From: Stegostoma tigrinum
Taxonomy: Eukaryota
Length of the DNA: 64,000 nt
Assembly (NCBI RefSeq): GCF_030684315.1
Contig: NC_081369.1
Coordinates: 2,222,689-2,286,688, forward strand
Direction of reading: 5' to 3'
Shown: in pieces, positions 1-64,000 of the stretch
Layout: the number at the start of each line of letters is the position of its first letter
How positions within the stretch are numbered: the first letter of the stretch is position 1
Position numbers and translations under genes: made by a program
Notes under the pieces: generated by a model
The model's database searches: none
What the model saw: the letters and a program-made list of their open reading frames with translations, nothing else
What the model was told of the DNA's origin: nothing

Positions 1-205
1 TGCTCCAACACCGCCTCATTGACCTGTCTATCTCCTCTCCACGTATCCATCTTCTATTTGCCTCCCCCTCTCTCCCTATTTATTTCAGAGTGCCCTTCCC
101 CTCCCCCATTTCTGAAGAAGGGCCTCAGCCCGAAACGTCAGCCTTGCTGCTCCTCTGATGCTGTGTGGCCTGCTGTACTCATCCAGCCCTACACCTTGTT
201 ATCTT
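1..205 (+). mobile_element. Penelope-like element terminal repeat
   Basis: Pyrimidine-rich tract, hammerhead-like core and gctgtgtggcctgctgtactcatccagc...ttgttatct end, shared with the ends of GIY-YIG-bearing copies in the window. Confidence 0.8.
108..142 (+). ncRNA. Minimal type I hammerhead ribozyme motif (Penelope-associated)
   Basis: CTGAAGA-a-ggg[cctcag]ccc-GAAAC-GTC; catalytic core intact, stem I weak. Confidence 0.55.
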
Positions 206-3200
206 GGGAAAAGGGAGAGACGATCTGGCTCAGAGTATGGAGAACCTGGGCTTATAGCATTGATAAGAAAGAAACTCGAAATAAAAGCAGATATTACTCT
301 TGCAAGTTCAGGTCTAACCTAGGACAAGGGGAGGAATACAATTTGTCGCAATTAGACTGATCATGTTTGATACTACGGTTGAGATAGCAGTGGATGCAAC
401 ACGATGAGTGAATGAGCCTCAAGCATCGTAAATGCTGGAAGAATATCCCGTGATCAAGAATGACTCTGCTGTGCAATGCAAAATAACACAAAGTTATAAG
501 GAATGCAGAGGTGAACTAAATCTGTATTATACAGGAGTGGATGAATTGGCATGCACAGGAAAGAAATTGGCTGTAACTGGAAGGAATGGGCTACAATTCT
601 CATGTGACCAGAGTTCTGGAGGTGGCATTGGCAGTAGTCCCACAAGGACAAATTAGTTGTCAATTTGTAGGTCCATTTATTGAGCAACCATCAGGAAATG
701 ATAGTCAAGGTAGTATTTTGGTTCACTGGGATCGCACCTCTGTGAGTACAGGCTGCAGCCGTGACTCATTCAAAAGATATATTGTCTGGGGTGACTGCTG
801 AAAGCAATTTAAGAAAATTAATTGGATCATCATCAATTCTGCAAGTGATGACATGACACTGGAGGGGAATAGACAAAAAAAGGGCATTGAGAGTTGCAGA
901 CAGGAGTTTTTGTTGGGTGCTGGGGCCCTTAATAAATTTCAGCACTCATTAGCCCACGTCCTCCAGTGATTAAAACCACATCAGAACCTAAATGAAGTGA
1001 ATATCAGGACAGGATGGAAAGTATGGGTCTAATGCTAGAGGGCATTGGGTAATCTGTCACTTTGATACCATGATATCAGCATTTCCAGGTATGCTTTAAT
1101 TTAACTGAAATGACCGTTCCAGTATGGTGCCCATCTGCCACAAAACGATCATTTGTCTACTGCCTTGAGAAACAATTGAGCAGGAGTGAACTTAAGTCCA
1201 ACAAGAATAGAAAGAAAAGACGACTATTGAGAGTTGGCAGGGGCAGGATATGCATCAGGAGTGGGACCTGTCAACACCCTGGACATGACAGAATTAGATG
1301 GTCAGATTGAATCCCTCCAGCAGAAAATACAGGTCATTACTGAGGAAGTTTACTTAGAACAGATACAAACCAACCATGGTTAGGATGCATCACAAGGGAT
1401 CCTGGACACAGTTAATTTTTTAAAACCTTTACAGGATGCAACAAATTTAATCATTGATCACATGGCCAGTATTTCTTAGGAGGCCCATTAGGCCAAAGAG
1501 TTTGCCATAAATACTCACTGGGTGTTGACTGTGATCGGTACTAATTTGTTATAACTTCATGCTCAACAAATTCCAGGCTGGGTGTCAGATGAACAATTCA
1601 TGGAACATAGAACATAGAATAGTACAGCATAGTACAGGCCCTCAGCCCACGATGTTGTGCCGAACTTTTACCCGAAACCTAAGATCTATCAAATCCTCCA
1701 CCCTTACCTTATACTATCATCCATATGCCTATCTAATAGCTGCTTAAATGCCCCTAATGAGGCCAACTCCACTATCCTCTCCAGTAATGCATTCCACAAC
1801 CCGACCACTCTCTGAGTAAAGAACCTACCTCTGATGTCTTCCCGATATCTACCTCCTTTCACTTTAAAACTATGTCCCCTTGTAACAGTTACTTCCACCC
1901 AAGGAAAAAGTCTCTGGCTGTCCACCTTATCTATACCTCTGATCATTTTGTACACTTCTATCAAGTCACCTCTCACCCTTTGTCATTCTGAAGAGAAAAG
2001 TCCTAGCTCTCTCAACCTTCCCTCCATTCCAGGCAACATCTTGGTAAATTTCCTCTGCAACTTTTCCAACACTTAAACATCTTTCCTGTACTGAGGTGAC
2101 CAGAACTGGACACAATACTCCAGGTTTGGCTGAACCAGGCTTTTGTAAAGCTGGAGCATAACTTCAGGGCTCTTGAGCTCAATCCCTCTATTAACAAAAT
2201 CAAACACACCATATGCCTTCTTAACAATTCTATTCACCTGGATGGCAGTTTTCGGGGAACTGTGAACATGAACCCCAGAATCCCTCCGCTCCTCCACACT
2301 GCCAAGAATATTTCTGTTAACCCTGTATTCTGCTTTCAAGTTTGTCTTTCCAAAATGAATCACTTCAAACTTTTCAGGGATAAACTGCATTTGCCACTTC
2401 TCAGCCCAGCTCTGCATTCTATCAATGTCCCTTTGTAACCTCGAACAGCACTCCGCACTGTCCACAATGTGACCCACCCTTGCATCACCCGCGAACTTGC
2501 TAATCCACCCTTCCACTCCTTCATCCAAATCACAAAAATTGCAAATAGAAGAAGACCCAGAACAGATCCTTGTGGTACATCACTCTTAACTGAGCACCAT
2601 ATTGAATATTTCCCATCCACTACCACCCTTTGTCTTCTCAGGGTCAGCCAATTCTGAATCCAATCTGCCACATTTCCCCCATCCCATGCCTCCTTACTTT
2701 CTGCATGATCCTACCATGGAGAACCTTATCAAACACCTTACTTAAATCCATGTATACCACGTCCACTGCTCTATCTTCATCCACGTGTTTGGTCACCTGT
2801 TCAAAGAATTCAGTAAGGTTTGTGAGGCATGATTTACCCTCAAAAATCCATGCTGACTTTCATGAATCAAACTGTGCCTTTCCAAGTGATCATAAATCCT
2901 GTCTCTTAGAGCCCTTTCCAATAATTTGCCCGCCAGTGACGTAAGACTAACTGGCATGTAATTTCCACGGTTATCCCTGTTTCCTTTTTTGAACAACTTT
3001 TTCCTTGTTTGCCTCTTTCCAATCTTCCAGCATTATACCCGTGGACAACGAGGATGAAAAGATCATTGCAAAAGGCCCTGCCATCTCATCCCTGGCTTCC
3101 CATAGAATCCTTGGATAAATCCCATCAGGCCCAGGGGACTTATTTATCTTCAACTTCCTCAGAATTCCCAGCACATCTTCTTTACTACCATCCACCTCTG

Positions 3201-4510
3201 CTAGCATACCTGCCTGTTTCACAACACACTTATCTACAGCTAGGCCCTTCTCAGTTGTGAATACTAAAGAAAAATATTCATTACAGACTTCTCCTATCTC
3301 TTTAGGCCCTGTGCACAAATGCCTTTACAATCCTTGATCGGCCCTCCCCTTTCTCTGGTCATTCTCTTGTTCTGCACATACGTGTAAAACGCCTTGGAGT
3401 TTTCCTTGATCCTATCTGCCAAGGTTTTCTCATGCCCCCTTATAGCTCTCCTAAGTGCTTTCTTCAGCTCCTTCCTGGCTAACTTGTATCCCTCTAGAAC
3501 CTTTTCCATTCCTATTTTCCTAAACCTTACATAAGCCTCCTTCTTCCTCTTAACCAGTTGTTCGACCTCTCTCAAGGTCCAAGGCTCCCTTAAGTTTGAT
3601 CTTAACTAAGAGACTGTTACTACTTTCCACAATGTTAAAGGGAAATATGATGCTGCGGCAGTGTTTCATTTTCCCCAACATGGAAATAATCCGACCTACC
3701 CTTTAGAAAGAGTTCATAATGTGGGAAAGTACCATAAAGATACCTGCATATCTTTAAGTAACCCACCATTTCATACCATTGTAATGGACAATGCTGAGAA
3801 AGGGGTAATTTGTTAAAATGTCACCAAGGATGGGATCAATGGGCTGTCCTGACGAGATAACGAGACAGAGACTAGATTACGGTTTCAGTATCAATGAAAA
3901 CTGTTCATAATCCATTCTGCCTGTTAGTAACCAGCTTTTTCTACAATATGCCCTTGTGGAGGGAACGATTACATAACCACAGCAGCCATGAACTATACCA
4001 AGGGAGGGAGACAATGTCTTCTGGAAGGACATAATGTAGCTATTAATAATGTGACCTCTGATCTGGTGATTGGTGGACAGGCGCTACCCCAACCAATAAC
4101 CAGGGTGATGACAACAGAAAGCCTCATGATCCAATGTACTGATACAGACCGAAATGTAGGAATGTTTGTTCCCACTGTAGTACCGCCCATCCTGCACCCA
4201 ATAGCAGATTCGACAAGCATTGGAGAGACAAAAGAAATAGTTCATCAATGGACCAAGCACACTAAAATAGTTAGAACTCATGTTGATAAAGTAAAGGAAT
4301 TGTTACAGGACCCTGAGTTTTGGGATATGTTCTGGAATTGGGGAACCAATGTCCATAAACATCCATATGTCAGAATTCTGTCGCATGTTGCTGTTAGTAG
4401 TGATTCTGTGCACATTAGTCATCGTCATAGTCAATATATATCACCTTGTCAGGCGGAAAAATGAAATTGTATGCAGATTGGAAGAGGAGGCTATAATTAA
4501 ACAGAAGGAA
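206..4510 (+). pseudogene. env: Decayed endogenous retrovirus envelope gene (class I fusion protein), split by a CR1 insertion
   Basis: Furin site RKKRR at 1209-1223, then (after a frameshift) fusion peptide ELAGAGYASGVGPVNTLD and heptad repeat. After the CR1: FHFPQHGNNPTYPLERVHNVG (3661-3726), Trp-rich FWDMFWNW, and hydrophobic TM ILCTLVIVIVNIYHLV followed by RRK. Many stops and frameshifts. Confidence 0.75.
1603..3592 (-). mobile_element. CR1 LINE, 5'-truncated
   Basis: Minus-strand RT fragments (VPQGSVLG, ISKFAGDA, LEYCVQFWSP, MRGDLIEVYK) and CR1 3' microsatellite tail gaacatagaacatagaa. Confidence 0.93.
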
Positions 4511-4615
4511 TGTTATAGAAATACTGTGATAATTAAGTTAAATGCATGTTTTCATATTTGCATTTTTCCTTTCCAATGTGCACATTTTTGTATATACACG
4601 TGTGTGTGTGTTTGT

Positions 4616-4665
<50 letters not shown>

Positions 4666-5520
4666 GTGTAATATATGTGTTTTTATACATATTAGAAAAA
4701 TATAACACTGTAGGTGTAATAAGGCCATTGGGAAACACTGACAATCCTAGGAGTGGTCCAGATAAAAGGGACAGAGAATGATCTTAAGGTAAGTATCTTT
4801 AGATCAAGAGAGGGTAGATATTAGCCAGAGCCTACAGAATGATAAAGAGAGAGAGAGGGGTACCAGTTGCTGATATCGCTAACAGGAAGTATTACGTGAA
4901 AAGGTGCTAACATGAAGAAAAAAACAGCTTGTGAACTAGAAATGATTTGCACCCAGGTGCCTGTTTGAGCCAATTTAAACTGGTTTGAATTAACTCAGTT
5001 CTGCAAAAGGTAAGAGAGATAGGGTTAGGCAAAAGGCTTATTTGGAATTAAAATAAGGAAGTAATGCTTCCTAAGTCCCTGGGCTAGGGCCGACAAGGTA
5101 AAGGCATGTGATAAGTGAATTAGCCTGAGCCAACGGGAAGAAGACATCATGACTTGAGAGAGATAAGAGAAAGAATAAAAAAACCCTTGGAGCATGCAGT
5201 CAGCAAAAACACTAGAGACCAACCATTGCAGAAGCAGACTCTATGTCAAGGATGTGGCAGGAGCATCGAGTACAGTGCCCAGCCAGCATCAGCCCTCAGC
5301 AGCAGCAGCAGCTCCTGTCCTGATTGAGTATTAGCTTTTATATTCTGTGACTGCTTCAGGAGTGTCATGGGGACTCTAGTGGTGGTATAAGTAGGTACCA
5401 GGTCAGTTTGTGGGAAAATATATAAGGTCTCGTTTTGTAATAAAATCATTTAAGCAACATGTGCCTTATTGAATACATTAATAAACTAATTTGTGAGATT
5501 ATGAGAATTGAGTCCTCTCC
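4511..5520 (+). mobile_element. Probable 3' LTR of the same ERV
   Basis: Purine-rich tract aaacagaaggaa directly followed by TGTTA right after env; CCAAT (~4970), A-rich TATA-like run (~5175), AATAAA at ~5438 and ~5480. 3' boundary uncertain. Confidence 0.55.
4599..4662. repeat. (TG)n microsatellite
   Basis: Direct TG run inside the LTR. Confidence 0.97.
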
Positions 5521-8500
5521 TCCCTGTAGAGGGCAATACCTGGAGCCAGTGTTCTCTGGGCTCCCAACAACAACATTGTCCCTGAAATAAACTGTCTGTG
5601 TCCTGTTGAGGAGTCTTGTGTCTGACACTAGCATTCTTGATGTTGTTTCAATGCTGCTCCCAGGTCCAGGATGTGGAGTCTTCTCCACATTGGCAACTCT
5701 GCTGAAGCTATCCTGTAGTTTCATGGAGGGTGGTCCAATAGTCAAATAGAAACTGGGAAAGTTTGGTATCGAGTGAAGCTGTGCGCTGTGTCTTTAAGCT
5801 TGCCTTCAAAACTTAGACTGCTTTATCTTCCAGACCATTGGACATTGGATGGTATGGGGCTGTCTTTATATGCCAAATGCCATTTTAGTTTAGGAAAGAC
5901 TCAAATTCCCTCCTGGAAAATGTTGGCCCATTGACTGTGACCAACACATCCAGGAGCCTGTGTATTGCAAACGATACTCTCAGTTTTTCTATCGTCCAGC
6001 TTATGTTTGATGAATGAACTCTACGCATATCCACCTACTTTGAGTGGGCTCCACAATGACTAAGAACATTGAGCCCATGAAAGTAAACACGGCCATTCCT
6101 ATAAATGTGGGGCGAGGGGGCAGGTGCTCATTGTGGTGATTTTTGTCCTTGTTAGCACTCTGGGCACTGCTCCATCAATGCCACTACATCTGCGTCCAAT
6201 CCAGGCCACCAGACGTAATGTCTCACCAACATTGTCATTTTGGAAACCCCTGGATAACTCTGGTAGAGTTCAGCCAGTATCTAGCTATGGCCTTTGCTTG
6301 GGACGATCACTCTTGCTCCTGATAATAATATGCCATTCTCGACAGTGATCTGGTCTCACTGGGTGCAGAAAGATTTCAATTCTAGTTGTGATGGCACTTT
6401 TCTTCCCCCTTCTCCACCAAGCTTTGCCAGGATGGGAATTTTTTTTGTGTCCACAGTCTGATACTGGCAATGGTGGCCAGAAAGTTTAAAACTAGAACAG
6501 GAATTTTCCAGTGGCAGCACCATTTGTGGTGTATCTGCTAGCAGGAGGCAACTCAAGGCATCCACATTTGCTACTTGATCTCCCGAGTGGAGTTTCAACT
6601 TGCTATTGTATGCATTCAGAATGAGAGCCCACCACTGAATTTGACTTGAAGGAAGAGGCAGCACAGCCTTGTCGTCTTTGAATAGCCCGAGCAGGGTTTT
6701 GTGGTCTGTTACAATTACAAATTTACATCCATAAAGGTACTAAATCATAGAATCCCTACAGTGTGGACACAGGCCCTTCAGCCCAACAAGTCCACACCGA
6801 CTCACAGACTATCCTACTCAGGCCCATTCCCCTATGAGCCCACCTATTCTACACATCCCTGAGTACTTGGGCAAGTTAGCATGGCCAATCCACCCTAACC
6901 TGCACATCTTTGGACTGTGGGAGGAAACTGAAGCACCCAGAAGAAACCCACGCAGACACAGGGAGAATGTGCAAACTCCACACAGAGTGTTGCCCAAGGG
7001 TAGAATCAAACCCAGGTCCCTGGCACTGTGAGGCAGCAGTGCTAACCACTGAGCCACCATGCTGCCCTAGTGACATACTCTCACACCAAAGATGACTGCC
7101 AAACCTTCCATCTCTATCTGGGCATATTTACGCTCTACATCAGTCAAAGACAAGAAGCGTATACTATTGGGCATTCCTCTCCATTGTGCCATCTGTGAGC
7201 CAATAATGCCCCAAAACTGTAAGACAAGGCATCACATGTCAGCACCAGGGCTTGCTTGGGAGCACAGTGTGCCAACACCTCAGATAATGATAGCTGCTTC
7301 TTCATTTCCCTGAAGTCTACGTCTTGACTACAAGACCATTTCCAAAGCTAGTTCCTTGTCACTAGCAGATGTAAGGGTATTAGTATGGAGGCCAGGTTAT
7401 GTATGAGCCTTCCATGATAATTTGCCAATCTAAAGAAAGACCTAAGTTCCAGTATACGAGTGGGAGCCTGGGTAGCTTTGATTGCCCTAACTTTATCTTC
7501 CAATGGGTGTAACCCGGTCTTGTCGAATCTGTAGCCCAAGTAGATCACTTTGTGCGCCTGGAACGTATATTTTTCTCTTCTAAGGCATATGCCCACCTGA
7601 GACAAATGTGTAAGGACTATGTCCAAGTTTTCTAATTATTCTTTATTGGCCTTCCCTATTATTAGCACATCATCTAGATAAATGGCAGTCCTTTTAGAAT
7701 GTTCTACATCGTCTGCTGAACAACGGCACAAGCTGATGATATCCCAAATGGCAGTCACGTTTATCGGTACAAACTCTTATGGGTATTAATTGTTACATAA
7801 TTCTGGGAATCCCCATCTAACCGCAATTGCAAGTACACATGCCTCATGTACAGCTAAGTGAAAGAAAACCCCATCACAAGTTTTGTATATAAATTGTCCA
7901 TGCAAGGGATTGCATCCAGCTGTGACAACCAGCTCACCATACGTTTAAAATCCCTACAAAGGCAAACTGACCCATTGTGCTTCACCGTTGGTATGAGCAA
8001 CGCTGCCCATTCTGCAAGCTGAACTGGTTTGATGATTCCTTCGCTTTCCAGCCTTCTGATTTCTCCTGAGATGCTGCTTGGCCTGCTGTGTTCATCCAGC
8101 CTCACATTTTATTATCTATTATTCTGATTTCTGTGTCTACTTTTGCCCCAAAGGCAAATGGCACTAGGTGGGCCTTGCAGTATCATGGATTTGCTTCCTG
8201 GTCAACATGCAAGGTGACCAATATTCCTGAAAAACTTTCAGATATTTAATTAGGAGCACTCAGGCACCCATTTTCCAATTGAAAAATATTGAACCTATCA
8301 AGGTGACTTTCTCAACCAATTTCCTTCTATCAGGCTTAGGCCTGAGCCTTTTTATGAACTGAACTAGTTGATTCATATACGTGACCGGAGCTGAAGTTGT
8401 ACCCTTAATCTGGAAAGATTCCCTGGTATAAGTTATCAAGTCTGGTCAAGGTCTTACACAAATTTCTAGGTTGCAGTTCAGAAAGAATTTTGTTAAAGGC

Positions 8501-9096
8501 CAATTCTGCAATCACTGATACAGTACCAACCACATGACAAGTTAACCAGAAGTGTATTTTCATTGGTTCTGATATAGATGTTACTGCACAAATTCACTGT
8601 TCCAAGCCAGATGTAAGGAGGCTTTCTAGGATGTTACTGTACCAGTGATTGCTGAACTGACCTTTAACAAAATTCTTGTGCACTCTCCGAGATACCAACT
8701 TATGAGTTCCTTTACTCAGTTCTGCCCCGCAGGACTCTTCTGCTGTCTCGAATCTGTATTTCGGCAGCAAGTACAATGGCTTGCTGGCCCAGATCCCGAA
8801 GAAAATGTTAACTGTTAGGCCAAGGCTTAGCTTTGTTTTGCTGTTTTACTGTAGGCTGACCTTGAATCCCTCTGTTCAGGATATGTCCTGAGTGAGGCTA
8901 TACAATTGCTTTCACACAAACGGTGCTTCCCAAGGTCAGTCAGCTCGGTGAGGTTGTCTATTTCCAATGGCGTGCCCTGCAAACTCATAGGTTCCACTTG
9001 CCACAATTTCGAATGACACAGCCAGTTGTAGGGCCTGTCCTTCAGCTTGTAAGTGCTTTTTACATGGTTACGTCATTCATTCTACTCTGGTCACCA
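5521..9096 (-). mobile_element. pol: Ty3/Gypsy LTR retrotransposon internal region (protease-RT-RNase H-integrase), decayed, gag largely deleted
   Basis: YLDDVL at 7661-7680 (-), YLGYRFDKTGLHPLEDKVRAI thumb region, RNase H end QWWALILNAY..., integrase FMGSMFLVIV near 6060-6090. PBS TGGTGACCAGAG at 9085-9096 (-). Interrupted by a SINE and a Penelope fragment. Confidence 0.9.
6745..7067 (-). mobile_element. HE1-like tRNA-derived SINE
   Basis: Head gggcagcatggtggctcagtggttagcactgctgcctcacag with Pol III A/B boxes; body gtgtggagtttgcacattctccc; CR1-type tail. Confidence 0.9.
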
Positions 9097-9097
9097 T

Positions 9098-9301
9098 TGA
9101 AATAACTCCACAGAGGCCAGAGTCCTGTCAACAAGTCACCCTTTATTTAGAAGTGTCGTAATTGACGCTGGTCTTAGAGCGAGCAGAACCGCTTACATTC
9201 TTGTTTAAATCTGTCAGCCAGGGCTCCCTAACTGGACCAAATTCACAACCGCAATCAGGGCACTCATACTCTGTGAGGTCCACCTGGTTGACTTTATTAC
9301 A
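9098..9301 (-). mobile_element. 5' LTR of the Gypsy element
   Basis: On the minus strand it begins TGTAATA and ends TATTTCA (imperfect inverted termini), contains AATAAA, and is followed after 1 nt by the TGG primer-binding site. Confidence 0.75.
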
Positions 9302-10089
9302 CTTACAATAGGGGGCATCGACTGCGGAAAAGCTCAGTGTGAGACAAGTTTTGGCAATGGGTGGAGGTAAACATCTGAGTTGAACATTTTTGTACCCAAA
9401 GACTGATACCCGTGAAGCAAAGATGATGCTGACTATGGACATCTGTTTCCACATCGGTTCCTCATCTGGAAACCTCATGGTTGGTTGTAGTGTTGGTGCC
9501 AGTTCATGACCTCGGCCTCCAGCTGAAATCTAAGTTTCCACCTCTGCTACCTCCTGATTAGTTGCCTTTCAGTGAAGGTGAAAGCTGACGGACTCTTGCA
9601 CATAACACCAGCAGAGGTGGTTTGCTTCATTTTCCAACCTGTGAAGAACATGCAATATTGTTGCTCCAGAAGAAAGAAAATGGTAGAGATTTATGTCTGA
9701 AATCTATAACCTGGAATCCATTAAGTTACAGAATATGCAGTCGCTGGGCATTCCAAGGAGCTAATTATTGCAAAAGTATTTGTTGAGTTAGAAAATGGCA
9801 GATTGTTCAAAGTCACCCATTTAGCAGACAGCTTTGCCTCTGTTTGATTGATTAATTTATGGTCAATTGAAGTTGTTCTGTAATATTTTGGAACATATTT
9901 CCTGCCTTTTGTTCACAATTTCTGTGAAAGTTTGTCTATTTATCTTCTTCTCTCTCTATTCCACCAATACACTTGATCCAGCATCTGTTCACTCAATGTT
10001 GAAGTTCAGTGAATGTGACTAAACAAATAAATAAAATAAAAAGCAACCTGCCCAAATTAAACACAATATCTCCACAGATGAATGTTTTC

Positions 10090-12575
10090 TGGAGATAGTG
10101 GGAACTGTCGATGCTGGAGAATATGAGGGAACAAAGTATGGAGCTGGATGAACACAGCAGGCCAGCGGCGTCAGAGGAGCAGGAAAGCTGACATTTGGGG
10201 GCTGAACCCTTCTTCAGAAATGGAGGAGGGGAAGGGGATTGTGAAATAAATAGGAAGAGAGATGGAGGTGGATGGAAGATGGATATGGGAGAAGGTAGGT
10301 GGAGAGGAGAGAGACGGGTCAAAGAGGCGGGGATGGGGTCAGCAAAGGTGAATGTAGGCGAGAGTTAGGGTGGGGATAGGTCAGTCCAGGAAGGACGGAC
10401 AGGCCAAGGAGGCAGGATGAAGCTGGGAGGTCGGAAGTAGGGGTGGGGCTTGAAGTGGGAAAAGAGGATAGGTGGGAGGAAGTACGGATAGGTTCAGGAG
10501 GCAGGGAGATGCTGGGCTGGTTTTGGAATGCGGTCGGGGGAGGGGAGATTTTGAATCTTGTGAAGTCTGCATTGATACAATTGGGCTGCAAGTTACCCAA
10601 GCGAATTATGAGGTGCTGCTCCTGCAACCTTTGGGTGCTCGTTGTGGCACTGCAGGATGCCCAGGATAGACATGTCGTCTGAGGAGTGGGAGGGGGAGTT
10701 GAAATGTTTCGTGACTGGGAGGTACAGTCGTTTGTTGCGAACCAAGCGTAGGTGTTCCAAGAGCGGTCCCCAAGCCTCTGCTTGGTTTCCCTGATGTAGA
10801 GGACGCCACATCAGGAACAGCAGATACAGTATACCATATTAGCAGATGTGCAGGTGTAGGTGTGAGGGAGGACGTTATGGGCAGGTGTAGCACTTCCTGT
10901 GGTTTCGGGTTAAAGTGCTGGGGGTGGTGGGGCTGGTGAGGAGTGTGGAGCAAGGGATTCACGGAGAGAGTGGTCCCTCCGGAAAGCAGGCAAGGGTAGA
11001 GATGGAAAAATGTCTTTGGTGGTGAGGTCAGATTGCAGATGGCGGAAGTGCCGGAGGATGATGCATTGTATCTGGAGGTTGGTGGGGTGGGGCATGAGGA
11101 CGAGAGGGATTCTGTTTTGGTTGTTATTTTGGGAGGGGGTGTGAGGGATGAGTTGCGAAAAATGCGAGAGACATGGCTGAGGCCGTTTACAACTGCTGTG
11201 GAGGGGAAGTTGCAGTCCTTGAAAAGCGAGGACATCTCAGATGTCCAGAAGTGGAATGCCTCATCTCAGGAGCAGATGCGGCTGAGACCATGGGTACCCA
11301 CATCGGCCCAAGCTATGCCTGCCTCTTCGTAGGATACATGAACCAATCCCTCTTCCGAATCTCCACTGGCCCTATCTTCCACCTCCTCCTCTGTTGCATT
11401 GATGACTGTACCGGCGCCGCCTGATGCTCCCAAGAAGAGCTTGAATAGTTCATCCGCTTCACCAACACCTTCCACCCCAACCTTAAGTTCACCTGGACCA
11501 TCTCTAATACCTTTCTCTCCTTCCTTGACCTCTCTGTTTCCATCTCTGGCAACCAAGTAGAAACCGATATCCATTTCAAGCCCACCAATACCCACAGCTA
11601 CCTAGAATACACCTCCTCTCACCCACCTTCCTGCAAAAATGCCACATCTTATTCCCAATTCCTTCGCCACCCCCTTTGTCTGTAGGAAAAGGGAGGAATT
11701 GAAGGAGAAGTTGTTAAGAGTGAGGACGATTTTAGCTAAGCAGATGATGGTGTTAGTGGAGGGGAACTGATCGAGCCTATGGGACAGGAAGAAGTGGAGG
11801 GCCTTTAGGCCATCTGTAAGGGGAATGCAAGTGTATAGGAATTGGACGTCCATTGTAAAGATGAGGTGTTGGGGACCAGGGAATTGGATGTTTTGCACGT
11901 GGGTGGTGTCATGGACGTAGGTAGGGAGTTCCTGCACCAAGGGGGAGAAAAAGGAGTCCAGATAGGTGGAGATAAGTTTGGTGGGTCAGGAGCAGGTGGA
12001 GACAATGAGTCAACCAAGGCAGTCAGGTTTGTGGATTTTGGGAACAGATTGTAATGGGCATTGAGGGGCTAGGGATTGATGAGGTTGGAGGCTGTGGGTG
12101 GGAATTCACCTGAAGTGGTGGTGTTATGGATGGTTTGGGAGATGATGTTTTGGTAGTCAGGAGTGAAGTCATGATCAAGGGGTCAGTAGGAGGAGGTGTC
12201 AGAGAGCTGGGGTCAGGCCTCAGCGATGTAGATGTCAGTGCGCCACACTACAACTGCACCTCCCTTGTATGCAGGTTTTATGGTGAGGTTGGGATTGGAG
12301 TGGAGGGAGCAGAAGGCTGCACATCTGCAGGAGAAAGGGTGGAGTAGGTGAGAGGAGTGGAGATTTTGAGGTGATTGATGCCTCAATGGCTGTTGGAGAT
12401 GAAGAGATTGAGGGAGGGTAGGAGGCCTAGGGGTGGTGCCCAGGAGGAGGGGTTGTGTTGGAGGTGGGAGAAGGGGTCAGTAGAGGGAGGGTTAGGCTCC
12501 CGGTTAAAGAAGCAAGCACGAAGGCAGAGGCAGCTAAAATACTGTTCAACGTTCAAGTGTGAGCGGTATTCATTG
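10090..12575 (-). mobile_element. Penelope-like retroelement (RT + GIY-YIG), rearranged, with internal inverted segment ~11285-11665
   Basis: RT motifs TMDVQFLYTCIP, LTLNNFSFN, MGTHIGPSYACLF, CIDDC; GIY-YIG region ...EHLRLV...KHFNSPSH; terminal repeat at ~10090-10330. Confidence 0.85.
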
Positions 12576-14486
12576 ATAAGGCCATAAGACCATAAGACAT
12601 AGGCGTGGAAGTAAGGCCATTCGGCCCATCAAGTCCACTCCACCATTTAAATCATGGCTGATGGGCATTTCAACTCCATTTCCCTGCATTCTCCCCGTAG
12701 CCCTTGTGTGGGTGGAGGGAGACAGAGATGAGCTCTTTACTGAGGACTGACTGTTTGCCCTCAGTGAGGGGGAGGCCTAGGGGGATTGTGAAGACCTGGC
12801 AAGTGGACAGGCAGAGGAGTTGCTACCAACCAGGCTGGGAAGGAGAATTTTTTTGCTTATAAACTGATGTTTTCCCAGCCACTGTCAGTTTTGAGAATGG
12901 TCACTGGAACCAAAACTTTAACTCTGTTTTCTCCTTCACAGATGCTGCCAGACCTGCTGAGCTTTTCCAGCAACTTAGTTTTTGTTAACTAAGAGTGTTT
13001 TAGTTTGTATGGGTAGTCATTCACATTCACTTACCCGACCCACTGACTCACTTATTGACCTGAAGCACCTATCCATGTAACCTCTTGTCTCATGAAACTA
13101 ATCCATTGACACACTCTACACACTTATCAAGTTAGCAACTGCTCCAATTTTCCCATCCACACATTCTAGCTACTCTACCCACTTATCCACTTGCCCCCAA
13201 CTGCATTTAAAAGCCAGTCAACTTATGCATTCACCTAGCCATCAATCCTAGTTACCCTACAATCCCACACAATCCACTCATCCATTCAGTGACATCTGGA
13301 GGCTTTGTCATTTGGCAACCAGTGTCATAAAAAATAAAATGTGTCCAATATTCCACCAGTACTGATCCACTCTGACATAGCTTGTCAAGGAGACAGTGCT
13401 ACCTATTTCTTGGAAAGCCAAATTAGATGACTTGGAAAAATGCAACAGGGAATTGATTAGAGGGCATTTGCAAGCACAACAGAAATCCAAGGGCTCTTGT
13501 TGGTCCCCAAAAGATCAGTGGTATTAAAACAATAAATTATCTGCCCTCCAAATTGTCAGACTTTTGATGCATAATCTAAAGTTGCTTGTAGGGTCATTGA
13601 GAGAGACCTAACACGATGACATTTGTGGAATTGCCCTGGAAGATTTACTTTCTGAGTCATGATTGTAAAGTTTCTTGGTATTCTCATGAAGATCTCCAAG
13701 TCTGAACTGGAGTCAGACAATTCAGACAGTTACTTCCATGCATAGTTAATCAGGAAATGCAAGACAAAAGCCAAGTCTTAATTCATGTATAATAACAAGA
13801 TATGATTGTATAATTGCGCTCCATGGAAGAGTGCAACCCCAAAACAGACATGCTCATTCCTGGATGAACAGATATAAACCAACAACACCCTCATGATCTA
13901 ACGTGATACAGTCCATTCTACACTGATAATCATCAATGAGCTGATCATTCCTGACCCCCCTAAACTACTCCAACCCTCTAACTACCATAAGGTGTGATAG
14001 AATGATTGAACATGGTTCCTGCATACACAGTTCATTAGCTTTAAGTACAGGTTTGTTTCATGCAGCCTGAATGAAGGGAGTACTATTGATGAAATGCAAA
14101 GCTCAAAGTTGGTGAGTCAAGGAGCCCACTACAGCATTTGTTTAGGAAAGACCCTGGATGCTACTGTGGCTCCCAGGAAGCTTTGTGGCATTAGTAGGCC
14201 AGTACAATTGACAACACAATAGAAAGTCATAAATAGTGTTTTTATTCCCCAAATTAGAGCTCAGGGAGAACTTGGGAACAATTTTAAATTGTTTTAGCTG
14301 GTCATTGTTGTTGAAAATATAGTTTTGTGCCTGTGAGCATATGAACAAGTAACAGCAGTAAGTCACTGGGCCTTGGAGTCAGCTCCACCATTCAATCATG
14401 GCTGACCTGATTTCAGCTTCAACCCAACATTCATACATGATCCCTCAGAGGATGTGAGTTTGCTCGCTGAGATGGAAGGTTCGTTT

Positions 14487-14526
14487 TCAGACATTTCGTC
14501 ACCATTCTAGGTAACATCATCAGTGA
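14487..14526 (-). ncRNA. Minimal type I hammerhead ribozyme motif (second Penelope family)
   Basis: Minus strand tca-CTGATGA-t-gttacc[tagaat]ggtgac-GAAAT-GTC-tga: 3-bp stem I, 6-bp stem II, GUC cleavage triplet. Confidence 0.6.
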
Positions 14527-16244
14527 GCCTCCGGTAAAGTGCTGGTGTTATGTCCCACTTTCTATTTATATGTTAAGGTTTCCTTGGGTTGGTGATGTCA
14601 TTTCCTGCATTGGTGATGTCTTAGTAATCAAGAATCTACCTGCCTGTACATAAAAAATATTTAAAGGTTCTGCATCCACTGCCTTTTCATGAAGGGATTT
14701 CCAAATACTCACAAACCATTTCCAATCTAAATGAGCACCTCTTATTTATAAACTATATTCACCCTCAAGAGAAAATGTCCCTCTCAACATCATCCAAGTC
14801 AAGTCCTTCAGGATCCTGTTTGCTCCATTTCAGTCACCTCTGACTATTCTAAACTCCTGAGGGAAATAGCCTACTCTGTCTAGCCTTTCCTCATTAGGCA
14901 TTTCACTCATTCCAGGTGAAAGAGTACAGTAGAACATTTTTCAGAATCCACTGGATCATGAACTCAGGACAGAAAGTCGATTGACCACAAATGGGAGCAG
15001 TATTCGAAGCACTGCAAATTGTGAGAAGTGGTTCCAGTGGTAGATCATATAAGTGAAGAATTACAGTCCCATTTGAAGACCAATGACACATAATATCCCA
15101 TTATGTCCTAACATTTGGGAGAAATTGCTGAGTAATGCATAGGACATGGCTAGATGTTATTTGATAGTTGATGTGTTTCTTGGGGTGTTACGTCAGAAAA
15201 TTATGTTCTCAAATGTTAATTCCTGCTGTTAGCAATATTTCATACATATCCTGTAGATTGCATTACTGTTCCAACTTGTGCAGAAACCACTGTTTTTGTT
15301 CCAAAATCATGGAATGTTTATGCTTCATCATTGAAGTAAATACCTGGATCTCACATTTCTTTCTATTTTTAAATTAGGAGGTGCTGGTCCCTAATCAAGC
15401 ATTATCATAGTTTGATAGTCTGGCCTGATATCATGACAGAAATTGGTCAGCTCTCCCACAGTCATGCCATTCAAAATGGTGGAATAAGGGCAAATATATG
15501 AGCTTTCTAGGAATCTGAAATAAACTCAGAGAAAGATAAAGAAACTCTGGCAGCAATTGTGGAGACAGAAGCAGAACTAACCTTTCAAGTCTGACATGGC
15601 TTCTTCAGAACTGAAAAGAAAATGGGCTTTTATTATACTTCTTCACAGAAGCAGAGGTCCAATGTAAAATACAAAGAGGGTTTTAACATTAGAGAAGGAG
15701 AAAATGTGTAAAATAGGTATAAATTTAAGTATAAAAGACAGCAAGCAGATTCTTTTTTATAATAAGAGCAAAATAAACCAGACACAAATAATCTGTGTGA
15801 AAGGGTAAGAGGGAGAATGTAAGAAAAATGGATCATGGATCAGTCTCAGAATTTATTAGAGTCAATATTGAGAAGTCAAGGCTGTAAAGTGCCTAAATTT
15901 AAAAAAAATGGGATGCTGTTTATTGAGCTTCCTGTGCCAGTATAAAATGTTACAATGCAAGTCAAGTGGTTTACTGAAATAGCAAGCAACTGGGAGGTCT
16001 GGGAAAAGGAGCAAACACCAATTGCAGTAGACTAGATTGAAAGGAAGATAAGTAAAATGCTACTTCATCTGCATTTGATGCCTTGGAGACGAGGGGCAAT
16101 GGAAGTCAATGCGAAAGTGCAACACCTTCTGTGATTGCTTAGGAGGGTGCCATAGGTGAGTGAGGAAGCATTAGGAATTTAAAGGAATGGACGAGGGTAC
16201 TATCAATGGAACAGCCCCTTTGGATTGCTGACATTACTCTGGGG

Positions 16245-16520
16245 TGAAAGCAGGCTGTTCAGCCCATCAACTCCACACTAACACCCCCACCCTGCCTCCA
16301 CAAAGAGCATTCCACCCAGGCCTACCCCCTTACCCTATCCCTGTAACGCTAAATTTCCCATAGCTAACCCACCTCGCCTGCATATCTTTGGACTGTGGGA
16401 GGAAACCAGAGCGCCCAAGAAGAATGTGTAAACTCCAAACAGACAGTCACCAGAGGCTGGAATCAAACCAGGTCCTTTGATGCTTTGAGGCAGCAGCGCT
16501 AACAACTGAGCCATAGTGCC
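16245..16520 (-). mobile_element. HE1-like SINE
   Basis: Same head and body as other copies, more decayed. Confidence 0.75.
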
Positions 16521-17239
16521 TCCTGCTCACTGAAAAATCTGCACTTGCAAGTCAATTCTAAAGCAATTCATCATTTCAGAAAAAAACCCTGATTTACTCC
16601 TTTTTAGACTCAAAACAGATGGTCACATTCTCCTGTTTTGAAATCCATTTTGCATTGCATCTGGTGATGCAGATCAAATTTTGAATGCAAATTTATGCAA
16701 AAGTAAAATGAGGAACTCAAACTGCTGGGGAAAGATTACAGAGCTGAAATGCAAACTTGGTTCCCCTCATTGTTATATGCTGTCATAACCTGCTCAATAT
16801 TTCTAGCACTGTGTGCTTTTTGACTTCAGATTTGAAGTATCAACATGATTGTACAATTTAACCAAAACCTGCTGTCTGATTTGGCAACAAAAAACAGCCA
16901 GCAGGTTTGTGTTGAAATGTATAATACTGTAGATGTTTTAAATTTGAAGTTAAAAAGCACACAAAGGAGAGGAGATGAAGGTGTGCTTCGTAGTGGCATA
17001 CTGCTAGAGATAGTGAAAATGTTGGAGGATGATTTTTTAAAGCAGAGACGAGTGGGCTGGAAAATGTGGAGAATCCCTTCACTGTTCTGGAAAGGAAGGA
17101 CGAGAAGACAGCAGTGTAAGAGGTGGTTCTGACACAGGTAGCGGGCATGTCAATTACAGTGGATTGGGTGAATCCACTGTTGATGGAAAAGGAGACCAAA
17201 TGGGAAGCAGTCCAGTGGAAGGTAACATCATCAGAACAA

Positions 17240-17592
17240 ATTTCTTTATTCATTAACGGGATAGGGACATCGCTGACTGGGCAGCATTTATTGCCTATCC
17301 CTAATTGCCCTGAGGGCAGTTCAGAGTCAATCACATTGCTGTAGGTCTGGAGTCACATGTAGGCCAGGCCAGGTAAGGATGGAAATTCCCTCCCCTAAAG
17401 TACATTAGTGAACTAAATGGGTTTTTCCAACAGTAGATAATGAATTCATTGTCATCAGTAGATTCATAATTCCAGATTTTTTAAATTCAAATTTCACCGT
17501 CTGCTTGGCAGGATTCAAATCCAGGTCCCTAGAATGTTATCTGGATCTCCAGATTAACAATCCAGCGATAATACCACGAGGCCATTGTCTCC
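17240..17592 (-). mobile_element. tRNA-derived SINE of a different family (DeuSINE/SacSINE1-like)
   Basis: Minus strand: tRNA-like head ggagacaatggcctcgtggtattatcgctgg...ggatttgaatcc and LINE-type tail gggcaattagggataggcaataaatgc. Confidence 0.6.
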
Positions 17593-19871
17593 AAACAGAG
17601 ATCCAACAGCGATGAAGAAACTGAGGGAATCAATTGGAAACAGGATGTGAGAAGGTGAAGTCGAGGTAACTATGGGATTTGGCAGACTTGTAAAAATGGT
17701 AGTTTGATCTGAGTTCATGGCATTTCCATGAGCATAAGCCCAACATATCCATACCATCCTCATAAGGCAAAAGGTGCATCTCATGATTCAAGCAAGCAAA
17801 ATTTCTCTGAATTACGGTTACCCATGTAACTTTATTCTTTCTCAAAAGTAAATGGAAAAATCGTACATGTTAGCCTAGAACTGGTCATTCTGATGTCTTA
17901 AACAGTTTTAATAACTTTTCCAGACATTTCTATTCACTCCTAAATGAATGCTAATGTGCCAACTGAGTTTTAATTACTCACTGTATCTGTCATATCAAAA
18001 TTTTGCAATTCAACATATGAGTAGAAGGAAAAAGGCCCCTCTACATTTCAGCACTCTGCAGCATCTCCCCATGTAACTAATCCACTTTTCTATTGTCCTC
18101 ACTAATGTGGTCAACTCCACATTTTGTCAGATTATGCTCCTGCCATTTTTTGGCCCATTCAATTATATGTCTGACACTTTGTTAGATCTTTGCATCCTAC
18201 TCAAAAATTATTTTTATGCAACAAAAAGTTCTGATAAAATTAAACTCATCATTCACTCAGTACCAATTACTCTAAATAGCTGAAACCCCAGGATCAAACC
18301 TTTCAGCATCTCCCTGGTTCCTTTGTCCAGCCAGAAAGTATTCTCATTGGCTATGACACTGTTTCCTGTTTGTCAATCCCTTACGTATGTTATGAGGTAC
18401 TTTGTTAGGTTTTTTTTATTGCGACACGTTATATTAAGGTCTCAGAAATCCAGGATCGCTACATGGACTAACAGCAGATGCTGCTTGGCCTGCTGTGTCC
18501 ATCCAGCTCCACACTTTGTTAACTCGGATTCTCCAACATCTGCTGCTCCCATTATCTCGGATCACTACATGGACTGTCTCGTCTTTATCCGCATTGTTTC
18601 TTTTTCCACATTTAAGCAAAAATATAGGTCTACTTCTCGCTATTTCTATTTCACGCCACAATTCCTGCTATGTTTCATGGAATCATAATACTGTGACAGG
18701 TCAGGAAAGGAAACAGTCTTTCCAGCACATTAGCTCGAGTAGGCGGCAATTCATCTTCTATGGCTGCCCTGCCCTCATCCACACTCATGCACATTCCTCA
18801 CTTTTACATTATTATGCAATGGTTTTCTAAACGTCCTGCCGCTACTTCTTTTAAAGTGGACTGTAGCCTCGGAGTTAAGAACGTATAGCTTCCCCATTTT
18901 TGTCTCCCTCCTTCAAATAATCTGTTGTGAATCCAATGTATTGGATTCATTCCAGTATGTAGTATATTTTGAAAGATTGAAACCAATGTCTCCTCTATTT
19001 CTGTAATAATTTCCTTTATGATCCTTAGATGTGGATCATCAGGTGTAAGGGACTTGTCACCCTCATTCTCGTTAGGGTATGCAATGCTGTTTCTCATTCA
19101 GTAATAGTGATTGTCTTAAATTTCCTCTTAATTTTGAATTTTTTTTATTATTCGTTGATTTTTTTAAACACCGTTGACCATAATTATAGTTGTGGAATAT
19201 TATTTTAAAGTTTTCTGTCATTTCCTTGTTTTTCGTTTCATTTTTATTTGTGCAGTTTCATCAGCTGAGCAACTTTAGCTGCTACCTTCATTTTGTTTCA
19301 CACATGCCGGAGATCTCGCAGCCAATTTTTGTCTGAGGAGGATTCTATAAAATGATGGAGAGACAGGCCGCCTCCTTCACCTCATGGCATTTTGCTAATG
19401 AGCAGCCAACTGTTTTGATGCAGTGTTGTATAGTTCCTTTTATTTAATATAATTGGTCTCGTGACAGCTCAGTATGTTCGCTGTACTACCACACAGTTAT
19501 CCGTCACCTTGGACAAAGATGAATACTATTTAACTTGTAAATGTCATTAATTTCCAAAATATTATTAGTCCTGTGATGAAACTATGTGTGGCTTTATGAC
19601 AACGCCTTTAATTATTCAACTAGGTCACATTTTCGGTCGGAAATTAGGTTGATCAGTGCAAATGCAAAGCTTAGCCTCAGTGTATACATAATTAGTCAAA
19701 TATGCTGATCACATATGATGAGATGGACTGATCTTCTGACCATTGGTTATTTCTTTCTGTAGTTGGCAACCAGAACCTGAAATCACGTTGTGCAGTTGCT
19801 TCCGTGTGATATTTCCAAGCAAGCTATGCCGAGTCGTTCCTGACTAGAAATTGCTACTTTGATTGTTCAGA

Positions 19872-19929
19872 ATGGTTTCGGGCATTGTGTTATCTCCATG
19901 TGTGTATATTTTTGTCATTATTTCTGCGG
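19872..19929 (+). CDS. VJ-C1 receptor gene 1, exon 1 (signal peptide)
   Basis: ATG at 19872 encodes hydrophobic MVSGIVLSPCVYIFVIISA, followed by phase-1 donor G|GTATGT and a 101-nt intron to the V exon, as in Ig/TCR leader exons. Confidence 0.85.
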
Positions 19930-20030
19930 GTATGTATTTCTCATTCTATCCCACTCAAGATTTATCCTTTCTCATTTCAAACTTGCCCCTGCCATTTTTG
20001 CTATGCAATATATCATTTTGTTTCAAACAG

Positions 20031-20351
20031 CCATCACAGTTGGTACTATCAAAGTGTCTCAAACACCCGAAAGTGCATACGCTGTCGAAGGTGAAAACTT
20101 TACCTTTTATTGCGCATTCCCTCTTTTTCGCGATCAATCCACTGTGACTATCAACTGGTGGAAACTCGGCGAAACTAAGTTTCTGCAGTCGAGCTCAAAT
20201 GGCAGCAAACGATTTCTTCCTTTGAGGAAAGGTGAGGCCTCTCTTCAACTCTTGAATGTAAAGTTTGATGACTCTGGAGTCTATTACTGCAGTGTAAAAC
20301 ACCTGGATAGCCCCATTGTGAATGGAACTGGGTCAAAACTTATTGTCTATG
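20031..20351 (+). CDS. VJ-C1 receptor gene 1, exon 2: Ig V-set domain with germline-joined J-like strand (NKp30/VJC1-like)
   Basis: Acceptor tttcaaacag|, donor G|GTAAGT, 321 nt, phase 1-1. Translation has VSQTP, Cys (FTFYC), Trp (INWWK), SLQLLNV, DSGVYYC and J-like NGTGSKLIV. Confidence 0.95.
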
Positions 20352-20934
20352 GTAAGTTCAATGTACATTTCAAACTATTTCACTTACTATTAACAACTTA
20401 CAGTTATATGCATTTATTTTCAATAAGATGATCTATAAACCTTGGCTTTTGCTTTCCGGTCGAAAGATGATGCATTGCATTTCACTGCTTATGATGTGCA
20501 TTAACAAAAAGGACTCACGCGAGAAACATGTAACAGGATATGAGTCTGATATAATCACTTTTAAGTTAAACATGGTTGATACTGACCTAGAAACCAACTG
20601 AGAACTGAAACGCAATTCCTTCCATTTCCCAATTGATGAAGGAGTTGCTATAAACCCTGCCATTCTGCCAAATTGTAGACAGTGTTATCACAAACTGATA
20701 GAGCCCTTCTGATATATAACCCCAATTAAGAACGCGAAAGTACCATGAGAAGTGTTGCATTATGTGGCCATTCGATTTGTTTTCATCTTTTTACATTATT
20801 GCTCAAGACCTAACTTTGAAGGATAAGTGCTAAATTACAGAAATTGCCCTCTTCGTAAAAGGCATAATTCAACTAAGATTCAGAATTGAAGAAATATCTA
20901 ATTAAGTAAAAACATGAAACAAGCATATTGGTAT

Positions 20935-21485
20935 TATTTACTGTGTCCAATTTTGGGCCCCACACCTGAGGAAGGGTATACTGGCGCTGGAGCATGTCCA
21001 GTGGAGATTCACACAGATGATCACTGGAATGCCAGGTTTAACATACGATGAATGGCTGAGGATCCTGCGATTGGATTAATTAGAGTTTAGAAGGTTGAGG
21101 GGAGATCTAACAGAAACTTACAAAATAATGTATGGCTTAGAAAGGGTGGATGCTGGGAAGTTGTTTCCATTAGGCAGGAGACTAGGACCTGTTGGCACAG
21201 CCTTAGAATTAGAGAGGGTAAATTTAAAATGGAAATGGGAAGAATTTCTTCAGCCAGAGAGTGGTGGGCCTGTGGAATTCATTGCCACGGAGCGGAGTGG
21301 AGGCCAGGACATTAAATGTCTTCAAGGCAGAGATTGATAAATTCTTGATCTCACAAGGAATTAAGGGCTATGGGGAGAGTGCAGGGGAGTGGAGTTGAAA
21401 TGCCCATTGGCCATGATTAAACGCCAGAGTAGATTCTGTGGGCCAAATGGCCTTACTTCCACTCCTATGTCTTATGGTCTTATGT
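20935..21485 (+). mobile_element. CR1 LINE 3' fragment
   Basis: RGDLTETYKIM motif and tatgtcttatggtcttatg tail. Confidence 0.85.
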
Positions 21486-21554
21486 CCAGGAAAAATCGAA
21501 TATTATTTTCCATAACCTTTGGAAATGGTATTCCCAGTATCTTAAAGTAGAACA

Positions 21555-22788
21555 AAAGTCCTCCCCGGACTGACCTACCCTTCCCTACCTCCCCAGCTCT
21601 ACTGTCCTCTCCACCTATCTTCTCCTCTATCCATCTTCGGTCCGCCTCCCCCTCTCTCCCTATTTATTTCAGAACCCTCTCCCCATCCCCCTCTCTGATG
21701 AAGGGTCCAGGCCTGAAACATCAGCTTTTGTGCTCCTGAGATGCTGCTTGGCCTGCTGTGTTCATCCAGCTTCACACTTTGTTGCATTAATTTGTGCTTC
21801 ATTTTATCAATTCAGAATACCGATATGAGTCTTTACCACTTAGAGATAATGGGAATTGCAGATGCTGGAGAATCTGAGATAACAAAGTTGGATGAACACA
21901 GCAGGCCAAGCAGCATCTTAGGAGCACAAAAGCTGATGTTTCGGGCCTAGACCCTTCATCAAAAAAGGGGGAAGGGGAGAGGGTTCTGAAATAAAGAGGA
22001 AGAGGGTGGAGATGGAACGAAGATGGATAGAGGAGAAGATACGTGGAGAGGGAAGTATGGATGGGGAGGTAGGGAGGGGATAGATCGGCCCAGGGAAGAT
22101 GGACAGGTCAAGGTGGAGGGATGAAGTTAGTAGGTATGAAATGGAGGAGCGGCTTTGGATGGGAGGAGAAGATAGGTGTGAGGAAGAGCTGGTTAGGGAG
22201 GCAGGGATGAGCTGGGGTGGTTTTGGGACACTTTGGGGAGGGGAGATTTTGAAGCTTGTGAAATCCACATTGATACCATTACGCTGCAGGACTCCCAAGC
22301 GGAATATGAGTTGTTATTCCTGCAGCCTTCGGGTGGTATCGTCATGGCACTGCAGGAGGCCCAGGATGGACATGTCATCTAAGGAATGGGAGGGGGAGTT
22401 AAAATGGTTCACGACTGGGAGGTGCAGTTCTTTATTGCAAACTGACAATAAGTGTTCTGCAAAGTGGTCCCTAAGCCTCCGTTTGGTTTCCCAAATGTAG
22501 AGGAAGCCACCACGGGTCCAGTGGATGCAGTATACCACATTGGCAGATGTGCAGGTGAACATCTGCTTGGTATGGAAAGTTATCTTGGGGCCTGGGATGG
22601 GGGTGAGGGAGGAGGTGCAGGGGCAAGTGTAGCACTTCCTGTGGTTGCAGGGGAAAGTGCCAGGTGTGGTGGCGTTGGAGGGGTGTGTGGAGCGGACGAG
22701 GGAGTCACGGAGAGAGTGGTCTCTCCAGAAAGCAGATAAAGGTGGGGACAGGAAAATGTCTTTGGTGGTGGGGTTGGATTGTAGATGG
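21555..22788 (-). mobile_element. Penelope-like element 3' part (GIY-YIG) with inverted terminal repeats; continues at 25547-25730
   Basis: ORF 22314-22805: FTCTSANVVYCIHWTRGGFLYIWETKRRLRDHFAEHL. The sequence gattgtagatgg resumes as cagaagtgtccgagg after the CR1 insertion. Confidence 0.85.
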
Positions 22789-25546
22789 AAAAGAACAAAG
22801 AACAAAGAAAATTACAGCACAGGAACAGGCCCTGCAGCCCTCCAAGCCTGTGCTGATCAAGATCCTCTGTCTAACTTGTCATCTATTTTCTAACGGTCTG
22901 TGTTCATTTGCTCCCCCCCATCCATGTACTTGTCCAAATATATCTTAAAAGACGCTAACATGTCTGCATCCACCACCTCCGCTGGCAACGCGTTCCAGGC
23001 ACCCACCACCCTCTGTGTAAAGAACTTTCCATGCCTATCTCCCCTAAACTTTCCTCCTCTCACTTTGAACTCATGACCCCTAGTAATTGAGTCCTCCACT
23101 CCTGGAAAAAGCATTTTGCTATTCACCCTGTCTATACCCCTCATGATATTGTAGACCTCAATTAGGACTCCCCCCAATCCCCGTCTTTCTAAAGAAAATA
23201 ATCCTAATCTACTCAACCTCTCTTCATAGCTAGCACCCTCCATACCAGGCAACATCCTGGTGAACCTCCTCTGCACCCTCTCCAAAGCATCCACACTCTT
23301 TTTGTAATGTGGCAATCAGAACTGTATACAGTACTCCAAATGTGGCCGAACCCAAGTCCTATACAACTGCAACACGACCCGCCAACTCTTGTACTCAATA
23401 CCCCGTCCAATGAAGGAAAGCATGCCATATGTCTTCTTGACCACCCTATTGACCTGCATTCTCACCTTCAGGGAACAATGGACCTGAACACCCAGATCTC
23501 GCTGTTCATCCATTTTCCCTAGGTCTTTTCCATTTACTGTATAGTTCGCCCTTGAATTAGATCTTCCAAAATGCATCACCTTGCATTTGCCCGGATTGAA
23601 CTCCATCTGCCGTTAATCTGCCCAACTCTCCAGTCTATCTATATTCTGCTGTAATTTCCAACAGTCCCCTTGACTATCTGCTACTCCACCAATCTTAGTG
23701 TCATCTGCAAACTTGCTGATCAGACCACCCACACCTTCCTCCAAATCATTTACATATATCACAAACAACAGTGGTCCCAGCACAGATCTCTGTGGAATAC
23801 CACTGGTCACAGGTCTCCAATTTGAGAAACTCCCTTCTACTCGTACTCTCTGTCTCCTGTTGCCTAGCCAGTTTTTTTATCCATCTAGCTAACACACGCT
23901 GGACCCTATGTGGCTTTACTTTCTCCATCAGCCTGCCATGGGGAACCTTATCAAATGCCTTACTGAAGTCCATGTATATGACATCTACAGCCTTTCCCTC
24001 ATCAACCAACTTTGTCACATCTTCAAAGAATTCTATTAAGTTGATAAGACATGACCTTCTCTGCACAAAACCATTTTCTTCCAAATGGGAATAGATCCTA
24101 TCCCTCAGTATCTTCTCCAGTAGCTTCCCAACCACTGACATCAGGCTCGCCAGTCGATAATTACCTGGATTATCCTTACTGCCCTTCTTAAACAAGGGGA
24201 CAACATTAGCAAGTCTCCAGTCCTCCGGGACCTTACCCGTGTCTAAGGATGCTGCAAAGATATCTGTTAAAGCCCTCGCTATTTCGTCTCTCACTTCCCT
24301 CAGATCCCAGGGATAGATCCCATCTGGACCTGGGGACTTGTCCACCTGAGTGTCTTTTAGGATACCCAACACTTCCTCCATCCTTCTGTCAACTTGACCT
24401 AGAGTAAGCAAACATCTATCTCTAACCTCAACATTTGTCATGTCCCTCGTCTTGGTGACTACCGATGCAAAGTTAAGAATGTCACCCATTTTCTCCGACT
24501 CGACCCATAACTTTCCTTCATTGTCCTTAAGTGGGCCAATCCTTTCTCTAGTTACCCTCTTGCTCTTTATATATGAATAAAAGGCTTTGGGATTTTCCTT
24601 AACCATGTTTGCCAGCAATATCTCATGTCCTCTCTTTGCACTCTTAATCCCTCATTTCAGATTCGCTCTACATTCCCAATATTCTTGCAAAGCTTCGTTA
24701 ATCTTCAGTCACCTAGACCTCATGTATGTTTCCTTTTTCCTCTTGGCTAGTCTCACAATTTCACCTGTCACCCATGGTTCCTTAATCTTGCCATTTCTAT
24801 TCCTCATTTTCACAGGAACATGTCTCTCCTGCACCTAATCAACTTCTCCTTAAAAACCTCCCACATATCAAATGTGGATTTACCTTCAAACAGTTTCTCC
24901 CAATCTACATTCCTCAGATCCTGCCAAATCTTGGTATAGTCAGCCTTCTCGCAGTTTAGAACTCTTCCTTTAGGGCCACTCCTATCCTTGTCCACAACTA
25001 TTGTAAAACTTACGGAATTGTGGTCACTATTTCCAAAGTAGTCCCCTAGTGTAATATCAGCTACCTGGCTGGGTTCATTCCCCAACACCAGGTCCAGTAT
25101 GGCCCCTTCCCGAGTTGGACTACATACATACTGCTCTAGAAAAACCTCCTGGACACACCTTACAAATTCTGCTCCATCTTGACCCCTAACACTGAGTGAA
25201 TCCCAGTCAATGTTAGGAAAATTAAAATCTCCCATCACCACCACCCTGTTTCTCCTACACCTTTCCATTATCATTCACTGCTTGACTCCTCCATGGGGCC
25301 CTCCTTCAGTACGGCTGTGATATCATCTTTGACCAGTACTGCAACTCCTCCACCCCTTTTACATCCCTCTCTATCCTGCCTGAAGCATCGAAATCCTGGG
25401 ACAACTAGTTGCCAGTCATGCCCTTCCCTCAGCCAAGTCTCAGTAATAGCAATAACATCATACTTCCAGGTACCGATCCAAGCCCTAAGCTCATCTGCCT
25501 TATCTACTACACCTCTCGCATTAAAACAAATGCACCTCAGACCACC
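22789..25546 (-). mobile_element. CR1 LINE (endonuclease end + RT) nested in a Penelope element
   Basis: VVMGDFNFPNIDW, ILDLVL, SDHNSV, KSPGPDGIYP, YMDFSKAFDKVPH, SKFADDTK; 3' tail aagaacaaagaacaaag. Confidence 0.95.
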
Positions 25547-26024
25547 AGAAGTGTCCGAGGATGATGTATTGTATCAGGAGGTTGGTGGGGTGGTATGTGA
25601 GGATGAGGGGGATTCTCTTTTGGCAGTTAATGCGGGACGGTGTGTGAGGGATGAGTTGCGGGAAATGCGGCAGACACGGTTGAGGGCGTTCACCGCAACT
25701 TCCTCACCTACCCCCGCAGTGGTCGAGAATGCTGTGCAGATGATAATGATGGCAGCACCAGATGTTGGGAGTAGGAGAATAATTTACAATCACAGCACAC
25801 AGAAGTGAAATGAGGAATCAAGGATTTGGCCTTGCAATTCATATCTGCGGATCTTTCAACAGCTGTAATATAATCTGTGAGATACTTGACGTTTAAATTA
25901 GTGGGAGGATGTTCATTTTTTTTGTCGTACTTTGCCACAAATTTGCCTACCAATCTCCGCAAATACAGTCAGGAGTTAAGATTCTAGTGTAAGACTCTTA
26001 TTTGCTTTGTGGTTAGTTTTAGAA

Positions 26025-26790
26025 TCATAGAATCCCCACAGGGCATGCTATTCGCGCCGTCGAGTCCCCCCCACCCCCACTGCACCACACCCACCCCCCC
26101 AACCCCCGACCCATCTCCACCACAATCCTTAGGATTTGGCCATGGCTAGCACCACTCAACCTGCAAATCCTTAGATACTACTGGGCAATTTTTAAACATG
26201 ACCTATCCACCTAACCTTGGACTTTGGGAAGAACCCGGAGCTCTTACCGGAACCCCACATAGACATGGGGAGAACGTGCAAACTCCACACAGGCCATCAC
26301 CCAATGATGAAATTGAACCCGGACCCCTGGTGTTGTGGGGCAGTACTCAGCATTGCTTTACCATACAACTTCTCGTGTATAGAAAAAAAATAATATTGGG
26401 GTTCATCCTTCAGTATTTCAGTTTTAATTGTCAATTTTCTGAAAGTAATAAAACAATATAAATCGTGTTATTTCCATTTACTGCCTCCGTAATCGTTTCT
26501 TTTTGTTTAATCATATAATCCCTGCAGTGTGGAAACAGGCCCTTTGGCCCAACAAGTCCACACCGACCCTCAGAGCACCCATTCAAACCCACACCCCTAT
26601 AGCCCACCTAGCGTACAAATCCCTGGGCACTACGGGCAATTTAGTATGACCATCCACCTACCCTGCACATCTTTGGATGGTGGAGGGAAACCGGAGCACT
26701 CCAAGGAAACTCACGCAGACACGGGGAGGGTGTGCAAGCTCCACATAGACAGTTGCTCAAGGATGGAATTGAACCCAGGTCCCTGGCTGC
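26025..26790 (-). mobile_element. Two HE1-like SINE copies (~26025-26345 and ~26510-26790)
   Basis: Shared ccggagcac...acacggggagg...caaactccaca body; located in the V-C1 intron of gene 1. Confidence 0.8.
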
Positions 26791-27097
26791 TAACTTATTT
26801 TCTTAATGTGATTTAATATTAAGTTGACTACACAAGTAAATATTTTGTGACTTAGAGTCGAAGCCGTTCTGTTTGAAGTTAACCTAATTGTTTAAAGAAA
26901 TACACGGTCGCTTGACTTATTCGCGTTCAGATATCCTGTCAGGGGTTCAATCCAAAAAGACACTCATGGAGAGGTCATTGCCTGTGCAAATGACTTGACT
27001 GCGCAGAGTCTTTATTTTACTTTTAAAAAGCATCATCTTGACGCTGCCATGCGACCGCATCTGATTTTTTGTTTCTTTTGCGGTTTTTGTCTTGCAG

Positions 27098-27397
27098 TCC
27101 CTCCAATTCCATTGAAAATTACGTCCAAATTACCTGCGAACAATGTATCTGAAACTTTAATTATCTTGTGCAAAACGGCTGCTTTTTATCCAGACAGTAT
27201 TAATCTAACTTGGTACAAGGATGGTGTTCATATGACGAAGGGGATAATGACACTTAAGCACTTGAATTCCAAAGGACTTTATGTGCTTTTTAGCTCCTTG
27301 GAAGTCACACCCGCTGTCCACAAGGTAACCTGTCAAGTCACTCATCGCACACTTCTGATTCCAGTTAGCACCACTCTCTTTGTCTCAAATCGGAAAG
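27098..27397 (+). CDS. VJ-C1 receptor gene 1, exon 3: Ig C1-set domain
   Basis: Long pyrimidine tract with cttgcag| acceptor, donor G|GTGAGC, 300 nt, phase 1-1. C1 motifs LCKTAAFYPDSINLTWYKDG, NSKGLYVLFSSL, TCQVTHRTL. Confidence 0.93.
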
Positions 27398-28156
27398 GTG
27401 AGCCAAAACGTACTGGTAAGAGATGCTTTATGATTTAATCTTGCAGAATATTAACAAACATGCTACTGAAAACCAAGTCCCCACTTTCAAAGCTGTCCAT
27501 GGGTTCCCTTCACTTTTTAAACGTTTAACCATATGTCAACATTTTTAATCCTTTCAATTATGTATTTCAAATCTGCACAAGAAAGGCAGCTTGGAGCAAA
27601 TGATGTAGGTGACATTGTGTGATATGAAACCAGCTCGCAACAGATTATGACTTATCGGTTTCTCGCTTCTATCTTTTGAACGTTCTGAAAGTCTAGTGAA
27701 AACTATGCTGTCCAATGTAGCGTTTGTGTCTGCGTCGAAAATATGAGCAGAAAATAATTCCCATGGATCAATTACTTAAAGAAAAGCTTTATGGAAACAT
27801 TTGTGGCTGTTCATCTCTCAAATAAGACTTCCTTCCTTACCTATTCTCAAATTAATCGATTAGAATATTTTGCGAGACTATTTCTTGCAATAATAGTTTA
27901 CTTGCATTCTTTAAACTATGTTTTAGCTTATCTCTAATTATGAAGATTTACTTTAATCATTTATCCCTGGCAATAAATGTAGTCATGTATTTTCTTAAGT
28001 AGACATTTATTGTCCATTGCACCTAAAGCTTTTATTTAGCTGTTTGCTGTTTGAAAAATATTGTACATTTTGGAAACACAGTTCATCTAAGGAGCATTGG
28101 CATTTGATTATTATTCCCGAATGCAAAAGGATGCTCAAATACCATGATTCAAAAAA

Positions 28157-28477
28157 GGGGTGGTATGGTGGCACAATGAATTAGCACTGCTACCTCACAG
28201 CACCAGGGGCATGGGTTTGATTCCACCCTCAGGTGTCTGTCTGTGAGGAGTTTGCACATTCTCCCCACGTTGGCGTGGGTTTCCTCCGGCTGCTCTGGTT
28301 TCCTCCCACAGTCCAAAGGTTTGCAGGCTAGGTGGATTGGCGAAGCTAAATTGCCCATAGTGCTCAAGGAAGTGTAGATTAGGTGGATTATAGGGAGATG
28401 GATCTGGGTGGTATGCTCTGAGGAGCAGTGTGGACTTGTTGGGCCAAAGTGCCTATTTGCACACTGTAGGGATTCTA
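28157..28477 (+). mobile_element. HE1-like SINE
   Basis: ggtggcacaatgaattagcactgctacctcacagc...gagtttgcacattctcccc...acactgtagggattct. Confidence 0.85.
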
Positions 28478-29364
28478 AAAAAAATGCGCATTGTATGCAA
28501 CAATTATAGCTACAGTGCAGTCTTGCCCATTGCCTTTATTTTATTAGCTGAATAGCAAACAATACTACCCTTTATGGACTCTTGTTAATCAACATGACTG
28601 ATATTTTTATCCTGATATCTTTTTGGAAAATAATTTTCCAGGGATAATTACCCTTCACCCCAAACAGAAGATCATCTTTCAAATCTTCAATCTAATCTAT
28701 TCAGACAAAATAAATTAACAATTAAAATCCCCTGATAAACAACATTTTGTGATGGAGGTATTAATAGCGCAGTGAAATTTAAAATTAGTAATTCTACAAA
28801 TTGTGTATAGATTATGGCACTTTCACAATATTTCCCATGTAAAATTAATTATTCTACAGTTGTGTTGTTCAAATTAATCTGGAGATTTATTATGTTGGAA
28901 AAAAGCAGATATCTTACATTGTAAGAGATAAGCTTCTAACCAGGGCAACAGCACGTAGTTCTTTTGTGACTGATTAAATTAATGAGCTAATGCATTTTAC
29001 TCTCCCATTATATAATTAATAAATAAATAAATATTTAAAGTAAATAAATAAATAATTCATAATTTCCACGAGGAATCTGTTGAGTCCATACAGTTTGTTA
29101 TGATGTATTTTTAAAATTCATAGCTTTAGTTTTCCAGTTTAAAATATGGAATACAAGCCACAGAGCACAAATAATTGCTGATCCATGTGTTCCAGGCTAA
29201 TAGTCTTGATGCTTATCACCTTGCTTATCACCTAATGATTCTGAAATTACAGATCAATTTATTTCAAGCCTGTTCTTGAATATTAAATGCATTTGTTTCA
29301 TAAAAAATGGTTACAACATGCCATCCAGCATAATTCACTAACTACTTTAAATCCTACATTTTAG

Positions 29365-29472
29365 CCCATAGGTTCAACATTCCTTTGATTCCACGTTTTG
29401 TATTGGGTTTTCTCGTGATCTTCATTCTGACGATTATCATTGTTGACCATACCAAATGCCTTAAAGTTGAAG
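29365..29472 (+). CDS. VJ-C1 receptor gene 1, exon 4: transmembrane exon with Arg
   Basis: Acceptor cattttag|, donor G|GTAATC, 108 nt, phase 1-1, in frame with the C1 exon: AHRFNIPLIPRFVLGFLVIFILTIIIVDHTKCLKVE. Absent from the ORF track because it is short. Confidence 0.8.
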
Positions 29473-29779
29473 GTAATCCTTACAGACCAGGATTTTTTTG
29501 CTTTTCAACTGAATTCACTAATCCACAGTTTGTATACAGTGAATATTGAATTGCCAAAAGATTTTGAGGATGCAGAACAGAATATGGAAAATTTCAAATT
29601 ACGATGGAAATTTTGCAAAATTCAACATACTAAATGCTGAGCAAGAATGCAATATATTTATAGCAGTCAATCTGTTTAATTCATTCACTCATTTACCTCT
29701 AGAGTTTCTTGTTCTGAAATACTTCTGAGTACATTTTTCAGCCTACCAGTAGGTTTGTTTTTACTGCTGGCTTTGCACG

Positions 29780-30340
29780 ATGATATGGCTGTTTGACCAT
29801 TTGAAGTGCTATTCATATGCAAAAAAAAATTCTTCACCTCTGCTTGAAACATTCTGCCCCTTCTGTTAAATCTACATCCACCTGGTCATTGATCCCTGCA
29901 TCAAAGGAAAACATTTTTTTTCCTCTCTAATCCAAGCATGCCTTCATAACTTCGTACATCACTATCATGTACCCACTCAATCTCTTCTGCTCTCAGGAAA
30001 ACAATTGCACTCTGTCCAATTTCTCTTCATGGTGATACTCACCAGACCTGGCAACATTATGATATACTTTGTCTGCACATTCTCTAGTGCTATCATATTC
30101 CTCCTTATATGTGGAGTACAGTGCTGCACACAAAACTCTAGCTGTCAACAAACTAACAATTAACACTTTCAGCATAACTTCCCTGTTCTTAAACTCTATG
30201 AGTCAGCTAATATTGGCAAATATCCCATATAGCTTTTTAACCACTTCACCGACTTGCCCTGACACCTTAAGGGTATACATGCATATCAACATCCTTCTGA
30301 TCCTTTGTAGTACCAAATGTAATACCTTTCAACATGTTGT
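29780..30340 (-). mobile_element. Old CR1 3' fragment
   Basis: Degenerate homology to CR1 3' ends (cctggcaacatt..., gtgctgcacacaaaactcta). Confidence 0.6.
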
Positions 30341-30707
30341 CTTGATCAGTCTATTCATCCAAAAACAATAAAAGTTGTGAAAATAAAAGACCATACGGAG
30401 TGACTGGGATAAAGTGGTAGATTTGTGCTAAGTGAATTGTTTATTCCAAAAGTCAATGTCACTAACTGCATCAAGCACCTCCTTTTCCTTTGATCCTGGT
30501 ATGTTCAATGTGCTTTCCTGAAATAATTACGCCAGATATCCAAAGACAAGAATTTTAATTTCCTTGTTTGCACAACTTCTAATGTAACTTGGGAATTTAA
30601 GTTCACCAAAATATATTGTATATTGTGATAAATTGATTTCTGATTAAATCCAAAACTTGTGAACCTCAATTGAAATTAAATATTTTTTGTTTACGCAATC
30701 CGCACAG

Positions 30708-30766
30708 GAAATAACAATGCACATATGGAAAATGAGAACAAACTGACCTGCGGAAACTTAAATTGA
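30708..30766 (+). CDS. VJ-C1 receptor gene 1, candidate cytoplasmic/terminal exon
   Basis: Acceptor tattttttgtttacgcaatccgcacag|; phase 1 gives GNNNAHMENENKLTCGNLN-stop. AATAAA signals occur downstream (~31485, ~31692, ~31900). Alternative tails are possible (see findings). Confidence 0.45.
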
Positions 30767-31085
30767 AAACAAACAACGACATTGCAGCAACATATGATAG
30801 AAACAACGAAAAAAAGTTGGAGCCAAAAAAGACAACTTTGATCAGAAGAAGAAAAATGTCGCTGCATGAAGCAATGAAACATATCCACGCGACTTAAACG
30901 ATGCACATCATCTTTGTCTTTTGTTGTTCCAAATCTTGCTGCGAATATATGAGAATTCATTTGAGTTTGACTTCCATAAATCGATGAGTGCAATTTCCAA
31001 CTTAACAACAAATTCCATGGTTATAAAGTACGCTGCTGTGTTTGAAGAAATACAACTATTCTGAAAGCAGATTCAACTTAAGGTG

Positions 31086-31243
31086 CGAGATGACAAAGCG
31101 TAGAGCTGGATGATTACAGCAGGCCAAGCAGCATCAGTGGAGCAGGAAAGCTTTTCGTCAGCTTTCCTGCCCGTCTGATGCTGCTTGGCCTGCTGTGTTC
31201 ATTCAGCTCGACACCTTGTCATCTCAGATTCTCCAGTATCTGC
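31086..31243. mobile_element. Fold-back Penelope terminal-repeat insertion with 10-bp TSD
   Basis: Two inverted copies of the terminal repeat; acttaaggtg at 31076-31085 and 31244-31253. Confidence 0.8.
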
Positions 31244-32587
31244 ACTTAAGGTGTAATGGTTTCTCTCGTTTGGTAAAGATGAGATACTCGCCGGCTTGTG
31301 GTTCATCTCAAGAACTGATTGCTCTATTTTATGGAAATAGAGCCCTGCCATCTTATTTGCAGGTGTGAACGAGCATTTCATTTAGTCAGTGCTCTGTCAC
31401 AATGTTTTACATAAAATATTTTACCGGTCTAGCTTCTTCTTTATTATTTCTTTGGAAACTTGCGCTTATTTGGCACTGCGCATGAATAAAGTGTAGATTA
31501 ACCAGCTTTGTTTTTTTTCTGTCTTTGCATGTTGCCTTGCAGTATTGTTGTTCTATGTGGAAAATGGTGAACATTATTTTTATCGGTGCATTCGTCATAG
31601 TGATGATGGTCTTCAAATGCAATTAAATCATGCCATTGCTTAAATCGTGATCATTTAAAAGCACCTAACAGGGCCTAAAAATGTCGATTAATATAAAGTT
31701 AAGGCTTTCAAAGTGATTTCGTTCCGATGTTGCTTTCTTCCAGCATAATGCAATTTTGTTCTAGTCATAGTTTAACTGTTTGAATTGCATTCCTTAACTA
31801 ACATTTAAAAAGTTGATTTGCATTCTCACCAATGCCCCGTTCTGAAGAATGGGTCATTTTCAGCATGTTCAACTGTATTATTGAAGCTGCATTTGATACA
31901 ATAAAAGATTTGAGAATGAAAAACATTCAGGGTCACTTTCTATGTCCAATGATTTAATTTCCGTGGCGAAAGAAGCGCTTAGCATTATCCACGTAAATAG
32001 CAGATTGTTATTTCATAATACTAAAGGAATTCTATCTGTTTTATTAACCTGTTTTAGCTCTCAGAATTATTTGAAGCCAGAAAGTCACAATGTTGTCCAC
32101 CATGGTAGTGGAGCTGTTATTTCATGTTCTGAGAATTTATGTTCAAACTGAAGGTCGCTGCTTCCGTTAATTCCACTGTTTGAATAGAAAAATACCCCGT
32201 CCTCGAAAATGTGTTTCCCTCAAATTCAATCTGAAATCGGCAATTTGCGAACATATTCGCCCTGGTTACACATGATGCTGATTTTCAGTACGTCTGAATT
32301 CCACAAGTGCTGCTATATTAACGAACATATCTGCAGTCTCTTAAAATGAAGGCAGAATATTATTGAATTCCATTTACGGTTTGTTTTATTTCCTTGGACC
32401 ATTTACCCCCACTCTTCCACTGTAAATCACACTGCAATATTTCACCTTAGCCTTTCACATGTAACACAATTAACCTGCGTTTAATTCCTATTCTCCATCG
32501 ATGCCCAATGCCATCATTCCTCACTTCACTCGTCATCTCCCTGTCGCCCGGCCCTACTATTACAGACCCGCCCCCACTCTTCCTTTT

Positions 32588-32774
32588 AAGATAACAAAGT
32601 GTGAAGCTCGATGAACACAAACGGCCAAGCAGGATCTCAGGTGCACAAAAGCTGACGTTTCGGGGCCCAAAACGTCAGCTTTTGTGCTCCTAAGATGGTG
32701 CTTAGCCTGTTGTGTTCATTCAGCTTCACATTTTGTTATCTTGGATTCTCCAGCATCTGCAGTTCCCATTATCT
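32588..32774. mobile_element. Fold-back Penelope terminal-repeat insertion with 17-bp TSD
   Basis: Inverted arms centred on gctgacgtttcggggcccaaaacgtcagc; cccccactcttcctttt at 32571-32587 and 32775-32791. Confidence 0.85.
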
Positions 32775-32974
32775 CCCCCACTCTTCCTTTTGTTGGTTTT
32801 GCGTAAAAATATGGTATTTCTAAGTCCCTCTTAGTTCTAGCAGCAGTGAATTAACTAGCACAGCTTCTCTCTCCACGGCGTTTCCCACGAGCGACGTACA
32901 ACACCTTCAACATTCTTGTACACTTACCGTTGAATTACAAGTTGATAATCGTTCAAGTCGATTGCAACTCATGA

Positions 32975-34930
32975 TGAACAGCGATAGTAGGAACTGCAGA
33001 TGATGGAAAATCTGAGATAACAAGGCAGAGAGCTGGATTAACTTAGCACTTCCTGCCGTTGCAGGAAAAAGAGCCGGGTGTGGTGGGGCTGGAGGGGAGT
33101 GTGGAACAGACCAGGGAGTCAAAGAGAGAATGGTCCCTCAGCAAAGCAGATAAGGGTAGGGAGGGAATAATGTCTTTGGTGGTGGGGCCAGATTGCAGAT
33201 GGCAGAAGTGTTGGAGGATGATGCATTGGATCCAGAGGTTGGTGGGGTGGTACGCGAGGACAAGGGAGAATCTGTTTTGGTTGTTGTTGTGGGGAAGGGG
33301 TGTGAGGGATGAGTTGCAGGAAATGCGGAAGACACGATCAAGGGCATTCTTGGCCACTGAATGGGGGGAAGTTGTGGTCCTTGTAAAACGAGGACATCTG
33401 AGATGTATGGGACTGCAATGCCTTATCCAGGGAGCAGATGTGGCAGAGGCGAAGGAATTGGGAATAGGGGATGGCATTTTTTCAGCAAGGTGTGTAGGAG
33501 GAGGTGTATTCTAGGTAGCTGTGAGAGTCGGTGGGCTTGAAATGGATATCGGTTTTTCGGCGGTTGCCCGAGATGGAGACGGAGAGGTCCAGGAAGGAGA
33601 GAGAGGTACTAGAGATGGTCCAGGTGAACTTAAGGTTGGGGTGGAAATATTGGCGAAGTGGACAAACTGTTCGAGCTCCTCATGGGACCATGGTGTGGCG
33701 CTGATACAGTCATCAATGTAACGGAAGAAAAGGTGGGGTTTGGGGCCTGTGTAGGTTCAGAAGAGGGATTGTTCCATGCAACCTACAAAGAGACAGGCAT
33801 AGCTTGGGCCTATGTGGGTACCCATGGCCACCCCCTTTGACTGTAGGATGTGGGAGGAATTGAAAGAGAAGTTGTTGAGGGTGAGGATGAGTTTAGCTCA
33901 GTGGATGAGGGTGTCAGTGGAGGGGCACTGGCTGGGCCTGCAGGACAGGAAGAAGCAAAGGGCCTTTAGGCCATCGGTGTGGGGAATGTAGGTGTTTAGG
34001 GATTAGATGTGGATGGTAAAAGTGAGGTGTTGTGGACCAGGGAATTGGAAGTTCTGGATGCGGTGGAGAGTGTGTGTGGTGTCATGGAAGTAGGTAGGGA
34101 GTACCTTGATCAAGGGGGAGAAAATGGAGTTGCAATAAGTTGGGATAAGTTTGGTGGGGCAGGAGCAGGCAGAGACAATGTGTCGACTAGGTCAGTTAGG
34201 TTTGTGGATTTTTGGAAGGAGATAGAAGTGGGTGGTGCGGGGTTGGGGAACAATGAGGTTGGAGGCGGTGGGTGGGAGGTCACCTGAGGTGATGAGGTTG
34301 TGGATGGTTTGTGAGATGATGGTTTGGTGGCTGGGGGTGGGGTCATGATCAAGGGATTGGGAGGAGGAGGTGAATGAGAGTTGTCCCCTGGCCTCGGCAA
34401 TGTAGAGGTCAGTGCGCCAGATTACAACTGTGCCTGCCTTGCCTGTGGGTTTTATGATGAGGTTGGGATTGGAGTGGAGGGATTGGAGGGCTGCACATTC
34501 TGCGGTGGAGAGGTTGGAGTGGGTGAGAGGGGTGAAGATGTTGAAGTGATCGATGTCTCAACAGCAGTTGGCAATGAAGAGGTCAAAGCAGGGTAGGAGG
34601 CCTTGGGGTGGTGTCCGGGAGGAAGGGGTGTGTTGGAGGTTGGAGAAGGGGTCAGTAGAAGGAGTGTTAGAGTCATGGTTGAAGAAGTAAGTGTGGAGGT
34701 GGAGGCGGCGGAAAAACTACTCAATGTCCAAACTTGACTGATATTTGTTGATGTGTGGGTGAAGGGGGATAAGGTTGAGCCCTTTCATGAGGACTGACCA
34801 TTCATCCTCATTAAGGGCAAGATCTGGGGGGATGATGAAGAGTGGCAGGGCTGTGTGCTCCTGTTTCCTCTGGAGCTTCTGGCTGTGGAGGCAGTGGGCA
34901 GAGCAACGTCAGCATTGGTGGTGGGTCGTG
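32975..34930 (-). mobile_element. Penelope-like element (left arm of an inverted pair)
   Basis: Minus-strand RT/thumb sequence homologous to the other Penelope copies; terminal repeat at ~32985-33040. Confidence 0.85.
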
Positions 34931-36840
34931 CACAAAATCCACAAACATGACTGCCCTGGTTGGCCCAGTGACTCCTCCTGCTCCTGCCCCCACTGAGCTT
35001 ATCATCACCTCACTGGACTCCATCTTCTCCGCCTTAGTCCAGGACCTCCTTACCTACATCCGTGACACCGCCCACACACTCCACCTCTCCCAGAACTTCC
35101 AATTTCCAGGTCCCCAATACCACATGTTTACCATGGACGTCCAGTCCCCATTAACCTCCATTCCCCATAAAGGCCTTCCGCTTCTTCCTGTCCTGCCCGA
35201 CCAGTCCCCCTCCACTGACACCCTCATCAACTTAACCAAACTCGTCTTCACCCTCAACAGCTTCTCTTTCAAATTCTCCCACTTCCTACAGACAAAGGGG
35301 GTGCCCATGGGTACCCAGATGGGCCCAAGTTATGCCTGCCTCTTTGTAGTTTGCATGGTACAATCCCTCTTCCAAACCTACACTGGCTCTAAACCCCACC
35401 TCTTCCTCCTTTACATTGATGACTGTATAAGAGCCGCATCATAGCGCCACGAGGAGCTCGACCATTTCATCTGCTTAACAAACATCTTCCACTCCAACCT
35501 TAAGTTCACCTGGACCATCTCTAATACCTCTCTCACCTTCCTGAACCTCTCTGTCTCCATCTTGGGCAACCACCTATTAACCGATATCCATTTCAAGCAC
35601 ACCGACTCCCACAGCTACCTAGAATACACCTCCTCCCACCCAACTTGCTGCAAAAATGCCATTCCCTATTCCCAATTCCTTCGCCTCCACTGCATCTGCT
35701 CCCTGAATGAGGCATTCCACTCCTATACATCTCAGATGTCCTTGTTTTTCAAGGACTACAGCTTCTCCCCACTCAGTGGTCGAGAACGCCCTTGACAGTG
35801 CCTCCCGCATTTCCTGCAACTCATCCCTCACACACTCTCCCCACAATAACAACCAAAACAGATTCTCCCTCATCCTAGCATACCACCCCACCAACCTCTG
35901 GATCCAATGCATCATCGTCCAAGACTTCTGCAATCCGCTCCACCACCAAAGATATTATTCCATCCCCACCCTTAACTGCTTTCCTGAGGGACCATTCTCT
36001 CTTTGATTCCCTTGTCTGCTCCACACTCCCCTCCAGCCCCACCACACCGGGCTCTTTTTCCTGCAACTGCAGGAAGTGCTACACCTGCCCCCACACCTCC
36101 TTCCTCACCCCCATTCCAGGCCCCAAGAAGACTTTCCACATCAAATGGATATTCACCTGCACATCTGCCAATGTGGTATACTGTATCCATTGTACCCCGT
36201 GTGGCATTCTCTACATTGGGGAAACCAAGCGGAGGCTTGGGGACCTCTCTGCAGAACACCTACGCTCGGTTTGCACTAAACAACTGCACCTCCCAGTCGG
36301 AAACCATTTCAATTCTCACTCCCATTCTTCAGACGACATATCCATCCTGGCCCTCCTGCAGTGCCACAACATTGCCACCGGAAAGTTTCAGGAACCGCAA
36401 CTTATATTTTGCTTGCGAACCTTGCAGCCCAAGGTATCAATGTGGATTTCACAAGCTTCAAGATTTCCCCTCCCCCTACAGTGTCCCAAAACCAACCTAG
36501 CCCCACCCTGCCTCCCTAACCTATTCTTCCTCTCACCTATCCCCTCCTCCCACCTCAATTTGCACCTACATTTCCCACCTATTAAACTCATCCCGCCCCC
36601 TTGACCTGTCCGTCCTCCCTGGACTGACCTATCTCCTCCCTACTTCCCCACCTGCACTCAACTTTCCTGGCTCCATCCCCGCCTCTTTGACTTGTCTGTC
36701 ACCTCTCCACCTATCTTCTCCTCTATCCATCTTCAATTCACCTCCCCCTCTCTCCTGTTTATTTCCGAACCCTCTTCCCCTCCCCAATTTCTGATGAAGG
36801 GTCTAGGCCTGAAACATCAGCTTTTCTGCTCCTAACATGC
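34931..36840 (+). mobile_element. Penelope-like element (right arm; RT + GIY-YIG + terminal repeat)
   Basis: TMDVQS, LNSFSF, KGVPMGTQMGPSYACLF, YIDDC, VYCIHCTPCGILYIGETKRRLGD; CTGATGA...GAAAC core at 36791-36815. Confidence 0.9.
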
Positions 36841-38069
36841 TAACCAAGGTCGCTAACCGATGTTCGCTGACTTCCAAATCCAGTGCCTTTCAATGTGATT
36901 AATGCTAACATTGCTATGAAGTAGAAAATGCTTAATAAATGGAATAGGTCTTCTAGCATCTTAGCAGAGAGAAACAGAGGAAATATTCCAAGGCAAACAT
37001 GGCTTTTCATGTTGTAGGGCAGTCATATCAGACATGAAATGTCAACTCTCTTCTTGCCCCACAGATTCTACCAAACCTTTTGTGTTTCACTGGTAAATTT
37101 ATTTTCTTTTATGTAAGATTTTGAGCATCATTATGATTTTGATTTCATCTGAGTGCTTAGGACACTGCCTCTTCTTTTCTAGTTATGCCCACTTTGAAAC
37201 AGATCCAACTGGAGTTCAGTTGGAATCCTTCAGCTTGTTTACATTCATTACTTTCTATTTTCCTTCTTGTGTTTGATATTTATTTTGCCAAAAGTCACTT
37301 TCACAGCCACATCTTCTCTCACAGTGACTGATCAGCTCTGCTTTACCTCGGACAGATTTCAAATGAAATAACAAGGCTGAAACGTCAGTCTTCCTGCTCC
37401 CCTGATGCTGCTTGGCCTGCTGCGTTCATCCAGTTCTAAACATCGTTATCTCAGATTCTCCAACATCTGCAGTTTCTACTATCTATGAAACAAGTCTTCA
37501 TTTGAAGTTCTATTCTTCATGTTGCGAATCCACGGGTATGTTTGAGGCATACAGCATCGTTCTGACTGCTGCTTCCCTGTATTTTGAGATCCACATTCAG
37601 TGCTATGTGTTACCAAAAGTATTCTCTTAACCTCTGTCTCATCATTATTTCCATTTCATTCCATTTCCAAGCTATACTGGTCCCCAGTTCCATTTTATTA
37701 TTTGTCTCATTTAACTTTTTTAACAAGAAACCATTTCTCTCCAGTAACGACCACAAGTTCCAGAAACCTTGGGTTTTCCTTCACTTCTGTTGAGCTCCAA
37801 CGATTTTCAAACATATTCTCCTGCTCCCTGTACACTCTGACCTCTCTCTTCCTGCTACTGAATGATCTGTTTTCAGCAATGACATGTTCATTAATTTACT
37901 CCCCATCTCAATGAATTTTGGGCACACATTATGTCATTGTTATTGGTAGAAGAGTCATATTGGCCTTGAAACTTTGTTTCTCTCTCCAGAAAAACTTCCA
38001 AAGATGTTGTTTTTCTCCAGCACTTTGTGTGCTGATTTCAAATTTTCAGTACACATGGCACATTGTTAA

Positions 38070-38920
38070 TGGCAAGCCTCAGTGAATTGTTTGCAGAGAT
38101 GGCTCAAGTGGTGGATGAGGGAATGTCTGTGGATCTTGTTTATATGAGCTTCCAAAGACAGTCAATAAAATCGCACAAAAGAGATTGTTGAAAAAGGCAG
38201 AAACCCATTGGACGCGCAAAAATTACTGATATGGCTGGGAAATTGGTTGAGTGGCAGGCGACAGAAATTAGGGTTAATGGATAGGTATTTATAATGGCAG
38301 GATGTGACAAGCGATTTCCTACAAGGATTTTTGTTAGGGCCTCAACTTTTCACATTAAATATGTACAATTTAGGTAAGGGTACAGAAGGTGATATATCCA
38401 AATTTGCTGATGATCCAAAGCTAGACAGCATTGTAGATGATAGAATAAAGTCACAAAAACTAGGAAAATGAGAGAAAAGACAACTTTGACAGATGGAGTT
38501 CAGTGTAAGTATGTGTGAAATTATCCATTTTGAGTTGAAATAAAAAAATAAATCAGGGTACTTTCTAACTGATATGAATTTAAGTACTGTGGATGTCTAA
38601 AGAGAAGGCTCAGGGCTGCATAGATCTTTGAATTGTCATGAACGTGCACAAAGTAATCAGAAAAGCTGCAGGAATTCGGGCCTTTGTATCCAGAGGACTG
38701 GAGTACAAAGGGGGGGCAAATGTTCCAATCTCCCTTCCACCTGTGGCAATGAATGCCAGATCAGGTGTTCATTTTAATTCTGACGTAGATTTTTTTTGTT
38801 AAGCAGAGTTATAAAGGGATATGGACCAAATTCAGATTTGTAGAGTTTGGCCTCAGATCAGCCATGATCTCAGTAAATGGCTGAACACTTTTGAGGAGCT
38901 GAATGGCCTCTTCCTGTTCA
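38070..38920 (+). mobile_element. Old CR1 RT fragment
   Basis: atatccaaatttgctgatgatccaaag (SKFADD) and gcagatggagtt-like motifs. Confidence 0.7.
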
Positions 38921-40449
38921 AATATTCCCAGTTGATGCCAGGCTGTATGTCTTTGCCATTGATAACTGCTGATGAGTTCATTCACCGTCAGGTAATTATT
39001 GCTAATTTAATCTCCATTTGCACATTGCTTTTGCTCCAGTTTGTCTATAACTTCTCCAAGTACAGTTTGAAGTATCAACTGTGTGAACAGTATCAACAAT
39101 GAACATCAAGCTACCTGCTTTTAAATAAAACATGCAGTAATCCTTCAGCAACCCTTGCTTTTAAAATAGCACTGTGTTCTTATTTCAGTCCACAATCAAA
39201 AATGCACAAAAAATAGAAAGATGCACTCTTTACACCAATTAAAATTGAAAATCACATAATCAGTATGGTGAGCTATTGCAGAGTTCTGAAAAAAAGTGAA
39301 GAATTTAGATCTACTGATAAGTAAGTGTCAAAGGTTAGTCTCTACATATAACAAATATTCAGGAAAATCAATGAAATGTAATTGGTTATTACAAAGAAAA
39401 AAATTTATTGTTTTGTTGTCGCTTGTAATGAGATACAATAAAATGTATTGTTTTGCATGCTATATAGCAACATAGAACCATTCAAAGCACATTAATGTGT
39501 CAGAGCAGAGTGCAGAATACAGTTTTACAGCCGCAGAGAAGGTGCACTGAGAGAGAGATCAGAATTAAATTTGAGAGGCCCATTCAAAAACCTGATATTA
39601 TTGGGGAAGAAGATGTTATCCTATTTTAATTGCACGTATATTCAAACTTTTATATTTTCTGCCTAACAGAATAAGATGGAAAAGTGTATAACCAGAGCGG
39701 CAGGGATGTTTGATTATATTGGTTGCTTTTCCAAGGCAGTGGGAAGTATGGATGAAGTCAATTGATGGAATGTTGGTTTGTGTGATAGACTGAGCTGTAT
39801 TCATTACTCTTTGCAGTTTCTGGCCAGATGAGAAGAATAGTTGCCAAACCATGCTATGATGCATTCAGATAGAATGCTTTCTTTGGTTGCATGGGTAAAA
39901 ATTGGTCAGAGTCAGACAAGTTGCATTTCCTTAGCCTTCTGAGGAAGTAGAGACATTGAGGTGCTTTCTCGACCATTGCATCAACATGAGTGGGCCAGCG
40001 CAGATCATTGGCAATCATCAGTCTAAGGAACTTGACGCAATCGACCATCTCTAACTTACCACCACTGTTGCAGACAGTGCCATGCCCTTCACTCTGGCAA
40101 TGACCAGTTCATTCATTTTGCTGACATTGATAGAGAGATTGTTGTCTTTACACCATGCTGCTAAGCACCTCAATTTATTTCCTGTATTCTGTCTTGTCAT
40201 TTTTTAAGATCTGACCAAAAACAATAGTGTCATCAGCAAACCTGTAAACAGAGTTGGGGTGGAATGTGGCCACACAGTCATGAGACAAGGAGTAGTGTAG
40301 GAGCTGAGTATACAGCCTTGCAGAGTGCCACTGTTGAGGATTATGGTGGAGGAGGTGTTGTTGCCTTTCTTACAGATTGTGGTCTGCAGGTCAGGAAGTT
40401 GAGGATACAATTTCTCGGTTTTTAGAGTAGGTTTGTAGCTCAGGTTGTG

Positions 40450-42680
40450 GAATTTGTGGTTGGTTGGCTCGCCCAGCTGGTTCATTGTTCTGCAGATGTT
40501 TCATTGCCCTGCTGGTCACATCATCAGGAGAGCTTCCATTGAGGTGCTATAGTGTTTTCTCGCCTGTCATTTAAAGTGTAGTGCCCGTTGAGCTGGATTA
40601 CCTCATTTCTGGTTTTCCTTCGCAATGAAGTGTATATGGGGCATACCTCTATGTGATTATTGATGGCTTCTAAGAATTCCTGGGCTTGTCTCTGCTTCAG
40701 CTGTCCCAGGATCCTGGTGTTGTCCCAATCAAATTGGTGGCTTTCCTTATCCATGTGGATGGTGATGAGTAAGTATTGGTCATGTGTTTTTATTGCCAGT
40801 TGAAGTTTTTTATCCTTGTGGTTAATTCCCTACCTGTTTGTCCAATGTAATGTTTGTTGCAGTCTCTGCAGAGAATCTTGTATATGACATTGGTCCTGCC
40901 CATAGTGGGAAGTGGGTCTTTGGTCCAGGTGAGCAAATGGCGTAGGGTTGATGTGGGTTTGTGTGCTACTCTGATGCCCAGTGATCAGTTCAGATGTGTT
41001 CCTGATGGAAGATAACATGAAGAGTATGTCAGGACATGTAGTATCTCCCTGGTGTCATTCACGCAATAGGCATCTTCTGAGCCAGTTTTTCAGAGGTCTA
41101 TTGTCGTTGAATACGAGGAAGAGGTACTCTTTTCTTCTTTTTAGCATTGTTCTGAGCTGTTGCAGTGTGTTGTTGCCCATTCAAATAATTTTTCTCAAAT
41201 TATAGAATCTCTACACAATGGAAACAGGCCATTCGACCCAGCAAGTCCACAACAACCCTCAGAGTATCCAAACCAGGCCCATCCCTATACACTATGGGCA
41301 CTTTAACATGGTCAATTCACCTAACCTGCACATCTTTGGATTGTATAAGGAAACCAGAGCACCTGGAGGAAACCCACGCAGACATGGGGAGAATGTACAA
41401 ACTTCATACGGACTGTCGCCCAAGAGTGGAATTAAACCGGGTCCCTGATGCTGTGAGGCAGCAGTGCTAACCACTGAGGCACCGTGCTGCCCTAGCCACT
41501 GTGCCACCCCTCATGCAACTTCATTTGTGTGTGTTAGGGTGGTTGCTGCTGACATTCAATACTTGGTCACCTGTGTACCTTTGTTAGGAATTCCACATTG
41601 GTCCTGCGTACCACCACGACATCCAGGAATGGGAGTGATTTATTCTTCTCCTCTTCTCTGGTGAATCTGATCACAGTTAGGGTGTTGTTTATTAATTTGT
41701 GTGCCTCCTTGAGTTTGGTCTGTTTAATAGTGACAAAGGTTTTGTCCATGTAGCGTATCTACAGTTTTGGTTGGATTCATGAAAGGGCCACACTTTCAAG
41801 TCTCTGCATCACTGCTTCAGCTATTGATACTATGGGTGTCCCATTGATTGATTCATATGTTTGGACATTAAAGGTGAAGTAGGTGGTGAGGCATAGGTCC
41901 AGTAGCTTCAGCATGTTGTCTGTGGAGATGGTGTCACTGGGGTCTTGTTTTAATAGTGTTGTCAGTGTTTCTCTTGCTACTGTTGTGTCTATTGATGTGA
42001 ATAGGCAGTAACATCAGATGGTATCATGGTCTCATCATCATCTATCCTTATGTCCTTGGCAGAATTGAGGAATTCCCGAGCTGCTTGGATTGAGTGGGCT
42101 GACTTGGTGACAAGGAGTTTTAGTATCTTTTGTAGCTCGTTGTCTCATCTAGGTGATGGTGTGCCTGGCAGGGAGACTATGGGTCTGATGGTTACTTCCA
42201 GTTTGTGTGCTTTTGGGATGCATAGAATCAAAGGTTGGGGGATGTTAGTTCCTTCAGGCTTCATTCTTAGGAAGTCTGTTTTGTTGATCTGTCCAGTCTG
42301 TTTGAGTCTCTTTAGTGTGTTGAGAATCTTGTTGCCCAGTTGTGGTGTCAGGTCTGTCTGCACTGTGTTCTTGTCTGCTATAGTGTTTGTGCGTTGGAGA
42401 GGCATTTTCATTTATTTAGTATACAAACATGTCTACGGGTAATATGGTGATGCCTTTCTAAGTCCTTCTAGGGCCTTCCTTTCAGATGTATTGAGAGTGT
42501 TGAGTTCATTTCTTCTGGTCAATTTCAGGATTGCTGTCTGTGCTGTGGCTTGTTGTGTTTCTTCACTGATGCCGTTGATCTTCAGTATGGCTTCCAGTGT
42601 GGCTAGGAATACTGTTTTTTTGGCATTGCTGTGGTTGTAGGTCAGTCCATGAATTAGAACAGCTTTCTCTGTGTCTGTGA
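40450..42680 (-). mobile_element. Penelope-like element (second, Poseidon-like family)
   Basis: PKAHKLEVTIRPIVSLPGTP, FTREEEKNKSLPFLDV, HQFDWDNTRILGQ; degenerate hammerhead core at ~40490-40530. Confidence 0.8.
41200..41510 (-). mobile_element. HE1-like SINE nested in the Penelope element
   Basis: gcagtgctaaccactgaggcaccgtgctgccc head read on the plus strand. Confidence 0.85.
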
Positions 42681-43834
42681 TGTGAGCCATGACTAACCTT
42701 TCAAAGCACTTCATAACTTTGGAGGTCACAGCCATTGGTTGGTAGTCATTGATGCATGTTGCAAGATTTCTTTTGGCACCAAGATGATAGTGGACTCCTT
42801 GAAGCAGCTGGGGCTTCCTATCAGGGTAAGGAGAGGCTAAACATGCCTACAAATACTGCCACCAGCTGGTCTGCACAGGATCTGAGTGTACGGCCAAGGA
42901 CTCCATTCAGGCTAGTCGCTTTCTGTGGGTTCACTATCAAAAAGGTCAATTTAATGTCTCAGCAGTGACCATGGGTGCAGGTGCATCTGAGACTGTTGGG
43001 ATAGTTGACATGATTTCACTGACCTTCTATTCAATGAGAGCATAGAATGCGTGGAGATTCTTGAGTAAGGATACTGATGCCTGCAATTCTGTTCAAATTT
43101 GCATTGTAGCCCATTGTGTGGTGCAAGCCTTGCGACTAATGACAGGAGTCCGTGTCATTGGTCTGGGTGTCAAGCTTAGATTGGTATTGCCTCTTAGCCC
43201 CTCTGATGGCTTTAATATGGTCGTACCTTGATTTCATGTATTGCTCACAATTGCCTGACTTGTAAGCCTCAGATATGGAATTCAGTAGGGACTGTATCCC
43301 TGGCTCATCCATGGTTTCCAGTCAGAGAACTCATGAAAAATAGACAATAAGGCGGTTATACTTAACATACACAAGGCATTGATGAGATAATGTCGGGCAT
43401 AATGTGTGCAATAGTGCTCTCACTATTTAAAAAAAATTGTTATAAAGGCTTTGAGAGCAGTCCAGAGATGATTTGTCAGAATACTACTATGAATAGACCT
43501 GTTGATTTATGAGGAATGGTTGGAAAGACTAGGCTTTTAGAAGAACAAAAGTTGACTTGATTGAGATGGAGAGAATCATAATGGGTCTTGACAGGGTGCA
43601 TGCTAACAGGGTGTTTATCATTGTGAGAGGTTCTAGACTTAACAGTAAAAAATACCAACCCAAAAGAACTGTGGGCGCTGTGAATTAGGAACAGAAGCAG
43701 AAGTTGCTGGAAAAGCTCATCAAGTCTGGCGGCATCTGTGAAGAAAAAAAAGTCACAGTTAATCTTTGGTGTCCGCTGACTCTTCCTCAGAACTGAATTA
43801 ATGGCAATTGTTTAAATGCAAAGAGTCATCCATT

Positions 43835-44165
43835 TGATCAGAGGTACATATAGAGTAGACAGCCAGAGACTTTTTCCTAGGGTGGAGGTAGTGATTAGGA
43901 GGAGGCATATTTTTAAAGTGAGTGCAGGTAGATACAGTGGAAACGTCAGAGGTAGGTTCTTTACTCAGAGAGTGGTAGGGGCGTGGAATGCACTGCCGGA
44001 GAGGGTAATGGAGTTGGCCTCATGAGGGGCATTTAAGCGGCTATTGGATAGGCATATGAGTAATAGGTAGGGTGGAGGTTATAGAGACCTTAGGTTTCGG
44101 GTATAAGTTCGGAACATCGTGGGCTGAAGGGCCTGTCCTATGCTGCGCTGTTCTATGGTCTATTT
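43835..44165 (+). mobile_element. CR1 3' end
   Basis: RVDSQRLFPRVE...GRFFTQRVVGAWNALP, same subfamily as 1603-3592. Confidence 0.85.
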
Positions 44166-44569
44166 GATACATCGCTGAGGCGAAAATTTTATTCTCACAG
44201 AAACAGGAGAGTCTTTACATTGCACTTCCTCGAAAGACGGGGGAGCAGATTATTTGACTCTTTATTTTAAAATGCAACCTAAGTAGATTTTTGATTTGCA
44301 AGGCGTGGAGAGGTTGGAATTTCCCCGATGATTCCGAAGATCCATCGTTGTTCAGCAATGAGAAATCTTAAATGCGAACGGTTGAAAGAGCACAGTCTCG
44401 CTGGCTCTGCTCAAACAGTCCGCACATCCCGCAGAGAGGGTAATGTCGTGCTGAAGTAACAACTCGAGCTGTAAACAACGAACGGCCAACTGCTGCACTG
44501 AACTTTAGCAAAAGAAACAAAAACAAAGCGTCACGTTACTGATCACTGAGCCGGATTAAGTTATACTGC

Positions 44570-44665
44570 GATAATAAAATGTGAGGCTGGATGAACACAG
44601 CAGGCCAAGCAGCATCTCAGGAGCACAAAAGCTGACGTTTCGGGCCTAGACCCTTCATCAGAGAG
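44570..44665 (-). mobile_element. 96-bp Penelope terminal-repeat insertion with intact hammerhead core and 12-bp TSD
   Basis: aagttatactgc at 44558-44569 and 44666-44677; minus-strand CTGATGAagggtctaggcccGAAACGTC at 44634-44661. Confidence 0.85.
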
Positions 44666-46849
44666 AAGTTATACTGCACTGTGACGCTCTTTGTCTGATG
44701 CTATTTTCAAGTTCTTGCAAATTAACAACCAGTTCACTCTCTGTCTCTCCTTCTAATAGATCAACATGTTCATGACTATTGCACTTTTCTGCCTCTTCGT
44801 TCTCGCATCAGTTTATACGGGCATTCTTTCTCTTTCAATAAAGTCGAGCTCTTATTTAACCTTTATTTAATGTATCATGCTCCGTTCCGTTTGGACAGAT
44901 TAAATCAATCACTGAACCCACGCCTTTTACCTTTCTGTTTAATTTCACTCGTTCGTTTGCGATTGTCTCTTTCTCAGGTTCTGGTGTAACCTCGGCAAAA
45001 GTGACCCAGTTACCGGAGGACGTGGCCAAAACCGTGTTGCAAACGTCTCCTTTCTTTGTTTGATTCCTTTATTTCGAGAGGGCTCAGCTATCAAAGTAAC
45101 CTGGTGGGAACAGGGCGAACACCGTTACCTACACGCGTAGCAAGATGACCGAAAAGTAACTGGCCATAAGACTAAATTCAGTGGTTTCCTTCAAATAATC
45201 AATGTACGTGTCCAGCACAACGGAATGTACTATTGCACAATCATCCATCAAAGCAAATTGGTTGTAAATGGTACAGGGTCCGAATTGACAGTGTGGGCTA
45301 TGTATGGAAACAAGACGTAAGAAATGTCAACACGTAACATTTCACAAATGAAATAATTGTCGGTTGTGCTTGGAAAAGTTCACATTCGAGGCTTTAAAAA
45401 ATGTATTCGGTGGTCCATGTTCTTCAATGGCAAGGCAAACATTTTTGTCCAACCGTAGTTATCCCTGAAATGAATGGCTAACTTGGTCAATTCAGAGAGC
45501 TGTTGAGAGTCAGCAACATTGCTACATATCTTGGGTGACATAGTGTCCAAAAAGATACGAAAGGCAGGCGATGTGTGTGCGCTCCTTGGAGACAGCTCCG
45601 CACTTACCATTACATGTACATATTCAAATTGCACTGCTGGCCGCTGTACTTCATGTAAAATGTTTCAATAATTTAGAGTTATGCATCAGCGACTATATGG
45701 TGCGTAAAAAGGGCATTTCAAATACAATTCAATATGATGAAAAGAAATATACATCAAAATTATTTTGCTTATGAGCAATAGCCCGTCGCGAGAGACACGG
45801 ATTTGACCATATGTGGTGGTTTGTTTTCTACATCTTCTTTCTTGAAGAGCGACAGTTCAGAAGAAGGATCACTGATGTCCAACTTTTAACTCTGCTTTCT
45901 TTTCAGACCTGCTCCCTTTCTCCAGCAATTCCTGTTTATGTTCTGTTGTTGATAACGTTTCTTATTGGGCTTATGTTTTTGCCTTTGTAATTTTAATAAG
46001 GTAAACCTTACGTTCTATGTTTCTAAAATCTTGAAACTGCTCGAGTCAATGTCCTCTGTATTCAACACGCTTTTGGTTTGCAGTAGGTAAGTGAATCCCT
46101 TGGCTTTCGTATCAGTATGAATAAATTTCTGTTCTCCTCTGTTGTTACGCAAGAAGACTTTAGTTTTCCTCAGCCATATCGCATGACAGGCGATCGTCGA
46201 CTGTAAGTCCAATTTAGAGACCATTCAACAATATTTTTGACAGACGTATCTGCGATCTGTAATAACAACAGTCCATGCTTTATTGTTCGCGTTTTGTCTA
46301 GTGATGAGTTAAAGTGACCGTTCACATTGGGCTATATTCAGATATCGGCTCACCACCGCTGTCATCAAACCAGCTCCCATACAGTGCTACCAGCAATTGG
46401 CCAAAACAAAAGACTGGGCTGTAATTTTATTCTGATGTTAAACTAACTATTTTTTCCATTTCGTTTTCACTTTCCTGGTTCCACCGAGTTCACTGAATAT
46501 TATCTCTGAGCAGCCCGAAAAAGATTCATCTGTGGCTCTTACTGTTTTATGCTCGAAATCTCCGTTTTACCCCAAGAATGTTAATGTTAATTTGTACAAA
46601 GTTGGCAGAAAAACGACAAGAGGAATAAATTAATTATTCGAACAACAGAGAATAATCTGTTCGAAGCATCTAGCTGGTTGAAAGAAACACAGACAATCCG
46701 AGCTGGAGCTGTTTACACCTGCATGGTATCTCACAACACCCTCCAAATTTCAACTTGGTTCAGTCACATCGTAACTAATGGCAACATGGGTAAGAATTTT
46801 CATAGAACTGTTATCATTAATAAAGCAGAGCAAATCTTTGATACGTGGA

Positions 46850-48770
46850 ATCATACAGGACTGAAACACATCAGTCCAACCAGTCAGTGCCCGACATAAT
46901 CCCAAACTCAACTAGTCCCACCTGCCTGCTCCTGGCCCATACTGCTTCAAACCTTTCTTGTTCATGTACTTACCTAAACATCTTTTAAATGTTGTAATCA
47001 TACGCCAATCCCTTTAAATGTTGCAATCATATCCCGTCCACCACTTCCTTGGGAAGTTCATTCCACACAGGAATCACCCTCGGTGTAAACATTTGCCCCT
47101 CATGTCTCTATTAAATCTCTCTCATTTCAGTTTAAAAATCTACCTCCTAGCCCTGAAATCTGCCCCATCCTAAGGAAAAGACAACTACCATTCACCCTAT
47201 CTAGTACCCCTCATTATTTTATAAACTTCTATAGCGTGAATATCTCAACCTCCCACTCTCCTGTGGAAAAAGTGCCAACCCATGTTGTTTTATTTTGCTA
47301 CAGGTGGGTAATGTAGACTAACAAGGTGGAATGCTATTTATAATTACAAGTGAATACGCTTAATGAAAATATTCAATGTCCTTTGCAGACATTTTCTGTG
47401 CAAATTCTTTTGTTTTCCAACGTTTTATTATTTTCTGTCTTTTTTTCTTGAAAATATAGTAAAAATATGCCTTTGGATGACATCTACCTAAGGCATGTAC
47501 CTATGATTCTGTACCTCGGTAACTTTGTACCAAAGTCGGTGTAGTAGTGGCTAGACTTGTGAACTTTTCATTGTCCTCATATGAATACATGTGACAATAA
47601 ACCTGATTCAATTCAAGATACATTTTGTCAATGAAGCAATTCTAGCTAACACAAAAAAATTATGGCTCTGCATCCTTTTTGACTTCCATATATACTCGTT
47701 ATGCTTTCATGTTATACCCAAAATTCTGCAATCTCCCCAAACCCCAAATACATACATTAATGGAGATATCCATGTATCTTATATCATCATGTATAGGAGT
47801 GGGATTCAGCCCTTCTGCTCTGCACTTGATCGTGGCTGAAGTGTTACTCAAACCCATTACTTTGCCTTCTTCCCATAATGCTTGACCACCTTACTAAGGA
47901 AGAACCTATCTACCTCCATTTTAAATACACTCAATGACTTGGCAACCACAGTCCTCTGTGGAAATGAGTTTCACAGATTAACCACGCTATGACTGAAAAT
48001 CCTTCCCACCCCAGTTCTAAAGAGTCCTCCCTTCACTCTGAGGCCGTACTCTTGGGACTTAGTCCCTTCTACTCGTGGAAAGATCTTCTCTACGTCCACT
48101 CTATCAAGGCATCTCAGTGCTCAGTAAGTTTCAATGAAAATCCCTCTCAATCTTCAACACTCAATGGAGTGCAGACCCGGTGTACTCAACCATTTTTCTT
48201 ATGACAAACCCTTCATCCTGTAAATCATTCTTGTAAACCCCTTCTGGACCGCTTCCAACACCAGCTCACATTTGCTTAGAAATGGTTTCCAAAACTACTC
48301 GCAGTATTCTAAACGTAATCTGTTCAAAGCCTTATACATCTTCAGCACTACATCTCTGCTTTTGTATTCTAGCCCATTTGAAATGATTACTAACATTGCA
48401 TTTGCTTTCCTAACTGCCAACTGAACGTACATGTTAACTTTAAGAGAATCCTGAGCTCAGGCTCATAAGTCCATTTGTGTTTCAGATTTATGAAGTCTTC
48501 CTTCATTTAGAAAATGGTCTATGCCTCTATTTGTCCCACCAAAGTGCATAACCTCACATTTTGCCACATTGTATTCCATCTACCGCTTCTTTGCCCACTG
48601 TCCTATCCTGTCCAAGTCATTCTACAGTATCCACTTTCTGAACTCTATCTTTACCTCCAGCATCTACAAACTGAGTTCTTTCATCCAGATCGTTAACGTA
48701 TAATGTGAATATTTGTTGTATCAGTTCTGACCTCTGAAGTTCTACCGTACTTGCCTCAGAATAGTTCTGC
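46850..48770 (-). mobile_element. CR1 3' fragments (~46850-47280 and ~47790-48770)
   Basis: CR1 3' UTR and RT-end homology on the minus strand. Confidence 0.7.
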
Positions 48771-49304
48771 TTAGAATATGCTGCCTCTCCCATTTGTTTT
48801 AAAAAAGATGCAATCCATTTGTAATTACACTTATAAGTTTCTGCCAATTTGAAACCATCACCAGTATGGTTTTAAAATTGGCTCCTGTAGCCAGCATTGT
48901 GTACGAGACCTGCTAATTGCTAAATCTTCAGTCATCCATGAACCTCAAAATTACACTCAAGATTTTCAAGACACAGTCATTTGCAAAGTTATTAAGTGAA
49001 GATTTTGTCATCAGTTTGCGTCCTGGAAACCCAATATAAAGTTGACCTGCATAAATATATTTCTTAATTTTCAGTTAACATTAGGGTCTGTTATAGCAAA
49101 ATTGCTGTCATGATATCACACACTGATGCCTGGGAAATCCCACTGCATACTACCATTGTGTTTAAAGTATGAACTTCTGTTCAGCACCATTTTTTGTCAA
49201 AGCATTTCTGCTGGTTGCCTGCAGAACTCCTTTCTTTGAAAGAGCTCATTGCTGTAAAAAGATGGCTTCTGCTTTGCTGTCCAAAACTAAAATTGGCTCC
49301 TGGC

Positions 49305-49625
49305 AGGGCGGCACAGTGGCTCAGTGGCTAGCACTACAGCCTCACAGCACCGGGTGCACGGGTTTGATTCCAGCCTCGGGCGACTGTCTGTGTGCAGTTT
49401 ACACATTCTCCCCGTGTCTGCATGCGTTTCCTCCGGGTGCTCCGGTTTCCTCCCACAGTTCAAAGATGTGCAGACTAGGTGGATCAGCCATGCTAAATTG
49501 CACATAGTGTTCAGGGGTGTGTGGGTTATAGGGGGATGGTTCTGAGTGGGATGCTTCAAGGGGTGGTGTGGACTTGTTGGGCCAAAGGGTCTTTTTCCAC
49601 ATTGTAGGTAATCTAATCTAATCTA
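49305..49625 (+). mobile_element. HE1-like SINE
   Basis: gggcggcacagtggctcagtggctagcac head; aatctaatctaatct tail. Confidence 0.9.
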
Positions 49626-52600
49626 TGTTAAACACCTTCTGCTGTGACTCAGGATGCTGTCTCTGGTGTAGAAGTCACTGCTGTAAATGAAGCCCATAGG
49701 CTAAAATGATGAAAGAAAACAGAAATTGTTGGAAAAATTCAGCAGGTCTGACAGCATATGTGAAGGAGAAAACAAAGTTAACGTTTCGGGGCCAATGGCC
49801 CTTCCTTCTGAAACGTTAGCTCTGAGTTTTTTTCTTCACAGATGCTGGCAGACCTGCTGACCTTTCCCAGCAACTTCTGTTTGGTTTCCTGATTTACAGC
49901 ATCCATAGTTGTTTCATTTTTTTTTTGTTTAAAAGGATACAGTTTCACTCGTCACTCTTGATTTTTTTTTTTAATCGTCATTTATTGCTTCTTTTTCTTT
50001 GTTCTCATTCATAATTTAAGTGGACCCTTATTTTCTACATCATGGGCTCATGACTACATCTCTAATAACCATTTCATAAGCTGCGGATCTAGAAGATTTT
50101 ATGTGAATCATTCAAAAATGGAGCAATACTATTAGGATCAAGTAGCATGTTGCTGTTGATGTTTACAGTGAAGCCGGAGGTAGGGCTGTTCTTTCTCAGT
50201 TTGCACCTTGTGGCTAGTATTGCAGTGACAGTGTCCTGGATTTCAGACATGCCCTTTTTTGAGTTGTGGATCTTTGGCTAAAACCTAGCAATTATTTTTG
50301 TTGAGGAATAAGAAATTTTGCTGACAGGAAGTCCAATGCCTTTTTTCATATCAATTCATTGTAATTGTTCTAGCCACAATGTGCCATGAATGATGGTCTT
50401 GACTTCTGAGAGTAACACATCCATCACTTAAAGAGATATTGAGTGTGATTTTGAATGACAGTTCAGCAAGGGTGGGCAAGCAAGGGCCAGTGAATCATTG
50501 GAGGGGGTTTTGAGTTAATTATCTGAGTGGACACTCATCACGATCTGAATGATTTGAAGTTTGGTATTAGCTCTGGTGTTTGGCAAGGAATGCCTAACAA
50601 AAGATGGCTCCACAGGCATTTGTCCTGGCATCGATTTTCTTCAACACAGTCCAGGAACCTTTCTTCAATAAAATCATGGACCTTTTTGTGTCACCGACTT
50701 GATATTGCTGTCCAGTCTGAAGAGTTTCAGGAGACTGAGAAAACAATCATCATGATTTATATTCTCTTCAAGTTCACTTTAGGAAATTGAGATTTTGAAT
50801 GAATGTTGTAAAGTTTGCTATCTGAGCCTGCAAAATCCAAACAGAAACAGAAAAGTTTAGTTCTGTAGTCAAATATTTACCCCAGTAAGACTTCACTTAA
50901 AACATTTAATGTTTCCAAACTTTCTGTTCATATGTTAACTGATATGAATAATAGATATTGCTGATTCATGTGTGTAATTTGATTGTTGTAGATGGTGTGA
51001 TCATCAAGTATTTGCTGATTTCTGCAACAACATCAAAAGGATTGATATAATTGGTGCTAGGCCTCACCATAGTGAAACAATGTGTAGCAAAGAAAAAATG
51101 AGTGGGAAATTATTTAATATTTTCAAATGCACATTGTATAAATGCAGTGCCTATTTTAACTTTGTACCATATATCGAAATTTTCTCTATGCAACCAAATG
51201 GCTTAAACAATACAAAAACAACATTGCTGGAAAAGCTCAGCAGGTCTGGCAGCATCTGTGAAGAAAAATTCAGAGTTAATGTTTCAGGTTACCAGACCCA
51301 AAACGTTAACACTGATTTTTTTTCTTCACAGATGCTGCTAGGCCTGCTGAGCTTTTCTAGTAACTTTGTTTTTGTTCCTGATTTACAGCATCTGCAGTTC
51401 TTTCAGTTTTTATTTGGCTTAAATAATAGTTAGCTTGCCTCACAGTATCCGACGCATTGTTAAACATAGCTGCACACCCATCCTTTTAAGATGCGTGTTC
51501 CATCACAACCAGTTTGTCGACCACATTTCTCAAAGAAAACATGCTGCTTCATTGAATACAGTTTTCATCATGGCTGGTGTAATATTTGATCAATGGGACA
51601 CAATATTCAAATATCATCCAACATCCCACAGATACGGGCAAAGTGAATGTGCTTTATTACAAAAGGAAGATTACAAAAGGAACATTGTCTGAGATTCCTA
51701 CATTTTGGGAATTACTGTGCAGATTTCACAGTATTCCTTCATTGGTGAACAATCCCTTTCTGAATATCAAAATATTTCTGTACTCAAATATAGGGCTGTA
51801 TTTTTTCTGAGGAATGGCATTTTCACAAAGATTGGCAATATGACCCTTTTATTACAGATATAAGGGGCTCCCTAAATCTGAAAGGAGCTTCTGATCACAT
51901 ATCCATCAGAAACACTGAGCTCTGCTTCCATTCTATCAGTTCTCTGGTAGTGCAGAACAGTCAGGGAAAAGCAAACTATGCCCCCTTTTTCACAACAGTC
52001 ACCTGCCCTTTTCTGAAGTTTAGCTGTCCAGAATTACAGACAGTCACTTTTGCACCAGCTGTCAAGTGGCAGGTACCTAATGCAGTGTGAGGTTGAGGTG
52101 CTGAGATGGAATGCTGCCTTATAATGAGGTTAATATAGGGCGTCAGATAAATAGGGTGCCAAGTGGAATAGAATGGCAAACTGACATGAATTAGAGTGAT
52201 GGGTGGGAATTATGCAAAATGTGTATGAAGCCAAGTGGATTGGGGGCATTATGCTATGGTGTAGGGTGCCAAGTGGGTAGAATGCCAAATGGGGAGGGAA
52301 AATAGGGCGCCATATGAAGGATAGTGGAATAGCACATGGATAAGTGGAGAATGACATGGCAAACGTAGCTTGCAGACCATTTAAGTGACACAGTGCTTAC
52401 AGTACATCAGGATTATTGAAAAATTGGATTCAGCAGAGCATGGTGGGAGTGATTATTTTGTCCTAGGAGAGTCAGGGCTGCCTGTGGGAAGGGCATGGAT
52501 CGGTTCTGAGAGTGCCAGAGGCAGATCATGTCTGGAAGTGCAGTAAGAGGGATATCATGTCCCAAATGAGGAAGGGGGCAACATGTCCCAGGAAGGTGGA

Positions 52601-52749
52601 GTCAGATTAGGTTTGGAGTGGGGTAAGGGAAGTAGCTTGTTCAAAGCAGGTAATAGTGTTTGTGCCAAGCCTGGAGTAAGAAAAGAAGACTGCAGTTCCC
52701 TGTGCTGGGGAAGATGATCCTGAGCCTCATGGAGCACAGGCAGACTTTT

Positions 52750-53125
52750 TTAGTGGAGCATTAGAGGTTGCAGGGTGACCTTACAGAGGGTTGTAAAATC
52801 ATGAAGAGCATAGGTAAGTTGAATAGGAAAGGTCCTTTCCCTGGGATGGGGGAGCTCAAGGTGAGGGGAGGAAGATTTAAAAGAGACTTGAGGAACATCT
52901 TTTTCACACAGTGGGTGGTTCATATGTGAAAAGATCTGCTAGAGGAAGTGATAGATGCAAGCATAATTGCAACATGTAAAAGACATTTAAATAGGAAGTT
53001 GAATAGAACATGTTAAGATGGATATGGGCCAAGCACAGGCATGTGGGACTCATTTAGTTTGGGAAATTTAATTGAAATGGAATGATTGGAATGAAGTGTC
53101 TGTTTCTATGCTGTATGACTCTATA
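52750..53125 (+). mobile_element. CR1 3' end
   Basis: agggtgaccttacagagg...tttttcacacagtgggtggt...tgtatgactctat tail. Confidence 0.75.
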
Positions 53126-54494
53126 ATTCTGGTCAGAGAGGGAGAGGTGAGGCTATATCTGGAGTAGGGAAAAATGGGTGATGAGTTCAGATTTAGGGAA
53201 GACAGGAGCATGAGGTATAGTCTGGAGGAAAGGAGTTTCATGGGTGTGGAGGCAGGTCTGCTTCAGAGATGGTAATCACGGACAGCATCCTGCAGAGGAG
53301 CCACATCTGGCCCATTGTGGGGAATGTGTGGTAGCTGGGTCCGAACCAGGAAAAGTCAGGCCCTGAAGAAGGAGCCGTTCCAGGCAACCTCATTTGTCAT
53401 TTCCACAGGCCAACACGGTGTCAGGCACCAGGCAAAGGAAGGCAATTTTCAATCAGAATCTCTGATGATATGTTGCCTGGAGAGTGTGTTAGGTAAATAA
53501 GATGTCAATTGTACTGTTTTTCAGGAGTTGGACCATATATCCAATCATGTGAAGTTTTATGAGATAGTCTGTGTTTATTTTAATCAGAAATCTCCAAATT
53601 TGATTTAAGTGGATGCTTTCAGAAGGTTCCAAGTATAGAGGAATTTCCTGGTGGAATCTTCAATTTCCTGCCAACCTTTTGGAATCTACTATGTTGGGTG
53701 TTCCACAGTGTCCCCATGCTCAGCTCCCATCCATGATGAAATGCCAATTATCCAACATTGGAAAATCTTGGCCAATTTTTTAAAAAAATGTGATGTGTGG
53801 ATTATGTTATGATTTACATTAAGCATGTCAGAATTGCATTTCCTTGATTGCCATTCATTTTAAACTTTATTTCTTACCAATAGTGAAAAACGATGATGAA
53901 AATCCAATAATGTTGCACATAAAGCAAGTTTCTTTACACAAAGTACAACCATGTATAACCAAAATGTATTTTGTGCAATAGCCATATTTTATTTTGCTGC
54001 TGTGAATATCAACATAAAATAGTGCATGTTTTATTCAACGATCATGCAAAGACAAAGGATTGAAACAAAAACACCAATAAATCAGATGATGTCTGATGTA
54101 GTTGTAATATTTTGGCTGTGAACATACTAATTAAGAGCTTGTACAAAATAAAATGTTTGCTATTGCCTCTTATGAAAGGAAACTGCTGTAATGTGCTTCG
54201 TCTGTCTGTGGTATTGTCCAAAACACAGATATTGGCTTTTTTCGTCCAACTGACATTTATTTATATGGCCATTCAGACCTTACCATTTCAAGCAGGAATT
54301 GACAATAGTTACCGTTATCAATGATGCTGACAGATGCAGAATTAATTTAACATTTTTCTAATGTTGCATGTTGACAACACCAGTTTTGTGACCTTTTTGA
54401 TGTACCCTAGGCCAACTGAAGGAAGTAGATCAAGATTTAAGAACATCTGATGCAATACTGTTCTTTGCTTCGGTTGCCTTCATCTCAGTTCATA

Positions 54495-54880
54495 GACTCA
54501 GACAATCATATAGCACAGAAACAGATCTATTGGTCCAACCATCCATGCCAAACATAATTCCAAACTAAACCAACCTGCCTGCTCCTGTCGCACATCCCTC
54601 CAAACCTTTCCTATTCATGAAATTATCCAGATGTCTTTTAAATGTTGTATTCATACCCCATCCACCTCTTCCTCAGAAAGTTCATTCCACACATCTTTTA
54701 TGTAAAAAATTTGCCTTTCATGTCTTTTTCTAATCTCTTTCCTCTCACCTTAAAAATGTGCCCTTAGTCTTGAAATACCCCATCCCAGGGAAAAGACAAC
54801 TACCATTAAATATATCTATACTCCTCATTATTTTATAAACTTCTATAAGGTGGCCTCTCAACCTCCTATGCTCCAGTGGG
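54495..54880 (-). mobile_element. CR1 3' end
   Basis: Same subfamily as 46850-47280 (cataattccaaact...cctgcctgctcct). Confidence 0.75.
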
Positions 54881-56367
54881 AGATATTTAGGAATTTAAAT
54901 AAAATGGAAAATTCAGCCCCCAACTATTTGGATTGAATTTATCAGCTCCTTCCGTGAACTGTGGGGTTAAGCAGATCTGAAGGAGCTTACTCTTAACTTG
55001 AGGGTTATTTGTCCATCATTCATGTATAGTGAAATTGATTCAGAGAAATTTGTGGGCATGAAGTCATAGCTATCCAATATCATCAGGTTACCATTCCCAC
55101 AAAAGGAAGAAAATTTCCAGGTCAAAGAATGTTCTTCTCATCACAGCTCAATCACAGGAAGTTTTCATGCATTTTCAGCAATGAATCACAGAGGAAGACA
55201 GAATATTTTCTTTCATGCAACAGCATTGTGTAAGATCATCAAAAATGTTTTCACACAATTGACAATTATATATAGCATTGATAAGGCCATGTTTTTAGTA
55301 TTATTGAAGTTTTAGCACCATGCCTGAAGGGACAACATGCTTAACATTGGTGGAATGCAACTCATGTAAACTAGGCTGGTTGCTGGAATAAAAGGATAAT
55401 ATTATTAGAGAAGATTGTGTAGAGTGGTCTGACATTTCCTGGTGATTTGTTGAATAAAATGTGAATGAGTTGAAAACTGAATGCTTTGTAAGGAATTTGA
55501 CAGATTTATGGAAGGAATTTTTCCCCTTGGTTGGGTTGTCCAGAATATGTGTTGATATTCACAGTATTTACACAGTATTCACAGACATTCATAGATTTAC
55601 AATTGAGGGGAAGGGGCATGTCTTTGTTCAGAAGGTTTGGACTAATAGGGATTTTGGATCACATAGAGATTTGGATGTTCACACGTTGACGAGACTCAAG
55701 AAATGTATCTGAGCTTTAGTGTTTGTAAGTAATTAAGGGTATCATGTGAAAAAGTGGATCAAAGATGAAAGAACAGTAGGGATTATTCGGGGGTGGAGCA
55801 GACAGCAAGGGCCAAATAGTATACTCCTGCTTTATTTCTCACAGTCAATTAATAAACATGCTTCAAGGAGATTTATGGACATATCAGTTTTATTGGTATC
55901 CATAACTACAATTCCTTGTTCTGTTTACCCCATCAATTTTATACTTAATGTGACAGAAACAGGGAGAAGGATGGACATCGGTGTAAATTTACATATATAT
56001 AACATTTTTTCCAACTGTCCAAAGAACTGATGCATTGATGCTTTATGCTGCACTAAATATGAACAATTTACAGAAGGCCCCAAGACTAAGGCATGAAGAA
56101 ATGACAGTATATGCCCAGGTAGGGAAAGACTCAGAACATAATAACATGACATAACTGTCATTAAGAACCTATTGGAGCTCAGTGCCTATAATATCTATAA
56201 TTTTACTTATTAAAAACCTGTTGCACTTGCTCTAATTCAAAGAGACACTGTCTATTTTAATTGCTCTTCCTAGCATTTGAATCCAAATGACTAAAAATTG
56301 AACAAATGATATTCTGAAAATTGTTTTCACTGACAAGGACAAGATCTCAGGATAATAAAGTGACCTA

Positions 56368-56606
56368 AGATAACAAGGTGTCGAACTGGATTAACACAGA
56401 AGGCCAAGCAGCCTTAGAGGAGCAGTAAAGCTGACGTTTCAGGCCGAGACCCTTCTTCAGAAAACTTTCATACCCTTTTTCTAAAGAAGGGCCTAAGCCC
56501 AAAACGTCAGCCTTTCTGCACCTCTGATTCTGCTTGGCCTGCTGTGTTTAACCAGCTCTACACCTTGTTATCTCAGATTCTCTAGCATCTGCAGTTCCTA
56601 TTCTCC
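56368..56606. mobile_element. Fold-back Penelope terminal-repeat insertion
   Basis: Inverted arms; degenerate TSD ataaagtgaccta / ataaaattaccta. Confidence 0.75.
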
Positions 56607-57319
56607 ATAAAATTACCTATGCTGCTTTAGGCTTGCCAGCCTCCAGGAAAACAGAGAAAACAAATTCCAAGGAAAAGAGTACAGAGTACACTCAGGTTTG
56701 GTTGGAAAAACAATGACAACCATTTCAATAAATGCAATAAAAGGCCAGATTAAGTTAATTGCAAGACTTTTTGCCTGTTGTGTACATTGACATTTAGGTC
56801 GACTAACCTTTAATATGTCGAAAACAGGGCATATTGCATTCTGATTACTGAATGATTGCAGTTGGTCTGTAAGAAGATTTCATTTTGTACAAATGTAATT
56901 TATTTGTAGTTTACAGCAGGTTTTTAACTATAATTTACAGTTTAGATTTTGCATTCCCAGCCTAAATAAGGCTCTGTAACTAGGAAAATGAAGTGGTGTG
57001 CAGATTATTTTGCATTTAACACATTTTTTCAGCTTTCAGGAATTGAGACACATTCTGCTAAAACAAAAGTCGTTAATTATTTGTTAAAAGCAAAATAAAC
57101 ACAAAAGGTGCTCAGAGAAACTCAGCAGATCTGGCATCATCTATGGAGACAGATTATTTGGTGAGCGGCTGTGAAAGAAGGAAACAAAGTTTCAACAATC
57201 ATGTAGTAACCGAATTAATAAAAAGAAAATTAAGAAAGTAAACATATAATTGTGTAAAACATGTTTTATTTATTAATAAACATAACAATGTTATGTTTGA
57301 ATGGGAATGTGACACATCC

Positions 57320-57885
57320 TAGTCTCGCCTACTCATGGAAACATCTTCTACGCGTCCACTTTATCTGGGCCTCACACTATACTGGTAATTTCAATCCGAT
57401 CCCCACTCATTGATCTAAACTCCTTTGAATACAGATGCAGAGCCCTCGACCACTCTGCATATGACAAGCCCTTCATCCCAGCATCATTTTTATAATCCTC
57501 GTCTGGACCACCCCATCCCTGCCACCCTCCCCAACACATTCTTCCTAAGACACAGAGCCCAAAATTGCTCACAATATTCCATATGTAGTCTGACCATACC
57601 CTTATATACAACCTAGCAGTGTATCACTGCTCACATATTCCAGATTTCTTGAAATGAATGCTAACATTGTATTTGTCTTCCTACTGCCAACTAAAGTGAA
57701 TCTTGAACAAGAACCCCCAAGACCCTTTATGCTACAGAATTCCAAACACTTTACCCACTTATAAAGTAGGCCATGCACTGTATTCTTCCGGCCAAAGTGC
57801 ATAACTTGACACTTTCACATGTTGTATTCCACCTGGCATTGCATGGCACACTCTCCTAACATATCCAAGTTCTTCTGCAGCCTGC
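57320..57885 (-). mobile_element. CR1 RT fragment
   Basis: MHFGRKN and LAFISRNLEY motifs. Confidence 0.75.
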
Positions 57886-58234
57886 AAATGAAAACTGCTC
57901 TGATGAAGAGGCATCTAGACTTGAAACATTGGCATGCTTTCTCTCCATGGATGCTACCTGACATGCTATGATCCCCAGCATTTTTTTGTTATCAGTCCAG
58001 ATTCCAGCATCTGCAATAATTTGCTCCCTCTGCAGCCTCCCCATTTCTTCACTACTACCTGCTCCTTAACAAATCTGCAACCATCTTCAGCCAAAAGTCC
58101 TGACTGGATGATACATCTCAGCCTTCTCCAGAGTTCCTCAGCATCATAAGTGCCATTCTTCAGCCAATTCTCTTCCCTACACAAGGTATGAACTAACTCA
58201 GAAAATGAACCAAGGCAGAGTGAATTCAGCTGTG

Positions 58235-58236
<2 letters not shown>

Positions 58237-58278
<42 letters not shown>

Positions 58279-58303
58279 TGTGAGTGTGTGTTTATGTGTC
58301 TGT
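58237..58303. repeat. (TG)n microsatellite
   Basis: Direct TG run. Confidence 0.95.
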
Positions 58304-58788
58304 GACATTTACAGATCTCAGCAGAAGGAGATTACTATTGGTGGTATATGTGCAATAATTGATACAGCCCTGAGTTTAAATATCTTTAACACAACTGGGT
58401 CAAGCAGCTACTTCCCAGTGTTGACAGATAAACTGTCAATGAACACGTGGAGCAGCTTTACATGTTGCTAGGAATGATGTACATTTGGTTTGTAATCTTA
58501 TGTTCAATTCTATCCTACACTTCTGTTCAATTTTGTAATAAACAAGTTCATTTGCATAATCGTCTTCTGTTAGGTCATAAATGCAGTGTGTTCAATTGGA
58601 TAATGCGTTTTTCATCATTTGTATAAACCTCAAGCCCATTAAGCTTGCTGACTGTACGTGTTTGTTTTAGCTTCATTAAATTTCTACAAAAGTCATTTGT
58701 GTACTAATCTTGAGTTCTTTTATGCAAACATATGTGTTAATTTGTAAAAAAAAAACTTTTGTTTATTTGTGTTGTAAATGTGGCTGCT

Positions 58789-59166
58789 TCAGGTTTGAAA
58801 CTGCAGCTTTCTGCCGGTGTACATTCCAAGTCTAGATTCAGTGGGGAGGTGGGGGCAGGGGAGAAGGACAGGGACAGACTGGGACAGTCCTGGGCTAAAC
58901 TGTTGGCCTGTTGCTTTCTCTGAAACCCCTCTGATCCCACAATGGTGATGGTTGGTGTGACAGACCTGGAAGTAATTAAATCCGACTCTGTTAGCCATTA
59001 TTCTCTTACCATGTGAACGGCCCAAGGATGAGTATCTGTATGTTGCTGTCTCTCTGTCTGTGTTTGTGAACAAATGGGCCATACTGGAATCTAAAACATT
59101 CGATCCTACAAGGCACCCTAAAGCAGCCATGCTGCCACTATAAAGATCCTGGAACAGAGTCTGTCC
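58789..59166 (-). CDS. Candidate exon of an unidentified minus-strand gene
   Basis: Strong acceptor ctctctctctgtctcccatcag| before 59166. Phase-0 frame is open either to a donor ATG|GTAAGA at 59010 or through to the stop at 58789, with AATAAA ~25 nt later. No recognisable homology. Confidence 0.3.
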   Translation of the reverse strand, partial: GQTLFQDLYSGSMAALGCLVGSNVLDSSMAHLFTNTDRETATYRYSSLGRSHGKRIMANRVGFNYFQVCHTNHHHCGIRGVSEKATGQQFSPGLSQSVPVLLPCPHLPTESRLGMYTGRKLQFQT

Positions 59167-59264
59167 CTGATGGGAGACAGAGAGAGAGCTGGGACTAGCT
59201 GCAATAGTGGGTATTGCTTGTTTAGTTTCTCCATGTGGTCTCCTTGCACACATTTGTCTCTGCT

Positions 59265-59408
59265 TCACTTTTCCTCTTCTCTCACTTTCTCTCTCCCTTT
59301 TTCTCTCACCCTGTTCCTCTCTCTCCCTCTGTTTCTCTCTCTCTGCCTCTGTTTCTCTCTCTCTGCCTCTATTTCTCTCTATTTCTTCATTTCTCTTTGC
59401 CTCTCCTC
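59265..59408. repeat. CT-rich low-complexity tract
   Basis: Degenerate (CT)n. Confidence 0.85.
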
Positions 59409-60239
59409 ACCAAACGCCCACTGACATCCCCTTCACCCGTTAGCCCTCAACTTATCCCTCCCTGGCTCAACACCACCACCACGCTCCCCCCCCCACCACA
59501 ATGCTGACAACCCCCTCCCTTGATTGTCGCTCCCAACTTCTGGCCCCCCAACTTCCCTTGTGCTGTTTTGCCCCCATTCAGCATCCTTTCTGCCCCCAAA
59601 CCACTCTCTGTTACCCCTCCTGTGCATAAAAACCCCTCTTTACCTTCATCTGTGTACTAATTCCCCCCACCCAGCCCCTCACTGAGCCCCATGCCCTGGG
59701 CCAGGCGCAAATAAGTTTGTGCAGACTGATTGGCCTGTGACAGACTGCCTCAGTGTACAGCAAGATACCAATCGCAGACAAACAAGTCCCAAGACACAGA
59801 AAGAGGCTTTCCAGCCTATCATGCCCACCACACCCATTAACTATTCCGAGTCCTGCCCAGCTCCTCAGGATATGCCCTTGAGCCGCCTCATTGAACACCG
59901 TTCCAGTAGAGACAACTCTTCCTTGAGACTCCTCCTGCCCCGCAGTCTGCCCCTTCTGCCCCACCCCAGCTCTCTCTCTCTCTTGCTCTCTCTCATAAAG
60001 CAGTCCCTCCTTGTCTGGGCTCACCCCAAGCACTTTCCTCCCTCAGGTCTTTTTGTCTCTTCCCTGTTGACCACTCTTCCTGTAAGGAACTCAGGGGCAT
60101 ATCCTTTGTTCAACTGTCCTCCCCCTCAAGGTCCTAGCCCCTGTGGTGGAGGACACAATGAATATGTGCAGAAACTAACTGATTTTTGACTGACCACTAT
60201 GATACACAGCAAGATCCCAGTTTTAAGCTGTCACCTGTC

Positions 60240-61620
60240 ACACCCCCTTCAGTTCACACCTTCGCTAAATATTTTGCATGACCAATTGCATGTCCTGCCA
60301 ATATGCGTCACCCTAAATATTGTCCCTCTCCAAGCAGTACAGCCCCTCAAATTATGTAAACTTTCCCAAAATTGCTGCACTCTCCAAGTTTTGTGACCCC
60401 CCCCCCCAAATGTGCCTGTCCCCAATTTTGCAGTCTGTCTCGTAAGTTTTGCAACTTACCCCCAATTTTGCTGCCCTCCAGCAAAACTTTGCAAACCCCA
60501 AATTTTGCAGCCCCGGCCAACATTCATATCATCCACGTCAAATTGCCACCCTTCTGTACAGCTTCGTCACCCCTAAAATTACCCCTTCTATTTTTTTGTG
60601 CCTGTACAAGTTTGCATTAGCCCACCAATTTTGCACCTCCCCAACATTTGCACATTCTCAGATTTTGACCCATATTTTGCAGCCACTAAAATTTTGCAAT
60701 TTTCCTGCACCCTCTCATTTTGCCCCCTCCCACAATTTTGTGCCTCTCAACTTTGATTCACAAATTTGGGGGTGGGTTTCAAAACTAGGATAGGTACATG
60801 ATTGCCCTCATTTTATACCTACATATTTTTGTGCCCCCACCCAAATTTTCTATGCCCCCAGGTCCTCAAATTTTACACCTGGTCCAATTGTGCAACATCC
60901 TCTCCCCATGTTTTTGAGCCCCCAAGCTTTGTGTGACCAGCCCAAACTCTGCCAATCCAACTGCTGTCCCTCTCCAACTATTTTGCACAATCAAATTTTG
61001 CCCTGCACCCAAATGTTTAGCTCCCTCAAATATTTCCCCCTCTTTGCACCCATATAATAGCCCTCATCTGCAACTTTACCCTCCCAAAGTGCAACATACC
61101 CCCATTGTTCACCCCGCTCCTTTCTGCTGTTCCTCCATGACAACCCACCCCAGCTTTACGATGGCAGATACAGTGACTATGTACAAGACCGACTGACATT
61201 TTGACTGACTACCTTACTGCACAACAAGATCCTAGTCACCTGGTATCCCCTGCCTCTGTCCCCATCACTGAGAAATGTACTTTATCTAACCCCCATCCAG
61301 ATTTCACCCCACCAAAATTTGCAAGTGCCCACAGTATGCACCAACCCACAATTTCCACCCCATGTACAGTGCCATTCCCAAGTTTTGCAGCATCCACCTC
61401 CCAATTTTTCTGCGCTCCCCAAGTTTTATGTCTCCCCAGTTATGCCTCTCTGAATACTGTGTCTGCTCCCAATTATGCAGCCTCATAATTTGTGGCCCCA
61501 CCCAAATTTTTTCCCGCACAACTTGCAGCCCTGTTAATTTTGCAACACCCCACACAAAGTTTACACACCTGCCCATTTTGCAGACACCATCAACTTTCAA
61601 GTCAGCTCCCAGTCTTTTAT
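60240..61620. repeat. Degenerate C-rich minisatellite (aaattttgca...cccc units)
   Basis: Recurrent ttttgca / ccccaaatttt words every ~15-30 nt. Confidence 0.65.
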
Positions 61621-61800
61621 CTCTCCCCGTGCAGCGGCATTTCCCCTCATTGTGCCCCCATTCCAAAGTTCTTCCATGATCCCTATACTGAATATATGAG
61701 CCCCTTTGTACCTCCATCCATGCACAATATCCTTCCCCTACCAACCTTGCTGAGTGCCAGCACTTGGGCCAGAGGGCACAGTGAACATGTGCAGAAGTTA

Positions 61801-62037
61801 AGATAACTAGGTGTGGAGCTGGATGAACACAACAGGCCGAGCAGCATCAGAAGGCTCCGATCTGCCAAGGTTTTCTCATGCCACATTATAGCTCTCCCAA
61901 ACCCTTCATTTCTGAAGAAGGGTCTAGGCCCAAAAGATCAGCCTTCCTGCTCCTCTGACGCTGCTTGGCCTGCTGTGCTCATCCAGCTGTACATCTTATT
62001 ATCTCAGATTCTCCAGCATCTGCAGTTCCTACTGTCT
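61801..62037. mobile_element. Fold-back Penelope terminal-repeat insertion with captured CR1 sequence
   Basis: Inverted arms; TSD catgtgcagaagtta / catgtgcagaggcta; central 47 bp copied from CR1. Confidence 0.8.
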
Positions 62038-62609
62038 CATGTGCAGAGGCTAACTGGCCATTTGACTGCGTGTGTTTATTTATAGCAAGATCTCAGCTTC
62101 CCTTGTGACCCCCAGAGAAAGGTGCTTTATCCCTACTGCCCATAGTGTAGACAGCAATGGGAGTAAAACGCAGGAGACAGAGGGAACAGAAAGATTCCAC
62201 AGTATTAACAACATGTGAAGCACCACATGGCACTGAGTCCAAACCTTTCTCAGAGAGAGGAATGGCAGGCCAGACAGAAACAGAAAGTCCAAGGAGAGAA
62301 AGAGAGTGATGGATAGGGATGGGGCGAGAAAGTGACAGGAATCAGGGAGAAAGAGAGATATATATATATATATAGAGAGAGAGAGAAAACAGACAGAGAG
62401 CATGAAGGAAAGATCTCAGGGAGACAAGCTGAAGGAAAGAGATAAGAAGACATAGAGAAGTAGAAAACCATCAAGCGAGGAAGGCAAAGATCAGCAGAAT
62501 GTGAACCCATGGAAAGGAGAGAAACATCGAGGCAGAGACAACAAAGGACAGGGAACTTAGGCAAGAACTGGGCAACATAAAATGGGAACAGATGCTGTCA
62601 GGGAAGAGC

Positions 62610-64000
62610 ACTATTGAAATGTAGAAATTGTTGAAGGAATGCATGCTGCGTGTGCTCGATATGTTTGTCCCTAGCAGGCAGGGAAGATGCGGTTGAGTAA
62701 TGGAGCGTTGGTTCTCAAGAGAGGTCGAAAAACTAGTTAAGAAGAAGAAGGATGCTTATGTAAGGCTTAGGAAACAAGGAACGGAAAAGGCCCTAGAGGG
62801 ATATGAGTTATCCTGGAAGGAGCTGAATAAAGGGTTTGGGAGAGCTATAATGTGGCATGAGAAAACCTTGGCAGATAGGATCAAGGAAAACTCCAAGGCT
62901 TTTTACACCTATGTGAGGAATAAGAGAATGGCCAGAGAAAGGGTAGGGCCATTCAAGGATTGTAAAGGGAATTTGTGCACAGTGGTAAAAGAGATGGGAG
63001 AGGTCCTTAATAAACACTATTCTTCAGTATTCACAAATGAGAGGGACCTAGTTGTAGAGGAGGACAGTGTGAGAAAGGCTAGTAGGCAAGACGAGATGCA
63101 TGTTAGTCAGGAAGATTTACTAGGAATTTTGAGGAACTTGAAGATAGATAAATCCTCCCGGCCAGATGGGATTTATCCAAGGATTCTATGGGAAGCGAGG
63201 GAAGAGATCACAGGGCTTTTTGGCGATGCTCCTTTCATCCTCACCATCCACGGGTATAGTGAAGGATAAGATTGGAAAGAGGCAAACATCATTCCCTTGT
63301 TCAAAATAAGGGAACAGGGATAAGCCAAGAAATTACAGGCCAGGTCATCCTTCGTCAGTGGTGGGCAGATTATTGAAAAGGGCTCTGAGAGATAGGATTT
63401 ATGATCACTTTAAAAGGTACAGTCTGATTTGTGATAGTCAGCATGGATTTATGAGGGGTAGATCATGCCTCACAAACCTTACTGAATTCTTTGAAGAGGT
63501 GACCAAACAATTGGTGAATGTGGAGCAGTGGATGTGGTATATGTGGATTTAAGTAAGGCATTTGGTAAGGTTCATGTGGGAGGATCATGCAGCAGTTAAG
63601 GAGGCATGGGATAGGGGCAAATGTGGCAGGTTGGATTTGGAATTGGCTGACCCTTAGAAGACAAAGGGTGGTAGTGGGCAGAAGATATTCAATATGGTAC
63701 TTAGTTACGAGTGGGGTGCCACAAGGATCTGTTCTGGGTCTGCTTCTGTTTGTGATTTTTGTAAATCATTTAGATGTAGGAGTGGAAGGATAGATTAGTA
63801 AGCTCACGGGTGGTAGGAAGGTGGGTCGAGTTGTGGATAGTGCAGAGGGCTGTTCTAGGTTTCAAAGGGACATTGATAGGATGCAGAGCTGGGCTGAGAT
63901 GTGGCAGATGGAGTTTAGCCCTGAAAAGTGTGAGGTGATTCATTTTGGAAGGACAAACTTGAAAGTAGAATACAGGGTTAACGGAAATATTCTTGGCAGT
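62610..64000 (+). mobile_element. CR1 LINE (runs off the window end)
   Basis: IKENSKAFYTYV, KSSRPDGIYP, QHGFMRGRSCLTNL, SGVPQGSVLG. Confidence 0.93.

What the first reader, a model, noticed from the sequence alone, without database searches (positions are those of the whole stretch)
19872..30766. Apparently intact non-rearranging, antigen-receptor-like VJ-C1-TM gene hidden among repeats
Seen: five exons with canonical GT-AG sites and all phase-1 junctions (58+321+300+108+59 nt) splice into one open frame of ~281 aa: leader, V domain whose J-like G strand is in the same exon, one C1 domain, TM, short tail. No recombination signals flank or interrupt the V exon. Known: C1-set domains are restricted to Ig/TCR, MHC/B2M, tapasin, SIRP, some B7 members and a few non-rearranging VJ-C1 genes (PRARP, VJC1/VC1, UrIg-like), which are discussed as relics of the pre-RAG antigen receptor. 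Inference: this is a member of a cartilaginous-fish germline VJ-C1 receptor family with TCR/IgL-chain architecture whose ligand and function are unknown.
Basis: partly seen in the sequence, partly recalled or inferred. Interest (0 to 1): 0.9.

Follow-up and report, generated by a model that had tools for sequence, protein, structure and literature searches.

The report
Shark non-rearranging VJ-C1 receptor gene
This is a real, intact shark gene for a membrane receptor built like an antibody light chain or T-cell-receptor chain but needing no DNA rearrangement; it is the conserved short-tailed member of a large cartilaginous-fish family of paired inhibitory and activating-type receptors that databases hold only under misleading automatic names.

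Summary
Five exons (19872-19929, 20031-20351, 27098-27397, 29365-29472, 30708-30766) have GT-AG borders, are all phase 1, and add up to 281 codons: leader, VJ domain, C1 domain, TM, short tail. No RSS-like signal lies near the V exon.

Collinear V-C1-TM orthologues exist in eight other sharks, including a 281-aa Hemiscyllium model. Separate V and C1 trees put the window in the same nine-row orthologue clade.

The gene belongs to a family found in sharks, rays, a skate and a chimaera (87 clusters at E<=1e-30). Long-tailed members carry an ITIM...TEY module resembling the SIRP-alpha SHP-2-binding peptide. Short-tailed members, like this one, have Arg/Lys at the start of the TM helix.

A broken inhibitory-type paralogue lies 14 kb downstream (44766-56716).

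By profile score the ectodomain is about as close to Ig light chains as to SIRP-alpha, and somewhat further from UrIg2. It is not a plain orthologue of any characterised gene.

The activating, adaptor-coupled role is inferred only. The Arg is Gln in hemiscylliid orthologues.

Other notes of this scan report similar VJ-C1 genes elsewhere in this genome.

The parts
19872..19929 (+). Exon 1: start codon and signal peptide (MVSGIVLSPCVYIFVIISA plus the first base of a split codon); donor gtatgt
   Evidence: Read directly. 17 of 19 residues are identical to the leaders of the Hemiscyllium and Chiloscyllium orthologues.
20031..20351 (+). Exon 2: VJ domain. Cys...WWK...DSGVYYC and the J-like NGTGSKLIV G strand are all in one exon. 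Phase 1 at both ends.
   Evidence: Pfam V-set 3.7e-10. 78-79% identical to hemiscylliid orthologues and 65% to white shark. In the V tree it sits in a starred 4-row clade inside the 9-row orthologue clade. No RSS.
22890..25274 (-). Antisense LINE remnant inside intron 2 (reverse transcriptase 23749-24618, endonuclease 24813-25274)
   Evidence: Pfam RVT_1 9.2e-12 and Exo_endo_phos_2 3.5e-10.
27098..27397 (+). Exon 3: C1-set constant domain (LCKTAAFYPDSINLTWYKDG ... GLY..SSLEV ... VTCQVTH)
   Evidence: Pfam C1-set 1.6e-13 against C2-set_2 1.9e-6. Best PDB matches are an Ig lambda C domain, UrIg2 C1, IgE and SIRP-alpha. In the C1 tree it falls in the same 9-row orthologue clade, 99*.
29365..29472 (+). 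Exon 4: short stalk, TM helix (IPRFVLGFLVIFILTIIIV) with Arg in its first turn and Asp-His at its inner end, and the start of the tail
   Evidence: Read directly. 23-24 of 35 residues are identical to orthologues. The AF2 model of the orthologue puts a helix at 234-263. Arg is kept in 6 of 9 orthologue-clade rows, window included, and is Gln in the three hemiscylliids.
30708..30766 (+). Exon 5: 18-codon tail (NNNAHMENENKLTCGNLN) and TGA; no tyrosine motif
   Evidence: Read directly. Collinear with the last 18 residues of the 281-aa Hemiscyllium protein, 11 of 18 identical, with the stop at the same position.
31485..31490 (+). First AATAAA after the stop (others at 31622 and 31900); candidate poly(A) signal
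   Evidence: Pattern scan; not verified by reads.
44766..45297 (+). Broken paralogue: leader (44766-44820, followed by GC rather than GT) and VJ exon (from 44978) with a frameshift near 45005-45030 and an in-frame stop
   Evidence: tblastn and frame translations. The V groups with P0020/P0043, a different subfamily.
46478..46782 (+). Broken paralogue: C1 exon, split between two reading frames
   Evidence: The C1 tree puts it in a starred 6-row clade with P0020/P0043.
50994..51095 (+). Broken paralogue: TM exon with an in-frame TAA
   Evidence: tblastn with P0043, E 1.8e-5; sequence read.
56029..56716 (+). Broken paralogue: two cytoplasmic exons (56029-56124 and about 56596-56716) with LYAAL...TVYAQV and ITYAAL...TEYTQV tyrosine motifs
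   Evidence: tblastn against ITIM-bearing family members; sequence read. The motif was compared with the SIRP-alpha peptide printed in PMC5589908.

Best explanation
Window 19872-30766 holds an intact, non-rearranging gene for a type I membrane protein. It has a signal peptide, one VJ-type variable domain, one C1-set constant domain, a TM helix with an Arg in its first turn, and a tail of about 25 residues without signalling motifs.

The gene is the orectolobiform orthologue of a single-copy lineage also found in lamniform and carcharhiniform sharks. That lineage belongs to a large chondrichthyan family of VJ-C1-TM receptors clustered on one chromosome per species.

The family works like a paired-receptor system of the SIRP type. 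Long-tailed members carry an ITIM...TEY tandem tyrosine module and would recruit SHP phosphatases. Short-tailed members such as this one have no such tail, and probably signal through an ITAM adaptor recruited by the TM Arg, or else act as non-signalling partners.

Shown here: the gene structure, the domains, the orthologues, the family and its two tail types.

Inferred: surface expression, adaptor coupling, activating function, and a conserved but unknown ligand bound by the VJ domain.
For: Exons, splice sites and phases were checked. Pfam gives V-set and C1-set. No RSS was found.

Orthologues of 265-289 aa with the same V-C1-TM order were returned from Chiloscyllium, Cetorhinus, Carcharodon and Scyliorhinus torazame. 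Further ones came from S. canicula (269 aa) and Mustelus (342 aa, with an N-terminal extension) and from a collinear 281-aa Hemiscyllium model. The V and C1 trees agree with each other and follow the species tree.

The exhaustive profile search gave 87 clusters at E<=1e-30. Of 27 named hits, 24 are Chondrichthyes, and paralogues share one chromosome-sized record per species.

Tail census: ITIM-bearing long tails versus short tails with R/K at the TM start. The LTYAAL...TEYAxL module has a Tyr-Tyr spacing of 23. The SIRP-alpha peptide ITYADL...TEYASI has a spacing of 24 (PMC5589908).

An inhibitory-type neighbour lies in the same window. The AF2 model has pLDDT 87 with a TM helix, and its best fold matches are Ig light chains.
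Against: No identical protein was returned from the protein collection, so the gene may be unannotated or modelled differently in this genome.

The Arg sits at the very start of the helix and is Gln in all three hemiscylliid orthologues. Adaptor coupling is therefore not a fixed feature of the lineage.

The nearest ITIM-bearing relatives share only 47-54% of V residues, so this is not a recent activating/inhibitory pair with matched ectodomains.

The ligand, the adaptor and the expressing cell type are all unknown.
Confidence: 0.6

Rival explanations
1. The family is an independent, ancient VJ-C1 lineage of the antigen-receptor stem, like UrIg/UrIg2 or PRARP, rather than a SIRP-like one. Its chains pair through V-V and C1-C1 contacts as Ig and TCR chains do.
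For: The contiguous V-C1 profile score to kappa (72.9 bits) and lambda (72.0) light chains is as high as to SIRP-alpha (69.1), and UrIg2 C1 is the second-best PDB hit. The best Foldseek matches are light chains. The J motif is canonical and lies in the same exon as V.
Against: There is no membrane-proximal Cys for a covalent dimer. The homodimer prediction gave no answer. The tails of the long members resemble SIRP-alpha, not Ig or TCR. Linkage to the MHC or to the Ig/TCR complex was not tested, and no SIRP-like, tapasin-related-like or light-chain-like entries appear in the (truncated) published MHC gene tables.
Confidence: 0.2
2. It is a non-signalling or decoy member, like SIRP-gamma. The short tail and boundary Arg have no adaptor role, and the protein acts in adhesion or by competing for ligand.
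For: Arg is replaced by Gln in three orthologues while the rest of the protein stays conserved. Arg lies in the first helical turn, where it could simply reach the lipid head groups.
Against: Arg or Lys at the same TM position recurs in several other short-tailed subfamilies and is kept in 6 of 9 orthologue-clade rows.
Confidence: 0.15
3. It is a B7-family ligand (B7H6/NCR3LG1-like or CD276-like), as some automatic names say, presented to a receptor on lymphocytes.
For: NCBI names some members NCR3LG1-like or CD276 homolog. PD-L1 V domains score about 30 bits with the V exon. B7-H6, PD-L2, B7-H3 and butyrophilins are among the tied top two-domain matches in VIA-align (Z 15-16).
Against: Pfam scores C1-set at 51 bits against CD80-like C2-set at 28 bits. 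The V domain has a J-type GxGxxLxV strand. The family has paired ITIM and charged-TM members, which is receptor logic. Interdomain geometry in an AF2 model is uncertain, and the VIA rows are tied within 1-2 Z.
Confidence: 0.05
4. It is an untranscribed or decaying gene copy that only looks intact.
For: No RNA evidence was obtained. The neighbouring paralogue is clearly dead. No identical protein was found in the collection.
Against: All five frames are open with consensus splice sites. Conservation is spread evenly over V and C1 and follows the species tree, as expected under purifying selection.
Confidence: 0.05

Closest known systems
SIRP family (SIRP-alpha, -beta, -gamma)
   Same: An N-terminal V domain with a J-like strand, followed by C1-set domain(s). 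The family splits into ITIM-tailed members and short-tailed members with a basic TM residue. The tandem tyrosine module (I/L)TYAxL...TEYAx(I/L) has nearly the same spacing as the SIRP-alpha peptide. SIRP-alpha d1-d2 aligns contiguously at 69 bits. NCBI's pipeline names many members SIRP-alpha-like or SIRP-beta-1-like.
   Different: It has one C1 domain instead of two (one skate model has two). It has Arg at the TM start rather than the mid-TM Lys of SIRP-beta-1 (my knowledge, not tested). The V domain is no closer to SIRP V than to IgL or PD-L1 V. Orthology, synteny and CD47 binding were not tested.
Ig light chains and TCR chains
   Same: V(J)-C1 order with the phase-1 exon pattern. Best Foldseek matches over about 215 columns at about 25% identity. 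Profile scores of 72-73 bits.
   Different: V and J are fused in the germline and there is no RSS. It has its own TM exon and no interchain Cys. Family members carry ITIM tails.
UrIg / UrIg2 (non-rearranging shark VJ-C1 genes; PMC12227049)
   Same: A single-exon VJ domain with a split leader, C1-set domains, and a cartilaginous-fish distribution. UrIg2 C1 is the second-best PDB match to the C1 exon.
   Different: UrIg has three C domains and is secreted. UrIg2 has nine to eleven C domains. Here there is one C1 domain and a TM, the gene belongs to a multigene paired family, and the V part aligns to UrIg2 only partly.
NKp30 / NCR3
   Same: A non-rearranging VJ domain with a glycosylation sequon in the J region, an Arg at the TM boundary, and a short tail (my knowledge of human NKp30).
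   Different: NKp30 has no C1 domain. Shark NCR3-like genes are annotated separately on the MHC chromosome. No family member is auto-named NCR3.
PRARP (chicken and other bony vertebrates; Fu et al. 2019, cited in PMC10751288)
   Same: A non-rearranging VJ-C1-TM architecture, discussed as a remnant of an antigen-receptor precursor.
   Different: All 24 sampled single-unit hits are chondrichthyan, so a direct relation was not shown.

Membership tests
VJ-type V-set domain (antigen-receptor-like, non-rearranging) | V-set fold with the canonical Cys...Trp...D-x-G-x-Y-x-C | tested here: met
   Pfam V-set 3.7e-10. FYC...WWK...DDSGVYYC read directly. The V part of the model matches TCR V-delta/V-beta and IgNAR V at rmsd about 2 A.
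VJ-type V-set domain (antigen-receptor-like, non-rearranging) | J-like GxGxxLxV G strand encoded in the same exon as V, with no RSS | tested here: met
   GTGSKLIV at the 3' end of exon 2, directly before the donor. No heptamer/nonamer pair in 19500-20900.
C1-set Ig domain | C1-set sequence profile and fold | tested here: met
   Pfam C1-set 1.6e-13, 51 bits against a cut-off of 21. The C1 part of the model matches MHC class II and class I membrane-proximal domains and IgNAR C1 at rmsd 1.3-2.3 A.
Chondrichthyan VJ-C1-TM paired-receptor family (unnamed) | Groups with annotated family members in both V and C1, in the same order | tested here: met
   V tree 98* (4 rows) inside a 9-row clade at SH-aLRT 91. 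C1 tree 99* (9 rows). The two are congruent.
SIRP family | V domain followed by C1-set domains (two in mammals) | tested here: inconclusive
   V plus one C1 only. SIRP-alpha d1-d2 aligns at 69.1 bits, no better than kappa (72.9) or lambda (72.0).
SIRP family | Inhibitory members with tandem ITIM-type tyrosines that bind SHP-1/2 | tested here: inconclusive
   The motif and spacing are present in family members and in the broken neighbour and resemble the published SIRP-alpha peptide. This gene itself has no such tail. Phosphatase binding is not testable here.
SIRP family | Orthology or synteny with the tetrapod SIRP locus; CD47 binding | not tested
The window holds no flanking marker genes, only repeats.
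Adaptor-coupled activating receptors (FcR-gamma/CD3-zeta/DAP12 partners) | Basic residue inside the TM helix and a short tail without motifs | tested here: inconclusive
   Arg is the third residue of IPRFVLGF... and the tail has no Tyr motif. Arg is kept in 6 of 9 orthologue-clade rows and is Gln in the hemiscylliids. Adaptor binding is not testable here.
Rearranging or germline-joined IgL/TCR cluster | RSS-flanked segments or their joined remnant, a secreted or CD3-type C region, and an interchain Cys | tested here: not met
   No RSS. It has its own TM and tail exons and no stalk Cys. Paralogues carry ITIM tails.
B7 family | V domain without a J motif plus a CD80-like C domain | tested here: not met
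   A J motif is present. C1-set scores 51 bits against C2-set_2 at 28 bits. The structural similarity to B7-H6, PD-L2 and BTN is tied with many other two-Ig proteins.
UrIg/UrIg2 | VJ plus three or more C1 domains; MHC or Ig/TCR-complex linkage | tested here: not met
   There is a single C1 exon between V and TM. Linkage was not tested.

The most novel reading that the evidence does not exclude
This conserved short-tailed VJ-C1 chain may be a surviving non-rearranging relative of the chain type that the RAG transposon invaded. It would pair with itself or another family member through V-V and C1-C1 contacts and recognise a conserved self ligand (MHC-like or B7-like). That would make the family a third shark relic beside UrIg and UrIg2, and one that is membrane-bound and signalling.
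Probability: 0.1. Interest if true: 0.8.

Novelty: new member of a known kind. Interest (0 to 1): 0.45.

Why it matters
Non-rearranging VJ-C1 genes are the material used to reconstruct how antibodies and T-cell receptors arose. Only a few have been described: SIRP, PRARP, NKp30, UrIg and UrIg2.

This gene shows that cartilaginous fishes keep a large, chromosomally clustered family of such chains, with inhibitory and activating-type members. RefSeq holds them only under inconsistent automatic names: SIRP-like, tapasin-related-like, Ig lambda-like, NCR3LG1-like and CD276 homolog.

One lineage, the one in this window, has stayed single-copy across orectolobiform, lamniform and carcharhiniform sharks. 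That is unusual for paired immune receptors and points to a conserved ligand.

The family is a concrete target for phylogeny, synteny and ligand work on the link between SIRPs and antigen receptors. It is not a surprise in kind, and the scan has met similar genes elsewhere in this genome.

Tried and rejected
Joined protein: I did not build or search the joined spliced protein. All searches were exon by exon, by reference.

No spliced-read evidence was obtained. Local scripts only read the window file.

The look-up of sequencing runs: four 2024 runs hold the C1 exon completely, but their type is unknown. No run on record as RNA holds it.

The third homologous-protein run, with a looser E-value, returned the same 24 proteins and added nothing.

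Complex prediction for a homodimer of the orthologue's ectodomain gave 'no answer' (score 0.03). That is no evidence either way.

The two ESM Atlas look-ups gave only generic V-set and V-C1 clusters.

Papers on shark NKp30 (PMC3709836, PMC8273117), UrIg (PMC10530332) and PMC4594805 are not held. A search for PRARP found only unrelated uses of the word. No paper describing this family was found.

Readings rejected: a germline-joined IgL/TCR cluster (it has a TM exon, no RSS, and ITIM paralogues) and NKp30 proper (it has a C1 domain, and NCR3-like genes are annotated elsewhere).

Full report
OBSERVATION

- Exon 1 (19872-19929) starts with ATG in the context TTCAGAATGG and encodes MVSGIVLSPCVYIFVIISA plus one base. 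Its donor is gtatgt.
- Exon 2 (20031-20351) follows the acceptor ttgtttcaaacag and ends before gtaagt.
- Exon 3 (27098-27397) follows tgtcttgcag and ends before gtgagc.
- Exon 4 (29365-29472) follows tacattttag and ends before gtaatc.
- Exon 5 (30708-30766) follows ccgcacag and ends with TGA.

All junctions are phase 1. The split codons read GCC, GTC, GCC and GGA. The inner frames are open over 19, 106, 99, 35 and 18 codons, which gives 281 codons in all.

Every search was made exon by exon, by reference.

Pfam calls exon 2 V-set (3.7e-10) and exon 3 C1-set (1.6e-13, against 1.9e-6 for the CD80-like C2-set). The V exon ends with NGTGSKLIV, a J-type GxGxxLxV strand, directly before the donor. 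A relaxed heptamer/nonamer scan finds nothing in 19500-20900 or 26800-27700, while the whole window gives 15 chance hits.

The 6.7-kb intron between V and C1 holds an antisense LINE, with RVT_1 and endonuclease domains. AATAAA signals follow the stop at 31485 and 31900, and an ATTAAA at 31622.

DO THE EXONS BELONG TO ONE GENE?

Direct RNA evidence could not be had. Nothing from those places was sent to any search afterwards. The four runs that hold the C1 exon completely are of unknown type.

The comparative evidence is strong, however. I used the stop-free ORF around the V exon as a carrier for a region-restricted search. That search returned four shark proteins of 265-289 aa, each with V, C1, TM and a short tail in the same order. 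They come from Chiloscyllium plagiosum (82% V identity by BLAST), Cetorhinus, Carcharodon and Scyliorhinus torazame. Later look-ups added S. canicula, Mustelus asterias, C. punctatum and Hemiscyllium ocellatum.

The Hemiscyllium model (XP_060693848.1) is 281 aa long and collinear to the last residue. Identities to it are:

| Part | Identical residues |
|---|---|
| Leader | 17/19 |
| V | 83/106 |
| C1 | 78/99 |
| TM exon | 23/35 |
| Tail exon | 11/18, stop at the same place |

Three of the four junction residues (A, V, G) are the same.

In separate V and C1 trees the window falls in the same nine-row clade (V: SH-aLRT 91, with a 98* sub-clade of the window plus the three hemiscylliids; C1: 99*). 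The branching follows the species tree: orectolobiforms, then lamniforms plus carcharhiniforms.

C. plagiosum has four predicted isoforms of the orthologue. In NCBI's pipeline that normally needs transcript support; this rests on my knowledge and was not checked.

No identical protein came back from the collection. In this genome the gene may therefore be unannotated or modelled differently.

Another follow-up note of this scan says the genome is the zebra shark. That fits the tree but I did not verify it.

THE FAMILY

A profile of four orthologues was scored against 1.84 billion representative proteins. It found 1794 proteins at E<=0.001 and 87 at E<=1e-30.

Of the 27 listed hits whose names I could look up, 24 are chondrichthyan: sharks of five orders, rays, a skate and the chimaera Callorhinchus. 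The other three are long multi-domain proteins of a frog and a lungfish, one of them named SIRP-gamma-like. Their V domains score poorly against the family V profile.

Within each species the paralogues lie on one chromosome-sized record.

The automatic names are inconsistent: SIRP-alpha-like, SIRP-beta-1-like, tapasin-related-like, Ig lambda-1 light chain-like, NCR3LG1-like and CD276 homolog. I found no paper that describes the family. The key shark NKp30 and UrIg papers are not held, so this is not proof that it is undescribed.

A census of TM segments and tails shows two kinds of member.

- Long tails of 80-150 residues carry a recurrent module, for example LTYAALDLHPSNKTGKPKSRVKNTEYAEL.
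- Short tails go with an Arg or Lys in the first turn of the TM helix, as in IPRFVLGF, IHRFILSF, IYRSILG and IFRLILG.

The tyrosine module resembles the SIRP-alpha peptide DITYADLNLPKGKKPAPQAAEPNNHTEYASI, printed in PMC5589908 as the SHP-2-activating motif. The Tyr-Tyr spacing is 23 in the shark module against 24 in that peptide.

The gene of the finding is of the short-tailed kind. Its Arg is kept in the Mustelus, both Scyliorhinus, Cetorhinus and Carcharodon orthologues, but is Gln in the three hemiscylliids. The inner end of the helix carries a conserved acidic residue, followed by His in most orthologues (VDH, AEH) and by Tyr in the hemiscylliids (ADY).

A SECOND, BROKEN COPY

Fourteen kb downstream, on the same strand, lies a paralogue of a different subfamily (nearest to P0020/P0043). 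Its parts are:

- a leader at 44766-44820;
- a VJ exon from 44978, with a frameshift and an in-frame stop;
- a C1 exon at 46478-46782, split between two frames;
- a TM exon at 50994-51095, with an in-frame TAA;
- two cytoplasmic exons at 56029-56124 and about 56596-56716, which encode LYAAL...TVYAQV and ITYAAL...TEYTQV.

The window therefore holds an intact short-tailed gene next to a dead inhibitory-type gene.

Notes of other first readers place more VJ-C1 pairs 11 kb, 7.3 Mb and 7.9 Mb further along the same sequence. I did not check these.

WHAT IS IT CLOSEST TO?

A 41-member family profile against PDB gives these contiguous V-C1 alignments:

| PDB match | Score |
|---|---|
| Mouse kappa light chain | 72.9 bits |
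| Human lambda light chain | 72.0 bits |
| SIRP-alpha d1-d2 | 69.1 bits (d3 adds 49.4) |
| UrIg2, part of V plus C1 | 56.6 bits |

The V exon alone scores 30-34 bits with antibody V-kappa and PD-L1 V domains. The C1 exon alone scores best with a lambda C domain, UrIg2 C1, IgE and SIRP-alpha.

An AF2 model of the Hemiscyllium orthologue has pLDDT 87 and pTM 0.71, with a TM helix at 234-263. Foldseek matches it best to Ig kappa light chains over about 215 columns.

VIA-align ranks extended two-Ig ectodomains first, all tied at Z 15-16: Rst/Neph, B7-H6, PD-L2, B7-H3 and butyrophilins. It matches the C1 part alone to MHC membrane-proximal domains and IgNAR C1 at rmsd 1.3-2.3 A.

So the ectodomain is about equally distant from light chains and SIRPs, with UrIg2 and B7-family proteins as further, weaker matches. 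Only the signalling tails point specifically to SIRP.

It is not a germline-joined IgL/TCR cluster: it has no RSS, it has its own TM exon and no interchain Cys, and its paralogues carry ITIM tails. It is not NKp30: it has a C1 domain, and shark NCR3-like genes are annotated separately next to ddah2 on an MHC chromosome.

MHC linkage is unresolved. The white-shark MHC is on chromosome 19, while the white-shark orthologue lies on a 193.5-Mb record. I could not establish which chromosome that record is.

HOW IT PROBABLY WORKS

Shown: this is a type I membrane protein with a glycosylated VJ domain (sequons NFT, NGS, NGT), a C1 spacer domain (NVS, NLT), no stalk cysteine, a TM helix with a boundary Arg, and a tail without motifs.

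Inferred: by analogy with short-tailed, basic-TM receptors such as SIRP-beta, NKp30 and other FcR-gamma partners, the Arg recruits an ITAM adaptor and the receptor activates the cell. The long-tailed relatives would recruit SHP phosphatases.

The lineage has stayed single-copy, and its V domain remains 58-79% identical across three shark orders. That suggests a conserved, probably endogenous, ligand.

Three points weigh against the activating reading: the Gln in hemiscylliids, the position of the Arg at the very edge of the helix, and the absence of a closely matched inhibitory twin (nearest ITIM-bearing V domains share 47-54% of residues). A non-signalling, SIRP-gamma-like role is the main functional rival.

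A homodimer test gave no answer.

VERDICT

The gene is a new member of a known kind: a non-rearranging VJ-C1 IgSF receptor with SIRP-like paired logic. It belongs to a cartilaginous-fish family that is annotated but, as far as I could find, not described.

Interest is moderate. It is useful for work on antigen-receptor origins and not surprising in kind, and the scan has met similar genes elsewhere in this genome.

Noticed in passing
window 44766-56716 (+): A broken inhibitory-type paralogue of the same family. It has a leader, a VJ exon (frameshift and stop), a C1 exon (frameshift), a TM exon (in-frame stop) and two cytoplasmic exons with ITYAAL...TEYTQV and LYAAL...TVYAQV motifs. It belongs to a different subfamily from the intact gene.
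   Followed up: yes
window 29365-29472 and orthologues P0001-P0004, P0178, P0179, P0200: The TM helix of this orthologue group ends with a conserved acidic residue, followed by His in most orthologues (IIIVDH, IIIAEH) and by Tyr in the hemiscylliids (IIADY). The Arg at the outer end is Gln in all three hemiscylliid species. No explanation for the acidic inner end.
   Followed up: partly
window 22890-25274 (-): An antisense LINE remnant (reverse transcriptase and endonuclease ORFs) fills much of the 6.7-kb intron between the V and C1 exons. Similar RT-like ORFs recur at 1704-3575, 10606-11940, 33043-36604 and 62700-63940.
   Followed up: partly
proteins P0023, P0050, P0078, P0087: Proteins of unknown taxon with three to six tandem VJ-like domains, each ending in NGTGTQVTI or SGSGTQVTI, turned up among the weaker hits. 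They look like a separate multi-V family.
   Followed up: no
proteins P0185, P0186 (Mobula): Family members with V, TM and an ITIM tail but no C1 domain by Pfam. The C1 exon can apparently be lost or skipped within the family.
   Followed up: no
protein P0006 (Heterodontus), residues about 76-187; window 2358-2510, 23418-23729, 63788-63940: The N-terminal extension of this RefSeq model matches LINE reverse-transcriptase remnants in the window. The model probably includes transposon sequence by mistake.
   Followed up: no
I worked beside them and sent none of their letters to any search.
   Followed up: no
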